Positions 1-64,000 of a stretch of DNA of 64,000 nucleotides are shown piece by piece. Within the stretch, counting starts at the first letter, position 1; each line of letters opens with the position of its first letter. This stretch comes from a virus (lineage: Duplodnaviria > Heunggongvirae > Uroviricota > Caudoviricetes): positions 64,001-128,000 of IMG/VR virus record IMGVR_UViG_3300031999_000001; one strand, given 5' to 3'. The translations under genes and the position numbers were made by a program. The notes under the pieces are model-generated. The model was not told where the DNA came from. It did not search any database and saw only the letters and a list, made by a program, of their open reading frames with translations.

Positions 1-2130
1 GCCAGAATAAACAAATGTTGCCTGAACAACATCTCTTCTATTTCCAGCCGTAATTGCACTTTCTGTAAGTAAGGTGAATGAATTACCGGAAACAATATAA
101 TCAATTCTATTTGTTGGGTCTCCAATACTTTCAAAATAAGTATTACTACCACCACTATATACCTTTGCACCATTCAAAAGAATACCATTATAACGAACTT
201 CCAAATCCCCTTCGGTTTTATTATATGGTGTTGGAAGTGTAAATATTTTTTTTGCTCCAGTATAATTTAATGATATATTAACAAATGAAAATGGAAGTGT
301 ATATCCACTTGAATTTGCTGGAAAGTCAACGTTTTTAATATAATCAAAAACATCATATTCAATACCACGTGCAGTATCAAGAGCAACATCAACTTCTTTT
401 GTGTTTAAAACAAGTTTACTGTCTTCCTGATAATATTGTGGTGTTGTATAATGTATTCTTGTTGCAGTACCTGTTTGAATCCACGATTTTTTATTATCAA
501 CGGTTTGCATTAAATTAAATCCTGCCATACGAAACACATTCATATATTTCTGACCACTATCGGTATTACCACTAACTTGAAAATAAAAATCATTGGTTTC
601 CAATGGTGCTACCGGATAACCTTCTGTATCATATGGTAATGAATTTGATGGGAAATCGTTTTGGGATAATTCAACAGTATTTGGATTTATTTTGCCATTG
701 ACAGTATAAATATATTCAGTAATGTTAATGAAAGGTTCTGGAATTCCAATTAAAAGAAACATTGATTTTATTGCTTGACGAGTTCCCTTTGATTTCCAAA
801 AATAATTAGTATTTAATAATACTCTTCTCCAAAGTTCAATATCAATTTCTGCGGGAAGTAAATCCGTATTTAAATTTTTTTCACTATCATCAATCGTTAA
901 AAAACTTTTAACTAATTCATTTTCATTAACTAATGAAAAATATTCCCAACCAAAAGTTTTTGCAAGATTTTTTATTAATTGATCTGGAATATTATTAATT
1001 TTATCATATGTAACACGATTAATATCAACCAAAGAATCAATAAATTGTTTTAATTGGTCAAATTCTCTACCATACAATCTTAAAAGTTTGGTCATTTTGC
1101 CTTCTTCTGTAAGATCATATGTTTTAAGTGATTGTGGTATTAAAAATCTGGCAATTAAATCTGTTTTTATTGAATCATATTTATTACCAATCGTTAAAAT
1201 AACATCCAAAAAACTACGATATTTTGGTGTATTAATATCAATATTATATTTATCACCTGTTGTCCATAACATTGAAGCATTAGAATATATTATAGTTCCG
1301 TTATCAAGTAATGTTGGGTCTTTTAATATAAATTTAAATCCATTTGTATCATCTCTTTCAGACACAACATATTTTTCATAATCATTTAAAAGTGCCCTAA
1401 ATTCTTCAAAAACAACATTATTTGGTTTAATATGAAAATCAATCATACCGGATGTACCAGTAATGTTTGGAAATGGATTGCCAATAGTTTGTATCGTTAA
1501 ATATTTTTGACTGAAACTATATCCTGTAAAACCAATAATAAAATAAGAATTACCTGTTGGATTAACTGATGACCAAATTATATATTTATTATATGATAAA
1601 TTTAAGTTTCTTAATTCATTATCAGTATATCCCGAATTACCTCTATTCATTACCAAACCAAATGTATTAACTGTATATCCTGTTGGTACTTTAAATGTTG
1701 ATATATTAGTAATTGAATTGTAATTAAAACCAGAATATGTTATATTACCACCTCTGTTTGTTTGAGAATTTACAAAAACACTTCCCGGATAAGTGACAAT
1801 AATGTTTTGTATTGTTATTCTAAGAAATTCATATGCTGAACCAAATTTTACAAATGTATTTAAATTTGATTTATCTAAATTTAAAACAGCATTTACAGAA
1901 TAATCATATAATATTTCTGATTGAATTTGTGTAATACCTAAAGTTTCAAGTGTAATGGGACGAACAAAGGAACTTAATTCATTTGTATAATCAATATATT
2001 TCCTACCTTCAAAATTGGATGTAATAGCAAAACTACCAAACGAAAATATAATTTCGGAAGCCGTATTGTTAAAATTCGTATTATTTAAATTTAAGTCGAG
2101 ATTTGTATTTACAACTTTTACTTTTGCCAC
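1..2130 (-). CDS. Baseplate/tail protein with P2 gpI-like wedge motif; partial, runs off the window start
   Basis: Absent from the ORF track. My translation from GTG at 2130 (MAKVKVVNTNLDLNL...) stays open to base 1. Contains KNLAKTFGW and YFWKSKGTRQAIKSMFLLIG, resembling the LAxxxGW / KGTxxAI motifs of gpI-like wedge proteins. Lies in the baseplate module. Confidence 0.6.
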   Translation of the reverse strand, partial: MAKVKVVNTNLDLNLNNTNFNNTASEIIFSFGSFAITSNFEGRKYIDYTNELSSFVRPITLETLGITQIQSEILYDYSVNAVLNLDKSNLNTFVKFGSAYEFLRITIQNIIVTYPGSVFVNSQTNRGGNITYSGFNYNSITNISTFKVPTGYTVNTFGLVMNRGNSGYTDNELRNLNLSYNKYIIWSSVNPTGNSYFIIGFTGYSFSQKYLTIQTIGNPFPNITGTSGMIDFHIKPNNVVFEEFRALLNDYEKYVVSERDDTNGFKFILKDPTLLDNGTIIYSNASMLWTTGDKYNIDINTPKYRSFLDVILTIGNKYDSIKTDLIARFLIPQSLKTYDLTEEGKMTKLLRLYGREFDQLKQFIDSLVDINRVTYDKINNIPDQLIKNLAKTFGWEYFSLVNENELVKSFLTIDDSEKNLNTDLLPAEIDIELWRRVLLNTNYFWKSKGTRQAIKSMFLLIGIPEPFINITEYIYTVNGKINPNTVELSQNDFPSNSLPYDTEGYPVAPLETNDFYFQVSGNTDSGQKYMNVFRMAGFNLMQTVDNKKSWIQTGTATRIHYTTPQYYQEDSKLVLNTKEVDVALDTARGIEYDVFDYIKNVDFPANSSGYTLPFSFVNISLNYTGAKKIFTLPTPYNKTEGDLEVRYNGILLNGAKVYSGGSNTYFESIGDPTNRIDYIVSGNSFTLLTESAITAGNRRDVVQATFVYSG

Positions 2131-2146
2131 AAGTTTTACATTTTAA

Positions 2147-2155
2147 TATAAATAC
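2147..2155 (-). promoter_or_regulatory. Putative phage late-promoter motif GTATTTATA
   Basis: Recurrent motif, 16 nt upstream of the GTG at 2130. Confidence 0.5.
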
Positions 2156-2164
2156 AATGAAAAG

Positions 2165-2196
2165 AAAAATCCCAATTTATTAATATTGGGATTTTT
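2165..2196 (-). terminator. Intrinsic terminator
   Basis: AAAAATCCCAAT/ATTGGGATTTTT inverted repeat followed by a T-rich run on the minus strand, downstream of 2220..3119. Confidence 0.7.
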
Positions 2197-2219
2197 CATG
2201 AAAATTTATAAAATTTATA

Positions 2220-3119
2220 TTATACCCCATCAATAACCCCTTCAAAATTTTGAGTTTCATCAATATTTGTTCTTTTTTCCTTTACTTCAAATAATGGAAC
2301 GTCTCCAACATCTTCTTTAATTTCATATAAATTAAACTGCTTAGTTATAATTCGGTTCTTATCATAATAAGTTAATATTCCATTTCGAACATCTTTGATT
2401 TGTTCACCAGCAACAATATCTGAAAGCGTATCAATTGTATTTTCAACCAATTCAACTTCTAATACAAGTGGTGAAAAATATGTATTTGATAAAAGTATTA
2501 TTTGTCCAATATTGCCAATAAACGGCAATACATTTGGTTTAACATCTGAAGAACTGCTTGGAGTAACTTGTAAGAACATCAAAGTACCTGCATCATCAAA
2601 ACGATATCTAATTGCTTTTTGCGTTGTATTACCAATATTTTCACTAACAGGCACTACCTTATTTGATGTAACAACATATCGAACAACATTTCTTAGTTTA
2701 GTTCCATCAGCATTAATATATTCAATTCGATAACCCTGTAATCCATTATTTGCTCTTAATGCTTCAGGCAATAAATTAATGTCAACAACAATACCTTTTA
2801 CACTTGGTAATGCAGATAATACACTACAATCAACAACAGTTGCGGTAATTATTTTTGGTTTAATATAAATTGTATATATTCCTAATTGATTAAATGTTGA
2901 TGCAGGAAGTCTTAAATTATACAAACCTTCCAATAAATTTTCATATCCATCAATTTGTTCATCTTCGGGTAAGTAACAATATTGTAATAATTCTTCTGCA
3001 TTTAATTTATAAATAACATCATTACTTATTTGTCTGCTCGGAGTAAAATTATAATATATGTCAATATCATCAATATTAACATCAGCACTACGCACAGTCC
3101 CATATATACCTGTTGCCAT
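2220..3119 (-). CDS. Hypothetical protein, probably virion/baseplate-associated
   Basis: 299-aa ORF in the baseplate module; no motif recognised. Confidence 0.5.
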   Translation of the reverse strand: MATGIYGTVRSADVNIDDIDIYYNFTPSRQISNDVIYKLNAEELLQYCYLPEDEQIDGYENLLEGLYNLRLPASTFNQLGIYTIYIKPKIITATVVDCSVLSALPSVKGIVVDINLLPEALRANNGLQGYRIEYINADGTKLRNVVRYVVTSNKVVPVSENIGNTTQKAIRYRFDDAGTLMFLQVTPSSSSDVKPNVLPFIGNIGQIILLSNTYFSPLVLEVELVENTIDTLSDIVAGEQIKDVRNGILTYYDKNRIITKQFNLYEIKEDVGDVPLFEVKEKRTNIDETQNFEGVIDGV

Positions 3120-3144
3120 AACTTTAAATATTTATTAATTCTTC

Positions 3145-3588
3145 TTACGTATTTTTTACAATATTAAAAAATTTACCACCAGCATATGTTTCTAAATCAA
3201 CTAAACTCTTAATATATTCCAATCTATAATTTTTATCAAATGCCGACAATTCTTGTCTTATTATAAATACATCATCATTAATTTTTGGGTTACTAATAAT
3301 ATTTTCTTTTTTTGGGTCTTTATAATAAGGAACATTTATAAAATCAAGACTACTTGTACCTTCTGGTGTAAATTCAAATGTTGTACCAGAATCAGAACCT
3401 GAAAGTATATCTGTATGTTTTATACCCCCCAAATAATAAATTATTTTAGAATATTCAAAAGAATTAATATAATCAACACCATCAGTAATATAATTACCAC
3501 CACCAATATATTGATTAGCAAATACATTGGTTATTGTATATTTACGTAATTCACTTAATCTACTTGTTGTTATTCCAATTACTAACAT
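3145..3588 (-). CDS. Hypothetical protein
   Basis: 147-aa ORF; start overlaps the stop of the upstream gene. Confidence 0.5.
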   Translation of the reverse strand: MLVIGITTSRLSELRKYTITNVFANQYIGGGNYITDGVDYINSFEYSKIIYYLGGIKHTDILSGSDSGTTFEFTPEGTSSLDFINVPYYKDPKKENIISNPKINDDVFIIRQELSAFDKNYRLEYIKSLVDLETYAGGKFFNIVKNT

Positions 3589-4454
3589 ATTTGTTTAAAA
3601 AAATCAAAATTTTTCATTACGTCTGATTCATATTTTTCCACATAATTAATGTAATTTGGAAATTCTTTATATATTTTATTTCTTATTAATTTAACATATT
3701 CAACTTTAAATTTACTATTAAAATACATATGAGTATATTTATGTAAATTTCCCGCCCCTCTTTCACCATGTTTAAGTATATTTTCATGTGATAAAATTTC
3801 ATATGTTTTTAATTTATTTTTTATTGCATAAAAATATAATGCTAATTCTTCACAAGCCATTCCAATATAAAGATTATTAGTTGTATTATTATTTATAAAT
3901 TCATTTTTCATTGCTTCACATACATTTATATAACCGTCTTTAAAACCAATTCTCATTCCAATTGTACCACAACTAAGACATTCGCCATCATATGAAGTTG
4001 GGTCAAATATATTACTTTTTATTAAAAATTTTTTATATTGATCAGCATAATCCCTTACATAATTAGCATCTTTAGGTATTTTGTTTTGTATTAATATATC
4101 ATATTGCTTTGATTGTATAAATTTTGAAAATAAATCATCAAAAATAAATACATCAGAATCAACATGAATAAAATCATTAGTCATTAATTTAATTATGTCA
4201 ATCTTATAATAACTCCAAAATAATGAAGAATTTTTATTTTCAACAATATTGACTTTATCATATGGAATATATTTTATTAATTTTTTTTGTGCATTTTTAT
4301 TACAATACATAGTAATATTATTATAATATTTTTTTAATGTTAAAAAACTTAATAAAAATGAATAAAAACTTAAATATATTTTATTTTTATCATCAATTCC
4401 ATCTAAACGTGGAGTACCTTCATCAAAATGTGCGTATGATTGTATTATTTTCAC
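3582..4454 (-). CDS. DxD-motif glycosyltransferase-like protein (DUF6734-like)
   Basis: FWSYYKI...FIHVDSDVFIF resembles GT-A-type nucleotide-sugar transferases. Confidence 0.45.
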   Translation of the reverse strand: MKIIQSYAHFDEGTPRLDGIDDKNKIYLSFYSFLLSFLTLKKYYNNITMYCNKNAQKKLIKYIPYDKVNIVENKNSSLFWSYYKIDIIKLMTNDFIHVDSDVFIFDDLFSKFIQSKQYDILIQNKIPKDANYVRDYADQYKKFLIKSNIFDPTSYDGECLSCGTIGMRIGFKDGYINVCEAMKNEFINNNTTNNLYIGMACEELALYFYAIKNKLKTYEILSHENILKHGERGAGNLHKYTHMYFNSKFKVEYVKLIRNKIYKEFPNYINYVEKYESDVMKNFDFFKQIC

Positions 4455-4468
4455 GTTAAATTAATTTT

Positions 4469-4960
4469 TTATTCAATATAATCAACAACAATCCAACCAC
4501 GATTATATACGGTAGTGTCTGGATTTATTATATTATGATAACTTGCACTATCGAAAAAACTATTTAATCGTCTTGTTAACATAACAATTGTTATTACCGG
4601 ATAAATACCAATTTTCCCAATTTGTATTTGTGGTACTGCTGCTGCCGTTCCATTTTGAACAGATAATAAATCTGACAACGCACCGCTATCACTTTGTATT
4701 AGAACTTTAATCCCTCTTATTTTTATACGTGGAATTGTAATGACGACACTTGATGGCGATGTATTGGTATCCATATTCCACGCACCAATTTCAAAAATTT
4801 TTGATTTTATAATAATATCACTTTGTATAAATGTTTTTAAAGCAGCAAATGTCATGTTAGAAGTACCTGTTGTAACACCAAGTATGTCCATATTACCAAA
4901 AGCAATCTTATCGGTTGATTTTGGTGTTTTGTTTACTAATTCAAATAATATTCTGTTCAT
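4469..4960 (-). CDS. Hypothetical virion-associated protein
   Basis: 163-aa ORF with IGAWNMD and C-terminal FFD...YNRGWIVVDY; structural context. Confidence 0.45.
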   Translation of the reverse strand: MNRILFELVNKTPKSTDKIAFGNMDILGVTTGTSNMTFAALKTFIQSDIIIKSKIFEIGAWNMDTNTSPSSVVITIPRIKIRGIKVLIQSDSGALSDLLSVQNGTAAAVPQIQIGKIGIYPVITIVMLTRRLNSFFDSASYHNIINPDTTVYNRGWIVVDYIE

Positions 4961-4964
4961 ATTT

Positions 4965-5264
4965 TTATATAATTATAAAATTTTCGTTATTATTATTCAT
5001 AAAAATCGTATTATCATAATCCAATGCATAAAATGTTTCAACAGGTATTGGTGTTGGTGTTGGTGGTGTTGGTGGTGTTGGTGTTGGTATTACTGGTTCT
5101 ATATATGCGTCAAAAAAACCAAAATCATATGCTTTGGCAGTTAATGAAAATTTAATAAAATAAACAGCATTTAAATCTGGAATAATAACTTTACATGTGC
5201 CAGTACAATTAGTTGTTATTCCAGTTGTTAATGCTTGTAATATTGTTTTTTTTATTATTTCCAT
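4965..5264 (-). CDS. Small hypothetical protein with Pro/Thr linker
   Basis: 99 aa including PVIPTPTPPTPPTPTPIP. Confidence 0.5.
   Translation of the reverse strand: MEIIKKTILQALTTGITTNCTGTCKVIIPDLNAVYFIKFSLTAKAYDFGFFDAYIEPVIPTPTPPTPPTPTPIPVETFYALDYDNTIFMNNNNENFIII
5044..5090. repeat. Low-complexity GGT/GTT repeat encoding a Pro/Thr linker
   Basis: ggtattggtgttggtgttggtggtgttggtggtgttggtgttggtat. Confidence 0.7.
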
Positions 5265-5269
5265 TAATT

Positions 5270-7108
5270 TTAACTTACAGATTTACGTAAGAAAATCTTT
5301 ATATCCTTTTCAGGGTACTTAATTTCAAACATACTATCATCTGTTGAATGTATTGTATTATTAATAATTGTTATTTCACCAGTTGTTGGATTTAATGCTT
5401 GTGAAATAACATTACTTGAATACTGTCCACCAACTTTGTTATAAACTTTAATATTAATAATATTTATTACACCATTTATTTCCAGAATTTTTCTTTGTAA
5501 TCTTCCAAGAAAAATATCTTGATTCATTTCACAATCATTAACACTAAAATAATTACTAAGAATTGTAATAATATTATTTGCTATTTGATTGTCACTAACA
5601 TTTTCAACATATACATCAATATCGAATGCTAAATTAAATATCTTTCCATCTTTAATTTCAATATAATCATTAATCATTCTATATTGTGAGAGATATTCAG
5701 CAATATTTTCTTTTAATAATGTATTGCTGGTATTTGATAATTTACTATCAGCACCAATATCAAGCATTGATATCACCACCTTATTATTTTCCTTAAATGC
5801 ATTTGCACGAAAAGGTGAACCAAACTTTCCCGGCATTTTATAAAGTTGTAGTAAATAATCAGTTAATGTTACATCTCTTTGTTGACTTGAAAAATTATAT
5901 TTGATTAATTGTCTTATTTGTTCAATACTTAAACCATCATTTCCACCAATTGCTGGAATTGGATTCGATACTTTTAGACTTCTTTGCACGGACTGATTAA
6001 AATCCTGACGAGAACCACTAACCATTAAATTATATCCACCAAGTTGTGTCAATACTCTTGCACCAATGTTTGAATTACTACCACCACCAGTGCGATATTT
6101 AACAAATAACGTATAATTTGCTTTTAATTTTTCACCTAAAGCAGTGTTATTTAAAAAATTTTCAAGAAAATATTTATTACTTACACCCTCTTTAAGAAAA
6201 CCATCCTGAAAAGCATTAACATCAGCATCACCAGAACCAAATATTAATTTACAATAACCATTTGGTGTAAATTCTTTAATGAATTTTTTTGTTATATCAA
6301 TCCAAGTTGCTGCTTTAATGCCAGTTGTATTTGTTTGGGAATTTTGTGTGTTTTCAACAAATACTCTTTGTTGTGCCAAATAATCAACCTCATAATATCT
6401 ATTTTCTGACGTATAAAATTCAGTTGTTGGATTTGCTGGAAAATTAGTTCCATCCAATAATATAACGCTGTCAATTTCAATCACATCTGGGTCAGGAAGT
6501 GTTATTATAAAAAACGGTACAATATCCATTGCAGTAATTGTTCTTTTAAAAATATTTGTAGAACCATTAATAACAACTTCTCTTTTTGTAACACTATAAT
6601 TAATTATAATACCATTTGAATCTAAATTAGGTAATATTGAACGATTTGGATCACCTAAATTACTAACGGGTGATTTCCAATCAATTATTTCTTGTGTTTC
6701 AAATATTTTACCACCGCCAACAATTTGTGCACCTGCTTGTAAAACGGGATAATATGAGGCATCTGGTCTATCACCAAGAACGGGAATTAAAACGGTAAAA
6801 TCAACAACAGTAACTGATGGTCTTTTTGCTGGAATATTAAATCCCATATTTTTTGCAATATTCAGTATTGATGCTTTTTGTTGTGCATATTCCAATTGCG
6901 TTTCTTGAAATGCTCTGTCAGTATTAATTGCTAAATTATTACCAACACCAGCATTTAAATCAATAAGCATTGCACCAACTGAACTATCTGTAAAATCAGA
7001 TAATACTTCGGGATATGCCTGTTTTATTAATGAAATCAGGTCCGTCCTGATTTCTCCAAATGTTCTGCTTCCATATCTGATTACATTTGTACTTGTATCT
7101 GTTACCAT
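5270..7108 (-). CDS. Baseplate wedge protein (T4 gp6 / baseplate J-like)
   Basis: SRTFGEIRTDLI...DFTDSSVGAMLIDL, VKYRTGGG, AIGGND, QQRDVTLTDY; adjacent to gp25-like gene. Confidence 0.8.
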   Translation of the reverse strand: MVTDTSTNVIRYGSRTFGEIRTDLISLIKQAYPEVLSDFTDSSVGAMLIDLNAGVGNNLAINTDRAFQETQLEYAQQKASILNIAKNMGFNIPAKRPSVTVVDFTVLIPVLGDRPDASYYPVLQAGAQIVGGGKIFETQEIIDWKSPVSNLGDPNRSILPNLDSNGIIINYSVTKREVVINGSTNIFKRTITAMDIVPFFIITLPDPDVIEIDSVILLDGTNFPANPTTEFYTSENRYYEVDYLAQQRVFVENTQNSQTNTTGIKAATWIDITKKFIKEFTPNGYCKLIFGSGDADVNAFQDGFLKEGVSNKYFLENFLNNTALGEKLKANYTLFVKYRTGGGSNSNIGARVLTQLGGYNLMVSGSRQDFNQSVQRSLKVSNPIPAIGGNDGLSIEQIRQLIKYNFSSQQRDVTLTDYLLQLYKMPGKFGSPFRANAFKENNKVVISMLDIGADSKLSNTSNTLLKENIAEYLSQYRMINDYIEIKDGKIFNLAFDIDVYVENVSDNQIANNIITILSNYFSVNDCEMNQDIFLGRLQRKILEINGVINIINIKVYNKVGGQYSSNVISQALNPTTGEITIINNTIHSTDDSMFEIKYPEKDIKIFLRKSVS

Positions 7109-7121
7109 ATTTTATAATTTA

Positions 7122-7520
7122 TTAAAAATTTAAATCAAGACTTCCTTCTTCATTAAATGCATCCTCACTGTATGTAAATTTAATATTTACATTTAATTGA
7201 TTTTCAGATATTGGTTGTCTATTATCGTCAGTCTTCCAATTAAAAGTTATGCTATTAATTTGAAGACTTGGAATGTATAATGAAACCGTTCTTTTTATTT
7301 CTTGTTCAACATCACTTGCAGTTAGATTATCACTTGGTTCAAAAATATATTTCAATAAGTCAGTACCATAATCTGGTTCATAATATCTTTCGCCTTTTTG
7401 TGTTAATAAAAGTAAGAGTAAATCAGAACTGAAAGCATCTTTAGTTACTCTGCTCATTTGAAAATAAGTGTTTGTACTAACATTATCGTTAAGTGGATAT
7501 TTAATATTATATGAAATCAT
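7122..7520 (-). CDS. Baseplate wedge protein, T4 gp25-like
   Basis: LLLTQKGERYYEPDYGTDLLKYIFEP matches the GPW/gp25 signature. Confidence 0.85.
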   Translation of the reverse strand: MISYNIKYPLNDNVSTNTYFQMSRVTKDAFSSDLLLLLLTQKGERYYEPDYGTDLLKYIFEPSDNLTASDVEQEIKRTVSLYIPSLQINSITFNWKTDDNRQPISENQLNVNIKFTYSEDAFNEEGSLDLNF

Positions 7521-7539
7521 TATAATTTACTAATTTCTA

Positions 7540-7547
7540 ATAAATAC
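7540..7547 (-). promoter_or_regulatory. Putative late-promoter motif GTATTTAT
   Basis: 19 nt upstream of the ATG at 7520. Confidence 0.5.
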
Positions 7548-7559
7548 TTATAAACAAAA

Positions 7560-7584
7560 AAATCCCGACTATGTGCCGGGATTT
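7560..7584 (-). terminator. Intrinsic terminator
   Basis: AAAATCCCG/CGGGATTTT hairpin plus T-run on the minus strand, downstream of 7598..8065. Confidence 0.7.
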
Positions 7585-7597
7585 TATCAGAATTGAC

Positions 7598-8065
7598 TTA
7601 TTGTTGTTTTGGCTTTCGCCCTCTTTTGCTTTTTGTGGCTGCTTTTTCTTCTGTTTCTTTTTGTTTTTGAACATCATAAAGACTTTTAACAGATTCATGC
7701 ATTGCAAGAGTTGGAGTATCCCCATACTTCTTTAATACGCCAGTATATGTGTTAAAGTCCGGCTTTTCATATCCAACAGTATCTAAATCCGATACTGTAA
7801 CACCAGCAAGACATTCATCAATTGCCATTTTTTTCATATTATTAGGCAATCCATTAAAAATGTTTTCATTAATAATGATTGCAAAATTAATGCCTTCAGA
7901 AAGCATTTGTTGTAAATCATTTTGTTTAATTGGTTTACAAACTTCTTTCTTTTGTTTGTTATTACAGAGAACTCTAAACTCAACCCATTGTGGAATTGCC
8001 GTTTTATCTCTAACTTCATTGAAAATTTTTACTACGTCCACAGACGCTTCTTGAAAATTTGCCAT
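7598..8065 (-). CDS. Putative phage metallopeptidase-like protein with degenerate active site
   Basis: FAIIINENIF...KMAIDECLAG...KPDFNTYTGVLKKYG resembles that family's layout, with DECLAG where HELxH is expected. Confidence 0.35.
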   Translation of the reverse strand: MANFQEASVDVVKIFNEVRDKTAIPQWVEFRVLCNNKQKKEVCKPIKQNDLQQMLSEGINFAIIINENIFNGLPNNMKKMAIDECLAGVTVSDLDTVGYEKPDFNTYTGVLKKYGDTPTLAMHESVKSLYDVQKQKETEEKAATKSKRGRKPKQQ

Positions 8066-8077
8066 AAATAATTGTTT

Positions 8078-8509
8078 TTAATTGTTAATAATAAAATTAT
8101 ATTTAGATTTAATTTCTTCAATTTTTTCTGATAATTCAATAAACATTTGGTCTTTTGTTTCAAATTCCATTTTAAATTTATTTTCAAGTTCATCAATAAA
8201 ATATGTCATATCTAATACGCTTAATTTTATAATATCTTCACTTTCAAGTAATTTTGCTAATTGATTATTAACAACATCTCGTTTCTTAATTTCTTCGATT
8301 TTCTTTTCATATTCTGAATTAAGCACAATTGCATCTTCCTCTGTAACAGTTTTAACACCAGCTTTTTCTAATCGTTTTTCAATTAATTCATCAGCATTAT
8401 CTGCTTTTTCATCAGCTAATTTATCAATTTCAATTATTTTTTTTGCTGCTTCAGAATTGAATTCAATATTATCAACAGCTTTTTTTAAGTCTTGTAAAAA
8501 TTTTCCCAT
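8078..8509 (-). CDS. Hypothetical charged, coiled-coil-like protein
   Basis: 143-aa K/E-rich ORF. Confidence 0.5.
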   Translation of the reverse strand: MGKFLQDLKKAVDNIEFNSEAAKKIIEIDKLADEKADNADELIEKRLEKAGVKTVTEEDAIVLNSEYEKKIEEIKKRDVVNNQLAKLLESEDIIKLSVLDMTYFIDELENKFKMEFETKDQMFIELSEKIEEIKSKYNFIINN

Positions 8510-8520
8510 ATTAATTTAAT

Positions 8521-9432
8521 TTAAAGTTTCATGTTTTGCATTTCAATTCCCTGAAATTTCCAAACATCATGAGTATCATTATATTTTATTCTTTTTATAT
8601 ATTTTGTAATTCCAAAACCAATTAATTTACCATATTCATCTCTTATGAAAATTTCTTTAATATTAATTATTTCTTTAAAAATATCTGAATTTTCTTCTAC
8701 CAATTCTGTTTTAAATTTTAGTGGTATGAAAAATTCTAATTGTCTGTGCTCAAAACCAATCTTTTTTATGTGTAAAAATTCGGTTAATTGTTCAATTTTA
8801 TTTATAATATTTTCATTATCCCTATTAACTTTTATTGGAAATTCAAATTGTTTTGATTTTTTAAATATATCTTGTACCTCATATTCAAAATCAACATTTT
8901 CTTTTTTAGTTTTCTCAATCACATCCATTATATTAACTAATCCAACTTCAATTGGTATATTATTAAAAATTCCTAAAAGTTCATAATTATCATCTTTGGT
9001 TCTTCTTTCTTCAAATTCTAATTCCAAAACTTCACCAACTGTTTTTCCAACATGCTTATGTTTTTCATCAAAAAAACCATAATGTTCATATCTTCTGCCA
9101 TACTGGTCTTTCATTCCATAACTTGTACCATATTTATCGGCAGCAATAGCCATTTTATGTGGTGTTGCTGTACGTATAAACTTATCGGCTTTCTTCAATA
9201 ATTCATAATAATCCTGAACATATTTTTCATCGGTTTGACCCGCATAAAACTTTTCAAGCAAAGGATTTCGATGAAGTTTTCTTGTTGTTTTTTTATCTTT
9301 TTCCTGTAAATCATTTGGGTCAGCTTTCAGGATTTCTATTTCAGTGTTATACAATGCGATACTGATATTAATCATCACACTATGGATTTTAATATATATC
9401 CAAAAAATTATTTTTTTAAAAAATTTTATCAT
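8521..9432 (-). CDS. Hypothetical protein
   Basis: 303-aa ORF with a hydrophobic N-terminal stretch. Confidence 0.5.
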   Translation of the reverse strand: MIKFFKKIIFWIYIKIHSVMINISIALYNTEIEILKADPNDLQEKDKKTTRKLHRNPLLEKFYAGQTDEKYVQDYYELLKKADKFIRTATPHKMAIAADKYGTSYGMKDQYGRRYEHYGFFDEKHKHVGKTVGEVLELEFEERRTKDDNYELLGIFNNIPIEVGLVNIMDVIEKTKKENVDFEYEVQDIFKKSKQFEFPIKVNRDNENIINKIEQLTEFLHIKKIGFEHRQLEFFIPLKFKTELVEENSDIFKEIINIKEIFIRDEYGKLIGFGITKYIKRIKYNDTHDVWKFQGIEMQNMKL

Positions 9433-9434
9433 AA

Positions 9435-10817
9435 TTACACTACCGTTAATATTTTTGCAACTGCTGCTTTATAGAAATCTACACGTTTTTTTGTTACGGT
9501 TGCTAAATTATATTTATCTTTAAAATCTTCATATAATTGTTCACCGATTTGTTTTCTTAAATCAGCATCCAATATTAGTTTTTTTAAATATTTTTGCCAA
9601 TATTTGTGTGCATTTTTTACAGCAGGAATCAATACACAATTTTCCATATGTCTACCATCTATATTATATGGTGGAATATCAGAACATACAATTGGAAGTT
9701 TTCTTGTCCAACACTCTACTTGCTTGAGGTTCGATTTTTGGCGATTAAAGGGATTATCAGCCAATGGTGCTATTACAATATCTGTTTCGTCTAAAACTTG
9801 TGCATAAGTATTGGCTTTTTGTGTCCAACGTCTTGCAAAGTTTCCTTCATCTGGATATGTAACATTTCTTTCAAAATTCATAAGCCATTGCACATAATCA
9901 TCGTTTTTTATTATATGATAATTATTAGTTAAGATTTTTTCATATGTTAAATAAACACTTTCTTCCGATTTAATATCTCTTTGTTGACTGCTAAAAATTT
10001 TATTTCTATATTTATCTTTTAATTCTTGAGATAATTTAGGTATTAAATCTACATTGCCCCTTGTTTTATTAATTCCTTTTACAACTTCATGTGTCCATAG
10101 TCCCCTTTTCTGAAGTTCTTCACTAAATTCTTGATTGAATGTGATATCAGTTGTGTTACCTTCAGTATCCCAACCACCAATAATTATTTTGAACTTACCA
10201 TTTGTTTGATTATCTGAATTAAGATAATTCGTCACACCTTCAAGTTGTTCAACGTCAACAATATGAGAAGAACCAGCAGCATACGCAATTCTTACTAAAC
10301 CATTAGGGTCTGGTTTCCAGTTATTTTGAAATTGTTTCATCCATATCGGGTCTATCGAATTATAAAATACACCAACATTATTTTTACCCGTTACTTTGCG
10401 AACTTCATCAGCAAATAAGTCGGTTGTTGTTGTAACATAATCTGCGATTTTTAGATTCTCAATAATTGGTATATGCATTTTCTTTTCTAAATTTAATGCA
10501 TAAAATGGATGTTTCTTATGTAATTGCCAGTAGTCATCAATATCAGCAATTAATATTGTCCCAGATTTTCTTAATTCATTTACAAGATTTAACATTTGTC
10601 TTGTATCACCCAAAAATTGACGATGATAATGTATAATATTAAATGTTTTTAAATAATCAATATATTTTGGGTCATTAAAATCTATTTGTGGATTAATTTC
10701 CACATAAAATTCATCAGAATGATTTCTTTCAATTTCAGTTGCTGGAGTGAGTGTACGAAAATAGTTAACTCCCGCAGAATCGAGATTATAAAATAAAATT
10801 TTTATTTTTCCATCCAT
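9435..10817 (-). CDS. GT-B fold glycosyltransferase (GT4-like)
   Basis: IADIDDYW, ADYVTTTT, DIVIAPLADNPFNRQKSNLKQVE, LPIVCSDIPPY. Confidence 0.75.
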   Translation of the reverse strand: MDGKIKILFYNLDSAGVNYFRTLTPATEIERNHSDEFYVEINPQIDFNDPKYIDYLKTFNIIHYHRQFLGDTRQMLNLVNELRKSGTILIADIDDYWQLHKKHPFYALNLEKKMHIPIIENLKIADYVTTTTDLFADEVRKVTGKNNVGVFYNSIDPIWMKQFQNNWKPDPNGLVRIAYAAGSSHIVDVEQLEGVTNYLNSDNQTNGKFKIIIGGWDTEGNTTDITFNQEFSEELQKRGLWTHEVVKGINKTRGNVDLIPKLSQELKDKYRNKIFSSQQRDIKSEESVYLTYEKILTNNYHIIKNDDYVQWLMNFERNVTYPDEGNFARRWTQKANTYAQVLDETDIVIAPLADNPFNRQKSNLKQVECWTRKLPIVCSDIPPYNIDGRHMENCVLIPAVKNAHKYWQKYLKKLILDADLRKQIGEQLYEDFKDKYNLATVTKKRVDFYKAAVAKILTVV

Positions 10818-10856
10818 AGTTCTCTTTATAAATTATTATAAAATTATGTAATTTAT

Positions 10857-10865
10857 TATAAATAC
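10857..10865 (-). promoter_or_regulatory. Putative late-promoter motif GTATTTATA
   Basis: Upstream of the glycosyltransferase start at 10817. Confidence 0.5.
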
Positions 10866-10907
10866 ATAAAAATAATCGAAAGTCATCAAAGATGAAAGAC
10901 TTTTTAT

Positions 10908-10938
10908 AAAAAAAGCCAACTTTTTATTGGCTTTTTTT
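10908..10938. terminator. Intrinsic terminator, possibly bidirectional
   Basis: AAAAAAAGCCAA/TTGGCTTTTTTT inverted repeat. Confidence 0.7.
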
Positions 10939-10964
10939 ATAATCATCAAATAATCAAAAGATTA

Positions 10965-11318
10965 TTATACGTTTTCTTTTTTTGTTGTTTTCTTTTTATT
11001 AAGTTTTTTTGGAAATTCTTCAAAATTTTCAATTTTTTTTATTTCCTCTATTTTAGTTTTAATTTTTGGTTGTGATTGTTTCATTAATTTTGCAAGTTCG
11101 GTTGCACTAATTTCATTAACTAAAACCAAATTTTTTACTCTTAATCTATGTACTGATAATGGTAATGATGATACAGTTAAATATAAACTATCACCCGGTT
11201 TTATTTTAAGTGTTTTTTTAACCATATTATCAACATATTCAATATCCAATTCAGAATTGAATTTAAAATCACGCTTTTTGGCAAGATTTGTTATGTTTGT
11301 AATTTTATATATACCCAT
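10965..11318 (-). CDS. Hypothetical protein
   Basis: 117-aa ORF with a basic C-terminus. Confidence 0.5.
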   Translation of the reverse strand: MGIYKITNITNLAKKRDFKFNSELDIEYVDNMVKKTLKIKPGDSLYLTVSSLPLSVHRLRVKNLVLVNEISATELAKLMKQSQPKIKTKIEEIKKIENFEEFPKKLNKKKTTKKENV

Positions 11319-11326
11319 AATTTTAA

Positions 11327-12157
11327 TTATTTTAATCCTTGAATTAATGTATCTCCATATTTAATGCCGTCATAATTCCATTTCATCGCTTTTTCAGCAA
11401 TTGCTCTGTTTTTTAAATTATTTGATGACATACCATATTGTTCACTTATTTTTTCGAAATTTACATGTGGAAACCAAATTTTTGCTAAAATATCCACAGG
11501 TGACTGACTGTCTTTATATGTTACACCCAATGCATTTGTATCAAGAAGATTGTCAAAATCAATTTCATATTTAGTAAATCCATTTATTGGTTTTAATATG
11601 AAAAAATTACCAACAACTGAATTTTCTTTTAATGGTTCTTTTCTATATGCAACAATTGTTTGTTGATTTATACTTGGTTTTTCTGCTTGTATATTTATAT
11701 TATCTTCTTCTAATGATGCCAAAAATTCGCTGTCACTAACACCACTATCGGCACGATTAAATTCATTATTAACATCACTATTAACAATTTCTTCTATTTC
11801 ATGCGCTTGTTCATATTCATAAATGTCTTGAATTTTATTTAATACTCTGCAAGTATCTTTCTCATTTAATTTAATCTTAACAGCTTTAATTGATTTTTCA
11901 TCTAATAATGCTTTTACAAATCTGTGATGACCGTCAACAATTTTATTGTCATCAGCTATCCAAATAGGATTATTATCGTCAAGACTTACTTTTTCAACTT
12001 CATCTGAAAATGTAACGCCTTGTGATACGTTCAAATCATTTGGATTAACATCAACCATTTCATAATCCACACCTTCATCATCAAGTTTTTCCAATACAAT
12101 ATCAAATGGTGCACTAACCTGCGGTAAATATTGTGGCTTATAACTCATGTCAATCAT
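11327..12157 (-). CDS. ParB/Srx-like domain protein with an additional C-terminal domain
   Basis: NPIWIADDNKIVDGHHRFVKAL (DGHHR); C-terminal AMKWNYDGIKYG. Confidence 0.65.
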   Translation of the reverse strand: MIDMSYKPQYLPQVSAPFDIVLEKLDDEGVDYEMVDVNPNDLNVSQGVTFSDEVEKVSLDDNNPIWIADDNKIVDGHHRFVKALLDEKSIKAVKIKLNEKDTCRVLNKIQDIYEYEQAHEIEEIVNSDVNNEFNRADSGVSDSEFLASLEEDNINIQAEKPSINQQTIVAYRKEPLKENSVVGNFFILKPINGFTKYEIDFDNLLDTNALGVTYKDSQSPVDILAKIWFPHVNFEKISEQYGMSSNNLKNRAIAEKAMKWNYDGIKYGDTLIQGLK

Positions 12158-12171
12158 CTTATTATTTTTAT

Positions 12172-12180
12172 TATAAATAC
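12172..12180 (-). promoter_or_regulatory. Putative late-promoter motif GTATTTATA
   Basis: 14 nt upstream of the ATG at 12157. Confidence 0.5.
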
Positions 12181-12193
12181 AGATATTTTAAAT

Positions 12194-12751
12194 TTATATA
12201 AAATTTTGAATTTCTTCTTTAATTATGTTAATTAATTTATTATTTTCAAGCAATGTTAAATCACCCTGATTTGCTAAATAAATATTAAATGTTATGTTAT
12301 TTGAAATTTGATTCCTAATACTTTCATATGATTCAATATCGATATCTCTATCTTCATAAACATTTATTTCAATTAAATCCAGTAATTTATTGATATAATC
12401 AAGAATTCTTTGCCCCTTTGTTTTTTCATTACGTTTCATATCAAGTTTATTGACGTGAATTTTATTTACATCAAGAATTGCTTGTACCTGTGGTCGTAGT
12501 TTTTCCATACGTGATGTAAGAATTATCACATAGGTGTTTGGAATTGTTTGTTCTTTTTTCAATTGATTTAATACACTTGGAAATGGTTTAATATCAAAAA
12601 CATTTAAATCTAAACTTTCTGGTCTGCCCCACCATCCGAGATATGGATGTGGCTTTCCCATTTTGTCTGCCCAAGCAACCTTTCCGATTTCTTTTTCAGG
12701 AGAATCAATTAAGGTCCCATCAAAATCAAATGCACAAAATCTTCTTATCAT
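12194..12751 (-). CDS. HAD-family phosphatase (Swiss-army-knife RNA-repair/Pnkp-like)
   Basis: Motif I FDFDGTL, motif II ILTSR, motif IV YEDR. Confidence 0.7.
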   Translation of the reverse strand: MIRRFCAFDFDGTLIDSPEKEIGKVAWADKMGKPHPYLGWWGRPESLDLNVFDIKPFPSVLNQLKKEQTIPNTYVIILTSRMEKLRPQVQAILDVNKIHVNKLDMKRNEKTKGQRILDYINKLLDLIEINVYEDRDIDIESYESIRNQISNNITFNIYLANQGDLTLLENNKLINIIKEEIQNFI

Positions 12752-12752
12752 T

Positions 12753-13136
12753 TTATTTAAATTCTACTTCGGTCACTTTTCCTGTTATTAAAAGTGGTCT
12801 TTTCATTTTTTTCCAATCAGTTAATTTATTGGACATTACTGGTTTGCCACCAATTTCTTTATTTACTGCCAGTGTTATATGTGGTTTGGAATTATCACTT
12901 TGAAAACCACTAACACCAACCGCTATTACTTTATCATCCATAGCTACGTCCCTAACTACCAGACGTACTGGTAATCCTAAAAATCTTTCAAATTCTGGGT
13001 CAATTTCACCCATATTAATTGTCATATGATGTGCAACGATTTCCCAATCTTCAGGAATCATGCTTTTAAATCTTTCGATTAACCTTTGTTTTGATTTGTC
13101 GTCAAGAACGACAGCACTATATGATATATTACCCAT
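12753..13136 (-). CDS. 2H phosphoesterase (tRNA-ligase cyclic phosphodiesterase-like)
   Basis: YSAVVLD, two HxT motifs (AHHMTIN, PHITLAV). Confidence 0.7.
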   Translation of the reverse strand: MGNISYSAVVLDDKSKQRLIERFKSMIPEDWEIVAHHMTINMGEIDPEFERFLGLPVRLVVRDVAMDDKVIAVGVSGFQSDNSKPHITLAVNKEIGGKPVMSNKLTDWKKMKRPLLITGKVTEVEFK

Positions 13137-13792
13137 TAGTAAGTATATTCTGTCAATACATTATAATTTTTACCCAATGCAGTTAATGCAATTTCAACCT
13201 CTTTGAAGCATTCATTGATACCACCACCGCATATCACCAATTTTCCCCCAAATCTTTGTAGATAATCCATTAGGTCAGGAATATTTATCATATCTGATGC
13301 TGCTTCAAGTAAATCTCTAACAGCACTGGAATCATATCCATATTCTGTCATAAAACCATTCCACATTTCTTCATCGATATCTCGGCTATCATTAATGTTG
13401 TTTTGAATCATGTATTTTACCAGATTTACTGTTTCTTCTTCTTCAATGCCTTCATCCATACAATATCTGAAAAAAGCATATCCTTTGTCATAAAATCTGG
13501 CAGAATCCAAAACTTCTTCCTGCAATCCATTTTCATAAAGCCAATCCCTGTACCCAGCTTCACTTACCATTCCCAGAGTGTCTTGACCATTGTACAGAAA
13601 AGTCAATGAATTCATAACGTCAATGTTTTTATTTAAAAACATTATGAATGAATCCAGATTAAAGGTAATATAACTTTCATATTCAGGTTGAATATCGACA
13701 GATATAAAATTTGCACCCTGTACGAGATTTATTCCTGAATTTTCAAGTAATTTATTACGCTGTTGCTCCTTTAGTAATCGTTCCTTTTTCAT
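13136..13792 (-). CDS. Isochorismatase/nicotinamidase-like cysteine hydrolase fold protein
   Basis: FISVDIQPEY near the N-terminus and LVICGGGINEC near the C-terminus match the D...G..xxC layout. Confidence 0.4.
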   Translation of the reverse strand: MKKERLLKEQQRNKLLENSGINLVQGANFISVDIQPEYESYITFNLDSFIMFLNKNIDVMNSLTFLYNGQDTLGMVSEAGYRDWLYENGLQEEVLDSARFYDKGYAFFRYCMDEGIEEEETVNLVKYMIQNNINDSRDIDEEMWNGFMTEYGYDSSAVRDLLEAASDMINIPDLMDYLQRFGGKLVICGGGINECFKEVEIALTALGKNYNVLTEYTY

Positions 13793-16700
13793 TTAAAACT
13801 TCTCTGTCCGTTAATGCCCAAAGTAATGTTTGTTTAAGTTTTTCATCATGACTGAAATCTTCATAATTATTTTGAAAAAATTCCAGTACTGATTCTTTAG
13901 ATGGGTCTGGATATCCCGGTTTACCACCTTGATTATTCCATTTATCATATTTTTTTATGAAAAAATTAATTCCAACACTTTTACCATTCACCAAATATTT
14001 TTCATATTGAATTTCATTATATTCTTTTAATATGTTTTTTTTGTTTAACATTAATTTTTCTCCCTCATCACCTCTTTGACCTTTAGTTGAAAATACTAAT
14101 TTAGTGCCTCTTATTACTCTTTCTTTTTCAAATAATTTAATATATTTTTTGCCACTACCTGATTTAACATAACCAATTGTTATATGTGGATGATATATTG
14201 GAAAACTTGTGGTATTTGGTAATTGCCTCATAATACCATTCAATTTTGTTAATTCTTTTGAATTAATATCAAATTTAACCACATCAAATTCTGGGTTTCT
14301 GAAAACAGAAATACCAGTAACATGAACATCAATTGGTTTTAATTGCATGTTTTCTTTAAACAATTTAAATACATCATCTGCTGTAACTTCATAATGAAAA
14401 CCATATAAAATCGATAAATGTGGCTCGGTTTCAATGCCATACCCTTCTTTATCATAAATATCGTTTTTATCAATTACTGATGTTATTTTATTCCAATTTA
14501 AAATATCAAAAAATAACATTAAACATCCATACTCGGTTCTTTCACTGGTTCTTTCATTAAGCACGTCACTATTTTGATTTACTAAATTTAACAAATCTTC
14601 TCGATTGTTTTTAATTTTATTTGCATAAATCTTAAGCAATAATGATTTTTGCATATCACCAATTGCTTTATCTTTTAAACCAAGTTCCATCAAATCATTA
14701 CCATTTATTGCCAATTCATTTACTGTTTTTGGATACTTACCTTGAATTAATTCTTGTGCTCCATTTTGAATTATATTGGGTAAAATCTTGCTTTGAAGTG
14801 ATTGTTGTGATGTTACGTACATATTATGTGCAATTGATCTTGCTTCAATGGAATTTGTTGATTCACCATTTTCAAAAGCCATATCAAGTGCCTTAATTTC
14901 TTTATATGTATCAATATCACCCTTTAAATTATTTTTATAAAATTCCGCAGGATTATCAACAAGATTATTGGAAAGTAACCAAATAAATTCTCCCATTGTT
15001 TTTGCATTTTCCCATACATTTCTACCCATTAATAAACCAGCATCTTTACCAAAAATTTCTCTCCTTAATCCAGTTTGTTTTAATAAAATTGCACCTGATA
15101 ATTTATTGCTCTTTTTAACAATTTTATCAAATTCTGTCAAAATTCTTTCGGGCGAAATTTCTTTAATTCTACTTGCATTATCCTTAATCATTTTCATTGT
15201 TTCTGGTTCAATGGTAAAACCAAAACGACTGGCAAAACTGATCATTCTTATCATGCGGAGAGGATCATCCGAAAATGCTTCTGGATTAGCTGCAGAAATT
15301 TCTTTATTTTTTATATCTTCTAATCCACCTAATGGGTCAATAAATTTACCCGTATTTAAATTTATTGCCATTGCATTCATTTTTGCGTCACGCCTAATTA
15401 ATTCATCCTCAATTGGAAGATTTTCATCACTTTGCACATCAAATCCACGATATCCACCCTCGCCTGTTGGTTGTTCTTTACGTGGTAATGCTATATCATA
15501 ATCAGTACCATCTTTATCAATAAATTTTAATACTCCAAATGATTTACCAACAACATCAATTTTACCAAATTTTTGTAAATGTGAAATTAATGTATCAATA
15601 GGTACTTTTCCAACAACCAAATCAATATCCTTATTTGGTTTATTAAGTATGAGATCACGAACAACCCCTCCAACAACATAAACATCCGATTTTAAATCAT
15701 TTATTAATGATTGTATAAATTGTTTTTGTTTCAAAATAGTAATAAAATTATTCAATATTAATTTAGCTTCATTGATATTATTTAAAATTACGTTTGCTTC
15801 ATCAATATTAACATTTGGCTTTGTGAATTTTCTAACAAATACATTAAAAATTGCATTTGCTATATTACGTCCAGTACCTTCTTTTACTTTTTGTCTGAAT
15901 ATTGTTTCGGCTTTATTGGCAATTTCATGTGCTTTATCATATGAAAAATCATAATATTTCATTAAATGTCTTTCAAGTTTTTCATGAAGAATATCGCCTT
16001 CTATATCATTTGGTTTTACAAGAAACACATCATCAATCCAAATTTCATCTTCTGGAATGTTTTTTGCATATTGTTGTTCACTTTCAGGGTTTTTAGCATC
16101 AACATAATAATGTCCACCATCAACAAATTTAATAAATCCACTATCTTTAACTGCATCACCATTAACTGCTATTATTTTAAAATCATTTTCTTTACGAATA
16201 AGAACTTTATTAAGACTATGTGTTATTGCATCTTTTGCAATTTGTTTTTTAAAATCAACTGCAGTTTCCTGTTCTGCTAAATCATTATAATCATCCGATG
16301 ATTTTTCAGGCATGACTGGAACTTTATTACCATATCTTTTATTTATAAATTTTTCAATTGATGCATCACTATAATCTAAAAGTTTTCCAATTTCTCTTGC
16401 TTCTTCAGGTGTGTTATCTTGTAAATATCCACCATGTTTTTTTATGATTTGATATAGTTTTTCGGCTTTATCTTTATTACGATAAACAAGATGCATATTT
16501 AAATCATGATGTGATTGTTCTATTTTAATTAAACCCAAACCAGCTTCAATTACAATATCACGTAATCTTGGAGTTAATATAACCATTGCAACATCTTTTC
16601 TTCCTTCTAAAACTGCTTTAAGTGTACCCTCTTCAGTATATGCTTCACTTGCATCAATTTCTTCAGATATTACATTTCTTTTAATTAAAACCAAATATCC

Positions 16701-19670
16701 ACCATCACCATCTTCTGCAATAATTTCACCAGTTAAATCAAATTCATTAATATCTGAAAAATCCGACTCATTTGAATATCTTTTTGCATCTTCAAATGTT
16801 TTTGTTACCCAGACAATATCACGAGCATTATATTTATCAAGTTCAGCTAATTTTTCCTCAGTAATATGTGCAAAATCACCCACATTTCCCAATTCATCTC
16901 TTTCAAATCTTACCACATCACCAGCAGTTGTATTACGTGAATTACTAAAATTAGAATCCACACGATATGCTTTTTCACTAAATTGTTTATTCTCACGTTC
17001 AGTTACTTCATTAATAACTTTTTCAACAATTTTTTTCAAATCCAAATTATTAATATCACCTTGATTGCATGCAACACTGGTATTGCCCAATCCACCCAAT
17101 CTACATTTCTTTTTTACTGTAACAGTTTGTGCACCGGGCATATATGATAACTTTCTTTCAGTCATAATATATTCATCTTGTGTTGCATCACTAACATAAT
17201 TATATTCTAAATCTTCATTAGTTGGTGGAACATTATTATCAGTAATTGGTGATGTATCATTTTGATTATATGGTGGAAATTCATCCTGACCAATTGCATT
17301 ATCAGTTGAATATCTGGAACTTCCATCTTCTTCAATTTCTACTTTTTGTGGTTCTTGAAATTGTGTTGATGTTAAATCACCAAATCCAATATCAAAAAAA
17401 CCCAAATTACCGTTTTTTTTATACCCTAAATTTGATGTATTAATATAATCCATGCTTTCAATACCATACTTATGTACTTCGTCAGCAATACCTAATAATC
17501 CATAATAAAATTTAGCATCTTCTGGATTTTTTGACATGTATCTATCAATTACGGATTTCTTATCATCATATTCTCCTTGCACATAATCATCAAGAATATG
17601 ATTAAAATCCAAACCTAATATATTTTCAAATGCATAATCTAATCTATCAACAATTCTGTCAAAATACGGCTCGTTTATTTTTAATTTTTCAACAATAATT
17701 ACGTATGATTCAGGAATTGTAGAACCAGATTTTGGATTTATTTGATATATTTCATATATATTGGCAAGATGTTTTAATTCTTTTCCTCTTATTTTTAAAC
17801 CTTCAACTGCCTCACTTTTATCTGAAGTTACTTTCATTATCAAATCATTACCAATATTATATGCAAAACCATGAGTACCCTGACCAGCATATTTCATGTG
17901 TTTATATTGATTTATTTGAACAATTTTACTTCCAATTCTATCGGCAGTTTGTCTATCAAAATTTTCTAAAATATTTTCTTTACCTTCAGGTAAATATATA
18001 ATATTTTTTGATTCAATTGATGGTTCTTCAGCACCATACCCACCAATATCAAAAAATTTTAATACACCATCTTTATATCCTAAATTTGATGGATTACCGT
18101 AATCCCATGATTTAATACCATATTGTATTAATTCTTGAGATATATTGATTATGCCAATAAAATAATTATATGTTTTATTTCTGTCTTCAGTTGTAATATT
18201 AGCTTCTGAATTGTCAATTAGTATATGATTTGCAATATCAATTAATTCCTGATATTCTATTTTACGTTTTCGCATTTTAATATAAACACTTGTAATATCC
18301 AAACCATTTGGTAATATCGTATCAAAAATATTTTCATATTTATGAAATTCAGATATTGGCTTATCAACAACATTTTCTTGAAGTATTGCAAAAAATGTTA
18401 AATTTTTTTCGGTATCAACAATTTTATAAATTGAATATATTTTAGCAAGATATTTTGGATTTTCTCTTAATATTTTAACCCCAGCATCTGCTTCACTAAC
18501 ATCTGCAGTTATTTTTAATATTGTATTATTATTAATAGTAAATGCATGACCATTTGAACCACCCGCTAAATGTTGTGGTTGACCTAAATTTATTTTAAGG
18601 GCAAGTTCATTTGCCAATTCAATTGAATAATTTATGTCATCTAATGAAAATGGGCGTACTTTAGGAATTTCATTTTCATTTATTTCATATTCTTCTTTAA
18701 TTAAACGTTCTCTATCATATGCGTTTTGAGAAATTAAATATTCCTGAAGACTTAATAAGTTATTATAAAATTGTTTTTTATTATTAACATGTTTAAATGT
18801 TTCTTTAAGATTATTCACACATTCATGAAAAAGGTCTATAACATATGGCATACTTGGTAATGGTTTTGTTGGATATTTATCTCTATCAAGTACAAATGAA
18901 ATAAAATCTTCATTTATAACACCTTCACCATCACCAACACCATAAGGAATTATTGCCCACATTCCATGTCTTATTTCACCAGTATCACCAATATCAGAAA
19001 GTATATCATCATTGCCATCAGCACAATCATATAATTCATATAATTCATATTTTTTCTTTCTATCGGGGGAATAATGTGTATCGTACACATCTTTAGTTAA
19101 TCCATAATCGGTTAATACAACAGATGGAATACCACCACGAATTACTTCGCCATAAGTGCTTATTCTATTTAAATCACCGGGGGTTTGACTATAATCCATC
19201 AAAAAATTAGCAATTCTTTGTGTGAATTCTTCATCATTATCCAATTTTTCTTTTATATCTGGCTCAATACTAAAAAAACCTTTATGACCATGATTTTCTT
19301 CATAAAAATTTTTTAAATATGCATAAACATCCCAAATTTTAAAACCAGTTATTTCACCAAATCTTTTTTCGGTTATTTTTTTTGCCTTTTCTGCAACAAG
19401 CCAAGTACTATCATCAGCAGATTCATAAATATTTGTTAAAATATCGTCATAATCTTTATATCTTGCAGCCTGTTCTTCTACCTCATTTTGTGCAATACCT
19501 TTTTGATTTTTTGCTAATTTAAAAACTTTAATACCATCAATATCATATGCAATTCTACCACTACCAGTACCAATTTTTCGTAAATTTTGATTAGCATAAT
19601 CAATTTTTTTCCTAAATGATTGTATTTTACGAAATTCATTTAAGAATTTTAAGAAATCATTATAAGTCAT
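13755..19670 (-). CDS. 1971-aa multidomain (polyvalent) protein: 3 kinase-like domains, possible ART-like, DUF483-like and HExxE domains, CCA-adding/poly(A) polymerase domain, 2H phosphoesterase
   Basis: Kinase loops GTGSGR, GGSNG, GQGTHG with TDYG/FDIG; NTase VYVVGGVVRD..DIDL, RRD, DPLGG, DDPLRM; 2H motifs EPHLS and PHIT. Confidence 0.75.
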   Translation of the reverse strand: MTYNDFLKFLNEFRKIQSFRKKIDYANQNLRKIGTGSGRIAYDIDGIKVFKLAKNQKGIAQNEVEEQAARYKDYDDILTNIYESADDSTWLVAEKAKKITEKRFGEITGFKIWDVYAYLKNFYEENHGHKGFFSIEPDIKEKLDNDEEFTQRIANFLMDYSQTPGDLNRISTYGEVIRGGIPSVVLTDYGLTKDVYDTHYSPDRKKKYELYELYDCADGNDDILSDIGDTGEIRHGMWAIIPYGVGDGEGVINEDFISFVLDRDKYPTKPLPSMPYVIDLFHECVNNLKETFKHVNNKKQFYNNLLSLQEYLISQNAYDRERLIKEEYEINENEIPKVRPFSLDDINYSIELANELALKINLGQPQHLAGGSNGHAFTINNNTILKITADVSEADAGVKILRENPKYLAKIYSIYKIVDTEKNLTFFAILQENVVDKPISEFHKYENIFDTILPNGLDITSVYIKMRKRKIEYQELIDIANHILIDNSEANITTEDRNKTYNYFIGIINISQELIQYGIKSWDYGNPSNLGYKDGVLKFFDIGGYGAEEPSIESKNIIYLPEGKENILENFDRQTADRIGSKIVQINQYKHMKYAGQGTHGFAYNIGNDLIMKVTSDKSEAVEGLKIRGKELKHLANIYEIYQINPKSGSTIPESYVIIVEKLKINEPYFDRIVDRLDYAFENILGLDFNHILDDYVQGEYDDKKSVIDRYMSKNPEDAKFYYGLLGIADEVHKYGIESMDYINTSNLGYKKNGNLGFFDIGFGDLTSTQFQEPQKVEIEEDGSSRYSTDNAIGQDEFPPYNQNDTSPITDNNVPPTNEDLEYNYVSDATQDEYIMTERKLSYMPGAQTVTVKKKCRLGGLGNTSVACNQGDINNLDLKKIVEKVINEVTERENKQFSEKAYRVDSNFSNSRNTTAGDVVRFERDELGNVGDFAHITEEKLAELDKYNARDIVWVTKTFEDAKRYSNESDFSDINEFDLTGEIIAEDGDGGYLVLIKRNVISEEIDASEAYTEEGTLKAVLEGRKDVAMVILTPRLRDIVIEAGLGLIKIEQSHHDLNMHLVYRNKDKAEKLYQIIKKHGGYLQDNTPEEAREIGKLLDYSDASIEKFINKRYGNKVPVMPEKSSDDYNDLAEQETAVDFKKQIAKDAITHSLNKVLIRKENDFKIIAVNGDAVKDSGFIKFVDGGHYYVDAKNPESEQQYAKNIPEDEIWIDDVFLVKPNDIEGDILHEKLERHLMKYYDFSYDKAHEIANKAETIFRQKVKEGTGRNIANAIFNVFVRKFTKPNVNIDEANVILNNINEAKLILNNFITILKQKQFIQSLINDLKSDVYVVGGVVRDLILNKPNKDIDLVVGKVPIDTLISHLQKFGKIDVVGKSFGVLKFIDKDGTDYDIALPRKEQPTGEGGYRGFDVQSDENLPIEDELIRRDAKMNAMAINLNTGKFIDPLGGLEDIKNKEISAANPEAFSDDPLRMIRMISFASRFGFTIEPETMKMIKDNASRIKEISPERILTEFDKIVKKSNKLSGAILLKQTGLRREIFGKDAGLLMGRNVWENAKTMGEFIWLLSNNLVDNPAEFYKNNLKGDIDTYKEIKALDMAFENGESTNSIEARSIAHNMYVTSQQSLQSKILPNIIQNGAQELIQGKYPKTVNELAINGNDLMELGLKDKAIGDMQKSLLLKIYANKIKNNREDLLNLVNQNSDVLNERTSERTEYGCLMLFFDILNWNKITSVIDKNDIYDKEGYGIETEPHLSILYGFHYEVTADDVFKLFKENMQLKPIDVHVTGISVFRNPEFDVVKFDINSKELTKLNGIMRQLPNTTSFPIYHPHITIGYVKSGSGKKYIKLFEKERVIRGTKLVFSTKGQRGDEGEKLMLNKKNILKEYNEIQYEKYLVNGKSVGINFFIKKYDKWNNQGGKPGYPDPSKESVLEFFQNNYEDFSHDEKLKQTLLWALTDREVLNEKGTITKGATA
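14080..14540 (-). other. 2H phosphoesterase domain within the polyvalent protein (approximate bounds)
   Basis: YGCLMLFF...EPHLSILYG...YHPHITIGYV. Confidence 0.7.
14590..15720 (-). other. Class II tRNA nucleotidyltransferase / poly(A) polymerase-family domain (approximate bounds)
   Basis: GGxVRD, DIDL, RRDAKMNAMA, DPLGGLEDI, AFSDDPLRMIR, ISPERI. Confidence 0.85.
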
Positions 19671-19695
19671 ATTTTGAATATTTTATGATATAATC

Positions 19696-19703
19696 ATAAA
19701 TAC
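19696..19703 (-). promoter_or_regulatory. Putative late-promoter motif GTATTTAT
   Basis: 25 nt upstream of the polyvalent gene start; a TAAGTTTG host-type -7 element abuts it at 19703..19710. Confidence 0.45.
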
Positions 19704-19742
19704 AAACTTAACCATAAAAATTAAAGTGATACTATGCAATTA

Positions 19743-20396
19743 TTATTGCGCTTTGTTTTGTTTCGCCTTCGCCTGAATTTCACGAATAGTTTCGTACACC
19801 AACGTTTTTATTAAATCTCTATTTTCATGTAAAACTTCTTTTATTCTTTCAACAGCATACATTTCAAGAATTGTGCTTTTTATGGCTTCTTCAACAACAA
19901 GACCAAAATTATCAATAAGATAATTATCCACAATTTTTTTAACATTTTCAACTAAATAACCTTCATTTAAATTAATTGGCATGCCAGTAGTTGTTTTTGG
20001 TTGTTGCGGTAATGTTTTTGATGTTATATGTTCTTGCATTGATTCTGCCAATGTTTGTTTTCTTTTTCTTTCAAGATCATGGAATAATTGTTCATCTCTT
20101 TCGGGTGACATATCTTCTTTAATTACAGGTGCTTGTGATGTTAAAGCAATTTCACTTACATCATGTTTTACAGGTTCGCCATGTTTGACAGCAACTTTAT
20201 TTTCAACTAATTTAATTAATTTTGTTGAAGGTGTTTCAACACCAGTATTACGTGATTTTAATAATCCATGTAAAAATGCATCTCTTGGTGCAATATCAGT
20301 ACCAACATTTTCTCCCAACGATGATTGTATTATGTTTTTTTGTTTTTTACGACTATCAATTTCACTTTTAAGTTTATTTAAATCAGGTTTAATCAT
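19743..20396 (-). CDS. Hypothetical protein
   Basis: 217-aa ORF with several (L/I)xE motifs (LNEG, LVEN). Confidence 0.5.
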   Translation of the reverse strand: MIKPDLNKLKSEIDSRKKQKNIIQSSLGENVGTDIAPRDAFLHGLLKSRNTGVETPSTKLIKLVENKVAVKHGEPVKHDVSEIALTSQAPVIKEDMSPERDEQLFHDLERKRKQTLAESMQEHITSKTLPQQPKTTTGMPINLNEGYLVENVKKIVDNYLIDNFGLVVEEAIKSTILEMYAVERIKEVLHENRDLIKTLVYETIREIQAKAKQNKAQ

Positions 20397-20419
20397 TTTT
20401 ATAAAATTTTATTATTTTT

Positions 20420-20428
20420 TATAAATAC
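20420..20428 (-). promoter_or_regulatory. Putative late-promoter motif GTATTTATA
   Basis: Upstream of the ATG at 20396. Confidence 0.5.
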
Positions 20429-20432
20429 TTGG

Positions 20433-21329
20433 TTATTTGAAAAAAGTCTTTCTTTCAATAGGAATATTTGTAATATTTTCTTTCATCATTTGTTCTTTTT
20501 TTATTACAGGTTCTTTTTTCATTCCAGCTTCTTTACGTTGTTTAAAGAATTTATCTTTTTCTGGTTCTGATTTTATTGGTTTAACTAAGGTATCAAAAAG
20601 ATTAGTTAATGTACCAACAATTGATTCTGGTGGAATTTTATCTTTATTTATAACATCAACTAATTCAAATTCATTATTATCATTAATTGCAACCAAATAT
20701 CTACTACGTGCCGTTTTCATTACTCGTGATGCAATATTATATAGTTTATTAATATCTTGGGCAGTTGCTTTCCTGTTATTTTTATTTGCATCATAAAATC
20801 TTTTCCATTTTGATGTTTGTGTATCAAATGCGGATACTTTTTGTGCAACAACATTTGGTTTACCGATACTATCCATGCCTTTTGTTTGTACCATTTTTTC
20901 TGGTGTTCTGGTAACTGCAGCAATTGGATTAGGTATATCTTCATCGGTGTCTTTATATGAATCAGGTAATAAAACTTTACCTTCTTTATCAACAAATTTT
21001 TTACCTGTTGGATATATTGATGCTATTTTATCAACACGAAATAATCTCCACATTGGAATAGGTTTTCTAATAGCACCACTATCACTTTTACCCCTATCCT
21101 GCCATGCTCTTAATACTAAATTTCCACTGGTTGCATGATTACCCAAAACAAACGGTTTTATTGTCCGATAACCTTTCTTTATTGATTTATCACCAGCATA
21201 ATAAATATAAATGTATTCATGATTTTGAATAGCATCAACAATATCATTATTATCAACAGCTTCTGTTATAAGATTATAATGACGAAAATTTTTAATATTA
21301 TCAATTAATATTTTGACTTCGGTTAACAT
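20433..21329 (-). CDS. WYL-domain protein
   Basis: IYIYYAG...YRTIKPFVLG...LVLRAWQ...WRLFRVDKI is the WYL Sm-fold pattern. Confidence 0.7.
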   Translation of the reverse strand: MLTEVKILIDNIKNFRHYNLITEAVDNNDIVDAIQNHEYIYIYYAGDKSIKKGYRTIKPFVLGNHATSGNLVLRAWQDRGKSDSGAIRKPIPMWRLFRVDKIASIYPTGKKFVDKEGKVLLPDSYKDTDEDIPNPIAAVTRTPEKMVQTKGMDSIGKPNVVAQKVSAFDTQTSKWKRFYDANKNNRKATAQDINKLYNIASRVMKTARSRYLVAINDNNEFELVDVINKDKIPPESIVGTLTNLFDTLVKPIKSEPEKDKFFKQRKEAGMKKEPVIKKEQMMKENITNIPIERKTFFK

Positions 21330-21568
21330 TATGCGGTAGCATCATTATATTCTCTATTTTTATTGAATTTGTTTTTAGCAACTAATTTTTCTTTTTGTTT
21401 AATGTCAGTAAGACTACCAATCTGACCATTAACTTCACCTTTACCATTTTCATCGCCAGTTGATAATGCATCTGCATGTCCAACATTATATTGGTCATTA
21501 TTGTCATAATCATTTCTTGCAATGTTTACTTTTCTGAAAGGTAAACTAACATCTTCTAATCTGCTCAT
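21329..21568 (-). CDS. Small hypothetical protein
   Basis: 79-aa ORF abutting the WYL gene. Confidence 0.5.
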   Translation of the reverse strand: MSRLEDVSLPFRKVNIARNDYDNNDQYNVGHADALSTGDENGKGEVNGQIGSLTDIKQKEKLVAKNKFNKNREYNDATA

Positions 21569-21601
21569 TTTTTTAAATTTTAATTTTTCTTGTTATTTAT
21601 A

Positions 21602-21609
21602 ATAAATAC
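21602..21609 (-). promoter_or_regulatory. Putative late-promoter motif GTATTTAT
   Basis: Upstream of the ATG at 21568. Confidence 0.45.
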
Positions 21610-21691
21610 CCATCTATAATTTAATATTTAATATGGTATTAATATTTTTCAAATTAGTATATTTAATTCTTAAAGGCAATCCTTTTTCATC

Positions 21692-22576
21692 TTAATATGG
21701 TTTAAACACTAAATTGATATAATCAATAAGATTTGGTACTGTATCTAAAAATTCCATTTCATTTACATCAAACCAACCATAATTTGTATTTTCTTTATTA
21801 AGTGTTACATCAGTTGATTCACCAGTATATCTGCACGCAAAAATATGTTCAACACTATCTGGATTTCTTTGAATAACAACTTTTTCAATAAATTTATCAA
21901 TATCCAGACCAATTTCTTCCTTAATTTCTCTTTCACATGCTTTTTCAGGTTCTTCATCTTTTTCAATTGCACCACCAATTAACGACCATTTTGATGGCAT
22001 CCATTGTTTTGGATAATCAGACCTTTTCAATAAAAGAATTTTATTATCAGAATTTACAATTACTGCAAGTGTATTTTTTTTTAAATCATCGTAATTTTCA
22101 ATATTGAATTTTTTGTTTTTCTTATCTTCATTAATTATATTTAAAAGAATTTCACTATCAATTATTCTTATCATATGTCCAATACCTGTTTCATTATTAT
22201 ATTTTTCAATAAGTGCATTTAGTCTGGGTGTTTGATATGATTTCAATTCAGAATTGGGGTTATTTGTAATGTCTTGTTTAATTTCTTTTGATCTTTTAAC
22301 TGCATCTCTATCAGCATTTAATGTTCTATCAACAAAAGATTTCATTAAATCACCACCAGCAAGTACATATTGTGTTTTATCTTGAGTTTCTGGATTAAAA
22401 TAATCAAAAAAATTCTTAAGTCTCTTCATCGCCTGATAGGTGATTGCACCGTTTTTAAGCAGATAATTAGCACGTTTAAGACCATTTTCACCTGAACTCG
22501 ATGCTTTTGCTATCTCAATACCTTTAAGTATGTCTGAGGGTATCTTATATGTCTTATCTTTGAGATATTGGTTCAT
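21692..22576 (-). CDS. Two-domain protein with C-terminal Nudix hydrolase
   Basis: Nudix box GAIEKDEEPEKACEREIKEEIGL; unassigned helical N-terminal domain. Confidence 0.8.
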   Translation of the reverse strand: MNQYLKDKTYKIPSDILKGIEIAKASSSGENGLKRANYLLKNGAITYQAMKRLKNFFDYFNPETQDKTQYVLAGGDLMKSFVDRTLNADRDAVKRSKEIKQDITNNPNSELKSYQTPRLNALIEKYNNETGIGHMIRIIDSEILLNIINEDKKNKKFNIENYDDLKKNTLAVIVNSDNKILLLKRSDYPKQWMPSKWSLIGGAIEKDEEPEKACEREIKEEIGLDIDKFIEKVVIQRNPDSVEHIFACRYTGESTDVTLNKENTNYGWFDVNEMEFLDTVPNLIDYINLVFKPY

Positions 22577-22624
22577 ATGTTTCTAAAATTTTATTAATAA
22601 ATTTTTCTTTAGTTAATTTTTTCA

Positions 22625-23479
22625 TTATTTTCTTTCTAATAGATTAACCAACTTATCAATATCTTTTTTATCTAATTTATTAATCAACCCCGCAATTTTT
22701 TCAAGTTTTTTTTCTCGTACTTCCTTATCCTCAGTTTTATTTGACATTTCATCTTCTGACTTCTTATCAACAATTTTGTCTTCAACAACACTTATTTCAT
22801 TAAGTGAACTATCCACTAAATAAAATTCAGGATATTTCTTTTTAAAGTAATCAATAATCATATTTTCTGGAACAGCAAGACCCCACCAATCAGGAAATTT
22901 AACATCCCATTTATTATCAACACCGCTTAATCTACCATTATCATCAAAATTAAATGTAATATTGAATAAATTATTCTTAGTGCTTTTAAATGTCAATGGT
23001 TTTTTTAATGAAAAGTTTTCATCAATATTTTCTTGGGGTTCTTTAAATGCGTTTTCAAAATGTTTTTCTACTATTTTAATCATTTTTTTTGCACATTCAA
23101 AATTCTTTTCTTTTTTATCATCAGGTTGACTATCAAAATCTTTTTCAGATATTATCCTAAAATCTGATTTTAATTTATTTGGATTTCTATAATAATATTC
23201 CAAAATTTCCATATATCTATCATATGCCAAATGTGCTAAGTCATTAAGAAGTTCTGTTTGGCTTTGATTTTCCTTGCCTTCAAAGAAAGGTAAAAGTGTG
23301 AAGCCAAAACGACCCAGCATGTCGTATCTAAATGGCTGCATTCCAATCTTTGCATTATAATCTGTGGTATTTGATGCTTGTGATTCCAAATCACTACCTG
23401 ATGTCGGCACATCATTTTTACCAATTAATTCACCGTTTGAATCTATAATTTCTAATAATTCTTTCTTTTTTATTTTCAT
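22625..23479 (-). CDS. Hypothetical protein
   Basis: 284-aa acidic/basic ORF. Confidence 0.5.
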   Translation of the reverse strand: MKIKKKELLEIIDSNGELIGKNDVPTSGSDLESQASNTTDYNAKIGMQPFRYDMLGRFGFTLLPFFEGKENQSQTELLNDLAHLAYDRYMEILEYYYRNPNKLKSDFRIISEKDFDSQPDDKKEKNFECAKKMIKIVEKHFENAFKEPQENIDENFSLKKPLTFKSTKNNLFNITFNFDDNGRLSGVDNKWDVKFPDWWGLAVPENMIIDYFKKKYPEFYLVDSSLNEISVVEDKIVDKKSEDEMSNKTEDKEVREKKLEKIAGLINKLDKKDIDKLVNLLERK

Positions 23480-23495
23480 GATAGCATATTTTTTA

Positions 23496-23504
23496 TATAA
23501 ATAC
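23496..23504 (-). promoter_or_regulatory. Putative late-promoter motif GTATTTATA
   Basis: 16 nt upstream of the ATG at 23479. Confidence 0.5.
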
Positions 23505-23535
23505 TAATTATTATCAATATGCACGATCAATATCA

Positions 23536-26500
23536 TTAATCAATATCATCAATATCAAGACCCATATATTCGGCAATCTCATCTTCTTCAATTCCTTCTA
23601 TTTGTTTGATATACATATCAAGAGTATTACTTGCCATTTCTTCACTTTCAAATAGTTCTTCCATTGTTATTTCATCTGCAATTTTAAAACGTTTTTTAAA
23701 CCTGTCAAAATATTTTATTCTTTTGATTTTTAATATTTCCAAATACCTATCCCTTTCGGTTTTATTTGATAATGTTATTTCCAATTCTTTGATTTTCTGA
23801 GCTTCTTCTTCTCTTTTTCTATCAAATTCCAATTCAATTTCACTTTTGGGAATATTTACATTTTCTCTAATTATTTCAAAAAATACACCATTGAATAATC
23901 CAACATTATATTCACCACCATTTTTAATTAAAACTAAATCATTTTCTTTATATTCATCATTTATTGATTTAATTCTTGGTTTATTTTTTGCTGTCATTAA
24001 TTCATTTAAATATGTTAAAGCATTATTATATATTTCATAATAAATTTTATTATCATCATACATTTTAAATCCATCCCATACTTTTCTTGGGTCATATCCT
24101 GTTTTATTCCAAAAATCAACTTCAGGTTTTTCTAAGTACATTGATTCATCAAAATCATCCAAATCAAAATTCTTTAATTCTAATTGGAATGAAGCAAAAT
24201 TCGCTTGTTCAAATTTCATTTCTTTGGTTTTTTTATCTTTAATAGTTTTTGATAAAATCTTTTTAGCGATATCTGGTTCAAACCCAACTAAAAGTGTCAT
24301 AACTCTTTTATTAAAAGCATCTAAATATTTCACAGCATTATATTTACCAATCATATTTGGATTTTCTTGCAAATCTTCAGCATTGATTAATGTTGCACAA
24401 AACCTATTTTTACCTGTTTCAACATCTTTAATTGTAGCTGAATTACCTTCTGATTTTTTTGTACCAGTATTAACATAATAAACAACACTGTCAAGTTCAG
24501 GTTCTGGTGGCATATAATTAATAACTAATTTCATTTTATCATCATCGCTTAGTTTTTCTTCAGATTTTGTAAATCCTAAATTTGCTTTATGTTTTTCAAA
24601 AAGTTCATTTGCAATTTTTTGTCTTTTTTCAATTAATAATTCCATATATGCCTGTTTTCCCTTTTTATGACCATTTTTATCCTTACCTCTTTTATTATAT
24701 GCGTTTATTGTTGTTTTTACTCTACTTTTACTTGCAATCTTTTTCAATGGAATACGTTCATAATAAAGATTTCCTGCATAGTCATTATAATAATCAAGAA
24801 ATTCCTTGCCTTTACCATGAAGAATTAAATCAAAACCCTTATCAATAAAATCTTCAATGTATTCAGGCATTATTTTTGATTTAATTGTATTACCTGTTAA
24901 TTTAATTTTTTCTTTCATTTCATCAGTTTTTTTATCTTTAACTAATGAAAGTGTTGCATAATTTATTCTTGCAAGATTTAGGCATGAAATTGATTCACCA
25001 TCATTGTCAATTGACATATATGGTGGTTTCATTTCTTCTTTATTATATTTTTCAATAAGTGCATTAATACCTGTTTTGCCATCATATTGCCACATGTCTT
25101 CAATTAATCCCTCATTTAATCCCTCAGTTATTCCCTTATCAGTAACACAAATTGTGGTCGTATTGGGTATTTTGAAATTAATACCATCAGTAACTGCAAG
25201 TAAAGGTATGCATCCAAATTTATTAAACCAATTAATTGCATGTCTTAAATGTAATCTGGCAGTACAGGTAATACGTGCAGCACAAACATTATCTGACCAA
25301 TTGAATGAAATATGTGAACCCAGAGCACCATATAATGAGTTGTTCAAAGTCTTTATAGGTAATTGTTTGATTTTGAACATTGAAATATCTGCAAACATAA
25401 ATTCATTATTAATGAATTTAACGTGCTTTTCTGGATCAATTTGTCTAAATAATGTTTTTTCTTCTTCATCCAATTTACTACTGTTTGCTAATTTCTTATA
25501 AATATTACGTGTTGTTGTTAAATATAACAATATCTTTTTCATAACACCAGTAATATCAAATATTGGAAATACATCTTCAGTTAACTGTATTGAAGGATAT
25601 AGACCAGCATAATCAATTTTTATTATTCTTTCAATATATCCAATTTTATATGTACGTGCCAAACCACCAGAGAACCTATTGTAAACATCTGGTGATGGAA
25701 TTGCCAAATCATTTTCATAACTCCATGCTGTCATAAGTAAATTCCAAATTCCCGCAGTACCTATTGTACAAATTCTTTGATAAGTTGTTGGAACGATTTT
25801 GGCTAACATGAATGATGATTGATTATATAATTCATCAATTTGTTCAGTTTCCCATAAGTCATCAAGAAGATATTGTTTTACAAGTTTTTTACCACCAATA
25901 AACGTAATTAAATTTTTTGGAAACGCTTCTGCTTTAAACCATGTAATAAATTCCTTACATTTATCAAGATAATTTTTTTTAGCGGAATTATATTCTTCAT
26001 TGGTAATATTACTTTTATTGGCTTGAAGTTTATATAAATTCCTTGCAACATCTTGAAATTCATTAGGTATTTGTATATAATTATTTTTTTCATCTACAAG
26101 AAAAATTTTATTTTCATAATAATATTTACCAATTGAATTATCTTCTCCTGCAATGTATGTTCTGTTTGGTCTTGCTATTTTTTCAAATTTTGCAATATAT
26201 TTTAATTTATTTTCTTTTATTTCACTATTAACTGCTGCCGTTCTTCTCACAGCATGTAAAATATCAATAACTGAATAACCCCACATATCAGTCCAAGTAT
26301 ATTTATCTGCAGTATTACCATATTTAACAGAAGTATTTGCTTTTCTTTTTAATTGAATCTTTTCTTTAAGTCCTGTCGGAACTTCGGATAAATTCATTTT
26401 TAAAAGTTTTGCTCTACCCAGAATAAATTCAAAGTCAAACATTTCTGAGTTAAATCCGGTAATAATTGCAGGACGTAAATGGTCAATTAAATTAAAGAAT

Positions 26501-27216
26501 TTTTGTATAAGTTTAATTTCGGCTTCATCATCATTTAATTTCTCGGCTTCAAGAATTACTTCAAAATCCCTATTATCTCTTACACCAATTGCAAAAACCC
26601 TTCCTGTTTGATATCTTAAACTTGTTGTTTCAATATCAAAGGTAACTTTATGAATATTTTTATATTCTTCTATGCCTTTAAAAAGTCTGGTTTGATTTGA
26701 AATAAAAAATTGTTCAGTGAGTCTTGTAGAATAAAAAAAGTTACGATATAAATATACCAATTCACCCTTTTTATTTCTAATAAAATCATCATTTTCATCC
26801 CTTGCTTTTTCATATGGATTAATGCCACCATCTGTAAAATAATTTATAATATCATTATATGACCTGCGACTTGTTACCTTATAACAATATCCATCAATTA
26901 ATCTTTTTTGATTACCTGTTTTTAATTTAGTAATTGTAATACCATATTTAATTTTTTTACTTTCAATAAAATTTTCATCAGCACCTTTATATAATTTATA
27001 ATTTAATTTTGTTAAATCTTTCACATACATAAAGGGTTCATAATATATTTTTACAATTTTTGGCTTTTGATTTGGTTCATGTATAACACATTCGGCAATA
27101 TTTGTGCTTGGGTCTGTTTCAACATTTACCAAATATTTTAAATCATTATTATAGCCTTCGAGAAATCCCTTAATTTCTCCCAAAACTTTTGCTTTATCCA
27201 TTTCCATTTTCAACAA
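23536..27216 (-). CDS. Family B DNA polymerase with 3'-5' exonuclease
   Basis: ExoI FDIETT, ExoII GFNSEMFD, ExoIII YLLDD, motif A DYAGLYPS, motif B KTLNNSLYG, motif C variant AVTDG. Confidence 0.9.
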   Translation of the reverse strand: MLKMEMDKAKVLGEIKGFLEGYNNDLKYLVNVETDPSTNIAECVIHEPNQKPKIVKIYYEPFMYVKDLTKLNYKLYKGADENFIESKKIKYGITITKLKTGNQKRLIDGYCYKVTSRRSYNDIINYFTDGGINPYEKARDENDDFIRNKKGELVYLYRNFFYSTRLTEQFFISNQTRLFKGIEEYKNIHKVTFDIETTSLRYQTGRVFAIGVRDNRDFEVILEAEKLNDDEAEIKLIQKFFNLIDHLRPAIITGFNSEMFDFEFILGRAKLLKMNLSEVPTGLKEKIQLKRKANTSVKYGNTADKYTWTDMWGYSVIDILHAVRRTAAVNSEIKENKLKYIAKFEKIARPNRTYIAGEDNSIGKYYYENKIFLVDEKNNYIQIPNEFQDVARNLYKLQANKSNITNEEYNSAKKNYLDKCKEFITWFKAEAFPKNLITFIGGKKLVKQYLLDDLWETEQIDELYNQSSFMLAKIVPTTYQRICTIGTAGIWNLLMTAWSYENDLAIPSPDVYNRFSGGLARTYKIGYIERIIKIDYAGLYPSIQLTEDVFPIFDITGVMKKILLYLTTTRNIYKKLANSSKLDEEEKTLFRQIDPEKHVKFINNEFMFADISMFKIKQLPIKTLNNSLYGALGSHISFNWSDNVCAARITCTARLHLRHAINWFNKFGCIPLLAVTDGINFKIPNTTTICVTDKGITEGLNEGLIEDMWQYDGKTGINALIEKYNKEEMKPPYMSIDNDGESISCLNLARINYATLSLVKDKKTDEMKEKIKLTGNTIKSKIMPEYIEDFIDKGFDLILHGKGKEFLDYYNDYAGNLYYERIPLKKIASKSRVKTTINAYNKRGKDKNGHKKGKQAYMELLIEKRQKIANELFEKHKANLGFTKSEEKLSDDDKMKLVINYMPPEPELDSVVYYVNTGTKKSEGNSATIKDVETGKNRFCATLINAEDLQENPNMIGKYNAVKYLDAFNKRVMTLLVGFEPDIAKKILSKTIKDKKTKEMKFEQANFASFQLELKNFDLDDFDESMYLEKPEVDFWNKTGYDPRKVWDGFKMYDDNKIYYEIYNNALTYLNELMTAKNKPRIKSINDEYKENDLVLIKNGGEYNVGLFNGVFFEIIRENVNIPKSEIELEFDRKREEEAQKIKELEITLSNKTERDRYLEILKIKRIKYFDRFKKRFKIADEITMEELFESEEMASNTLDMYIKQIEGIEEDEIAEYMGLDIDDID

Positions 27217-28027
27217 ATATTATATCATTTTCATTATTAATAAAATCAAATTCTAATTGATATGGTTTTTTTTCTTCTTCAACCTTGTACCAATTTTGAA
27301 AATAATCATTACCTTCTTTATCGGTTACTTTAAAACCCCGTTGCACTAAAGTACTTGCATATTTTTCCGTTAGTTTTTTGCTATAAATATCTAAAAATCC
27401 TTTAAGTTCATAATATTCACTTGCAATTATGGTCTTACATGATGCACATTCACAACAAGGTTCATATTCAATAAATTCAACATCTTTTGAACCTTTAATT
27501 TTTGCTATCTCACAACTAAAAATATATTTGCGATATTGTTCGGGAAGTTCTTCTGCCATTTGGCGTTTCTTCATTTTAGTAAGTGGAAACGTAAGTGGCT
27601 TCATTGGCTCACTAATTGCTTGATATGATTTGTAAATATTTTGAATATCATCCAGATATGAAATAGCATCATCATTACTGACATATCCTATTTGAATTTC
27701 ATCAATATTATCCATACCCTGTAGAAATACAACCGTAAATATCCAAATTGGCATTTGTTTAAAATATAAACTACCTTCATTCGCATGTACATCTACTTTT
27801 ACGGCATATTGAATCGGTTTTAAATTAAAACTATCGTTTTTATGAAATTCTTTTTCAAATTCTTTCCAGAGTAATTCAATACGATTTTTTTCCAGAATTG
27901 TTTTAACTTCATTATTTTCAATTTCAACATAAATTGGAAACACAATATTATCTTCTTTAAGATTTTTCCATACCAGATATGTTGAATCCAATCCACCTGA
28001 AAATAATATAGCAATTTTTTTACTCAT
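27194..28027 (-). CDS. queC: QueC-like PP-loop ATPase (7-cyano-7-deazaguanine synthase family)
   Basis: IAILFSGGLDST PP-loop; C-terminal SC...CCECASC Zn cluster. Confidence 0.65.
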   Translation of the reverse strand: MSKKIAILFSGGLDSTYLVWKNLKEDNIVFPIYVEIENNEVKTILEKNRIELLWKEFEKEFHKNDSFNLKPIQYAVKVDVHANEGSLYFKQMPIWIFTVVFLQGMDNIDEIQIGYVSNDDAISYLDDIQNIYKSYQAISEPMKPLTFPLTKMKKRQMAEELPEQYRKYIFSCEIAKIKGSKDVEFIEYEPCCECASCKTIIASEYYELKGFLDIYSKKLTEKYASTLVQRGFKVTDKEGNDYFQNWYKVEEEKKPYQLEFDFINNENDIIFVENGNG

Positions 28028-28036
28028 AAATTACGA

Positions 28037-30862
28037 TTATTTTTTATGTTTTTCTTTAATTTTATTAATTACTTCACCTAATACCGATTCTTCAATATTT
28101 GATTTATAATCTTCGTTATCCATTACTTTAACAATTTCTTTACGCTTGCTTTCAATAGCTGAAAATACATAATCATCGATAGTATCTCTAAAAATTAATG
28201 GATAAATATTTACAATTGCTTTTTGACCAATTCTATGAAGACGATCAGAAACTTGGTCATAATCACCCACGCTGTATGGTAATGTTATTAAAAATAATTT
28301 ACTTGCTGCTGTTAAAGTCAGACCATATCCACATGTTTGTATTGAACCTAAAAAAACTTTCATGCTACTATTTGGGTCTTGAAATGTTTTAACTATTTCT
28401 GCACGTTCTTCATCAGTTTGGTCACCAGTATGTAATCCAGCAATATCACCAAGTTTTTTCTTTAATTGTTGTATTGATTCTTTAAAAAAATCAACAACTA
28501 CAATTTTTTCGCCCGTTTCTAAAATATTCTCAATTAATTCAATAACTGGTTTGATTTTTAAATGTGATGTATATTGTCTTAAACGCAACATTGTTGTTAA
28601 CGGATTCCCATTTGGATGCATCACAAAATCATTTGCAACACCCTCTTCAATTTCATTGTACATATCATATTCATTTTCTTCCATTTCCAACATAACTCTC
28701 TGATAAATTTTATCTGGAAGGTCTTTCAAAACCTCAAATTTTCTTTTTCTATGTGTGAATGGTGCAATTTTATGATAAAGTTCTTCAAATTTTGCTTCTA
28801 CATTATCAGTTATATAACCCCAACCACCATAAATATCATAAGACATTCCACAATAATATTCCATAAAATATTTTTTTGTGGCAAAATCTATTGGTGATAT
28901 TTGATTTAAAACTGTATATAATTCATGCGCTCTATTGGGAGCAGGAGTTCCTGATAAGAAAATTTTACTAATTTTTTCGTTTTTAAATATTGTTTTATTA
29001 AATATTCTTTTAAAATTTTTATAAGTATTGGCTTTTGTATTTTTCAATTTTGCACACTCATCTGCAATAATCACATCAATTTTATTAAGTTTTAATTTCT
29101 CCCATTTTGTTAAAAATTTTTCTTTATTACTTGAATTAAAAAAATCATAATTGATTATTATATATTTAGCATCTTCAATTGAACATTTATTTTTTCTCCA
29201 ATTTACAATATGTGAATTACTTTTTGTAAATTTTTCGACTTCATTATAAAAATTAAATTTTAATGAGTTTGGAGTAATAACCACAACTTTTTCAAAATTA
29301 TTCATTTCAACATAAAGTATTGCCGAAAGTGTATTATGTGTTAATATACAGTGGTCTATAACATATAATTGGTCTTTAGAATCAACCATAATGCATTGTG
29401 CCTCTTTTTTTCCAACATATTTAACACCAGAAATTGCTCTATTAGGTAAATATTTTGTTGGTGCTATAAAATTATTAATTTTTCTTTTTAATTTAAACGG
29501 TATAAATTTTGATGGTAATTTGATATATAATCTATAATATAATCTTTTTTCTCCATTATACATCACCCACTTATCATGAAGTCTTCCAATACCACCTAAT
29601 GATTGAACAATAAATTGAACATCATCAATTAATTGTTTTGATGCCAATGTTATTTCAATAAATCCTTGTCGTTTGCTTACATGACCATCAGTATCTAAAA
29701 TACCTTGTAATAATTCTAATCTTTGATTAATTGATGCAAATTTAAAATCATTTGGAATAAATTTGGTGTACGAATTACATCCCTTTAAATTATATATTTT
29801 TAATGCTTGATTAATATAATTATTTTTACCATCAGCAGTCAAATAATAATCTTTTAAAGATTTTCCATTATGCACCATATTATGATTATTAGGTAATCTT
29901 ATTGTAATTTCATCAATAATTTCTTTGTCAAATGAACTAAAACCAATACCATTTAATACAGTTATACTTCCATCACCTAAGATACAACCTAATACATAAG
30001 GATTTATCTTTAATTCTTTTTCTTCAAATTCGATTGGTTTAACTATTGGAATATAATGTTTATGATTACCATTTTTAAATGTCAATCCTTCATTCATTAT
30101 TTCATTTAATGTTTTGGTCATAAATGGATTTTTTCTCCAATTTCTAATATATGTATTTACATTCCATAAATGTTCATCACATGATTGTGCTGAAGTACCG
30201 TCATTAAAACAAACTTCATATATATCTTTTATTCCTTGCGGATAGACACCTAATACTTTTTTCGGTTTACCATCACTTCCAATTACAAAATTACCTACTT
30301 TTATATCACCCATTTTAATCCATCCATTTGGTGTAAGTAATTTAGAATCAAGCGGATTCGCTTTTCCTGTCCCCATCTCGTGGGAAATCAATGTGTTACG
30401 TGTAACATTCATAAACATTGCAGCTACAATTTGATGAGGATAAAGTATCACTCCTTCATTTACCAATGCATGCATTTTATCTGAATATTGAATATAATTT
30501 TGTTCAAGTTCCAGTTTATATTTAACCCAATGTTCTTTTTTAATATTTAAATCAGCAATGAATTTACGTTTTTCTTCTTCGGCAATTTCTATTTTTTTAA
30601 TTTGTTGAATAAAAACTTTTCGACTATCTTCGTTTCCAAAATCAAAATGAATTTTATTTGAACCCTTATATTTTTTAATAAGAGATAATAACGATGGTGT
30701 TGTGACTTCCCATGCCATATCCATTGCGTTCCATTTTCTTGTTTCTTCTGGAAGGTCTTTTATGCGTTTAACAAGCTGGTCATTATAAAAAAATCTCAGA
30801 TAATATGCTAATCTTCTTGAGATTCGTTCGCAATGCACCGTGAAAACCGATAGTTCTTGCAT
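28037..30862 (-). CDS. SNF2-family helicase with HARP-like N-terminus, interrupted by an intein
   Basis: LYPHQ, HEMGTGK/T, ITPNSL, DECAKLKN, LSGTPAPN, GYGLTLTAA, QVSDRLHRIGQ. Confidence 0.85.
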   Translation of the reverse strand: MQELSVFTVHCERISRRLAYYLRFFYNDQLVKRIKDLPEETRKWNAMDMAWEVTTPSLLSLIKKYKGSNKIHFDFGNEDSRKVFIQQIKKIEIAEEEKRKFIADLNIKKEHWVKYKLELEQNYIQYSDKMHALVNEGVILYPHQIVAAMFMNVTRNTLISHEMGTGKANPLDSKLLTPNGWIKMGDIKVGNFVIGSDGKPKKVLGVYPQGIKDIYEVCFNDGTSAQSCDEHLWNVNTYIRNWRKNPFMTKTLNEIMNEGLTFKNGNHKHYIPIVKPIEFEEKELKINPYVLGCILGDGSITVLNGIGFSSFDKEIIDEITIRLPNNHNMVHNGKSLKDYYLTADGKNNYINQALKIYNLKGCNSYTKFIPNDFKFASINQRLELLQGILDTDGHVSKRQGFIEITLASKQLIDDVQFIVQSLGGIGRLHDKWVMYNGEKRLYYRLYIKLPSKFIPFKLKRKINNFIAPTKYLPNRAISGVKYVGKKEAQCIMVDSKDQLYVIDHCILTHNTLSAILYVEMNNFEKVVVITPNSLKFNFYNEVEKFTKSNSHIVNWRKNKCSIEDAKYIIINYDFFNSSNKEKFLTKWEKLKLNKIDVIIADECAKLKNTKANTYKNFKRIFNKTIFKNEKISKIFLSGTPAPNRAHELYTVLNQISPIDFATKKYFMEYYCGMSYDIYGGWGYITDNVEAKFEELYHKIAPFTHRKRKFEVLKDLPDKIYQRVMLEMEENEYDMYNEIEEGVANDFVMHPNGNPLTTMLRLRQYTSHLKIKPVIELIENILETGEKIVVVDFFKESIQQLKKKLGDIAGLHTGDQTDEERAEIVKTFQDPNSSMKVFLGSIQTCGYGLTLTAASKLFLITLPYSVGDYDQVSDRLHRIGQKAIVNIYPLIFRDTIDDYVFSAIESKRKEIVKVMDNEDYKSNIEESVLGEVINKIKEKHKK
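29333..30361 (-). mobile_element. 343-aa class 3 intein with LAGLIDADG homing endonuclease, inserted in the Walker A motif
   Basis: GTGK|ANPLDSKLLTP...ILTHN|TLSA; Ala1, block B EHLW, block F QCIMV, block G THN, Thr+1; endonuclease motifs LGCILGDG and LQGILDTDG. Confidence 0.9.
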
Positions 30863-30881
30863 AATCTAAATCAATATCATG

Positions 30882-30912
30882 CAAAGGTAATTAAAATTTT
30901 ATAATTGTCAAG
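30882..30912 (-). promoter_or_regulatory. Bacteroidota sigma70-type promoter for the helicase-queC-pol block
   Basis: TACCTTTG (-7 consensus TAnnTTTG) at 30889..30882, with (C)TTG about 19 nt upstream. Confidence 0.6.
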
Positions 30913-30914
30913 GA

Positions 30915-31334
30915 TTATATAACAGTGGTCTTAGTTAACGAATCAGAAATAATAATATTAATTTGACCATTAACTGGCAATTTTATTTTACCGCAACCAA
31001 TATTTTCACCCAAAAAATCAAGACAAAATTCACCATAAAATCTACCTGCTTTTGATGTTTGCAATAAGTTAAACCTATACATTAATGTATAATATTCTTC
31101 ATTAGGATAACTTTTTCTATCTTTATTAACAACAAGATTTGCCGGAACATTAGCAATACGATATAATCCAGTATCAGCATCTTGCATTGAGAATGTAACC
31201 GCTACATTTTCAAGCATATCATCACTGATATCATACTTTTCTCTTACTTGTTGTATGAGTGGATACTTTAATTCAGGAAGTGTACTGTCCTTCTTAATGA
31301 AAAAGTTGTTAATATTAAATGTACTGTAATCCAT
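30915..31334 (-). CDS. BppU-N-like Ig-fold baseplate/tail adaptor protein
   Basis: IKKDSTLP...VTFSM...MYRF...T.KAGRFYGEF...KLP pattern. Confidence 0.45.
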   Translation of the reverse strand: MDYSTFNINNFFIKKDSTLPELKYPLIQQVREKYDISDDMLENVAVTFSMQDADTGLYRIANVPANLVVNKDRKSYPNEEYYTLMYRFNLLQTSKAGRFYGEFCLDFLGENIGCGKIKLPVNGQINIIISDSLTKTTVI

Positions 31335-31741
31335 TATCCTTTGTTATCAATTGCTGGGGTAGGTTCATCGACCTTAAGTTCTGCCATTAATTTTTCTCTG
31401 TCAGCACCAAATGTTTTTACTCTCATTTTAATCGTTGCAGCAACACCGTCACCTATCATACCAAGGGTAACTGCATCAATATTTCCAAATGGATGTCCGC
31501 TTATTTCAGTATAGAATCTAAAGAGTACATATGTACATAAGATAGTCGTCAAATATCTTCTCCAGTTATCATAAAACCAGAACTTCCAACTCCATTTTTT
31601 TGGTGTGGCGGGACTTTGTATATCACGACCACTAACTTCAGTTAATCCATAAATTAAATAACCAATAATAAAAAACCACAAGTATCCAAATAATTGAATG
31701 AATGTGAAGTCGCCAAAAATTATCTTAAAAAATTCTCCCAT
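31334..31741 (-). CDS. Small membrane protein, possible holin
   Basis: Two to three hydrophobic segments and a charged C-terminus. Confidence 0.35.
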   Translation of the reverse strand: MGEFFKIIFGDFTFIQLFGYLWFFIIGYLIYGLTEVSGRDIQSPATPKKWSWKFWFYDNWRRYLTTILCTYVLFRFYTEISGHPFGNIDAVTLGMIGDGVAATIKMRVKTFGADREKLMAELKVDEPTPAIDNKG

Positions 31742-31752
31742 GATAGATATTA

Positions 31753-32460
31753 TTAATATTTAGTATAAATACCGTCAACTAAAATTGCTGATAACGCTGA
31801 CCTAAAAATATCCCAAGTGCCTTGTGTTAATGTAATTCCACTTTCTTCCATTCCTTTACCAGCATAATCATTTGTTGACATTAAGTAATCCAGTACACCA
31901 GACTTTTTATCGCCAATTGCAAGTCCGAAACGACCTAATTCTGTAAATTCATATATTAAGTCTCTGGCATTATCAAATAATACTTCTGCATCTGTTAATG
32001 ATAAATATTGTGGAACAACGAATTTCAAATAATAAATTCTTTGTTGACATGCTTCAAGCAGTCTTGCATGATATTTATGCCAAGACATCAGAACAAATCC
32101 TTGTGCCTGTTGTTGTGTATATCCTTTAGACATTAAATAAACAACAGCATTAGTTGGATTATCGCTGATATAATGTTTTATTGCTAAGTCTTTTTCTGTA
32201 TTTGTTAAGCCAGTCCAGCCTTTTGCTCTACATAGGTCACGAATTTCAAACCTGACAACCATATAATCATTAGCAGCATTTTCACCAAAAGCGTCCCAAT
32301 TGACAATTGAACTAATATCAACATAACCACTTGAAACCGTATCACCTGTTTTAATAATTTTAAATGGTTGTTTACCATTAAGGTCAGCAGTATTCCATGT
32401 TGAAATATCTACTCCAACAGATTGACCATTTATTTGATATGCTAATAATTGTTTTCTCAT
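31753..32460 (-). CDS. Hypothetical virion protein
   Basis: N-terminal domain paralogous to 32462..33214. Confidence 0.5.
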   Translation of the reverse strand: MRKQLLAYQINGQSVGVDISTWNTADLNGKQPFKIIKTGDTVSSGYVDISSIVNWDAFGENAANDYMVVRFEIRDLCRAKGWTGLTNTEKDLAIKHYISDNPTNAVVYLMSKGYTQQQAQGFVLMSWHKYHARLLEACQQRIYYLKFVVPQYLSLTDAEVLFDNARDLIYEFTELGRFGLAIGDKKSGVLDYLMSTNDYAGKGMEESGITLTQGTWDIFRSALSAILVDGIYTKY

Positions 32461-32461
32461 A

Positions 32462-33214
32462 TTATAATACTCTTATTATTTCAACTGCAATATCACTAAG
32501 TGTTGTAGTACCTGCATTATTCCAAACATCAAAACTAAATGTATGTGTTGCTGCCGTTGCAAACGTTGCATAATATACTCTCATATCGGTATAAATATCA
32601 ATAGTTTGTGGAGTTCTTATGTTCATAGTTGCCCTTGTACCCACTAAAGTACCATCTATACTAAATGTTTGATTTCCATAGTTATTTGCTGAACTACGAC
32701 TCCAGACAAAAGTTACCATAAACTTATATGTACCAATTGGTAAAGAGGTTGTTCTACCTGTCATTGCTGGTGTTGATACAATAGCACTATTTGCTATTGT
32801 ACCAGTACTTGTGAATTTATGAAAATGTGTACCATATATATTATTATCAGTTACTCCCGTAAGAACTGTTGTACCAGTAATTGCACTACCAAGTATTGTA
32901 TTACTACCAATTTTAGTCATGGTATTTATGCCGACATTCATATAATTTGCCAGCACATTATACTGCGCTTGTGTTGGTGTGCTGGGTATTAATTTAAGTA
33001 TTTCAGTTTTTTTCTGTACTTCAGTAAATCCCACAAGACTACCATAAGTATCCCACATAGTAACCGAAGATACATTGGTATAATTTGCAGGTGTACTACC
33101 AATATCTGCAATAACCTTAAATGGTGGGTTTCCACCTAACATGGTGGTATCCCATGATAAGATATCAACACCTATTTTTTGACCACCGATTGTATATGCT
33201 AATAATTTACTCAT
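32462..33214 (-). CDS. Hypothetical virion/fibre-associated protein
   Basis: N-terminus shared with 31753..32460; C-terminal beta domain resembles that of 33225..40109. Confidence 0.5.
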   Translation of the reverse strand: MSKLLAYTIGGQKIGVDILSWDTTMLGGNPPFKVIADIGSTPANYTNVSSVTMWDTYGSLVGFTEVQKKTEILKLIPSTPTQAQYNVLANYMNVGINTMTKIGSNTILGSAITGTTVLTGVTDNNIYGTHFHKFTSTGTIANSAIVSTPAMTGRTTSLPIGTYKFMVTFVWSRSSANNYGNQTFSIDGTLVGTRATMNIRTPQTIDIYTDMRVYYATFATAATHTFSFDVWNNAGTTTLSDIAVEIIRVL

Positions 33215-33224
33215 ATTCTATATT

Positions 33225-36200
33225 TTAACAAACTCTTCTTACTCTTACTGAACCAAATGTTGCACATGCAGTACCACTTGTTTCCCAAAACCAAACGTCA
33301 AAACAATGTGTACCTGCTGATAATGTGGTGTTTTTTGTTATTGCTGCTGATTGTACTGCAGATGCAGTTGACATTTTAAATAATAAATTTTTACCAACTA
33401 CGGTATTGTCAATACCAAATTTGATATTTGCTTCATTATTTGCACCAGTAACACCAAATACCCCACTAAAGTCTACTGCATACATACCTGCTGGCATTGT
33501 TGTTCCAGTTACACCAATATATTTGCAACATGTCGTAGTAGCATTTGTAACATCACCACTACGGTCAGCATATAAATATGCATTAGGTGCAGTTGATTGA
33601 ATATAATTCACACATAATGTACATGCAGTTGGATTATAAACCATTCCAGTATTACCAGTTAATACACAAGAAGTACTACCGAAGACAACCTGACATGCAC
33701 CAACTGAAGATAATTTAGTTGCGCCACTAACATTAAGTGTTGAAGCAATTGTCAAACCACCAGTCATGATATCGCCAGTTTTGGCTACCCTTGAAGTATC
33801 ACGTGGATGCACATGGTCTTGCCTACTGAATAAATTCGATGTACCAATTGCAACGGCAGCATTCATTAGAGGATTTGCAGTACCTGCTTGACTTATATAC
33901 CATGAAGTACTTGCTGCACAACTTGTGTTGTCATTCTGTGCTGCTTTACAAACATTCAATACACCAGTCATTGTACCACCACTAAGGAATAATTTAGCAG
34001 TATCTTTTGGATGTACATGGTCTGCATGTGCCCATCTTAGCGATGTGCCAATTGCTGCAGTACCATCCATTACTGGTGTTGTGTTTCCACTCTGACCGAA
34101 ATACCATGCAGTTGTTGCAATGCAAGTACTATTATCATTTGCTGCAGGGGTAACTGACCTAACAGTTCCAGTGAAAGTCGGACTGGCAATATTTGCCTTT
34201 AATCCAATTGCAGTTGAAGTATTACCACTGTAAGTATTAAATGCACTTACTGCTAATCTACTTGTATCGCTTGGATGTACATGGTCTTGTTTTGTCCATA
34301 AAGACGATGTACCAACTGCTGCAACACCATCCATTAAAGGACTTGCTGTTGCACATTGACCTATATACCATGCAGTTGTTGCAATACAAGTACTACTATC
34401 ATTAATAGTAGGAGTAACTGACCTAACCGTTCCAGTGAAAGTCGGACTTGCAATGTTTGCCTTTAACCCTATTGCTGTTGAAGTTGCGCCTGTATAAGCA
34501 TTTATCTGAGTCTTGGTATAATAAGTATTTGGAACAGTAGTTCCGGTGTATAAATTAAATGCAGATTTACTTGCAAATTGTCCGGGAGCAGTTGTTCCGG
34601 TATAAGTACTGTAAATCGAAGTCAATAATCTGTTGTTGATTGCAGTATTTGTAGTACCAGTATATGAACTAAATATACTTGTATTAAGTTTAGAATTCAA
34701 TGCAGTATTAAGTGTACCACCTGTAGTATTAACAGCAAATTGACTACCTACCCATGAAAGGCTATTTCCAGCAAGTGCACTACCACAAACACTTAATACA
34801 CCAGTATTGTATGCCAAACCAGTTCCAGCAATTGCTGAATTAACATATAAACCAGTACTGTCTGAAATTAATCCGCAGTTACTTGGTAATTTAACTGCTA
34901 CGTTGTAGTTTCCACCACTTTGTGTTACACAAATACCATTACCTGCAACAACACCCGATGCTGAAGCAAATAATACGAAGTCTGATGCATCAACACCAAC
35001 AGTTATTGGGTCAGTTGCACTTAATATCCATGAAGTATTTTTATTGGTATTACCACTGATAATAGCCATGTATGATTGAAATGCTGTGCTACCACTTGCG
35101 TAGTCTGTTGCACGTGTCATTGTAGCACCACTGCCATTATAAATATATATACCGTTTGCAGTAGCACCAGTTTGATTTTTAACAAGTATTCTTGAACCAT
35201 TTGGTGCTATAATTCCATCAATTGTTGCAGGAGCACTGCTTAAATTAATGTTTGTTGTTGTTGCAACCACAACTGCTTGTTTTGGTTCTAAGCCACCACT
35301 GTGACTATCAACATATTCTTTATCAACCAATGAACGATTTGTGAATGTCGCACCATAATTCTGACAGTATTCAATACCATGTGGTACTGCACGACTATCT
35401 GAAAATAATGCTTGTGATTGACTTATGCTTAAAAGTGTTGCATCTGTACCACCCGATGTTCTACCACGTAATGTAATTGTACCACCACTACTAAAAATAT
35501 TAATATCTTTACCTTCTGCATCATAGATATCAGTACCGTTAAATGATGAAATTGTAAATTTCTTAGCGCATAAATGGAAATTATATCCACCTGCGCCAAC
35601 TGTTGTATCTTCAGTTAATAAACCACCTAATTTAACACGGTGGCAATCTGCTTTGCTTATACCGTTTGTTGCACCAGTAACTGTTGTTTGTAAATGTGTA
35701 ACAGTACTTGCAGTATACGTATTGAAATCACTTCTTGAAGTTAATAACGGGTTAGCAGTACCACCACTGTACCATATTAAATTGCATAAACTCGTACCAA
35801 TCAATGTTGTATTAACAGGCAAATTAGGACTACCCGTAAATTGTGGACTTTCTAAGAAAGCAAAAGTTTTTCTTGCACTTCCGGTTGTAATTGTACCGTA
35901 ATAAGCATCAGTAAGAAATTCTACTGCACCCGCTTGAGTTGTACTGAGCAATGTTCCACTTGTGAATTTTAACGGTGCTATTGTACTTGTACCCGCCTTT
36001 AGTGTTATTGTTGCGGATGGTGTAATGCCAAAACCAGTACCTGCTTCGGATATCCTCACCTTTTCAGTTAGTGTAGAATTATTTGCTGTCTTGAATACAA
36101 TATCCGCATAACAAGTAATACCATTACCAGTATAATAAGTTTCAATCGATGTAAGCGTAGTACCGAGATTGTTAACACGTGCTCTTGAACAGATATGACT

Positions 36201-39200
36201 GATATTATCACCATTTAGTACGCTTGTAGCAACATCTAACGTACCTCTGGTTTTTGCAATAGCAATACCACCACTAATTGCATCATCACTTGACAACCTG
36301 ATTCTCATGTCAACTTCAGAACTACAATTTGAATCTATTTCAAATAAACTATTACTCAATCCACAAGTCACATCAACAGAATTACCGCAGTTAATTTGTA
36401 ACATATTGCTACCACTAACATTTCCACCACCAATATTCGTTCTACCAAGACTATCAACATAGAAACTCGGTTTGAAGTCAGATGGCGAAGTTAAAACTGC
36501 AAGTCTGTAGTTACCACCACGTGCAAAACTATTTGCAATTGGGGCAACAGTAGCATTGGTTGTAGTTCTTAATCTTATCCAATATAATAAATAACCGTCT
36601 TTTACTAAATTTGACATGTATGCTGGTATCCAACCTGTCATACTTGAAGTTTCCCAAGTGATATTACCACTTCTGATTAAATTAAAAGTATTGTCAACAT
36701 AAGCATTATTGTTTGCAGTTATATTCACCCAAGTATTACCACTCAAATATTCGGCAATTAATGTCACACCCAATGCATGATTATCAAGGTTGACAAATAT
36801 ACTGTTGAGTTTATCAAGTGTTCCAAAATATATTGCATTGTTCGTTACACCAGTGTTGAACATTGTAATTACACTGCCATATGTACTACTGTTTGCTTCA
36901 GCAGTAACATCAGTATATGTAATTGCACTTGCAGTATAGTTCAATGTTTGCTGAACCTCAGTAAATCTGTTTGGAGTTATTACGAATGTTCCTATTGGAA
37001 GTTGTGCAAATGCCCCAAACACATATGTTGTACCCAAAGTATGACCAGTTAATTTATCAAACCTAACACTTACACCATATTGGATTTCAGTTGGTACATA
37101 ATCTAAATTAATACTTGCTGACCAACCACCAAAGGTCTGACCTTCATCAGTACTTGCTCTCCAATGGAAAGTATCTGTTGCACCAGTAATTGTATCAATT
37201 TCAATCTGATAAATACCTGTGTAGTCTTGAGTATAATATCCACTAACCTTCAAATCATTCGGACCGCCTGTTTCAAGCAGGGCATGATATGCCATGATGT
37301 TGGTTTGGTTATTAACACCGACTCTACCCGTATCTGAAACCGTTAATTGGTTGATATGACCCTGTGGACTACTTAAATACCAGAATTTACCGTTTTCGCA
37401 CCTGTAAATTTGTGCAGCAAACTTAGGCACACCCTCAGATGCCCATTGAATATCTTTATCAGTGTTAAACGTACCGTCAAGTCTTATGCCGTTAGTCTGA
37501 TAGTTCCAACCATCACCCTCAACAGCATTAGCACCATATAAATGTACCAATGTTTCTGGTATAACAGTACCAAAACCTGTGAAACCACTTTTTGAATTAA
37601 ACGTTACCAAAACAGTTCCACCAGTTGCACCGATGATTTTTAAAGTATCCAAACCATCATTCAAAGGCTGAATTGTATTTGTCTTAACACCATCAGCATA
37701 TAGTGTACCTGCTGGTAAGAAAACATTACCAGTGAAAACAGGGTCATTTAAATATGCAAAAGTCTGACGAGTATTGCCAGTATCTGTAATATATGTGAAA
37801 AAGCCATCAAATTCCATTGCACCTGCTTGTGGACTACTAAGTAAACTGCCTTGGGTAAATTTCAAAGGTGCAATTAAACTTGTACCAGCCTTTAATGTTA
37901 TAACTGCAGTTGGTGTTATGCCAAAACCATTTGTACCATTTGCAGCAAATCTTACTTTTTCACTTGGATTTCCACCACATGCAGTATTAAAAGTTATATC
38001 TGCAACCTGTGAACTACCATCACCAGTATATTGTGCACAAATATTTGCTAATTCTTTACCTAATGTTCCAATACGACCTCTGTATCTAACAAGACCAATT
38101 GTATCACCATTTACAATACCTGTTGGTATATCTAATGTTCCTCTTGATTTAAATAAAGTAAAAGCACCACCACAAGCATCATTACTACTTAATTTTATTT
38201 TAAAATCAACCTCACAACTGCATTGTGAGTCAATTTCAACCAAACTATGATTTGCACTTGCACTTGGCTGTACAAAACCTTCCTTATTTATTTGAAGTAA
38301 GTTTGTATCAGTAATATTACCACCACCGATGTTCACACGACCTAATGAATCAACATAATAACTCGGACGATAATCATTGAATGAATTATAAACACTAAAT
38401 CTTTTATCATTGCCAACACTTATTGTATGTGCTTCAGGTGCAATAGTAGGATTAGTACTTGTACGAATTCTTATCCAATATAATTCAGAACCTTCTTTAG
38501 TTAAATCAGGTATAAATGCTTTCACCCAACCAGTCATGTGGTTTGGTGTCCAAATGATTCGACCAGACTTTGTTAGGTTTTCAGTAGAATCGATTAAACC
38601 GTAATCATTAAAATTCATTGCAATCCATGAAGTACCGTTCCAATATTCAGTAATAAGCACAATACTTGCACCAATTTGGTGCAAGTTGAAGAATATTGAA
38701 TTTATTTGTACTGTTGTACCCCAATAAAATGCCTGTAGTGTTCCACCAGTACCAGTATCGAAAACCGTGAATTTACTGTCGTAAAATCCACCGTTTGCTA
38801 ACGCAGTTAAGTCTTGATATGTAATTGTTGGTGCAAGATAATCATCTGTATGTTGAACCTCTGCAAAACCCATTGGTGCAAGACTCAGTGTTGCTTGAGG
38901 AATTTGTGTAAATGCACCGAATTCCCAGATATTACCAACAGTATGTCCATTTACACTACCAAAGGCAATATAAACACCAAATTCAATAAGTGTTGCACCT
39001 GTTGTACAAGCACTCAATGGTGAATAACTACCATAAGTTACACCGCCATCAATACTTTTCTTCCACTTCCATTCATCTGTTGCACCTGTGCTTGCTATTT
39101 CAATACGATACACTGCATTATAATTCTCGGTATAATTACCACTGATTGTTAAGTCAGATAAACCCGTACCGACAATTTGAGCAGCATCATCATCTATTAA

Positions 39201-40109
39201 ATTAGTATTTTTATTTATACCAATTCTACCTGTTTCCATTACAGTTAATGGACTGTTTTCTGCTTCGACATTATATAGATACCAAAACTTAGAACCTTCA
39301 TTACGATATGTCTCACCCAACCATTTAGGTATACCATTTTCTGCCCACTGAATATCCGCATCAACATTTGAAGGTCCGTCAATAATCAAGGCATTCTTTT
39401 GTGTACTTAATGGATTGTCTTCGTTGGCATCTGTTCCATATGCATGAACAACACCTTGTGGTGCAATAGTACCAAAGCCAGTTAAGCCTGAGACAGTATC
39501 GACATTAATTATTACAGTACTACCATTGGCTTTACGAACTTGTATTGCAGTAATTGTATCACCTGTTGGTCTGATTTTATTTATAATTAACCCACCATTG
39601 AATGTACTTTCAATTGTTGTAATTGCACCTGCTGTAGTAACTTGTTGTAAATTTGAAGTACCAGTAACATTAATTATATTATTATTAATTGAAATGCCCG
39701 TTCCACCACTTAATTTACTGGTTAAATTATTATATGAATGTGTATGTCCTGTTTGAAATCTTTGTAATGTTGTACCTGATAACCACGCTGGTTTCGATAT
39801 TATTACTGACCAACTTGGAGTATTTCCTGAAACCTTATTATCAACATATCCTTTATCAACTAATGAACGATTTGTAAAACTTGCAGAATAATCACCACCA
39901 TATTCAATACCAGCAGTATTTCCAGCACCTTTTGTTATTGTTGTTACACAAGTTAAAACACCACCAAGTTTAACCTGACGTAATCCAACTCTTGTTAATC
40001 CATTATTTGCTGTTGTAATACCAGTAAAGGTAGTCATACCACTATTGGTAAAATCCCCATTAAATAAATATTGATTACCAGTTAATAAATCTATTGCAAA
40101 TGTTGCCAT
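33225..40109 (-). CDS. 2294-aa tail fibre-like protein with internal duplications
   Basis: G/T/S-rich; two ~630-aa copies; three DHVHP repeats; ATT..IDG..RILVKNQ..NGIY module. Confidence 0.75.
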   Translation of the reverse strand: MATFAIDLLTGNQYLFNGDFTNSGMTTFTGITTANNGLTRVGLRQVKLGGVLTCVTTITKGAGNTAGIEYGGDYSASFTNRSLVDKGYVDNKVSGNTPSWSVIISKPAWLSGTTLQRFQTGHTHSYNNLTSKLSGGTGISINNNIINVTGTSNLQQVTTAGAITTIESTFNGGLIINKIRPTGDTITAIQVRKANGSTVIINVDTVSGLTGFGTIAPQGVVHAYGTDANEDNPLSTQKNALIIDGPSNVDADIQWAENGIPKWLGETYRNEGSKFWYLYNVEAENSPLTVMETGRIGINKNTNLIDDDAAQIVGTGLSDLTISGNYTENYNAVYRIEIASTGATDEWKWKKSIDGGVTYGSYSPLSACTTGATLIEFGVYIAFGSVNGHTVGNIWEFGAFTQIPQATLSLAPMGFAEVQHTDDYLAPTITYQDLTALANGGFYDSKFTVFDTGTGGTLQAFYWGTTVQINSIFFNLHQIGASIVLITEYWNGTSWIAMNFNDYGLIDSTENLTKSGRIIWTPNHMTGWVKAFIPDLTKEGSELYWIRIRTSTNPTIAPEAHTISVGNDKRFSVYNSFNDYRPSYYVDSLGRVNIGGGNITDTNLLQINKEGFVQPSASANHSLVEIDSQCSCEVDFKIKLSSNDACGGAFTLFKSRGTLDIPTGIVNGDTIGLVRYRGRIGTLGKELANICAQYTGDGSSQVADITFNTACGGNPSEKVRFAANGTNGFGITPTAVITLKAGTSLIAPLKFTQGSLLSSPQAGAMEFDGFFTYITDTGNTRQTFAYLNDPVFTGNVFLPAGTLYADGVKTNTIQPLNDGLDTLKIIGATGGTVLVTFNSKSGFTGFGTVIPETLVHLYGANAVEGDGWNYQTNGIRLDGTFNTDKDIQWASEGVPKFAAQIYRCENGKFWYLSSPQGHINQLTVSDTGRVGVNNQTNIMAYHALLETGGPNDLKVSGYYTQDYTGIYQIEIDTITGATDTFHWRASTDEGQTFGGWSASINLDYVPTEIQYGVSVRFDKLTGHTLGTTYVFGAFAQLPIGTFVITPNRFTEVQQTLNYTASAITYTDVTAEANSSTYGSVITMFNTGVTNNAIYFGTLDKLNSIFVNLDNHALGVTLIAEYLSGNTWVNITANNNAYVDNTFNLIRSGNITWETSSMTGWIPAYMSNLVKDGYLLYWIRLRTTTNATVAPIANSFARGGNYRLAVLTSPSDFKPSFYVDSLGRTNIGGGNVSGSNMLQINCGNSVDVTCGLSNSLFEIDSNCSSEVDMRIRLSSDDAISGGIAIAKTRGTLDVATSVLNGDNISHICSRARVNNLGTTLTSIETYYTGNGITCYADIVFKTANNSTLTEKVRISEAGTGFGITPSATITLKAGTSTIAPLKFTSGTLLSTTQAGAVEFLTDAYYGTITTGSARKTFAFLESPQFTGSPNLPVNTTLIGTSLCNLIWYSGGTANPLLTSRSDFNTYTASTVTHLQTTVTGATNGISKADCHRVKLGGLLTEDTTVGAGGYNFHLCAKKFTISSFNGTDIYDAEGKDINIFSSGGTITLRGRTSGGTDATLLSISQSQALFSDSRAVPHGIEYCQNYGATFTNRSLVDKEYVDSHSGGLEPKQAVVVATTTNINLSSAPATIDGIIAPNGSRILVKNQTGATANGIYIYNGSGATMTRATDYASGSTAFQSYMAIISGNTNKNTSWILSATDPITVGVDASDFVLFASASGVVAGNGICVTQSGGNYNVAVKLPSNCGLISDSTGLYVNSAIAGTGLAYNTGVLSVCGSALAGNSLSWVGSQFAVNTTGGTLNTALNSKLNTSIFSSYTGTTNTAINNRLLTSIYSTYTGTTAPGQFASKSAFNLYTGTTVPNTYYTKTQINAYTGATSTAIGLKANIASPTFTGTVRSVTPTINDSSTCIATTAWYIGQCATASPLMDGVAAVGTSSLWTKQDHVHPSDTSRLAVSAFNTYSGNTSTAIGLKANIASPTFTGTVRSVTPAANDNSTCIATTAWYFGQSGNTTPVMDGTAAIGTSLRWAHADHVHPKDTAKLFLSGGTMTGVLNVCKAAQNDNTSCAASTSWYISQAGTANPLMNAAVAIGTSNLFSRQDHVHPRDTSRVAKTGDIMTGGLTIASTLNVSGATKLSSVGACQVVFGSTSCVLTGNTGMVYNPTACTLCVNYIQSTAPNAYLYADRSGDVTNATTTCCKYIGVTGTTMPAGMYAVDFSGVFGVTGANNEANIKFGIDNTVVGKNLLFKMSTASAVQSAAITKNTTLSAGTHCFDVWFWETSGTACATFGSVRVRRVC
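33780..34470 (-). repeat. Three tandem xxAWY...DHVHP repeats
   Basis: Near-identical DNA at 34151..34205 and 34415..34469 (264-bp period); third copy more diverged. Confidence 0.8.
35830..39580 (-). repeat. Large internal tandem duplication of about 1.9 kb
   Basis: DIQWAENGIPKW vs DIQWASEGVPKF and KAGTSLIAPLKFT vs KAGTSTIAPLKFT, each offset by about 1.9 kb. Confidence 0.8.
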
Positions 40110-40138
40110 ATTAATTACCTGTTTTTATATAAATATTT

Positions 40139-40387
40139 TTATCGATATATATAAGTACTAATTCTATCATCCCAAACATAGTTATATGATTGGTCACCAT
40201 CTGGAAATTCTACTTTCCATACAGTAACATCTTTCCAAATTTTCTTAATTCTCCAAGTCGCCTTACTTGTATTCCCACCATTTATTGAAGTACCAATATA
40301 AAATTCTTCACTTGAAACCTCATCAATTAATGTTATTGGTTCAATATTTGGTGATTGAACATTTGAATCTGTATTAAAATCTGTCAT
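40139..40387 (-). CDS. Small hypothetical virion-associated protein
   Basis: 82 aa, YIG...ATWRIKKI...GD..Y.YVWDDR. Confidence 0.5.
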   Translation of the reverse strand: MTDFNTDSNVQSPNIEPITLIDEVSSEEFYIGTSINGGNTSKATWRIKKIWKDVTVWKVEFPDGDQSYNYVWDDRISTYIYR

Positions 40388-40403
40388 TGTTTTATTATTT
40401 TAT

Positions 40404-40412
40404 TATAAATAC
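40404..40412 (-). promoter_or_regulatory. Putative late-promoter motif GTATTTATA
   Basis: 16 nt upstream of the ATG at 40387. Confidence 0.5.
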
Positions 40413-40455
40413 TCACTAATTTTATATTAAGTAATTACATAATTATATTATTTTT

Positions 40456-41709
40456 TTAATATAATGTATGTGTTCCACCAGTTACATCTTTATATACTAA
40501 TTTAGCACTATCTGTTGAATAAAATATACTATTATTTGGATGTGATGCTGTCGAACCGCTTGAAAGTATTATTGCTGTACTTGTTGCTAATTTACCATCA
40601 GCACCAATATATACTGTACATATTTCACTTATACTTTTTACTGGTAAATGACAAATATAAACATTACCATATGTTGATGTACAAGTTCTTATGCCCGCAC
40701 TAATATACACACTACCACCAATTCCACAACAACTTCGTCCACCCAAGACAATAACACAACCACCACCGCCACCACCGCCACCAACTTGTTCACCACCGCA
40801 TATTGCAATACAACCAGCAGAAAGTCCTCCACTATCATTACCTCCTTGTAATAATAATGGTTGTCCTGTTGTTCCATTTATTAAATTTGATGCTGGAAAA
40901 ATGTTCATTGTTGAACCAATATTTATTTGAGTACTTGTCAAACTCATAATTCCAGTACTTGAAATTAAATAACCATAACTACCACTTTTCATATTTAATG
41001 AACATGAACTTGCACCACTTGTAGCATATATGCAAACAGATGTGCTATTCCATAAAATACAAGAGTTATTATCCATTCGTATACAATCACCAACGGTTGT
41101 CGGACATAAAACAGTTCCTGTTCTATTCCAATATGATGTACCACCACTACGTGCAGCAAAATATCCTTTATCTATAAGTGAACGTGCAGTAAATGTTGCA
41201 CTATAATCTGTGGCATATTTAATACCAGCACCATCATGACTTGTATATGTTGTTTGAACATCACCAATATTAAGACTATTACCTGAAGAACTTATTGTTA
41301 AATAAGTTCCTTGTAAATCAATACAATTATTTTGTGCACACCAGTGTCCAAGACTGTCAGTACCCTGAAATCTAAATTCACTACTACTACCTGTAATATT
41401 GAATATATATCCAGTTGCACCAATATTAGTACTTTGAGATAAAATACCCCCAAGAATAATATTTTTGTTAGAAATAGATAATCCATTTGTTCCACCAGTT
41501 ATTGTATTACCACTTCCACCACCAGTCGCACCACTAATCAATATCTTATCTCCTGATTGAAAAATTTGAATAGAACTGCCCGTTGATAATATGCTTCTAA
41601 ATTGTAAATTATTTCCACCAGATTTACATTTATATATTTCAGCACCACCACCAAGATTTTGACCCTGTGTTGTATTTCCAACTAAATTTATATTTGATCT
41701 AACTACCAT
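40456..41709 (-). CDS. Tail fibre-like protein
   Basis: Shares NGL...LGG.L and Y..DYS..FT.RSLIDKGY modules with neighbours; Gly-rich with poly-G. Confidence 0.6.
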   Translation of the reverse strand: MVVRSNINLVGNTTQGQNLGGGAEIYKCKSGGNNLQFRSILSTGSSIQIFQSGDKILISGATGGGSGNTITGGTNGLSISNKNIILGGILSQSTNIGATGYIFNITGSSSEFRFQGTDSLGHWCAQNNCIDLQGTYLTISSSGNSLNIGDVQTTYTSHDGAGIKYATDYSATFTARSLIDKGYFAARSGGTSYWNRTGTVLCPTTVGDCIRMDNNSCILWNSTSVCIYATSGASSCSLNMKSGSYGYLISSTGIMSLTSTQINIGSTMNIFPASNLINGTTGQPLLLQGGNDSGGLSAGCIAICGGEQVGGGGGGGGCVIVLGGRSCCGIGGSVYISAGIRTCTSTYGNVYICHLPVKSISEICTVYIGADGKLATSTAIILSSGSTASHPNNSIFYSTDSAKLVYKDVTGGTHTLY

Positions 41710-41738
41710 TATTATATTTTAAATTATTATTAATTATA

Positions 41739-41747
41739 TATAAATAC
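41739..41747 (-). promoter_or_regulatory. Putative late-promoter motif GTATTTATA
   Basis: Upstream of the ATG at 41709. Confidence 0.5.
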
Positions 41748-41823
41748 TACTATTCTTTTGATATATTATTATTTTTTAATTCTATTTGAGATTCGATTAT
41801 GTTTTTAAAAATATTATAATTAT

Positions 41824-42651
41824 TTACACTATTAAACCAGTACCCAAAGCATCAAGACATGTCTCTATTGCATTTATTAATATAGCGTATTGAGTAGCGT
41901 CTAAATATGCACCAATCCAAACATATCTCAATTGTTTTGCACAACCATTTGCAGTACCATTATTATTAAATCCACAAGCATACATTTCTTTTGTTGGCAA
42001 TGCAACCGATAATCTTGTTATATTTGCTGTTAATGCTAAATTTTGCCATAAATTTTGTTTAGTACTTAAAATTCTTGTTATACCAAAATGCCCAGCAGTT
42101 TGAATTGATGTTACTGTAGAAGCTGCTGCAGCATTTAATGCACCATAAAATGATGTACCTCCCCAACTTCTTAAAAGTGCCAAATTCGCACCATCAGAAA
42201 CTCCAACATCATAACTTGTATTTGCAGCAGTTGCACAACCTTCAATAATACAGCAATCATCCAGTTTATAATTAACACCATTAACATTGGGCGTAAAATT
42301 TAATCTTACATATCTTACTGATAAAGCATTACCAATTGTTCCCTCATACTGTGTCCACACTGGTGAATTAATTGGTGCTGGATTACAAGCTCCCAAAGGG
42401 TTAATCCAATTATAATATGCTTCTAAATTATTATTTGAATGCGTACTAAAAAAATCAAATACATCACCTTTTGCCCAAATACCAGCATCAACAATTGTTT
42501 TAACCATTGTATTGTAATACCCTGCAATTGCATCTGAAGGCTTTACAATCCAAGTATCATAAATTGTTTGAAATTGTGAGCAATAACCTGCTGAAGGTGT
42601 TTGAATCAACCTGTTATTAATTGTCAGTATTTTATTATTTAATGTAAGCAC
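41824..42651 (-). CDS. Hypothetical tail-associated protein, possibly lectin-like
   Basis: 275-aa ORF in the fibre locus. Confidence 0.45.
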   Translation of the reverse strand: MLTLNNKILTINNRLIQTPSAGYCSQFQTIYDTWIVKPSDAIAGYYNTMVKTIVDAGIWAKGDVFDFFSTHSNNNLEAYYNWINPLGACNPAPINSPVWTQYEGTIGNALSVRYVRLNFTPNVNGVNYKLDDCCIIEGCATAANTSYDVGVSDGANLALLRSWGGTSFYGALNAAAASTVTSIQTAGHFGITRILSTKQNLWQNLALTANITRLSVALPTKEMYACGFNNNGTANGCAKQLRYVWIGAYLDATQYAILINAIETCLDALGTGLIV

Positions 42652-42675
42652 AATATTGAATTATTAGTATCATTT

Positions 42676-43293
42676 TTATACTGGAGCATTACAAGTAATT
42701 GCCGTTTGAAGAATACAAGTACTTCCAATACAATAACTTGCGACACCTGCACCAGTTACGGGCGTTACAGAAACAATACAAATACAACTACATGCACACC
42801 CTGTAAAAGGACCTGATTTACTGGCTAAATTCCAAAAACATATATTATCTGCATTTTTAACATTAACACATTTTGTACCATTACATGAAACAGGACCAGC
42901 AGCAACACAGGATAATACTTGTGTTGCACCAGAATAAATATTTACACAAGCAACACCACTGACAATAGCACTATTAATAACATAACAAAAACAAACATTA
43001 TAACAAGTTGATGCCACTCTTGCTTTAGAATATGTAAGACATCCGCATTTCCAAACACATGCAGCATTCAAATTTGTATTGCAACACAAATAACTTGTCA
43101 TATTAACAACATTTTCTGGCACATAACTATAAAATTCAGTCATTGCATGTGGTGCTGATTTACCAGCAGCAACACTTAATGCGGATAAACAAGATGTCTG
43201 TCCAGTACCACCACAAACAGCAGCAGAAATTGATGAGCAAGCTGAACCTGCAACTGATATAATTCCTAAACTCCCCGAAGCTGCTATTGTCAT
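42676..43293 (-). CDS. Cys-rich putative fibre-tip adhesin
   Basis: Directly downstream of the S74 fibre; N-terminal SG..I...SL....AGKS.PH.M.EFY motif; 23 Cys in 205 aa by my count. Confidence 0.45.
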   Translation of the reverse strand: MTIAASGSLGIISVAGSACSSISAAVCGGTGQTSCLSALSVAAGKSAPHAMTEFYSYVPENVVNMTSYLCCNTNLNAACVWKCGCLTYSKARVASTCYNVCFCYVINSAIVSGVACVNIYSGATQVLSCVAAGPVSCNGTKCVNVKNADNICFWNLASKSGPFTGCACSCICIVSVTPVTGAGVASYCIGSTCILQTAITCNAPV

Positions 43294-43298
43294 AATTA

Positions 43299-45119
43299 CT
43301 ATGTATTATTATTTTTTATATAATTTAAATCTTGTTCTAATTGAATAAGTTTTTCATTTAATATTTTCACAGCTTCAATTAATACAGCAGTTATTTTTCC
43401 ATAGGAAATACCTAATTTATCATCAGTAATACTATATTTAATATCACATTTATCAGGAACACTATGTGAAACAATCTCTGGCAATATTTTTATTACATCC
43501 TGTGCAATTAAACCAATACGATTTTCACAACATTCATCATCACATAAATGATAACAAACCCCTTGTAATTGTGTTATAATTGATAATGCATTTGATATTG
43601 GTTGAATGTCTTTCTTTAATCTAATATCTGATGTTGCTATCCAATCAGCACCAAATCCACAATTTGTACCAATACAAATACCGTTGGTTACTGTACATAA
43701 TTTGGCTGTACAGCCATGATATAATACAACATATCCACAACAAAATGTACCAACACCACCACTACCCATACCACCCAATATATAAACATTACCACCACAA
43801 GTAGTGCCTGTGCCACTAATAGAAGCATCACCACCACAAATATATACATTGCCACCATAAGATGAACATGTTGTACAAGAATCACCACCAATAAGAAATA
43901 AATCACCACCATATGTTGAACCACCACCAACTCGTATACCACAACCACCTATGATACAAACATTACCAGCATTACCAAGACCAGTTAGTGTTTGACCACT
44001 GATTATAATATGACTTACTGTAGTTGTGGTTGCACCAATTCTAATTGTCCTTGTTGCCCCACTTGCAAATCTTATATTACCAATAATGCCAATACATGTT
44101 GTAAAATTTGGTGAAGCTAATGGTGCATATGTAGAAGGCACAGTAGTGCCAGTATATGTCTGATATGCACTTAATGGTGCATATAGCGTAGCATGTGTAT
44201 GTCCAGTTGGTGAATATACTCCTGTATGTAAATGTGCTGAAGTTGCAAAATTATTAATAGAGTATCCAGTCATTGCTGTACCATTTCTGCGCAATAAGAA
44301 CAAGTCAGTTACAGTTGTAAAAATGTCAGTAGTTGCGCCTGAAATTGTATTTGTAGTAGCACCAGTAACAATTGATAATCCAGTACCACCAACAGCCAAA
44401 CCTTTTAATTGTAATTTATTTGTTGCAACTGGTGTTAAATGTAATAATGTTGTGCCACCCATTGAAGTACCACCAGTTAATGCCAATGACTTTAAAGCAT
44501 ATGTAGCTGGAACAGTAGTGCCTGTATATACATTAATTTGAGTCTTATTATAATATGTGGCAGGCACTGTTGTACCCGAATAAGTACTAAATGCTGTTTT
44601 ACCTAAATATGTATTGGGTACAGTTGTACCACTATATGTAGTAAATGCAACTTTACCTAAAAATTGATTAGGTGCTGTTGTGCCAGTATAAGTATTAATT
44701 GAAGTAACTAATTCGTAATTACTATGTGTATGACCAGTTAATGAATAACCACTAAAAACTGTCATTAAATCTGGATTATCTGTTGGTAATCCTGTTAATC
44801 CACTCCACGAAGAAGTCGGAGTGGCTGCACTTAAAGTAACTAAATTATTCCATAAATCGGTTTGTCCCGAAAGCGTACCAGTAATTGTACCCCAAGTACC
44901 ACCACCAGATTTAAGAACCAAACAACTATCAGCAATACCGCCATTATACCAATATTCAACATTACTAATATTAACTGTTAAACCTTCATATCTTTCACCA
45001 CTTGCAATACATGTATTAACTTGACTACTGCCAGTATATGGAATTGTTATATTTAAATATTTACTCTCAACGGGTTTTGGAGCACTTACTTTAATATTAT
45101 CACTAAGATTTATTGCCAT
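43299..45119 (-). CDS. Tail fibre with C-terminal peptidase S74 intramolecular chaperone
   Basis: TSDIRLKKDI...QLQGVCY...IGLIAQDV..ILPEIV...ISYGKITAVLIEAVK. Confidence 0.85.
   Translation of the reverse strand: MAINLSDNIKVSAPKPVESKYLNITIPYTGSSQVNTCIASGERYEGLTVNISNVEYWYNGGIADSCLVLKSGGGTWGTITGTLSGQTDLWNNLVTLSAATPTSSWSGLTGLPTDNPDLMTVFSGYSLTGHTHSNYELVTSINTYTGTTAPNQFLGKVAFTTYSGTTVPNTYLGKTAFSTYSGTTVPATYYNKTQINVYTGTTVPATYALKSLALTGGTSMGGTTLLHLTPVATNKLQLKGLAVGGTGLSIVTGATTNTISGATTDIFTTVTDLFLLRRNGTAMTGYSINNFATSAHLHTGVYSPTGHTHATLYAPLSAYQTYTGTTVPSTYAPLASPNFTTCIGIIGNIRFASGATRTIRIGATTTTVSHIIISGQTLTGLGNAGNVCIIGGCGIRVGGGSTYGGDLFLIGGDSCTTCSSYGGNVYICGGDASISGTGTTCGGNVYILGGMGSGGVGTFCCGYVVLYHGCTAKLCTVTNGICIGTNCGFGADWIATSDIRLKKDIQPISNALSIITQLQGVCYHLCDDECCENRIGLIAQDVIKILPEIVSHSVPDKCDIKYSITDDKLGISYGKITAVLIEAVKILNEKLIQLEQDLNYIKNNNT
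44853..44908. repeat. 56-bp direct repeat, copy 1
   Basis: 55/56 identical to 46105..46160; encodes GGGTWGTITGTLSGQTDL. Confidence 0.85.
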
Positions 45120-45135
45120 TTTTATTTAAATTATT

Positions 45136-46740
45136 TTAACTAAAACATAATGTGGCACTTATTGCACCAACAGTTCCACTCATATAAACTTTATAACATA
45201 TATCCGTCCAGCATAACTGTCCAGAAGAAACACATAATTGACATTCATCAGGATATTTATCACTTGGTGCATTATTAACCTTACCATTATCAAGTGCTGT
45301 AACATACCAACATGTTTTTGATGTTGTTGCTACTGGAATTGCAAGCCAAGTATATTGATTTGATGCACTACTAAAATTAATTGCAAGAGTACCTGTACTA
45401 ACTGCAAGAACTTTAGTTCCACCAGTTACAAGTGCTGAAGTTACCACAGGACGTGTACTACCAGTAAGTTTTCCCCAATAATATGGATAAATACCACTAA
45501 TTGTGCGACTTGCTGCACTTGTCACACCAGTGGCAAGTGGTGTGTTAAAATTAGTGCCTTTACTTCCTTTAGGTTGAACACCAATATCATAACATGTTGA
45601 TATTGTCCAAGTTTGACTTGCACAAACAACATATGAACTTCCTGATTTCATTACACTTGAACCACTACATGCATATGAACCAACTACCTGACAACCAGTA
45701 AAATTATAACAATTTGCATAACCACTTCTTTTATCCGAAGTACTACAACCCTGTGGGTTTATACAACCTCTATTAAATGTACCAGTTACACATAATGTTG
45801 AAATACTACATCCAATTTCATATAAAGTAGTTGTTGGAGATATGCTGATTGTAGTTGAAGGAGCAGTTAATGTTCCAAATATTTCAGGCACTAATAATTC
45901 TTCGAATAATTGAAATGCCGTTTTTCCTGTTAAAACTGTACCACCACTGATACCACCGACAGTACATACAGCAGGTGACCCTAAATTATATGTTGTACCT
46001 GTAAAAGCATTAAATACAGCTTTCGTAACATATGTAGCAGGTGCTGTTGTGCCAGTATAAGTATTAAATATTGTTGTATTTAATTTAGTATCAAGAATAT
46101 TTTGTAAATCGGTTTGTCCTGAAAGCGTACCAGTAATTGTACCCCAAGTACCACCACCAGTTGAACCTGTTGTTATGATATATCCGGCATATGGTAAAAC
46201 CCAACCACTTGTTGAAGAATCAGCAATTAATACTGATTTACTTATATGTGTATTACCAGTGGGTTCTACTGAAGTTAATAAACCTGCAGTAATGTCACTA
46301 AGAAAATATGTACTATTAATAGTTATGCCAGTTAAACCTGTAACATAACCAGCTTGTGTTAATTCAAAACAATTAGCATTTAAATATTTACTTACAATAC
46401 CCAAAACTTCACCATCATAACTACCATCAGCAATTGCTTTATTATATGTTCCACCACTCCAGCCAATAACATCATTAATATTAAAACCATGTGAATTTTG
46501 AATTATTTCTTTGGTAATTCTTTCACCGGATATTGATATTGCATTTTGCCAAGTTCCCGTACCACCAGAATCTGAAGTTAATATTTTACCAACACCATAA
46601 TTTGATAATATTGATATTGTTGCACCACTTTTTATTGCAAAATGACCATAAATATTGGTATTACCAGATAAACTTAATGTTTCACCAGAAAATTGTTCAA
46701 ATTTACTATCACTTAGATTAGGTTTTGTATCAATTGCCAT
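45136..46740 (-). CDS. Tail fibre-like protein (modules e+g+h+f, defined in the fibre-locus finding)
   Basis: Shares domains with 51208..52269, 56000..57124, 54273..55997 and 43299..45119. Confidence 0.65.
   Translation of the reverse strand: MAIDTKPNLSDSKFEQFSGETLSLSGNTNIYGHFAIKSGATISILSNYGVGKILTSDSGGTGTWQNAISISGERITKEIIQNSHGFNINDVIGWSGGTYNKAIADGSYDGEVLGIVSKYLNANCFELTQAGYVTGLTGITINSTYFLSDITAGLLTSVEPTGNTHISKSVLIADSSTSGWVLPYAGYIITTGSTGGGTWGTITGTLSGQTDLQNILDTKLNTTIFNTYTGTTAPATYVTKAVFNAFTGTTYNLGSPAVCTVGGISGGTVLTGKTAFQLFEELLVPEIFGTLTAPSTTISISPTTTLYEIGCSISTLCVTGTFNRGCINPQGCSTSDKRSGYANCYNFTGCQVVGSYACSGSSVMKSGSSYVVCASQTWTISTCYDIGVQPKGSKGTNFNTPLATGVTSAASRTISGIYPYYWGKLTGSTRPVVTSALVTGGTKVLAVSTGTLAINFSSASNQYTWLAIPVATTSKTCWYVTALDNGKVNNAPSDKYPDECQLCVSSGQLCWTDICYKVYMSGTVGAISATLCFS
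46105..46160. repeat. 56-bp direct repeat, copy 2
   Basis: Matches 44853..44908 except for one synonymous change. Confidence 0.85.
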
Positions 46741-46759
46741 TTATTACAATTTTATTTAA

Positions 46760-46768
46760 TATAAATAC
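46760..46768 (-). promoter_or_regulatory. Putative late-promoter motif GTATTTATA
   Basis: 19 nt upstream of the ATG at 46740; a second copy lies at 46808..46816. Confidence 0.5.
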
Positions 46769-46852
46769 TTAAATTACTGTCAATGATTTTTAAACAATAA
46801 TCTTATTTATAAATACCATTTAAAATGATTATTCGTATATTTAAAATAAAAA

Positions 46853-46870
46853 AACCCAGCATGCTGGGTT
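46853..46870 (-). terminator. Intrinsic terminator
   Basis: AACCCAGC-AT-GCTGGGTT hairpin plus T-run on the minus strand. Confidence 0.7.
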
Positions 46871-46888
46871 CTTGAAAAAATATGGCTA

Positions 46889-47800
46889 TTATTTTTGTTT
46901 GTTTACGGCTTCAATAATTTTATTAATATCCAATACATTTAATGTATCATACGGAAACTGTTGGATTTGCCCAGAAATATCAAATTGTTCCAAATAACTG
47001 AATTTATTTAATTCTCGTATATAATTTGCATTTGGAAGTACATTTATATGTTCTGGATAACCAAATATTTCAGGTTTATTACCAATCCAAACAACGGTGC
47101 TTTGCAGGTCAAGTGCTGCTGCGACATGTTGGGCAAAACTGTCAATGAAAAGTCTTTTTTGCGACAATGGAAATACTGCATATAATTCCCTATATGGTAA
47201 TGTTAAAAGTTCAACGCCTTGTAAAATTGGTTGTTCGGGTGATTTAATATGTAATATTCGATAAGATTTGTTGAAATAATTCACAAGTTTTTGTGCAATT
47301 TCTATTGGCATATCTCTATACCACGATTTTTTGCTGTATTGTCCTGTAGGAGACCCGCCATGCGTTTGTAATAACATGATTGGACGGTTATCTGGTTTTA
47401 TCTTATCTCTCGCTATTTCGAGTTCTCTGGGGTTCAAATAGATTTTTGGTTTATAACCATCATAAGGAATTCCATACATGTCACACCAAGATTGAGTTAG
47501 ATGTTTGCGCTGTAATATGTGGTCTTCGCTAAAATAAACCTCTTGACGGAAGATTTTAGTCGTAGGTTTTATAAAATCTGAAAAAAAGTACTGCATTTGA
47601 CCGAAGGTATAAAAACGCCATACATCGGGATTGTAAAACGCAGGTCCATCCCATGCAGTAACCCATATTATTTTATAATCAGGATATGCTTTTTTTATCG
47701 CACGAACCACTGCAGTCGCCATCACGACTTTTCCATGTCCTCCTTCACTATGAAAGATTACATACTTATCATCATCTTTAATTTTATCATCTATAATCAT
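46889..47800 (-). CDS. GT9 (heptosyltransferase-like) glycosyltransferase
   Basis: GGHGKVVMATAVVRAIKKAYP and LFIDSFAQHVAAAL resemble GT9 GGxGD / DSxxxHxAAA motifs. Confidence 0.65.
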   Translation of the reverse strand: MIIDDKIKDDDKYVIFHSEGGHGKVVMATAVVRAIKKAYPDYKIIWVTAWDGPAFYNPDVWRFYTFGQMQYFFSDFIKPTTKIFRQEVYFSEDHILQRKHLTQSWCDMYGIPYDGYKPKIYLNPRELEIARDKIKPDNRPIMLLQTHGGSPTGQYSKKSWYRDMPIEIAQKLVNYFNKSYRILHIKSPEQPILQGVELLTLPYRELYAVFPLSQKRLFIDSFAQHVAAALDLQSTVVWIGNKPEIFGYPEHINVLPNANYIRELNKFSYLEQFDISGQIQQFPYDTLNVLDINKIIEAVNKQK

Positions 47801-47843
47801 AATTTATTTATTTTTAAATATATCACATTTATTTCATTGTATT

Positions 47844-48638
47844 TTAATTTAAATTATATTGCATAGTTTCTTTACCACGCAATATTTTACTTCTTATTAT
47901 TCTTTTAGGCTTATTTCCCTTATAGAACCATAAATACCCATGAGCAGATTTTTTACCATTACTATTTAATACTCTTGTTAATGATGAATATCCATTTTTT
48001 ATTGATTTTCGCTGAATATTTAATGAATCATATATTTCCCTTTTATTTTTAAATTCTTTTATAAATTTACAATCTAATGAATATTGTAAAATCGGTGATT
48101 CGCTTTTAAATATTATACGAAAAATAAATTTTTTTGCTTCTTCATGTGAAGTAAACCAATAATAACAACAACTTGATTTCTTTATTCTTTGGTCAACAGC
48201 ATGTCCGATATTATCGGGGTTAATATTGTGTTCAATACCTGCTTCTGATATCGATTCATATTCTTTTACAAAATTACCAAATTGGTCGTATTTAAATATT
48301 CTTTTTTTTAAATAATTGACAGTATCACCACCACCATCCGTCATATTAGTTAAATCATAACCAGAATCTCGATATTTTTTTATATAAAAAATTTCTAATT
48401 TCTCATGTTCATATATGGATTCTTTTTTATTATATATACGTTCACATTCGTCAATTACTTTTAATATTGGTTTTTGACTGTTTTGAATGATATCATTAAT
48501 AACAGAATCCTTATATGGATTATATTTATATTTAATATGCTCATTCAATCTTCTTGTGGAATTATTGGTGTATCCGACATAAAAGACCTGATTATTTAAA
48601 GGATTTGTTAGTGTATATATGTAAACTTTCTTAATCAC
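47844..48638 (-). CDS. Free-standing GIY-YIG endonuclease with NUMOD1-like repeats
   Basis: VYIY...FYVG...RRLNEH; KYD..GNFVKEYESISEA and QYSLDCKFIKEF. Confidence 0.8.
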   Translation of the reverse strand: MIKKVYIYTLTNPLNNQVFYVGYTNNSTRRLNEHIKYKYNPYKDSVINDIIQNSQKPILKVIDECERIYNKKESIYEHEKLEIFYIKKYRDSGYDLTNMTDGGGDTVNYLKKRIFKYDQFGNFVKEYESISEAGIEHNINPDNIGHAVDQRIKKSSCCYYWFTSHEEAKKFIFRIIFKSESPILQYSLDCKFIKEFKNKREIYDSLNIQRKSIKNGYSSLTRVLNSNGKKSAHGYLWFYKGNKPKRIIRSKILRGKETMQYNLN

Positions 48639-48664
48639 TATTATTATAAATTTTTATAATTTTT

Positions 48665-48673
48665 TATAAATAC
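48665..48673 (-). promoter_or_regulatory. Putative late-promoter motif GTATTTATA
   Basis: Upstream of the ATG at 48638. Confidence 0.45.
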
Positions 48674-48706
48674 TAATATATTCAGAAAAATCTTAATTTA
48701 CAACAA

Positions 48707-48736
48707 AAAAAATGGAAATTTTAAATTCCATTTTTA
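48707..48736 (-). terminator. Intrinsic terminator
   Basis: AAAAATGGAA/TTCCATTTTT inverted repeat downstream of 48757..51174. Confidence 0.6.
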
Positions 48737-48756
48737 AATATTTCATATTTAAATTA

Positions 48757-51174
48757 TTAATTAACAAAAGACAAGATAGACCATGAACCCAAAACATTAT
48801 CATACATTAATTCAAGAACACCACCATCAGTATTAATTAATGCATCATTTGAAGCACAATCAATTAATTTACCATTACGACCAATAATTATATTATAAGT
48901 TAAAGCAGTATTTTTTACATCTTTAATTTTAAATGTCTGACCATTAAGCGGAGCCGTTGGTAATGTAATTGTTACTGTAGCACCAGTATTAACTAATATT
49001 ACATATGAACTACCAGTTGTTAATGTTGTATTATCAGTAACAATTGTTTTAGTATAAATATTAATACTACCAGTACCAAGTATTTTAACAGTACCATCAC
49101 TTGCTCTAACAAGAACTGAATCGGTTACTATACCAGTAGCGGGAGTTGTTGGTAATTTTATAATAGGACTTGTTAGATTAATTGCAGTACTACCAGTAAG
49201 ATTAACATTGGTTACATTTATACCAAAATTATATGCACCAATTAACATTGTACTATTAAGTAAATTACCACCAAGACAAACTTTCTTGCCTGATAAACCT
49301 AAACCATTGGTTGCACCAGTTAAATATATTCCTTCTATTGTATTAAGTCTACCATTAGTAGTACCAGTATAATTATTAACAGCACTTTTATTTGCAAATT
49401 GTGAAGGAGCAGTAGTACCTGAATATACATTCATTGCAATTATGCTTACAGTATTGCCAGATATCCAAGTAATATCATTACGTAAAATACATGTACATCC
49501 TGTTACATATTTTGCACTTATTAAAGAATTAGCACCAAAACCTGTACTATAATCACCACCATAAACAACACCACGTTTAGTTCCAGCACTGTCTGTAAAT
49601 GTTAATGAACAAGTATCGGATTTAACAGTAATTGTTGTAGCTTCAGTTAATGTACCGCCAAGACAAACTTTTTTATTTGTTGCAGTTAAACCATTTGTTG
49701 CTGCACTTATTGCACCAATAGCAGCTATAATATCTGAACAAGCAACAACAAGGCAATCAAGAGTATTATATCCTACGGGAATAGCATCCACTGAACCACA
49801 GCTCGCAGCATTAATATTAATAACACCAGTACCACCACTTGCCCAACTTAATCCATTACCAGCAATTTCATTGGCAATAGTTAATTGACTATTAAGATAT
49901 TCAAGACCCGAATTACTTGCTAAATTAGTACAAATATTTTGTTTACCCCCTATTGTTGAAATCGCAATACCTTGACCTGCAGAAACACCCAATAATTTAG
50001 AAAATTGTGCAAATGTTAATGTTGTACCACTTGAAATTGTAGAACCAGTTGTAGTTAAAATCCAGATAGAACTTTCATTTGAAGTACCTGTTAATACTGG
50101 AATTAAGTCACCATTAGCAATTTCACCAAGAGGTAATGAAAAATTATAATCACTTGAACGTTGCCATGTAGTACCTGTTGCAACATATATACCATTTTGC
50201 CATCCCAATGTTTGGTTCTTAACCAAAACCCTATTACCATTTACAAGTGAAACACCATCAACAATAGTAAGACCACTTCTTCCAATATTACCATCAGCTA
50301 CTGTTGTTGCAACAAGAACAGCTTCATGTGGATGAAGACCAGTTGCAACAGAATCAACATATGCTTTATCTGGAAGTGAACGATCAACAAATGTTGTACT
50401 ATAATCACCAGCATATTTAATGCCTTGTTTAACAGATGCTGTTCTATCAGTAAATGTTGCACCAGATGCTGATATTGTAATAACTTCACCACACATTGAA
50501 ATATTACCGCCATGTAAATCAAAACAATTTGTTGTATTTATAACAAATTGATTAAATGGATATGCATCAGTACCTAAACATAAATCATATGTACCTGCAC
50601 CAGTAACTGAAGTATGACCAATTAATGCACCACCAAGACAAACTCTATTACTACCAGCAGTTAAACCATTTGTTGCACCAGTTAAACCACCAAGAGAAAT
50701 TAATGTTGTTTTTGAAATTGCACCATCAGAAGGGTCATATGTTAATATATCACCAACATAAGTAGCTGGTGATGATTTTAATTTTAATTCACCACCTATA
50801 TTAACAGTACTGCCAGTAAAATTAATTGTGGTTACATTTACACCAAAATTATATGCACCAGTAATTGTTGTATTACCAGTTAATGCACCACCAAGATTAA
50901 CAGTTTGACCATTTTTAGTTAAACCATTTATGGCAGTTGTAATGCCTGTATTTGCAATACCACTATCTTTAATTACTAAATTACCATCGCCCACACCATT
51001 AGCATACCAATATTCAACACCATTTATATTTACAGTTAAACCACTATATCTATATGTTGTTATGGCAGCATTAACGGCAGCAACTGATGTCCAAGGTGTT
51101 GATATATTTAAATATCTTGCATCAAACGGTTTTGTGGCTGCAAGACTATAGTTATCATTAATTAATATTGCCAT
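48757..51174 (-). CDS. Tail fibre-like protein (N-module d, NGL..LGG repeats, C-module i)
   Basis: RYL...RYSGLTVNINGVEYW; four A.NGL....V.LGG.L repeats; C-terminal TLPTAP.NGQ...IKD. Confidence 0.7.
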   Translation of the reverse strand: MAILINDNYSLAATKPFDARYLNISTPWTSVAAVNAAITTYRYSGLTVNINGVEYWYANGVGDGNLVIKDSGIANTGITTAINGLTKNGQTVNLGGALTGNTTITGAYNFGVNVTTINFTGSTVNIGGELKLKSSPATYVGDILTYDPSDGAISKTTLISLGGLTGATNGLTAGSNRVCLGGALIGHTSVTGAGTYDLCLGTDAYPFNQFVINTTNCFDLHGGNISMCGEVITISASGATFTDRTASVKQGIKYAGDYSTTFVDRSLPDKAYVDSVATGLHPHEAVLVATTVADGNIGRSGLTIVDGVSLVNGNRVLVKNQTLGWQNGIYVATGTTWQRSSDYNFSLPLGEIANGDLIPVLTGTSNESSIWILTTTGSTISSGTTLTFAQFSKLLGVSAGQGIAISTIGGKQNICTNLASNSGLEYLNSQLTIANEIAGNGLSWASGGTGVININAASCGSVDAIPVGYNTLDCLVVACSDIIAAIGAISAATNGLTATNKKVCLGGTLTEATTITVKSDTCSLTFTDSAGTKRGVVYGGDYSTGFGANSLISAKYVTGCTCILRNDITWISGNTVSIIAMNVYSGTTAPSQFANKSAVNNYTGTTNGRLNTIEGIYLTGATNGLGLSGKKVCLGGNLLNSTMLIGAYNFGINVTNVNLTGSTAINLTSPIIKLPTTPATGIVTDSVLVRASDGTVKILGTGSINIYTKTIVTDNTTLTTGSSYVILVNTGATVTITLPTAPLNGQTFKIKDVKNTALTYNIIIGRNGKLIDCASNDALINTDGGVLELMYDNVLGSWSILSFVN

Positions 51175-51207
51175 TTTATTTTATTATTTTTTTCAATATA
51201 TTATAAT

Positions 51208-52269
51208 TTAATAATATAAACACATTGGTATACCTGTAGCTGTAGTAGTAACACCACATGTTACATATACACAATAATTACAACCACTCCAACAACCCTG
51301 TCCTGATGTAACAGCAACACTACATGCTGCTGCCCAAAGATCACCGGGGTTACCAATATTACCAGCATTTGCTGCACAAACCCACCATTTTGTTTTTGTT
51401 GTAAATGCACCAGCAGGTGCTGCAAACCAAAGATAATTATTGGTTGCATTAAAACAAATTGGTGTTGATGCTCCAACAACAGCAACAGTTTTAGTTCCAC
51501 CCGTAATAATTGCATTTGTTATTAAATTCGATGCATTTACACCCCAATACCAAGGTAAAATACCTGTAATTGTTGTAGTTATTTGAGCTGTATTACCTGC
51601 TACCAATGGTGAATATCCTATAGTATTTGTACCTTTACTGCCTTTAGGTTGAATACCTGCATCATAAAATACACAAACACCCCAAATTTGACTACCCGAT
51701 ACTATTGTATAACCAGTTAATGATTTGGCTTTAGATAAAGCAGTAGAAGGATATAAACCAGCAATTTGATTACCAGTAAAACAATAATTATTCGGTAATC
51801 CGCTTCTACATGATGAAGCACTGCAATATTGTGGATTTATACTACCTGTGGTGAAAGTACCTGTAATAATTGTTGAAATACTACATCCAATTTCATATGT
51901 TGTAGTGATCGGATTAAGACCAATACTACGAGTTGGTTCTATTACAGTACCAAATAATTCAGGTACTAATATATCTTGAAGTAAACAATTTGAAGTTTTT
52001 CCTGTTAAAACAGTTCCAATAGTTATTCCACCAACAGTTACGGCAGCAGGAGATTGTAAATTATAAATAGTACTTCCAGTAACACTTATAATGTTATCAT
52101 CAACATATTTTTTATCAACAACTTGAGTATCTCCAGTAAATGTTGGATGTATAACATATTTCAAATCACCAGTGGTTGTTACCAAAGTATGTCCTGATAA
52201 CGTTAATGTATCACCAGTTGCTTGATATGTTTTATTATTACTTAGATTTAATTTTGTTGTAAAAGCCAT
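51208..52269 (-). CDS. Tail fibre-associated protein (modules e+f)
   Basis: Paralogous to 45136..46740 and 56000..57124. Confidence 0.6.
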   Translation of the reverse strand: MAFTTKLNLSNNKTYQATGDTLTLSGHTLVTTTGDLKYVIHPTFTGDTQVVDKKYVDDNIISVTGSTIYNLQSPAAVTVGGITIGTVLTGKTSNCLLQDILVPELFGTVIEPTRSIGLNPITTTYEIGCSISTIITGTFTTGSINPQYCSASSCRSGLPNNYCFTGNQIAGLYPSTALSKAKSLTGYTIVSGSQIWGVCVFYDAGIQPKGSKGTNTIGYSPLVAGNTAQITTTITGILPWYWGVNASNLITNAIITGGTKTVAVVGASTPICFNATNNYLWFAAPAGAFTTKTKWWVCAANAGNIGNPGDLWAAACSVAVTSGQGCWSGCNYCVYVTCGVTTTATGIPMCLYY

Positions 52270-52316
52270 AATTTTTTGCTTTGATGTTATTTTCTATTTA
52301 TTATAAATAGTTTTTT

Positions 52317-54245
52317 TTAATTAGTAAATGCCACCGCACTCCAAAAATATCCATTATATATGAATGTAATTGAACCATAATTAGTGTTAATTGTTGAACA
52401 TAAACCATCATTAATATTTTTTCCATTACCATCTACAATAATTGGATTAGTCAATGCATCTCCACAAATATCAACAATACTAATTCTTTGACCTTTAATT
52501 GGACTTAATGCCAAATAAACACATGAGACACCAGATATTCCAATAAAACTATTATTTGTTGTAGCTGTATATGTTGTACTTACATTACAAACATCAACTA
52601 AATTTGACGATATTTGTTTTATTTTTTTATCACTATTATTCCAAACAAGCAATGAATCTGTTGTTGTACCACCAGTTGGTGTTATTTGTAGTGTTACAAT
52701 ACCCGTTAAATTAATAGCAGTACCACCAGTAAAATTAATATTACCAACATCTATATTTAAATTATATACGCCATTAATTGTAGTATCACCAGTTAATGTA
52801 CCACCAAGAACAACTTTTCTACCTAATGCAGTAAGACCATTTGTTGCACCAGTAATTGTTAAATTTAATTCGTTTCTTGTAGTACCAGTATAGCCACTGA
52901 ATATTAAAATTGGTAATTTTGAATTTAAAGCAGTATTTAATGTTCCACCAGTAATATCAACATTAAATGTTGTACCATTCCAAGATAATGAATTTCCTAT
53001 AAGACTTTGACCATCAACCGAAATAGTATGTTCAGCATTAATAATTTGAACACATATTCCATGACCAGCAACAATACCAATAATTTGACTAAATAATGTA
53101 AATGTTAATGGTGTTACATCAATTAATATCGGGTCTGGTGTTGACAACACCCATGAGGTGTTTTGATTTGTAATACCTGATAACACAAAAGTATATGCAC
53201 CTTGAACCGATTCACTACTTTCATTAAAATCATATGAACGAACAAATGTAGTACTACCACCCGTTAAAATATACATCCCATTTAATCTTGCATCAACTTG
53301 ATTTTTTATTAATACTCTATCTCCATTGTTTATTAAAACACCATCAATATATGTATTACCTGAAGTTAATCCTGTTAATGCCGTATCTCCAGTTGTTGCA
53401 GCAAAAACCGCAGGATGTGGTTGAAGACCAGAAGCAACAGTATCAACATATGATTTATCAACAAGTGAACGTGATGTATAAAATGTTGAATAGTTACCTG
53501 CATATTCTAAACCTGTTTGATTAGCACCAATCCTATTATCATAAACCTTAAATAAATTAGATGGATAATCAATCGAAAAACCGATGGAATTAGTATAATT
53601 ACTTACAGGACTACATATTGCACCACTTTGTGATTTTAAATATATTCCACCAGTATTATTACGACTATCAACTACAATATTATTTGCTGTGGTTATAACA
53701 CATAACCCACATAAATTACAAAATTCTAATGAATAATTATCAATACCAGATATTGTTGTATTGGTACATAAATTACCACCAAGACAAACAATACCCCCAC
53801 CAGCAGTTAAGCCATTTACCGCAGAAGTTAAACCAACCGCACTTGAATATAATATTTTATGTACTTGTTTTGAATTATTATCCCATGATAATATATAATC
53901 AAGACATACATCATCGGGTGGTGTAATTGAAATACATAAATTAGGTACTGTAACACCAGATAATGTTTTATTATATGTGAAATTTGTAGCACCAGTAATT
54001 CCAGAAACACCTCTATATATAACCTGAGAATTTAAACCAATATTACGTATTGATGCCGTTAAACCTGTTACGTATTCGGCATCAACAACTGAACGAGAAG
54101 TATATGTATTGTGTCGGCAAGTAGAATATTTTAAAGTACCATATTGACCAATAATCGTGTTACCAGATAATGATAATGTTTGTCCTGATATCTGATTAAA
54201 TCCTGTATTAATTAATGTTTGATTGGTCTTAAATATTTTTGCCAT
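52317..54245 (-). CDS. Tail fibre-like protein (N-module e, KNQ module, C-module i)
   Basis: IDGVLINNGDRVLIKNQVDARLNGMY; RSLVDKSYVD. Confidence 0.65.
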   Translation of the reverse strand: MAKIFKTNQTLINTGFNQISGQTLSLSGNTIIGQYGTLKYSTCRHNTYTSRSVVDAEYVTGLTASIRNIGLNSQVIYRGVSGITGATNFTYNKTLSGVTVPNLCISITPPDDVCLDYILSWDNNSKQVHKILYSSAVGLTSAVNGLTAGGGIVCLGGNLCTNTTISGIDNYSLEFCNLCGLCVITTANNIVVDSRNNTGGIYLKSQSGAICSPVSNYTNSIGFSIDYPSNLFKVYDNRIGANQTGLEYAGNYSTFYTSRSLVDKSYVDTVASGLQPHPAVFAATTGDTALTGLTSGNTYIDGVLINNGDRVLIKNQVDARLNGMYILTGGSTTFVRSYDFNESSESVQGAYTFVLSGITNQNTSWVLSTPDPILIDVTPLTFTLFSQIIGIVAGHGICVQIINAEHTISVDGQSLIGNSLSWNGTTFNVDITGGTLNTALNSKLPILIFSGYTGTTRNELNLTITGATNGLTALGRKVVLGGTLTGDTTINGVYNLNIDVGNINFTGGTAINLTGIVTLQITPTGGTTTDSLLVWNNSDKKIKQISSNLVDVCNVSTTYTATTNNSFIGISGVSCVYLALSPIKGQRISIVDICGDALTNPIIVDGNGKNINDGLCSTINTNYGSITFIYNGYFWSAVAFTN

Positions 54246-54272
54246 TTTATCATCCTTTCAATGTAATTAATA

Positions 54273-55997
54273 TTAAGCAAGCGCAGGAGAAAATCCAATT
54301 ACATTCCATCTTGTGCCATTATAAATATATGATAATGAACCAGAATTAGTATTAATTTGAGAAGTTGAAGTACAACCAACAATACTACCAACAATTGTTA
54401 TTGGATAAGTATATGCAGTATTACTAATATCTGCAATTACTACAACCATACCGCATTTAGGTGTTGTTGGTAGTATAATAGTTGAACCCCCTGATGTACC
54501 AACAAAGAAATCACTATTTATCATACTATATGTTGATATTGTTGGTAAACAAACATTTTTTACTAATGCACCACCATCAGTAGCACCACTTGTTATTATA
54601 TATGCAGCATATGGTAAAACCCAACCACTACAAACTGAAGTAGCGATTAGCATTGATTTACTAAGAAAATTAGGAGTAGTTGGTTCACATGTTGTTAAAC
54701 ATCCAGCATTAACATCACTAAGAAAATACGTACAATTTGTAATTAATCCACCACCCACAGTAATACCACTAACAAAACCCGCTTGTGTTAATTCAAAACA
54801 ATTTGCATCATAACAATTAGTTACAACACCTAAAACTTCTCCATCATATAAACCATCAGCAAGTGGTTTATTATATGTACAACCACTCCAACCAACTACT
54901 TGACCAATACTAAATCCATGTGAAGTCTGACAAATAGTTTTATAAATTCTTTCCCCGCCCAATGCAGATATACTATTAAGATATCCCTTATCAATTAATG
55001 AACGATCAGTAAAATTTGCTGAATAATCAGCACCATATTGAATACCAACAGCAGTAGTACCAGTACGTGCATCAGTTATTGTTGTACTTCCAGTTAACGT
55101 GCCACCAAGTTTAACGGTTTGACCAACCTTAGTAAGACCATTTGCAGCAAAAAGTAATTGATTTCCAGTACCACCCGATAAATAAATAAAACTTTCATCA
55201 TCTCTTACTGCAAGCATATTCGGTGTATCTGAAATAATTGTTCTAAATTCAAGAATTTTATTATTTTTTTCAGCAAAAGGTCGTCCACCAACTGTTAATG
55301 TAGTACCCGTTATTAAACTACCAGCAACTGTGCTAATAACTAAATTTGAACCATTATTATATCCAATTCCAGTAGTCCAGCTTGTTTCAGTATATGCTGT
55401 TGATGGTGGATAATATGGTACACCACCTTGAAATGTTCCGAGTTGGTTAGCAATATTGCCACTAATTAAAATCCAGCCAAGTTCATTTGAACTACCAGTA
55501 TATTCATTCCAAAGCCATGATTTAACTGGAATTGTGGTTTTCACATAACCTCTTTTTGGAATACCATCACTTGGTACACCAACATGAATTTTACCATCAG
55601 TGCCTCTATAAAAATAATTATATAAAGAATAATATAATCCATCATAATCGGCATCAGATATATAAGTTATTGGTAATGTTTGTATGCCTGTAAGACCACT
55701 AAAATATCCAATATTTGTTGCACCTGTAACAAAATCATTGATTGGAATTAATGTATCATATTTTTTCTCAATTAAATCATTATTTGTAATACCATTTTTA
55801 AACCAATATTCAACACCATTTATATTAACAGTTAAACCAGTATATCTTTCATTTAAAATAATACCAGTAGCACCAGTTACTTCAGTTACTCCAGAATATG
55901 GTAATTGGATACCTAATGATGTTCTGTCACTTAAATAACGTTTATCTAATGGTGCTGGTGCTGCTATTTTAATATTTTCATTATATTGTGTTGCCAT
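54273..55997 (-). CDS. Tail fibre-like protein (modules d+g+i)
   Basis: RYTGLTVNINGVEYW; GERIYKTICQTSHGF...DGEVLG...FELTQAG shared with 45136..46740. Confidence 0.65.
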   Translation of the reverse strand: MATQYNENIKIAAPAPLDKRYLSDRTSLGIQLPYSGVTEVTGATGIILNERYTGLTVNINGVEYWFKNGITNNDLIEKKYDTLIPINDFVTGATNIGYFSGLTGIQTLPITYISDADYDGLYYSLYNYFYRGTDGKIHVGVPSDGIPKRGYVKTTIPVKSWLWNEYTGSSNELGWILISGNIANQLGTFQGGVPYYPPSTAYTETSWTTGIGYNNGSNLVISTVAGSLITGTTLTVGGRPFAEKNNKILEFRTIISDTPNMLAVRDDESFIYLSGGTGNQLLFAANGLTKVGQTVKLGGTLTGSTTITDARTGTTAVGIQYGADYSANFTDRSLIDKGYLNSISALGGERIYKTICQTSHGFSIGQVVGWSGCTYNKPLADGLYDGEVLGVVTNCYDANCFELTQAGFVSGITVGGGLITNCTYFLSDVNAGCLTTCEPTTPNFLSKSMLIATSVCSGWVLPYAAYIITSGATDGGALVKNVCLPTISTYSMINSDFFVGTSGGSTIILPTTPKCGMVVVIADISNTAYTYPITIVGSIVGCTSTSQINTNSGSLSYIYNGTRWNVIGFSPALA

Positions 55998-55999
55998 AA

Positions 56000-57124
56000 T
56001 TAACTATTTTTAAATATCATACAATAATTTATACTTGTGGGATAATTGCTAACATATATATTATAAGTTTCTCCACTCCAACAATTTTCAGGTGAATTGA
56101 TATTCTGAGAACATCCTGATGCAAACAAATCTCCCGGTATTGTTCCACAATTTGATGGTGAGTTACAACCTTGCCATTTTGTTTTGCTTGTAGATAATGT
56201 TGGTATTGCAAACCAAATATATTCTCCACACACATTATAATTAGTAACAATAATATCACCTGTACTTATTCCAACACATTTAGTACCACCAGTAATTAAA
56301 CTTTGAGTACATGCTGATGTTGATATGTCTGGTACTGTGACACTATTACCCCAGAACCAAGGAAACATACCACAAATTGATATACAACAATTATTTGTAC
56401 AACCTGATGTTAATGCTGAATAATAGATACCACCAGAACTATTATATGCAGGTGTTGCACCTGAAAAATAACTAACACAAACAGATATTGAATTATTGGA
56501 AGAACAAATTTGATTTGAACCAAATGATGTGCAGTTACATGTAAATGCACTACTTGGTACTATACAATCAATTCCAAATGGATAATAATTATAATAATCA
56601 GCATCTCCACTTCTATAACAACAAGCACCACAATATTGTGGAGTAATACAACCCCTACTAAAACTTGTATAACCAGTAATATTTGTTACAGTGCCTATCT
56701 CATATATTGTTGTTGAAGGACATATTGTAAATGATGTAACACTTGGTGCAGTGACCGTTGGATTCATTGTCGGTACTAATATGTCTTCCAAGATACACGC
56801 TATTGTACATCCATAAATTGTTGTTCCTGCTGATAATCCACCAACAGTACATGTTGAAGGTGAATCACCTGAATAAATTAATCCTGCAATTGATGCGGAT
56901 GGCATAAGTTTAATTTTACCTGCACCATCATATGTTAATACGTGTGTTCCACCCGATAATGAACTTGCACCACTTGCTGTAATAATAATATTACCAGTAA
57001 CACCATCAGATAATGTCAAACCACTTATGGTTGCAATTTGGGTTTGACCAGATAATGTTAATTCAGAACCGGGTAATTGTTTAAATTGAACCGAACTAAG
57101 GTCGGGACGGGCGAAAAATGTCAT
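56000..57124 (-). CDS. Cys-rich tail fibre-associated protein (modules e+f)
   Basis: TVGG...ILVP...YEIG...PQYC...RSG...PWFWG...GGTK; about 25 Cys by my count. Confidence 0.6.
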   Translation of the reverse strand: MTFFARPDLSSVQFKQLPGSELTLSGQTQIATISGLTLSDGVTGNIIITASGASSLSGGTHVLTYDGAGKIKLMPSASIAGLIYSGDSPSTCTVGGLSAGTTIYGCTIACILEDILVPTMNPTVTAPSVTSFTICPSTTIYEIGTVTNITGYTSFSRGCITPQYCGACCYRSGDADYYNYYPFGIDCIVPSSAFTCNCTSFGSNQICSSNNSISVCVSYFSGATPAYNSSGGIYYSALTSGCTNNCCISICGMFPWFWGNSVTVPDISTSACTQSLITGGTKCVGISTGDIIVTNYNVCGEYIWFAIPTLSTSKTKWQGCNSPSNCGTIPGDLFASGCSQNINSPENCWSGETYNIYVSNYPTSINYCMIFKNS

Positions 57125-57130
57125 ATGTTT

Positions 57131-57655
57131 TTAATTAAATTCTTTTATGTTATTTTTTAAAATTTTTGAAATATTCTTAATCTCAGTAAATGGAATACGC
57201 AATAAATTATAATTATTTTTTAATGCATATTCTGTTTTTAATTTATCATTTTGTTTTTGTCTTTTAAACAACAAATCACCGCCCCAATAATCAATTGGCA
57301 TAAAATGTTGTTTGCCATCGTATTCAATTAATAAATTTTGATTCGGTAAATAAAAATCGTATTTTAATAATGAAATATTTTTACAATCAGGAAATGATTT
57401 TTGATGTTCATATTCAATATTACTTTCATTTAACCAATCCTTTATTAAAACCTCGCATTTAGATTTTATTTTACAAATCGGACAACTACTCCCGGCAAGA
57501 TGATGATTTGGTTTTTGTTCAAAAACACCATGTTTGAAACATATTATTTTCACATTATTATTTGAGTTGATATAATCAACCTTCGAATAATCATACCTAT
57601 TACCGTGAACTAATCTTGCTCTATTTATAAATTCTTTTGTCGTTAATCTCTTCAT
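57131..57655 (-). CDS. Putative homing endonuclease (DUF723-like Zn module plus Vsr/DUF559-like nuclease)
   Basis: YDYSKVDY...IICFKHG.F.Q.P..H..G..CPIC; YDFYLP..NLLIEYDGKQHF. Confidence 0.7.
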   Translation of the reverse strand: MKRLTTKEFINRARLVHGNRYDYSKVDYINSNNNVKIICFKHGVFEQKPNHHLAGSSCPICKIKSKCEVLIKDWLNESNIEYEHQKSFPDCKNISLLKYDFYLPNQNLLIEYDGKQHFMPIDYWGGDLLFKRQKQNDKLKTEYALKNNYNLLRIPFTEIKNISKILKNNIKEFN

Positions 57656-57722
57656 TCTTCTGTAAAATATAAGCCGTCCAATGAGTTAAAAAAATAAATC
57701 AGATTTACTGATTCGTTTTAAC

Positions 57723-57730
57723 ATAAATAC
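57723..57730 (-). promoter_or_regulatory. Putative late-promoter motif GTATTTAT heading the fibre operon
   Basis: In the 57656..57826 intergenic gap, downstream of a terminator. Confidence 0.4.
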
Positions 57731-57767
57731 AAAAAATTCCAATTAAAATCGAATATATTTAAAAATA

Positions 57768-57801
57768 AAAAACCCCGAAGAATTTCTTCCACGGGGTTTT
57801 G
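57768..57801 (-). terminator. Intrinsic terminator
   Basis: AAAAACCCCG/CGGGGTTTTT inverted repeat downstream of 57827..58933. Confidence 0.75.
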
Positions 57802-57826
57802 ATATTAAATGATTTGTCTAAGAATC

Positions 57827-58933
57827 CTAAAGTTTAAACCTTTCCATTTTTCTGGCTTTACGTCTCAGTTCGTTTACTTCTCTTAAAGCATTTGGATTAA
57901 ATGCTTCTCTTTTAACAATACTGACCAAATAATTGAATTCGTTCTCACTAATGATTTGACCTACATAATTATTACCAACTTCTTTAAGCACATAACTTTT
58001 AGGTCCTTTGCTTGATTCTGAAGGATTACCTTCCGTATCAATAGTTGCATCAAAAGTAAGTTCAAGAAGTTCCTGAATTTTTTCCTGAACACCTGCAGTC
58101 ATATTCTGTTTTGTTTTCTTTAATGCTTTTTCAAGTAAATCAACAATATTTTCCTGATGAGTTTTCTTCATCTCATTATATGTTTCAGTAAATTCCTGAT
58201 TTGAAGATTTATTTTTCAATTCGGAAATGATAGCCAAAGAACCATAACAGTCACGAATCATCAAATCCCAAACCTGTTCAGCATAAGTGAATGAAGGAAA
58301 TTTATCTATTGCAACAATTTCACCATCAATCAATACGATAATACCAATTAAATTTTTTGGACGTTCAAAATGTGCAATAAACTGTTCAAGTTTCTTATCA
58401 TATTTCTCGAAATAAACATTAAGATAATTACCTGCATTAGATTGAGTATCCTGACCCAATTTATTAATTGCAGGATAAATCCTACTATATGAATTTGATT
58501 GTCCCATTGTGTCAAACACCATTTCACGCATTGAAATAGGAAGCATTCTGAATTCCTGAGTACCAGAAAAATAACCTGTCTGTCCACCCTGAATACAACC
58601 CGCATCACGGTAAGTTACATTAGCATATTTATCCATATAACCAGCTTTAATCATACTATGATTCTGAGCACTTTGTTTTGTCATAACAGCCATTTGAGTA
58701 GGCACAATAACTTCCTTATTTTCCTTATTAATAAAATCAATTTGACCATAAGATTGGTTACCAGCTTGTAATGCAGTTAATGGATTTCCAAAACGTTCAT
58801 CCAATGAGTATTCTTTCTCAGTTGTAAGACATATAAGTTGCATATTTAATATGCTTTGTACAATAATATTACCATCACCATCTTTAACAGGACGGCAACC
58901 TTTTAACATTTCTGTAAATTCTCTTGTGTTCAT
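57827..58933 (-). CDS. ARPP/DUF6569-like protein
   Basis: YGQIDFINKE.KEVIVP...AQNH...GCIQGGQTG resembles the ARPP-1/DUF6569 pattern as I recall it; only 11 nt from the vWA gene. Confidence 0.4.
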   Translation of the reverse strand: MNTREFTEMLKGCRPVKDGDGNIIVQSILNMQLICLTTEKEYSLDERFGNPLTALQAGNQSYGQIDFINKENKEVIVPTQMAVMTKQSAQNHSMIKAGYMDKYANVTYRDAGCIQGGQTGYFSGTQEFRMLPISMREMVFDTMGQSNSYSRIYPAINKLGQDTQSNAGNYLNVYFEKYDKKLEQFIAHFERPKNLIGIIVLIDGEIVAIDKFPSFTYAEQVWDLMIRDCYGSLAIISELKNKSSNQEFTETYNEMKKTHQENIVDLLEKALKKTKQNMTAGVQEKIQELLELTFDATIDTEGNPSESSKGPKSYVLKEVGNNYVGQIISENEFNYLVSIVKREAFNPNALREVNELRRKARKMERFKL

Positions 58934-58944
58934 AATATAAAATT

Positions 58945-60579
58945 TTAAACGTTAATACTAATTTTTTTTGTTCTCTTAACATTGGCTGCTTCAAGAGCCA
59001 ATACCTGATTTTCAAGCCACCTTTTTGTGTCAATTTCAAGCAATCTTGCGTTAATCTGAGGCATCAATGCAACTGGATTATTAATTGCCATTGTTACAAC
59101 GTTATTACCCAATTTTCTTACATTAGCACCCATTTCAGCACTGATAATTGGTGAAATCTGGAACATTGGAATATTTCTACCTGATTCTGCCTGATAAATT
59201 GAAATAACTTCGTTAGTCAATCCATCATAAGCATTTTCATATCCATCAGTTAAAATAAAAATTGCATCATATTGTCTTGCAGAATTTTCACTTTTTAAGA
59301 GTTCAATAAATGAACTTGCTAAATCAGTAACTTCATCTTTTGTTTTCACCAATGTAGCATTTTCAGCAGAAACCATAAGAACTTTTGCTGTAAAATCTGC
59401 AATTGCTCTTGGTGTATTCTTTGATTCCTGTTTATGACCAGTCATTGAAATACTATCATCAAGAATAATACCAATACTATTATAAAAAAATCCTTGAATC
59501 CTTTTCTTTTCAGCAAGTTTATTAATAGCAACCAATAATTCATTTGTCCAACCATTTTCATAACCAGTTTTGTAAAGTGCAAGAAAATCGGTTGCTTTTT
59601 CAAGTTCAATAATTTTTTCAACACCCAACTTTGCTGTTGATTTTGTCTGACGAACCTGCTGATTCACAGAAGTAACAGTAACATTCTTTCTGATCAAAGC
59701 CTTTGTTCCTTCTTTCTGGATATCAGTTGCCCACATTGAATGAAATTGTGGATGTTTTACTGATGATATTAAACCAAGCAATACTTCTTCTGGAACAATT
59801 TTAATACCAGTTATATCAACTTTTGCCTTCTGATATTCACTCAAAAGTGGAAATTCAATCACATTATAATTAACACCAGCATCTTTCTTAAAAATGAAAA
59901 GTAATAATTTGAATGCTCTCATTGAATCACCGTTAAAGTATTTCAAAATACATTCATTTACAATATTAGTTTCCTTTTCAGTACCAACCAAATTAGCACC
60001 CTCAAGATTTACTTGCTTTTGTGCAATCGAAAGCAATATTGATGTTTTTTTCTGACCATATACATGCTTAAATATTTTGGCAATTTTATTACGATATTTC
60101 ATTGCATAAAATTCAAGATTTGACTGACCCCAGATAAAGCCAAGCATAATTTTCCTTGACCTTTCGTTATTTACTTTTGCATCTTTCAAATCAACAAAAA
60201 GACGAAGAACATATGGTAAACCGTTTTCACCAAGATTATTTAATGCAGTAAGAACTGCTTTATCGCTCAATCCATTATCATACCAGTCAATTGGATTAAC
60301 AATATTGCATGCCCCACCCTTCAAGGTATTCTTAAATTCATTTAAAAGAACCTCTGATACAAATTTACCAGTAACACCCTTTTGACTTGCTATAATCAAT
60401 GGGAGTTCCTTTGAAAGTTTATACAGATTCTTAATTTGAAGCTGAATTGCCTTCATTTGTTCATCTTTCTTGTGGTAATAGGTAGCAGAGCTACGACTAC
60501 CAGATGCTGTTTCAAGTCCATCAATTAATGATTGCTTTACAGTACTGAGCATCCTTTGTGTTAATACCAAATTTTCCAT
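58945..60579 (-). CDS. Helical domain plus C-terminal vWA domain, possibly a divergent TROVE/Ro60-like protein
   Basis: MIDAS GIILDDSISM and FILTDGYEN; ~370-aa helical N-terminal region. The vWA call is strong, the TROVE call tentative. Confidence 0.55.
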   Translation of the reverse strand: MENLVLTQRMLSTVKQSLIDGLETASGSRSSATYYHKKDEQMKAIQLQIKNLYKLSKELPLIIASQKGVTGKFVSEVLLNEFKNTLKGGACNIVNPIDWYDNGLSDKAVLTALNNLGENGLPYVLRLFVDLKDAKVNNERSRKIMLGFIWGQSNLEFYAMKYRNKIAKIFKHVYGQKKTSILLSIAQKQVNLEGANLVGTEKETNIVNECILKYFNGDSMRAFKLLLFIFKKDAGVNYNVIEFPLLSEYQKAKVDITGIKIVPEEVLLGLISSVKHPQFHSMWATDIQKEGTKALIRKNVTVTSVNQQVRQTKSTAKLGVEKIIELEKATDFLALYKTGYENGWTNELLVAINKLAEKKRIQGFFYNSIGIILDDSISMTGHKQESKNTPRAIADFTAKVLMVSAENATLVKTKDEVTDLASSFIELLKSENSARQYDAIFILTDGYENAYDGLTNEVISIYQAESGRNIPMFQISPIISAEMGANVRKLGNNVVTMAINNPVALMPQINARLLEIDTKRWLENQVLALEAANVKRTKKISINV

Positions 60580-60611
60580 AGTTATAAATTTATTTATTAT
60601 TACATAATTTA

Positions 60612-60642
60612 CAAATATAATTATTAATATTTAATTTACAAA
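60612..60642 (-). promoter_or_regulatory. Bacteroidota sigma70-type promoter of the vWA-ARPP operon
   Basis: TTTG (60642..60639) - 19 nt - TATATTTG (60619..60612). Confidence 0.7.
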
Positions 60643-60649
60643 TAAAATT

Positions 60650-61456
60650 TCATATAAGTGATTTTTGCAGATTTTTTACTTTTTCAATAAAATCACGTAA
60701 ATGTGTCATCGATAATTTATTTTGTTCTTCTGTCCGATTACTACCTTTATTATAAAGTAATGTTTCAACAACTGAAGTAACACCTTCCAATATCATCATT
60801 TCTTTGTTTCGCAATTCACTTATTTCTTTTTTCAGCTCAATAATATCAGCAGTTTTTTCAACACAAAACATTTGATTTAACCATTTAAAACCCTTTTCAG
60901 TTACCCCTGTTGGTTTACAAACAAAATAACCATTTTCAATATATTTTGAAAGAGGTTTATTTTTTCTGTTAAATATTTTGTTGCGAACCAATATTTTATA
61001 AAGACCATTTCTACCAATTCTACCACAATAATCATTTAGATTAAGTTTTTTTGCAACTTCTGACATACTAAATGTAATTGCAGATTTTAATTCTCTTAAT
61101 GCTTTATATTGTTTTTCAACCTCAATAAAATACAAACGTATTTGTCTGCCTTTTTCATTATTTTGAACCATCGCAATTTCTTTAGCACAATTCAAAGTTA
61201 ATGCATATTCAATTCTAAAAACCCTTTGAAAGTCGCTACCAGTCAACTTCCCATTTTTGGGAAGAGGTATTTTATTACCCTCAAAATCATAATAAAGTCG
61301 AGCATAATCCACATTTTCAACAAACTCATATTTTTCAATTTTATCAATTAACCACGTTGAAAATTTTTTGCCAATCTCAAGAAATGCATGTAAGTCTCTT
61401 GCATTAACAACAGGATTTCCTTTACCGCTTTCTTGAATTTTAATTAGTTCATTCAT
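60650..61456 (-). CDS. AntA/AntB antirepressor-family protein with KilAC-like C-terminus
   Basis: VNARDLHAFL...FSTW...FVENVDY...AKEIAMVQNNEKGRQIRLYFI; EVAKKL...GRNGLYKIL. Confidence 0.8.
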   Translation of the reverse strand: MNELIKIQESGKGNPVVNARDLHAFLEIGKKFSTWLIDKIEKYEFVENVDYARLYYDFEGNKIPLPKNGKLTGSDFQRVFRIEYALTLNCAKEIAMVQNNEKGRQIRLYFIEVEKQYKALRELKSAITFSMSEVAKKLNLNDYCGRIGRNGLYKILVRNKIFNRKNKPLSKYIENGYFVCKPTGVTEKGFKWLNQMFCVEKTADIIELKKEISELRNKEMMILEGVTSVVETLLYNKGSNRTEEQNKLSMTHLRDFIEKVKNLQKSLI

Positions 61457-62106
61457 AATATTTGATTATTAAAATTATTTTTCACATTTTCAATGTCATT
61501 TTCACTCAAATTAAACCATTCGCCACCCATTCTTTTATGCTCGAATTTATGATGTAATTTTAATTCAACATCCTCATCAATTACAGTAATTAACTCCACA
61601 GTTGGATTTGCTGATTTAATTTCTTTTAATCTTCTATTTACGTTAATGCTTTTTCCAATTTTTATATATTCAGTAATTGCATCACGCAAAAAATATGTTT
61701 TAATCATACGAAGTTTTTTAAAACATGGTGTTAAAAATAAACGATTTAAACAATCACTAAAATAATCATTTCGATATATTTTTTCCACATCAATAAAGTA
61801 CTGGCGTACTTGCCTTCCTCTTTCATTATTCTGTACCATTGCAATTTCTTTTGCCATATTTAAAGTTATTCCATATTCAATTTTGAATGGTTTTTCATTA
61901 AAATAGTCATTTATTTTCTCATTATACAAGTTGAAGAATATGCGAATATAATCCATGTTTTCAATAAAATAATATTTTTTTATTTTATATTTAATCCATG
62001 TTGAAAAATCTTTACCAACTTCAAGAAATTCATGTAAATCTCTTGCATTTACAACTAAATTATTAATAATATTATTATGTTCAATTTTAATTAATTCTTC
62101 TTTCAT
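61453..62106 (-). CDS. AntA/AntB-family protein with T5orf172 (GIY-YIG-like) C-terminus
   Basis: VNARDLHEFL...; TYFL...YIKIGKS..VNRRL...E.KLH.KF...R.GGEWF. Confidence 0.8.
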   Translation of the reverse strand: MKEELIKIEHNNIINNLVVNARDLHEFLEVGKDFSTWIKYKIKKYYFIENMDYIRIFFNLYNEKINDYFNEKPFKIEYGITLNMAKEIAMVQNNERGRQVRQYFIDVEKIYRNDYFSDCLNRLFLTPCFKKLRMIKTYFLRDAITEYIKIGKSINVNRRLKEIKSANPTVELITVIDEDVELKLHHKFEHKRMGGEWFNLSENDIENVKNNFNNQIL

Positions 62107-62110
62107 GGGT

Positions 62111-62118
62111 CAAATATA
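62111..62118 (-). promoter_or_regulatory. Bacteroidota-type -7 element just before the ATG at 62106
   Basis: TATATTTG; no clear -33 element. Confidence 0.4.
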
Positions 62119-62157
62119 TGAAAATATTTTAATAAACAACAATTAACACAAAAAAAA

Positions 62158-62199
62158 TGGGTGGGTTTAATATATTTCTACATCAAATTCCCACCCATT
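62158..62199 (-). terminator. Terminator at the end of the ncRNA array
   Basis: ATGGGTGGG/CCCACCCAT stem followed by a long T-run on the minus strand; a second hairpin TCTTCTC-AATAA-GAGAAGA lies near 62219..62237. Confidence 0.65.
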
Positions 62200-62255
62200 C
62201 CGTTTTGGAATAACCTCTCTTCTCAATAAGAGAAGAAGTTTAGTTGTCTTTTTTT

Positions 62256-62380
62256 GCAAGTTTGTGCCACCACTCACGTGGGTGGCAAATTTCAATTTAC
62301 TGAAAACACAACAAGTTCTTCCATTTATATAAGGGAATATTTTAAAAGTATTTTTTGTTTTTCAAGTTTAACCAACTTGC
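62256..62380 (-). ncRNA. Structured element D of the array
   Basis: Closing stem GCAAGTT/AACTTGC; AAAAACAAAAA; TTCC/GGAA hairpin; GAACTTGTTGTGTTTTCAGTAA motif; TGCCACC/GGTGGCA hairpin. Confidence 0.5.
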
Positions 62381-62413
62381 GCTATAACCAACTTAGCTAT
62401 TTTTCCATTTGGG

Positions 62414-62467
62414 CGGAAAAAGATGGATTTGAACCATCGATTTACTGTAAACACTTTTCGTTTTCCC
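62414..62467 (-). ncRNA. 54-nt tRNA minihelix-like element C
   Basis: GGGAAAA/TTTTTCC acceptor stem, GATGG-TTCAAAT-CCATC T-arm, linker containing GTGTTTACAGTAA; no D or anticodon arm. Confidence 0.55.
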
Positions 62468-62473
62468 TGTTTG

Positions 62474-62610
62474 TGGGGAGAATAGGATTTGAACCTATAA
62501 TCAATTGTTTCAACAACAATTTGCTTTACCTATTACTGAAAACACAATCAGTTCTCTTTCTGTAAAGAGTATTGAGATAGTATTTTTTGTTTTTGATTTG
62601 CTATCTCCCC
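62474..62610 (-). ncRNA. 137-nt tRNA mimic B with expanded D-arm
   Basis: GGGGAGA/TCTCCCC+A acceptor; ATAGG-TTCAAAT-CCTAT T-arm; ATTGT-TGTTGAA-ACAAT anticodon-like arm without U33; large D-arm insert. Confidence 0.7.
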
Positions 62611-62642
62611 ATATTTTATTTTAAAGAACGTTTAAAAAAATT

Positions 62643-62718
62643 AGAAGAAATTTGTTAGTGTTTGTTTTGTAATTTCTGATTTACGGTCAAATTTACTGAA
62701 AACACTATCAGTTCTTCT
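62643..62718 (-). ncRNA. Structured element E of the array
   Basis: AGAAGAA/TTCTTCT closing stem; ACTGA-TAGTGTTT-TCAGT hairpin; begins 5 nt after the tRNA discriminator. Confidence 0.45.
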
Positions 62719-62723
62719 TTTCG

Positions 62724-62796
62724 TAGCGGGAGAGGGATTCGAACCCCCGACCTTGACGTTATGAGCGTCACGAGATACCACTTCTACCATCCCGCA
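62724..62796 (-). tRNA. tRNA with CAU anticodon, initiator-like body, no encoded CCA
   Basis: TGCGGGA/TCCCGCT+A, TGACG-CTCATAA-CGTCA, AGGTC, GGGGG-TTCGAAT-CCCTC; imperfect D-stem. Confidence 0.85.
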
Positions 62797-62804
62797 ATTT
62801 TTTG

Positions 62805-62938
62805 TGGGCGAGACAGGAATCGAACCTGTAATCAATTGTTTCATTAACAACTTGCTGTACCTTTTACTGAAAACACAATCAGTTCTCCAGTAGGAGTAAT
62901 ACGATTATATTTTTGTTTTTATATTCGCATACTCGCCC
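62805..62938 (-). ncRNA. 134-nt tRNA mimic A with expanded D-arm
   Basis: GGGCGAG/CTCGCCC+A acceptor; ACAGG-TTCGATT-CCTGT T-arm; GTTGT-TAATGAA-ACAAT arm; D-arm insert with three hairpins. Confidence 0.7.
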
Positions 62939-62981
62939 ATAAATTTTCAATACCACAAAGAACATTTGTCCGAAGACGATG

Positions 62982-63013
62982 CAAATATACAAAACATTTT
63001 TTGATTATGCAAA
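62982..63013 (-). promoter_or_regulatory. Bacteroidota sigma70-type promoter driving the ncRNA array
   Basis: TTTG (63013..63010) - 20 nt - TATATTTG (62989..62982). Confidence 0.75.
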
Positions 63014-63105
63014 TGTTTTTTAAAAAAAATAAAAAAATCTTAAACAATCGTCTGGGAATATAAATACATTATATTTAAGAAAAATTACAAATTATTATAA
63101 AAATA

Positions 63106-64000
63106 TTAATCTTTTTTGATAACATTCTGTTCATTACCTCTTTTTGTTAAAATTGCAAAAACTCCCTGATACTCATCTGACGGGGCATCGGGGTCAATTG
63201 TAAATTTCTTCTCAATATCATCAGTTTTTATAATATTTTTATTTTTTTCAGGTAATTTTTCTTTAATAATATCAACAATTGGAATATCTGAATTAATAAA
63301 ATTATTTACATTTTTTGAAACAGAATCAACAGTACCTTCAATAATTATTGGTTTTTTGAGTTGAATATCATCTATTTTTACATCTGGTACTTCATTAATA
63401 TCTTTTGTAAATGTTTCACCACTCCAATCAAGAATATCATCATTACTGCCTTTTGATGTTAATGAATAATCCATATAATATAATTTACTGTTTTTTACAC
63501 CCTCATTTACACCATCAATTGCACCCTCATTTACACCCCCAATTACTCCATCAATTTCAATTAATTTATCATCGATTGTTAATTTATTTACAATATCATT
63601 ATCAATTTCAGTTTTAATATCTTCAATATGTTTATTTGTTATTTCAGGATATTTATCAACTAATATTTCAGCATTTTTTTTCAATAATTCATCAATTTCA
63701 GCAGAACTATATTCATTTATTTTTTTTACTACTTCATTATTAATATTTTTTATTGGTTCATTTACTATTTCATCATTAATTTTATTAATAATATTCTTTT
63801 CAATATTTTTATTGATTGCCTTATGTATTTCTATATCGGAAGATTTATCTTTTAATTTATCAGCATTATCTTCTATTTTATCAACATCATATTTTATTAT
63901 ATCTTTAGTTCTTACGGGATATCTATCATCATGAATAATAATATCCATTGTATCATTATTAAATGTACAATCAATAAATGTTTGTCCGTCTTGTGCAAAT
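63106..64000 (-). CDS. C-terminal part of a gene entering from beyond the window, possibly a DnaB/gp41-like helicase with a long acidic tail
   Basis: Frame stays open upstream of the annotated ATG to the edge (FAQDGQTFIDCTFNNDTMDII); the remainder is low-complexity D/E/N/I/K with GVNEG repeats. Confidence 0.35.
   Translation of the reverse strand, partial: FAQDGQTFIDCTFNNDTMDIIIHDDRYPVRTKDIIKYDVDKIEDNADKLKDKSSDIEIHKAINKNIEKNIINKINDEIVNEPIKNINNEVVKKINEYSSAEIDELLKKNAEILVDKYPEITNKHIEDIKTEIDNDIVNKLTIDDKLIEIDGVIGGVNEGAIDGVNEGVKNSKLYYMDYSLTSKGSNDDILDWSGETFTKDINEVPDVKIDDIQLKKPIIIEGTVDSVSKNVNNFINSDIPIVDIIKEKLPEKNKNIIKTDDIEKKFTIDPDAPSDEYQGVFAILTKRGNEQNVIKKD

Follow-up and report, generated by a model that had tools for sequence, protein, structure and literature searches.

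A multi-enzyme chain with kinase-like domains, a CCA-adding enzyme and a 2H phosphoesterase in T4-related jumbo phages, a possible head-packaged precursor

A single gene of a T4-related jumbo phage encodes P0001, a string of about ten separately folding modules that constitutes a new variant among phage polyvalent proteins. The gene lies in a window of 64,000 nucleotides, the whole stretch of DNA analyzed (positions 64,001 to 128,000 of virus record IMGVR_UViG_3300031999_000001). The chain is probably cut up as a precursor, since every joint has a short motif of the kind cut by T4-type head proteases, and its pieces are perhaps delivered with the DNA. Whether P0001 is, as a whole, a modular head-packaged precursor of this phage clade, with pieces that are ejected and act in the host, is a proposition for which we see about equal chances of being right or wrong. 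The features of the chain and its neighbors are as follows.

13755..19670 (-): whole open reading frame (P0001), 1971 aa, stop codon included, ATG start
19635..19670 (-): N-terminal leader MTYNDFLKFLNE, aa 1-12, family consensus MTYxEF..(F)LxE
19056..19634 (-): K1, aa 13-205, protein-kinase-like domain with conserved catalytic residues
18675..19055 (-): K1b, aa 206-332, helical module, found after K1 in 132/135 relatives
17985..18674 (-): K2, aa 333-562, minimal protein-kinase-like domain with conserved catalytic residues
17328..17984 (-): K3, aa 563-781, K2 paralogue, 32% identity to K2
17022..17327 (-): M4, aa 782-883, low-confidence acidic stretch, then a conserved motif
16662..17021 (-): M5, aa 884-1003, small alpha/beta domain, conserved, without a family
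16272..16661 (-): M6, aa 1004-1133, NleE-like, matches NleE over its C-terminal two thirds
15798..16271 (-): M7, aa 1134-1291, beta sheet and helical bundle, conserved, without a family
14553..15797 (-): CCA module, aa 1292-1706, class II tRNA nucleotidyltransferase by Pfam and motifs
14022..14552 (-): 2H phosphoesterase, aa 1707-1883, with HLS 1751 and HIT 1829
13788..14021 (-): M10, aa 1884-1961, conserved C-terminal module, then LNE 1959-1961
12753..13136 (-): small stand-alone 2H-like gene, a syntenic neighbor (homologue in relative G002, HHMTI…PHITI)
12194..12751 (-): HAD phosphatase of the polynucleotide-kinase / 'Swiss-army-knife' RNA-repair type, by weak matches

The 1971-aa open reading frame is real. 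It runs uninterrupted, with 0 stops across 5916 nt despite a genome GC content of 27%. Collinearity over residues 1-885 extends to more than 50 independent relatives from metagenomes, and the CCA module lies downstream in 130 of the 163 long relatives, so P0001 is not an assembly chimera. Some relatives do carry modules as shorter genes, as in the stand-alone 747-aa M4-ART-CCA form of G002, which might point to a chimera or to a wrong gene call reading through several adjacent genes; yet the same junctions are collinear in scores of contigs that are independent and come from different samples, and an artifact of either kind is exceedingly improbable. The break points of homology among relatives coincide with low-pLDDT linkers, which supports the separate modules of a multi-enzyme phage chain of the polyvalent-protein kind, as a preliminary description of this DNA had proposed. 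The domain list in that description was sound for the kinases, the nucleotidyltransferase and the 2H domain, and it missed K1b, M4 and M10. The scaffold common to the long relatives is K1-K1b-K2-(K3)-M4-[variable cassette]-CCA-(2H, M10), with ART-PolyVal, GNAT and ParB domains found at the cassette position. Within one clade of T4-like jumbo phages, of roughly 320-370 kb, the syntenic site of the gene is fixed.

Three protein-kinase-like domains occupy the N-terminal part of the chain, at 18-204, 340-549 and 573-769, in agreement with the kinases previously placed at about 24-197, 364-547 and 591-764. K1, K2 and K3 all have the kinase fold together with its Gly-rich loop, beta-3 Lys, alpha-C Glu, catalytic-loop Asp(/Asn) and DFG-type Asp. 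The conserved residues are G34xG36xG38R, K51, E65, D166 and D188-Y-G in K1, whose catalytic loop has Thr/Ser in place of the usual Asn; G371, G374, K386, E393, D523, N529 and D541 in K2, kept in at least 97% of relatives; and K613, E620, D741, N747 and D760 in K3. K2 and K3, at about 200 aa, can be aligned with solved kinases (for example PknB 3-161 and PIM1 32-192) only from the N-lobe as far as DFG, and like the truncated kinases of Iyer et al. (2017) they have lost the C-terminal subdomain and retained the active site. Such Ser/Thr/Tyr-type kinases were described in polyvalent proteins of Bacteroidetes and Verrucomicrobia phages (PMC5512222). K1b probably represents what is left of the K1 C-lobe: the Foldseek match to Swiss-Prot Q54SC4 spans query 3-328, and K1b has a weak phmmer match to insulin-receptor kinase (E 0.15).

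M4 carries the motif that the family conserves most strongly, V.VKKKCRLGG.GNTS.ACNQGDI.NL...I.E, found in 198 of 249 collected relatives and in 156 of the 163 long ones; its predicted model has a pLDDT of 33-75. In the three modules that follow, the motifs quoted earlier were all located as described (YRVDS 902 and WVTKT 954 in M5, EIGKLL 1093 in M6, HEKLE 1229 and AHEIAN 1247 in M7), each within a separately folding conserved module. M5 has invariant Y902-R903-V, W954..K957 and D987-G-D-G-G-Y-L. Its former ART-like label lacks support, as Pfam and PDB sequence searches returned 0 matches and an hhalign comparison with the ART-PolyVal region of relative P0007 showed no homology (probability 1%); the sole hint is a sub-threshold language-model lead, in which small viral clusters reach Atlas feature scores of 0.87-0.90 (PARP is 16% of one and Arr-ms 99% of another). 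M6 is best described as NleE-like. The DUF483-like label applies at the level of the fold superfamily, where DUF2023 and DUF483 models also match, and the best match is NleE, although P0001 itself gave 0 matches to Pfam NleE (PF20798). The SAM-binding residues R107, E191 and Y212 of NleE (4R29; PMC4239114) correspond in the family to R/K, E (51/52) and Y/F, with K1025 (adjoining R1024) and F1108 at the R107 and Y212 positions of P0001 itself, whereas the first ~85 residues of NleE/OspZ are absent from M6. The invariant residues of M7 (H1229, E1230, E1233, H1248, N1252, E1255) probably form a metal site. They spell HExxE…H…N..E rather than HExxH, and no zincin fold was among the fold matches listed, which leaves the zincin-like label unsupported; matches in AFDB and Atlas were only unnamed CPR, DPANN and phage proteins, and the Atlas score for Peptidase_M78 (0.80) was at chance level.

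The CCA module, proposed earlier as a class II CCA-type nucleotidyltransferase, is borne out by Pfam PolyA_pol (PF01743; residues 1330-1458, 74 bits against a cut-off of 23) and PolyA_pol_RNAbd (PF12627; 1484-1540, 49.6 bits against 22), by matches to phrog_2244 (E 5e-58) and 1MIV (E 2.9e-24), and by the motifs GGVVRD 1334, DIDL 1348, RRDA 1426, GGLED 1448 and DDPLR 1468, of which GGVVRD, DIDL, RRDA and DDPLR, for catalysis and specificity, align to equivalent motifs of 1MIV and 6IBP. These confirm, at the level of sequence, membership among the class II CCA-adding enzymes and poly(A) polymerases, a class within which CCA, CC, A and poly(A) specificities are not told apart by sequence alone. 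The module shares head and neck motifs with bacterial class II CCA-adding enzymes such as 1MIV, but differs from them in having DDxxR instead of EDxxR as motif D and in being embedded in a chain of ~2000 aa. P0001 and E. coli Cca both join a CCA polymerase to a phosphoesterase of the end-healing type; in E. coli Cca this is an HD phosphohydrolase domain with 2',3'-cyclic phosphodiesterase activity, in P0001 a 2H domain and not HD. The 2H domain, likewise recognized before, has a LigT-like domain with two H-x-T/S motifs, a marginal match to Pfam 2_5_RNA_ligase2 (PF13563; 1749-1836, 27.7 bits against a cut-off of 27) and a match to phrog_755. Where present among the 163 long relatives, 2H always adjoins the CCA enzyme; the invariant partner is CCA (130/163) and not 2H (55/163), and M10 accompanies CCA in 83/163. 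The setting is one of RNA repair: of 80 loci, 63-68 have the HAD phosphatase and the small 2H-like gene directly downstream, and genomes of the clade encode RNA ligases at other places.

A conserved (I/L/V)-x-E motif marks every module junction of P0001. Conservation of [ILVM]xE is 84% at 330-332, 99% at 560-562, 82% at 567-569, 99% at 779-781, 98% at 881-883, 94% at 1001-1003, 76% at 1131-1133 (Glu 94%), 58% at 1289-1291 (Glu 100%), 94% at 1704-1706, 89% at 1881-1883 and 100% at 1959-1961. Single motifs mean little in so AT-rich a proteome, where I/L/V, N, K and E abound; within residues 1-1300, however, 7 of 17 conserved motifs fall in linkers that make up 11% of the sequence (binomial P 0.0013), and each of the 6 linker zones contains at least one (simulated P about 4e-5). 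The G002 short form begins with M4, at the residue right after the 779-781 motif. At the N terminus, MTYxEF occurs in 96/135 relatives, and 95/135 have [ILVM]xE among their first 17 residues. This leader resembles the capsid-targeting sequence (CTS) of T4 IPII and IPIII, both of which start MKTYQEFIAE; the (I/L)-x-E cleavage-type motif is found in T4 IPI-III and P0001 alike. In T4, the 10-residue capsid-targeting sequence of internal proteins suffices for head targeting, and the packaged enzyme Alt is processed by gp21 at both ends (PMC9026906). T4 encodes gp21, and a gp21-type (S77) prohead protease is encoded in 5/5 complete relatives tested; a search of P0001's own record (61% complete) gave no S77 match. 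In the predicted model the leader forms a high-confidence helix that packs against K1 (pLDDT about 90) and is not a free propeptide. It was found in no other open reading frame of the 200-kb record and is absent from short forms of the family such as that of G002. The earlier suggestion of delivery as one precursor thus has circumstantial support from the junction motifs, the CTS-like N terminus and the S77 protease of relatives.

In the packaged-precursor model, the chain would enter the prohead, helped by the leader and/or M4, and a gp21-type S77 protease would cut after the junction Glu, giving pieces of about 80-415 residues that would be ejected together with the phage DNA. The kinases and cassette domains might then modify proteins of the host, while the CCA enzyme and 2H would jointly heal tRNA 3' ends, 2H opening the 2',3'-cyclic phosphate and the CCA enzyme rebuilding the missing CCA. 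Such healing could protect translation from host tRNA-targeting defenses, and the phage's own CCA-less tRNA may be matured in this way as well. The fuller claim, that this clade loads its capsid with a cleavable polyprotein that brings into the cell, along with the DNA, a tRNA 3'-end repair kit (CCA and 2H), the three minimal kinases and an exchangeable set of cassette domains (NleE-like, HExxE, ART, GNAT and others), is tentative and may well not hold in full. If true, tRNA repair would here for the first time be delivered by a virion, and P0001 would be a polyvalent protein whose units are released by the prohead protease and not by a built-in peptidase.

There are two other readings. P0001 might be an unpackaged cytoplasmic protein, whole or otherwise processed and made early with the neighboring replication and nucleotide-metabolism genes, that serves as a hub of RNA maintenance: it would add CCA to CCA-less phage tRNAs and heal 3' ends with its HAD and 2H neighbors, its kinases would act in trans on host or phage proteins, and the junction motifs would be conserved linker ends. 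The surroundings of the gene (PolB, NUDIX, SNF2, ParB-like) are not head genes, and its synteny with PolB, NUDIX, HAD, 2H and ParB-like genes is fixed; the absence of head genes weighs little against packaging, however, because in T4, too, the ip and alt genes lie scattered. Consistent with a hub, the sole phage tRNA found (tRNA-Met) does not encode its CCA, the leader is modeled within the K1 fold, and the record itself yielded no S77 match; stand-alone CCA enzymes are, moreover, common in jumbo phages (PMC7824862). Against it stand the presence of (I/L/V)-x-E at every joint within otherwise poorly conserved or disordered linkers, the CTS-like start, the S77 protease in all complete relatives tested, and a swappable effector cassette (ART-PolyVal, GNAT, ParB, NleE-like) typical of injected polyvalent proteins; on balance, the unpackaged hub is rather doubtful.

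The chain could instead be an anti-signaling and host-modifying cocktail, in which 2H, and perhaps other modules, would mainly destroy host immune nucleotide signals in the manner of T4 Acb1 and the poxvirus cGAMP phosphodiesterases, without healing RNA ends and with the CCA enzyme as a passenger. Iyer et al. (2017) argued that polyvalent 2H domains are not ligase-linked and may target signals (PMC5512222), the second HxT region of the P0001 2H domain weakly matches penguinpox cGAMP phosphodiesterase (phmmer, E 0.07), and Acb1 (PF23474) scores 36.6 bits in relative P0019, above the cut-off of 27, with weaker matches in other relatives. In P0001, however, Acb1 reaches only 16.3 bits, below that cut-off. 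The constant position of 2H beside CCA, the second 2H-like gene and HAD end-healing phosphatase directly downstream, and the standing of CCA as the invariant partner likewise speak against this signal-destroying role, which is distinctly unlikely.

Set against known systems, the packaged-precursor model has a precedent in T4, whose Alt enzyme, an ART, is packaged into the head, trimmed at its two ends and injected. T4 internal head proteins are single-domain and receive one or two cuts, whereas P0001 would release about ten modules. Among polyvalent proteins, Iyer, Burroughs, Anand, de Souza and Aravind (2017; PMC5512222) described truncated kinases, 2H, ART, GNAT and ParB domains and proposed delivery with DNA and proteolytic release of the units. 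P0001 likewise joins many conflict-type enzyme domains in one phage polypeptide, and the cassettes of its relatives share 2H, ART-PolyVal, GNAT and ParB with those proteins; Pfam searches of P0001 gave 0 matches to the signature domains MuF, zincin MPTase (HExxH), ART-PolyVal, DdrB-ParB and LPD, and T4-type junction motifs stand in place of the built-in MPTase. Nucleotidyltransferases in that survey were only of the minimal Pol-beta type, only in conjugative elements, and included no CCA-adding enzyme; within the literature searched, the domain combination is, as first supposed, undescribed. To the polyvalent repertoire P0001 adds a full class II CCA-adding enzyme, an NleE-like domain and the invariant M4 motif.

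The preliminary description had read the open reading frame at 13755..19670 as a chain of many domains, and this observation was confirmed. Five of its eight domain labels held: three kinases, by fold and catalytic residues; the nucleotidyltransferase (NTase), by its match to 1MIV; and the 2H domain, by Pfam and its HLS and HIT motifs. Pfam and PHROGs recognised only the C-terminal third of the product (P0001, to which residue numbers refer), and Pfam at E up to 1 gave no match in residues 1-1290.

Features of the polyprotein gene and its product
13755..19670, minus strand: polyprotein ORF, open for 1971 codons from ATG
aa 1330-1458, minus strand: PolyA_pol head (Pfam, 74 bits)
aa 1484-1540, minus strand: PolyA_pol RNA-binding neck (Pfam)
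aa 1749-1836, minus strand: 2H domain (Pfam, 27.7 bits, cut-off 27), with HLS at 1751 and HIT at 1829

A phmmer search of residues 1-880 against the PDB returned only a non-significant insulin-receptor match. Structures were predicted for two stretches, residues 1-885 (mean pLDDT 81) and 880-1300 (mean pLDDT 84), and structure searches assigned a protein-kinase-like fold to residues 18-204, 340-549, and 573-769 (modules K1, K2, and K3), with Foldseek results against the PDB and against Swiss-Prot in agreement. In Swiss-Prot, matches to proteins with tandem kinases, RSK and JAK among them, covered two of the modules, and one match covered residues 3-328, which suggests that K1b (206-332) is a residual C-lobe of K1. 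K2 and K3 were paralogues (32% identity, E 4e-21) in which the Gly-rich loop, beta-3 Lys, alpha-C Glu, catalytic Asp, Asn, and DFG-type Asp were 92-100% conserved among 80-95 relatives; the same catalytic set, the Asn excepted, was conserved in K1 across the same number of relatives. With these residues conserved, K1-K3 seem to be active phosphotransferases, and they match the “kinase without C-terminal subdomain” type that PMC5512222 describes for polyvalent proteins in phages of Bacteroidetes and Verrucomicrobia. Minimal kinases of ~200 aa with a complete catalytic set are structurally interesting in themselves.

The NTase aligned with 1MIV, a CCA-adding enzyme from Bacillus (E 2.9e-24), across every head and neck motif (GGVVRD, DIDL, RRD, GGLED, and DDPLR). 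This CCA module was the invariant C-terminal enzyme of the family, and 2H, where present, adjoined it. Genes for an HAD end-healing phosphatase and a further 2H-like protein come after the polyprotein gene, and RNA ligases (PF09414 and PF09511) were encoded elsewhere in genomes of the clade; in the window's own record, a 304-aa ORF with an Rnl2/DNA-ligase-type RNA_ligase domain (PF09414, E 2e-14; G000:C1:17006-17512) lies outside the window and distant from the polyprotein locus. RtcB gave only a 15-bit sub-threshold match in that record and none in four relatives. The sole tRNA found by ARAGORN in the 200-kb record, a tRNA-Met (CAT) at window positions 62723-62796 on the minus strand, has a 3' end followed by CGA, so that CCA is not encoded. 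The simplest reading of the C-terminal pair is tRNA 3'-end maintenance: 2H would open 2',3'-cyclic phosphates and the NTase would then rebuild CCA, whether for repair after host tRNase attack, phage tRNA maturation, or both. Conceivably, 2H could instead be an Acb1-like degrader of signals; the Acb1 match in P0001 lay below the Pfam threshold.

The 880-1300 model comprised a block of three domains (M5, M6, and M7), for which a BFVD search returned only unnamed viral proteins, with “ART-PolyVal-like” and “LPD” rows just at non-significant E. The piece previously labelled DUF483-like (M6, 1004-1133) is better called NleE-like: 18 of 52 homologues matched Pfam NleE (best E 4e-8), and the family profile retrieved 4r29 (E 7e-4). 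The SAM-binding residues R107, E191, and Y212 of NleE (PMC4239114) are represented in the M6 family by R/K, E (51 of 52), and Y/F, and in P0001 by K1025 (R1024 adjoining), E1090, and F1108. The former label was therefore right at the superfamily level. The labels given to the other two domains found no support. M5 (884-1003), once called ART-like, is a conserved small alpha/beta domain with motifs YRV, WVTKT, and EDGDGGYL, modelled only within 880-1300; it had no match in Pfam or in a PDB profile search, and no homology was detected to the ART-PolyVal domain that occupies this position in the relative P0007. Its sub-threshold language-model neighbours carried PARP or Arr families. The one PDB “hit” for M5, a designed TIM barrel, seems spurious. 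M7 (1134-1291), once called zincin-like, has invariant residues H1229, E1230, E1233, H1248, N1252, and E1255, but its motif reads HExxE rather than HExxH; it was likewise modelled only within 880-1300, a PDB profile search gave nothing usable, and its matches were confined to unnamed proteins of CPR bacteria, DPANN archaea, and phages.

Two modules were missing from the earlier list. M4 (782-883) was mostly of low confidence in the model and ends in the most conserved motif of the family, V.VKKKCRLGG.GNTS.ACNQGDI.NL, which was found in 198 of the 249 sequences that were collected. Its “disordered” part (window 17022-17327, minus strand) also carries conserved linear motifs (EDGS..FST....GQD.FP.YN..DTSP, then EDLEY, then DAT.D), a pattern more in keeping with a binding peptide than with a plain linker. 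M10 (1884-1961) had no match in a PDB profile search or an Atlas feature search.

We collected 206 long relatives, and 2363 representatives for residues 1-1200, mapped homology starts and stops on P0001, and then built alignments A1 (1-885) and A2 (880-1300). The common architecture among 163 long relatives was K1-K1b-K2-(K3)-M4, a variable block of 0-800 aa, and CCA, with 2H and M10 in either order. M4 was present in 156, K1 in 135, CCA in 130, M10 in 83, the NleE-like module in 77, 2H in 55, M7 in 35, and M5 in 29; in other relatives, the variable block held ART-PolyVal, GNAT, ParB, or unknown inserts. A search with the M4 motif alignment yielded 80 loci in IMG/VR; many of their contigs measured 320-371 kb, and 63-74 of the loci kept the order PolB - x - NUDIX - x - x - x - polyprotein - (x) - 2H - HAD - ParB-like - x - glycosyltransferase. 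Given this retained order, the polyprotein gene occupies a fixed position in the genomes of a single jumbo-phage clade, and its interior is shuffled; since many independent contigs are collinear, the gene cannot be an assembly chimera. At this one locus the family offers an extensive natural set of module swaps (>160 architectures), which maps candidate counter-defence domains (M4, M5, M7, M10, and NleE-like). G002, a complete 364.7-kb genome that has terminal repeats, encodes at locus L036 (9884-12127) a 747-aa short form, M4-ART-CCA, that has no kinases, starts exactly at the M4 start of P0001, and carries an ART-PolyVal-like module. There, the syntenic genes for 2H and HAD are separated by two additional ORFs of 169 and 239 aa, the larger being Cys-rich and resembling a mobile endonuclease.

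The proposal that the chain is delivered as one precursor gained circumstantial but coherent support from junction motifs, an N-terminal leader, and a protease in relatives. In A1, A2, and a C-terminal alignment, (I/L/V/M)-x-E was conserved among relatives at every module border (330-332, 560-562, 567-569, 779-781, 881-883, 1001-1003, 1131-1133, 1289-1291 with Glu at 100%, 1704-1706, and 1881-1883) and at 1959-1961 near the C-terminus. With linker zones set solely by pLDDT <50, seven of 17 conserved motifs within residues 1-1300 fell in linker, which makes up 11% of the sequence (P 0.0013), and all six linker zones held a conserved motif (P about 4e-5). The family N-terminus, MTYxEF…(F)LxE, can be set beside T4 ipII and ipIII (translated from NC_000866), which both start with MKTYQEFIAE, the 10-residue capsid-targeting sequence removed by gp21 (PMC9026906, PMC3012670). 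A gp21-type prohead protease (Peptidase_S77) scored above the Pfam cut-off in all five complete relatives tested; none was found in the window's own record, which is 61% complete, and the control genomes of that search, being cellular, were uninformative. A precedent is T4 Alt, an enzyme that is packaged and loses a piece from each end (PMC9026906).

Several points argue against packaging: the leader was modelled as a confident helix on K1, no other ORF with an MTYxEF leader was found in the window's record or in G002, the G002 short form has no leader, and the polyprotein gene lies outside any head-gene cluster. We consider it about as likely as not that P0001 is processed and packaged, and rather unlikely that it acts as a cytoplasmic multi-enzyme. 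If packaging is true, the polyvalent-protein idea would be extended in two ways, with RNA repair delivered pre-made, ahead of any phage gene expression, and effector strings freed by a T4-type head protease. P0001 departs from described polyvalent proteins both in what it carries (a CCA-adding enzyme, an NleE-like module, T4-type junctions, and the M4 motif) and in the absence of MuF and MPTase.

The viral record holding the window (as its stretch 64001-128000) measures 200,057 bp, its completeness being that estimated by CheckV. Window GC is ~27% and nearly all genes are on the minus strand; plus-strand ORFs within 13755..19670 are short and opposed to this bias. Same-strand neighbours upstream encode a family-B DNA polymerase, an intein-bearing SNF2 helicase, a NUDIX protein, and several unknowns, and those downstream a 218-aa unknown, a small 2H-like protein, an RNA-repair-type HAD phosphatase, a ParB-like protein, and a glycosyltransferase. 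A promoter and terminator scan showed nothing enriched over shuffles, and the 72-nt AT-rich spacer ahead of the polyprotein ATG (window 19671-19742) contained no Shine-Dalgarno-like sequence, as might be expected with a Bacteroidota-type host. The SNF2-family helicase (window 28037-30862, minus strand) is split by an intein-like insert, with LAGLIDADG_3 (380-447) and a Hint fragment (184-226) between the halves of the SNF2 N-domain. In another genome of the clade (G001), the S77 match (G001:C1:214260-215930; L085) comprised two pieces ~1.2 kb apart in one 651-aa open frame, which suggests an insertion into the protease gene, either an intein or an extra domain. The sole recognisable part of a 2294-aa ORF (window 33225-40109, minus strand) was a head-decoration or virion-structural-like segment at residues ~1583-1761.

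What the first reader, a model, noticed from the sequence alone, without database searches (positions are those of the whole stretch)
62474..62938. Two tRNA mimics with a multi-hairpin D-arm insert and compensatory changes
Seen: A (62938..62805) and B (62610..62474) differ in sequence but keep pairing. Acceptor: GGGCGAG/CTCGCCC vs GGGGAGA/TCTCCCC. T-stem: ACAGG/CCTGT vs ATAGG/CCTAT. Insert hairpin: CTCC-TACT-GGAG vs CTCTTT-ACAG-AAAGAG. The hairpin ACTGA-TTGTGTTT-TCAGT is invariant, followed by a D-loop-like AAnAGGTAnAGC. Anticodon-like loops (TAATGAA, TGTTGAA) lack U33. Known: YrlA-type Y RNAs place their ends at the anticodon-stem position, and tmRNA carries its large insert in place of the anticodon arm, so neither matches this D-arm expansion. 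Inference: selection keeps tRNA shape without decoding, consistent with a decoy for tRNA-targeting defence nucleases or a tRNA-shaped carrier of the motif.
Basis: partly seen in the sequence, partly recalled or inferred. Interest (0 to 1): 0.85.

Follow-up and report, generated by a model that had tools for sequence, protein, structure and literature searches.

The report
Phage Ro60 partner RNAs shaped like tRNAs
The two odd "tRNA mimics" are real, conserved small RNAs. They belong to an operon of five or six RNAs that all carry one protein-binding "handle", grafted onto tRNA-shaped bodies in different ways, and they lie next to a very diverged Ro60-type RNA-binding protein, so they are most likely a new branch of the known Ro60/Y-RNA particles rather than working tRNAs.

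Summary
A (62938..62805) and B (62610..62474) are conserved tRNA-shaped RNAs with a roughly 75-nt insert in the D region, and their acceptor, anticodon and T stems co-vary in 17 homologues.

GTGTTT pairs with AAATAC to form a bulged stem, the "handle": helix b, an AAC bulge, helix a, then an unpaired UWCAGUAA.

The handle occurs five times in the window, and nowhere else in the 200-kb phage record:
- closed, inside A and B;
- as a standalone hairpin RNA right after the only canonical tRNA (Met);
- as the open terminal stem of a circularly permuted cloverleaf (62467..62333), whose closed acceptor loop usually encodes CCA;
- once more downstream of that unit.

In distant phages both helices change sequence but stay complementary, and the handle sits at D-loop, variable-arm or acceptor positions.

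In every locus that reaches far enough downstream, the array lies just upstream of a 544-aa protein. No sequence library names it, but it folds as Ro60 (TROVE ring plus vWA; Z 18.6). An ARPP-1 gene follows.

Best reading, about 0.68: Y-RNA-like partners of a phage Ro60.
- Binding and function are inferred.
- No RNA data were available.
- A splicing route to working tRNAs is not excluded.

Earlier follow-ups in this scan reported this same kind of system on other phage genomes. I class it as a new variant of a known kind.

The parts
62982..63013 (-). Promoter-like site upstream of the array: TTTG, 20 nt, TATATTTG
   Evidence: Read. It matches the Bacteroidota-type -33/-7 consensus as I recall it from memory. 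No promoter scan was run.
62805..62938 (-). RNA A: tRNA-shaped body with an open 7-bp acceptor, anticodon-like arm and canonical T arm, and a closed handle in place of most of the D arm
   Evidence: Helix a is ATTGTGTTT/AAATATAAT (7 WC and 2 GU pairs) and helix b is GGAG/CTCC. Rfam tRNA gives 16 bits and ARAGORN makes no call.
62723..62796 (-). tRNA-Met (CAT), the only canonical tRNA in the 200-kb record, with a U1-U72 mismatch
   Evidence: ARAGORN; Rfam 49 bits, with the first and last pair flagged as non-standard.
62643..62718 (-). RNA M: a standalone handle with an open terminal stem, carrying only a small apical hairpin, directly after tRNA-Met
   Evidence: Helix a is TAGTGTTT/AAACACTA (8 WC pairs) and helix b is AGAAG/CTTCT. 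The fold has z -3.7. The same unit follows tRNA-Met in L009, L014, L029, L032 and L033.
62474..62610 (-). RNA B: same design as A, and the commonest type in homologues
   Evidence: The minimum-energy fold of B alone already forms the handle stem.
62333..62467 (-). RNA C-D: a circularly permuted cloverleaf. Order: handle 5' strand, T arm, acceptor 3' strand, discriminator, CCCAAAT loop, acceptor 5' strand, D arm, anticodon arm, A-rich linker, handle 3' strand
   Evidence: Across 17 units, 99.5% of cells are paired, all 7 acceptor pairs show compensatory changes, and 0 of 500 shuffles reach the observed score. The terminal stem is GGGAA/TTCCC plus AAAAGTGTTT/AAATACTTTT.
62297..62322 (-). Second 5'-type handle strand (GGAAG-AAC-TTGTT-GTGTTT-TCAGTAA). 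It can pair with the same 3' strand as C-D, forming the closed handle 'E'
   Evidence: In other loci, 100-250 nt of conserved RNA is inserted in its loop.
62150..62296 (-). Conserved 3' part of the operon: hairpin GCCACC..GGTGGC plus ACAAACTT, hairpin CTTCTTCTC..GAGAAGAG, GTTATTCC, then a terminator (GGGTGGG..CCCACCC followed by T8)
   Evidence: Searches show the same order of elements in L002, L009, L013 and others.
58945..60579 (-). 544-aa Ro60-type protein: a helical-repeat ring plus a vWA domain with a DxSxS MIDAS motif
   Evidence: The model has pLDDT 91. The top 12 Foldseek matches are all Ro60/Rsr/TROVE over the full length. VIA-align gives Z 18.6 with 406 residues aligned. D374, S376 and S378 are conserved. 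In the fetched loci of this clade the gene follows the array wherever the locus reaches it.
57827..58933 (-). 368-aa ARPP-1 protein, the conserved third member of the cassette
   Evidence: Pfam PF20208, E 2.6e-12. It lies right after the Ro60-type gene wherever the locus extends that far, and also in the distant loci L168 and L170.

Best explanation
A and B are two members of an operon of five or six small RNAs that act as Y-RNA-like partners of the phage's own Ro60-type protein. Each RNA has two modules.

Module 1 is a conserved handle: helix b, an unpaired AAC, 2-6 variable nucleotides, helix a, and then an unpaired UWCAGUAA. The opposite strand carries an internal loop. A bulged stem of this kind, with invariant unpaired letters, is what Ro60 proteins grip on Y RNAs.

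Module 2 is the cargo:
- In A and B it is a tRNA body with free acceptor ends. The handle is closed by a hairpin and inserted between G10-C11 and G24-C25, 5' of the G18-G19 dinucleotide.
- In C-D it is a complete cloverleaf wired in permuted order. The handle is the open terminal stem at the variable-arm position, and the acceptor is closed by a loop that usually reads N73-CCA.
- In M it is only a hairpin.

Proposed working: the operon is transcribed from one promoter and cut into units by host tRNA-processing enzymes. The Ro60-type ring binds the handle. The tRNA-shaped cargo then brings a tRNA-binding factor (a nuclease, a modification enzyme or an exoribonuclease such as PNPase) to the ring, or keeps it away from real tRNAs.

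Shown here: the sequences, the structures and their covariation, the modularity, the synteny, and the protein fold.
Inferred: the binding, the processing and the function.
For: 1. The handle is real and modular. It occurs five times in the array and nowhere else in the 200-kb record. 13 curated units from five loci have helix a and helix b complementary and in the right order, with 10 different helix-a and 13 different helix-b sequences, while AAC and UWCAG stay constant.
2. The same handle sits at the D loop (A, B, L168 U3), at the variable arm (C-D, L168 U2), at the acceptor position (L169 U1, L172), or alone (M, L168 U1 and U4). This is what a protein-binding tag would show and an intron would not.
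3. The tRNA bodies are under structural selection. A G15/C48-type nucleotide before the T stem is invariant in C-D.
4. In the 31 array-bearing loci of this clade, every locus that reaches far enough downstream has the 544-aa gene on the same strand 0.3-1.5 kb after the array (26 loci). The ARPP-1 gene follows wherever the locus extends that far (14 loci). Homologues at 35-38% identity also have handle-bearing RNAs in the gap upstream.
5. The 544-aa protein folds as Ro60 over its whole length: Z 18.6 to Xenopus Ro60, 14.3 to Thermus phage Ro60 and 12.7 to Deinococcus Rsr.
6. Known Ro60 systems place tRNA-like Y RNAs beside the gene on the same strand. One such RNA, M. smegmatis YrlA, is cut by RNase P and receives CCA (PMC4201824). 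Phage phiLo has two Y-like RNAs upstream of its Ro60 gene, each with a stem-bulge-stem and a CGAA motif (PMC12135203). C-D has AACGAA at the equivalent bulge.
Against: - No RNA-level data exist. Transcript ends, processing and abundance are therefore unknown.
- Binding of the handle to the protein is not shown.
- The curated YrlA model does not recognise any unit (12.5 bits, on an artefactual placement), and the literal GNCGAAN0-1G motif is absent.
- Pfam TROVE does not hit the protein, so the Ro60 assignment rests on fold alone.
- Some distant relatives carry near-canonical tRNA bodies with U33 that score 45-52 bits on Rfam's tRNA model. This would also fit working tRNAs.
- Not every distant Ro60-like gene has a gap upstream. 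L166, L167, L170 and L173 do not.
Confidence: 0.68

Rival explanations
1. These are interrupted and permuted tRNA genes. The handle is a new kind of intron, or a processing signal, that is cut out (by back-splicing in C-D), and the products are ordinary decoding tRNAs that supply a phage with almost no tRNAs of its own.
For: - The bodies have 7-bp acceptors, canonical T loops, G18-G19, 5-bp anticodon stems and 7-nt loops with A37.
- ARAGORN calls a tRNA for a band of virtual excision junctions in all 17 A/B sequences.
- 12 of 17 C-D units encode N73-CCA.
- The record has only one canonical tRNA.
- Distant relatives pass Rfam's tRNA threshold with the handle treated as an insertion.
Against: - The best junction common to all sequences restores only a 3-bp D stem with a 6-8-nt loop. 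ARAGORN accepts about 10% of all excisions, so its calls carry little weight.
- Joining C to D at fixed handle borders would give variable loops of 4-8 nt, differing between close relatives.
- The handle also occurs with no tRNA exons at all (M, L168 U1 and U4), and it occurs in place of the acceptor stem, where excision would destroy the tRNA.
- 5 of 17 C-D loops and 6 of 17 A/B loops lack U33, and the anticodon changes between near-identical scaffolds.
- No Rfam intron or ribozyme family matches at E up to 10.
- No ligase or endonuclease is part of the conserved cassette.
Confidence: 0.14
2. These are free-standing decoys for host tRNA-targeting defences (anticodon nucleases) or for tRNA-modifying enzymes, acting without the Ro60-type protein. 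On this view the shared motif is only a stabilising or processing element.
For: - The anticodon loops copy those of specific tRNAs: Lys CUU, Asn, His, Tyr.
- The triplet U33-G34-U35 is avoided in 9 of 9 Asn/His-type C-D loops. This looks like tuning against an enzyme that reads that triplet, though which enzyme is recalled from memory and not tested.
- Loops diversify between close relatives while the stems are kept.
Against: - It does not explain the standalone handles without a tRNA body, or the strict synteny with the Ro60-type/ARPP pair across clades that share only 35% protein identity.
- No defence or anti-defence gene was identified in the cassette.
- It is not exclusive of the main explanation. 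The cargo of a Ro60 particle could itself be the decoy.
Confidence: 0.1
3. These are decaying tRNA pseudogenes with chance repeats, and have no function.
For: Standard tRNA scores are below threshold, and the loops of A and B in this window are non-canonical.
Against: - Compensatory changes occur in every stem across 17-23 homologues.
- The handle is conserved across clades with helices that co-vary.
- Gene order is conserved across the fetched loci.
Confidence: 0.02

Closest known systems
Bacterial and phage Ro60 (Rsr) with YrlA-type Y RNAs (Chen et al. 2014, PMC4201824; Rfam RF02553)
   Same: - Small RNAs encoded beside a Ro60 gene on the same strand.
- A two-module design: a protein-binding stem plus a tRNA-like domain.
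- C-D has the same order as YrlA: stem strand, T arm, closed acceptor stem-loop, D arm, stem strand.
- A 7-bp closed acceptor, as in the M. smegmatis YrlA that RNase P cuts and that then receives CCA.
   Different: - RF02553 does not score any unit, and the GNCGAAN0-1G motif is absent.
- C-D keeps a complete anticodon arm, and its ends emerge at the variable-arm position rather than the anticodon-stem position.
- CCA is already encoded in most units.
- A and B are not permuted at all. They carry the stem as a closed insert in the D region, which has no counterpart in YrlA.
- The protein is not recognised by Pfam TROVE.
Thermus phage phiLo Ro60 with Yrl1/Yrl2 (PMC12135203; PDB 9KOP, 9L5Y)
   Same: - A phage-encoded Ro60 with two or more partner RNAs just upstream of the gene.
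- A stem-bulge-stem handle with CGAA in the bulge. C-D here has AACGAA at that place.
- The protein model aligns to 9L5Y with Z 14.3.
   Different: - As described in that paper, the phiLo RNAs are plain stem-bulge-stem Y RNAs. The paper's text does not mention tRNA-like domains.
- Here the cargo is a tRNA body in several wirings, and an ARPP-1 gene is part of the cassette.
Circularly permuted tRNA genes of the red alga Cyanidioschyzon merolae and some archaea (recalled from memory; the topic appears in PMC3400036 and PMC4238349, listed)
   Same: In C-D the 3' half (T arm, acceptor 3' strand, CCA) lies upstream of the 5' half (acceptor 5' strand, D arm, anticodon arm), with a short spacer between them.
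   Different: - Those genes are matured through a bulge-helix-bulge cut and a circular intermediate into normal tRNAs.
- Here the flanks form a conserved 15-bp handle that also exists without any tRNA.
- The junction lengths vary, the host is bacterial, and no maturation was shown.
tmRNA, including two-piece permuted tmRNA
   Same: A tRNA-like acceptor/T-arm module combined with a large non-tRNA insert. A permuted gene order exists in some lineages.
   Different: There is no tag reading frame and no pseudoknot ring. ARAGORN finds no tmRNA. Rfam's permuted-tmRNA model gives 14.5 bits against a 47-bit cut-off.
Dictyostelium Class I RNAs (PMC7919456)
   Same: A short stem joins the 5' and 3' ends, followed on the 5' side by a conserved unpaired 11-nt motif. 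The handle tail UUACAGUAA matches 4 of the 5 positions that paper calls invariant.
   Different: This is a eukaryotic RNA family with no known Ro60 link. The resemblance is an 8-letter match, and position 9 differs. It is a lead taken from earlier scan notes, not an established relation.

Membership tests
Canonical decoding tRNA | Detected by ARAGORN, or by Rfam RF00005 at its 29-bit gathering score | tested here: not met
   ARAGORN makes no call for A, B or C-D. Rfam gives 16.1 bits for A, 19.4 for B and 22.3 for the 5' half of C-D.
Canonical decoding tRNA | 7-bp acceptor stem and a 5-bp T stem with a T-loop of the TTCRANT type | tested here: met
   The stems are paired 7/7 and co-vary.
Canonical decoding tRNA | D stem of 3-4 bp enclosing a 7-11-nt D loop | tested here: not met
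   Only G10-C25 and C11-G24 can pair (91% of cells), and they enclose about 85 nt. The distant L168 U3 has a full 4-bp D stem around the handle.
Canonical decoding tRNA | 7-nt anticodon loop with U33 and a purine at position 37 | tested here: not met
   A has A33 and B has G33. 11 of 17 A/B homologues and 12 of 17 C-D units do have U33, and A37 is nearly universal.
Canonical decoding tRNA | CCA end, aminoacylation and use on the ribosome | not testable with these tools
   This needs RNA and biochemical data.
YrlA-type Y RNA (Rfam RF02553) | Encoded within about 4 kb of a Ro60 gene, on the same strand (the criterion of Chen et al. 2014) | tested here: met
   The array spans 62938..62297 and the gene 60579..58945, both on the minus strand. 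In other loci they are 0.3-1.5 kb apart. The criterion was read.
YrlA-type Y RNA (Rfam RF02553) | Domain order T arm, closed acceptor-like stem-loop, D arm, with the RNA's ends forming a stem | tested here: not met
   A and B, the subject of this finding, have the normal tRNA order and open acceptor ends. The neighbouring C-D unit does meet this feature.
YrlA-type Y RNA (Rfam RF02553) | GNCGAAN0-1G motif near the 5' end | tested here: not met
   C-D reads AACGAAAAG or AACTAAAAG. A and B read GAGAACTG. Only the CGAA core is shared, and only by most C-D units.
YrlA-type Y RNA (Rfam RF02553) | Score at or above 69 bits on the curated covariance model | tested here: not met
   The best score in the whole record is 12.5 bits. 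It spans A's T arm and the D arm of tRNA-Met, which is the tandem-tRNA artefact.
Ro60 / TROVE proteins (the 544-aa neighbour) | A ring of helical repeats followed by a vWA domain, aligned over the full length to solved Ro60 structures | tested here: met
   The top 12 Foldseek matches are all Ro60/Rsr/TROVE. Z is 18.6 with 406 residues aligned over 16..513 and rmsd 4.1. vWA-only matches reach at most Z 11.4.
Ro60 / TROVE proteins (the 544-aa neighbour) | Sequence match to Pfam TROVE (PF05731) or to solved Ro60 sequences | tested here: not met
   Pfam gives no hit at E 0.01 for the protein, or at E 0.001 for 36 aligned relatives. There is no hit to PDB sequences with the single sequence or with the profile. 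Protein-atlas features lean towards TROVE clusters, but that is only a lead.
Ro60 / TROVE proteins (the 544-aa neighbour) | MIDAS motif DxSxS in the vWA domain | tested here: met
   D374 and S376 are invariant, and S378 is at least 90% conserved, in 36 relatives at 22-44% identity.
Ro60 / TROVE proteins (the 544-aa neighbour) | Binds Y RNA stems and misfolded RNA ends | not testable with these tools
   This needs pull-down or gel-shift experiments.
Self-splicing or enzyme-spliced tRNA intron | Excision at one conserved junction restores a canonical tRNA | tested here: inconclusive
   ARAGORN accepts many junctions in all 17 sequences. The best common one gives a 3-bp D stem and a short loop.
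Self-splicing or enzyme-spliced tRNA intron | Match to a known intron or self-cleaving ribozyme family | tested here: not met
   No Rfam intron or ribozyme family matches at E up to 10 in 62000..63100. The 60-90-nt insert is too small for a group I core, which is an inference.
Circularly permuted tRNA gene (algal/archaeal type) | The 3' half lies upstream of the 5' half, with complementary acceptor strands | tested here: met
   This applies to C-D only. 21 of 23 units pair 7/7, with about 13 different stem sequences. It does not apply to A or B.
Circularly permuted tRNA gene (algal/archaeal type) | Maturation through a circular intermediate into a normal tRNA | not testable with these tools
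   No RNA reads were available.

The most novel reading that the evidence does not exclude
One protein handle is grafted in nature onto any of four positions of the tRNA cloverleaf: the D loop, the variable arm, the acceptor end, or a permuted order with a closed CCA-bearing acceptor. This makes a family of Ro60-tethered tRNA look-alikes. Their anticodon loops imitate particular host tRNAs (Lys, Asn, His, Tyr) while removing the U33-G34-U35 element. On this reading the particle is a programmable trap, or delivery device, for enzymes that read anticodon loops, such as defence nucleases or the queuosine-inserting enzyme. Some members, those with free or RNase-P-exposed CCA ends, may even be charged.
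Probability: 0.22. Interest if true: 0.85.

Novelty: new variant of a known kind. Interest (0 to 1): 0.6.

Why it matters
Ro60/Y-RNA particles are conserved from bacteria to humans, yet the role of the tRNA-like part of bacterial Y RNAs is still unknown. This phage clade offers a natural experiment. The same handle is attached to tRNA bodies wired in several ways, next to a Ro60 so diverged that sequence libraries miss it, and with a conserved enzyme-like ARPP partner.

It matters in three ways:
1. It enlarges the Ro60 world, both protein and RNA, beyond what Pfam and Rfam can currently find. Homologues are common in large phages up to about 355 kb, and the runs that hold this stretch are sediment metagenomes.
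2. It defines a compact handle with clear invariant letters and co-varying helices that can be tested directly in binding assays.
3. It shows that unusual "tRNA genes with inserts" and "permuted tRNA genes" in phage genomes may be Y-like RNAs, which bears on how phage tRNA repertoires are annotated.

If the anticodon-loop pattern reflects targeting of anticodon-reading enzymes, it would give the first concrete function for the tRNA mimicry of Y RNAs.

Tried and rejected
- **Known RNA families.** Rfam at gathering score on the whole window, and at E up to 10 on 62000..63100, gave only tRNA-Met above threshold and no ribozyme, intron, Y RNA or tmRNA. By eye I looked for hammerhead, HDV-like, pistol and hatchet cores and bulge-helix-bulge motifs around the insert borders and found none. 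This is not a formal test.
- **Early working idea.** I first thought the handle was an intron and C-D a permuted tRNA gene matured by back-splicing, at 70% odds. I downgraded this after finding handles without tRNA bodies, variable junction lengths, and the Ro60 fold of the neighbour.
- **Protein sequence searches.** Pfam, PHROGs and PDB sequence searches, single and profile, gave nothing for the 544-aa protein. Only the fold comparison identified it.
- **Phage record search.** A blastn search of 50,697 phage records with the array found only tRNA-Met matches.
- **RNA evidence.** No RNA holder was listed. 17 DNA runs from sediment and freshwater metagenomes hold all or part of the stretch.
- **Short DNA pattern.** A 14-mer pattern scan of viral contigs returned mostly chance matches, which I filtered by context.
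- **Automatic handle search.** A rigid automatic search for handle partner strands found 8 solutions against about 0.5 expected from shuffles, but it mis-registered several helices. I replaced it with a scripted check of curated pairings.
- **Virtual excision with ARAGORN.** This is too lenient to decide for or against splicing.
- **Distant loci without arrays.** Four distant Ro60-like loci (L166, L167, L170, L173) have no gene-free gap upstream and showed no handle. These are short contigs, so the RNAs may lie elsewhere.
- **Complex prediction.** I did not run complex prediction, because it does not take RNA and I make no claim that the two proteins bind each other.
Full report
**1. What is in the sequence**

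On the minus strand, the stretch 63013..62150 is a gene-free RNA region in an AT-rich (27-35% GC) phage genome whose long ORFs nearly all lie on that strand. The window is bases 64001-128000 of a 200,057-base virus record.

ARAGORN and Rfam recognise only one tRNA, Met-CAT at 62796..62723. A and B score 16 and 19 bits on the tRNA model, below its 29-bit threshold.

The looser core GTGTTTWCAGTAA occurs five times, all within 62876..62297 and nowhere else in the 200-kb record. That record also has no other canonical tRNA.

**2. Relatives**

Exact-pattern scans of viral contigs, filtered for tRNA-like context, gave 31 loci with the same array. Two gene forms recur.

*The A/B type.* I aligned 17 distinct sequences (A3).
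- The RNAs have an open 7-bp acceptor, an anticodon-like arm and a T arm, all with compensatory changes.
- 97% of cells are paired, 12 pairs have changes on both sides, and 0 of 500 shuffles reach the observed covariation score. Slid controls pair at 45-58%.

- The T arm and the acceptor 3' strand lie upstream of the acceptor 5' strand, the D arm and a complete anticodon arm.
- The two acceptor strands pair 7/7 in 21 of 23 units, with about 13 different sequences. All seven pairs show compensatory changes.
- The loop that closes the acceptor begins N73-CCA in 12 of 17 units. The window's own unit reads G-CCCAAAT.

**3. The handle**

RNAalifold and pair counting show that the conserved motif is one strand of a bulged stem, not a hairpin of its own.

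- In C-D the termini pair as GGGAA/TTCCC (helix b) and AAAAGTGTTT/AAATACTTTT (helix a). An internal loop containing AAC lies between them, and an unpaired ACAGUAA leads into the T arm.
Helix a (AAATACTAT/RTAGTGTTT) is 97% paired, with changes between G-U and G-C and one compensatory swap in the A type.
It is nevertheless the minimum-energy fold of A taken alone.
- A third context, M (62718..62643), is a handle with only a small apical hairpin, placed directly after tRNA-Met. It recurs in at least five other loci.
- A further 5'-type strand at 62322..62297 can pair with the same 3' strand as C-D.

**4. Covariation of the handle across clades**

In the close clade the handle hardly varies. I therefore fetched loci of Ro60-like homologues at 30-41% identity. 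Four of them have gene-free gaps upstream, and all four hold handle-bearing RNAs.

A scripted check of 13 curated units confirmed that both helices are complementary and correctly ordered in every unit.
- Helix a reads GTGTTT/AAATAC, TAGTGTTT/AAACACTA, GAGAT/ATCTC, GTCTT/AAGGC, GCGTT/GACGC, GCTGG/CCAGC, AATGTGA/TCACATT, GAAGAC/GTCTTC, AGAGG/CTTCT or GTCTA/TAGAC.
- Helix b is equally varied.
- The unpaired (A)AC and UWCAG stay constant.

The handle sits in several places relative to the tRNA body:
- in the D loop of a body with a full 4-bp D stem (L168 U3);
- at the variable-arm position of an unpermuted tRNA-Tyr-like body with a canonical CUGUAAA loop (L168 U2, 51.8 bits on Rfam tRNA);
- in place of the acceptor end (L169 U1, L172);
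- alone (L168 U1 and U4, L174 U1).

Invariant unpaired letters flanking helices that vary freely, together with free transplantation between scaffolds, are the marks of a protein-binding tag.

**5. The neighbour**

In every locus of this clade that extends far enough downstream, a 544-aa gene follows the array on the same strand within 0.3-1.5 kb, and a 368-aa gene follows it immediately. In this window, two AntA-type genes are inserted between the array and that gene.

The 368-aa protein is an ARPP-1 domain protein. This family was predicted, from gene contexts, to be an enzyme acting on ribose moieties (PMC9503650).

The 544-aa protein has no hit in Pfam, PHROGs or PDB sequences. With an alignment of 36 relatives it folds confidently, at pLDDT 91.
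- The twelve best Foldseek matches are all Ro60, Rsr or TROVE structures over the full length.
- VIA-align gives Z 18.6 to Xenopus Ro60 (406 residues aligned, rmsd 4.1), 14.3 to Thermus phage Ro60 and 12.7 to Deinococcus Rsr. vWA-only matches stop at Z 11.4.
- The MIDAS residues D374, S376 and S378 are conserved.

It is a very diverged Ro60-type protein.

**6. Comparison with what is known**

Ro60 proteins bind Y RNAs through a bulged stem formed by the RNA's ends. Bacterial YrlA RNAs add a tRNA-like domain in the order T arm, closed acceptor stem-loop, D arm, and they are encoded within about 4 kb of the Ro60 gene on the same strand. The M. smegmatis YrlA has a 7-bp acceptor, is cut by RNase P and receives CCA (PMC4201824). 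Thermus phage phiLo has two Y-like RNAs upstream of its Ro60 gene, each with a stem-bulge-stem and a CGAA motif, and the particle recruits host PNPase (PMC12135203).

C-D matches this design and even has AACGAA at the bulge. It differs in four ways:
- It keeps a whole anticodon arm.
- Its ends emerge at the variable-arm position.
- It usually encodes the CCA.
- The curated YrlA model does not recognise it (12.5 bits, on an artefactual placement).

A and B have no counterpart in the described Y RNAs. They are tRNA bodies in normal order, with free ends, carrying the handle as a closed insert.

My literature searches found no description of this RNA family or of permuted tRNA genes in phages. 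Earlier follow-ups in this scan reached the same kind of reading on other phage genomes, including one with the same TROVE-like/ARPP pair. I reached the structure of the array before reading them. A note on this window pointing to a TROVE-like neighbour is what made me test the protein, and that test changed my reading from "tRNA genes with an intron" to "Y-like RNAs".

**7. The rival that is not excluded**

The handle could be removed to give working tRNAs.
- Virtual excision followed by ARAGORN does not decide the matter. About 10% of all excision products are called, a band of junctions is accepted in all 17 sequences, and the best common junction restores only a 3-bp D stem.
- Against splicing: there are handles without exons and handles at the acceptor position. 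The implied variable loops would be 4-8 nt in C-D. There are loops without U33, and anticodon changes between near-identical scaffolds. No intron or ribozyme family matches. No ligase or nuclease belongs to the cassette.
- For splicing: the bodies are of high quality, CCA is encoded, some distant relatives have near-canonical bodies, and the phage has few tRNAs of its own.

RNA reads would settle it, and none were available.

**8. Verdict**

The most likely explanation, at about 0.68, is an operon of Y-RNA-like partners for a diverged phage Ro60, in which A and B are a new topology: a closed handle in the D region of a tRNA-shaped body.
- Shown: the sequences, the covariation, the modularity, the synteny and the protein fold.
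- Inferred: handle-protein binding, processing by host tRNA enzymes, and the role of the tRNA-shaped cargo.

This is a new variant of a known kind, of moderate to high interest.

Noticed in passing
window 62333-62467 (minus) and 16 related units (alignment A2): In the C-D units, every anticodon-type loop with G34-U35 (GUU four times, GUG once) has G or A in place of U33. The Asn/His-type loops that keep U33 have A34 (AUU three times, AUG once). As a result the triplet U33-G34-U35 never occurs (0 of 9). Window A (UAAUGAA) and L032a (CGGUAAA) follow the same rule, while the distant L168 U2 has a canonical CUGUAAA loop. From memory, UGU is what the queuosine-inserting enzyme reads, and G/Q34-U35 is where colicin-E5-type nucleases cut. 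This was not tested.
   Followed up: partly
window 62474-62610 and 62805-62938 (minus); alignment A3, columns 5-11 with 37-43: Nucleotides 4-10 of the acceptor 5' strand (GAGATAG) can pair with the handle's 5' strand (CTATCTC). 92% of cells are paired and three pairs show compensatory changes, for example GAGTTAG/CTAACTC in L032. This pairing excludes both the acceptor stem and helix a, so it may be a switch or a folding intermediate.
   Followed up: partly
window 62723-62796 (minus): The only canonical tRNA of the 200-kb record is a tRNA-Met with a U1-U72 mismatch at the top of the acceptor stem. It is embedded in the Y-like array and is followed at once by the standalone handle RNA M. The same arrangement occurs in L009, L014, L029, L032 and L033.
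   Followed up: partly
window 62150-62296 (minus); L002 7850-8140, L009 and L013 equivalents: Downstream of the last handle is a conserved series: a GC-rich hairpin followed by ACAAACTT, then a CTTCTTC..GAAGAAG hairpin, then GTTATTCC, then the terminator. In other loci, 100-250 nt of conserved structured RNA (CTGTCGG.., CGCCTAACATTTGA..) is inserted in the loop of the last handle. A related element (ATTCCCGG..GTGGCAACACAAACTT..CCGGG) precedes C in many loci. No Rfam family matches any of this.
   Followed up: no
window 62611-62640, 62939-62965 and equivalents (minus): The units A and B are preceded here by a leader resembling GTTCTTTAAAATA. It is complementary to the RRAGAAC at the helix-b/AAC junction of the handle. 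In other loci the same leader also precedes the C-D unit. It may be a processing signal or an alternative pairing.
   Followed up: no
window 60650-62106 (minus): Two AntA-type antirepressor-like genes, one with a T5orf172/MUG113 domain, sit between the RNA array and the Ro60-type gene in this phage only. In the other loci the array lies 0.3-1.5 kb upstream of the gene. These look like mobile insertions.
   Followed up: partly
window 57827-58933 (minus); L168 5595-6698, L170 4632-5714: An ARPP-1 gene directly follows the Ro60-type gene across clades that share only 38-41% Ro60 identity. ARPP has been predicted to be an enzyme acting on ribose moieties (PMC9503650). A link to Ro60 is not mentioned in that paper's text.
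   Followed up: partly
handle tail, e.g. window 62448-62441 and 62303-62297 (minus): The unpaired tail UUACAGUAA, which follows the stem that joins the RNA's ends, resembles the conserved 11-nt motif of Dictyostelium Class I RNAs. It matches 4 of the 5 positions that PMC7919456 calls invariant. This could be chance.
   Followed up: partly
L003 8860-9060 (minus): One B-type copy lacks the 5' acceptor strand and the 5' handle strand, and different sequence takes their place. It may be truncated, or its 5' part may lie elsewhere.
   Followed up: no
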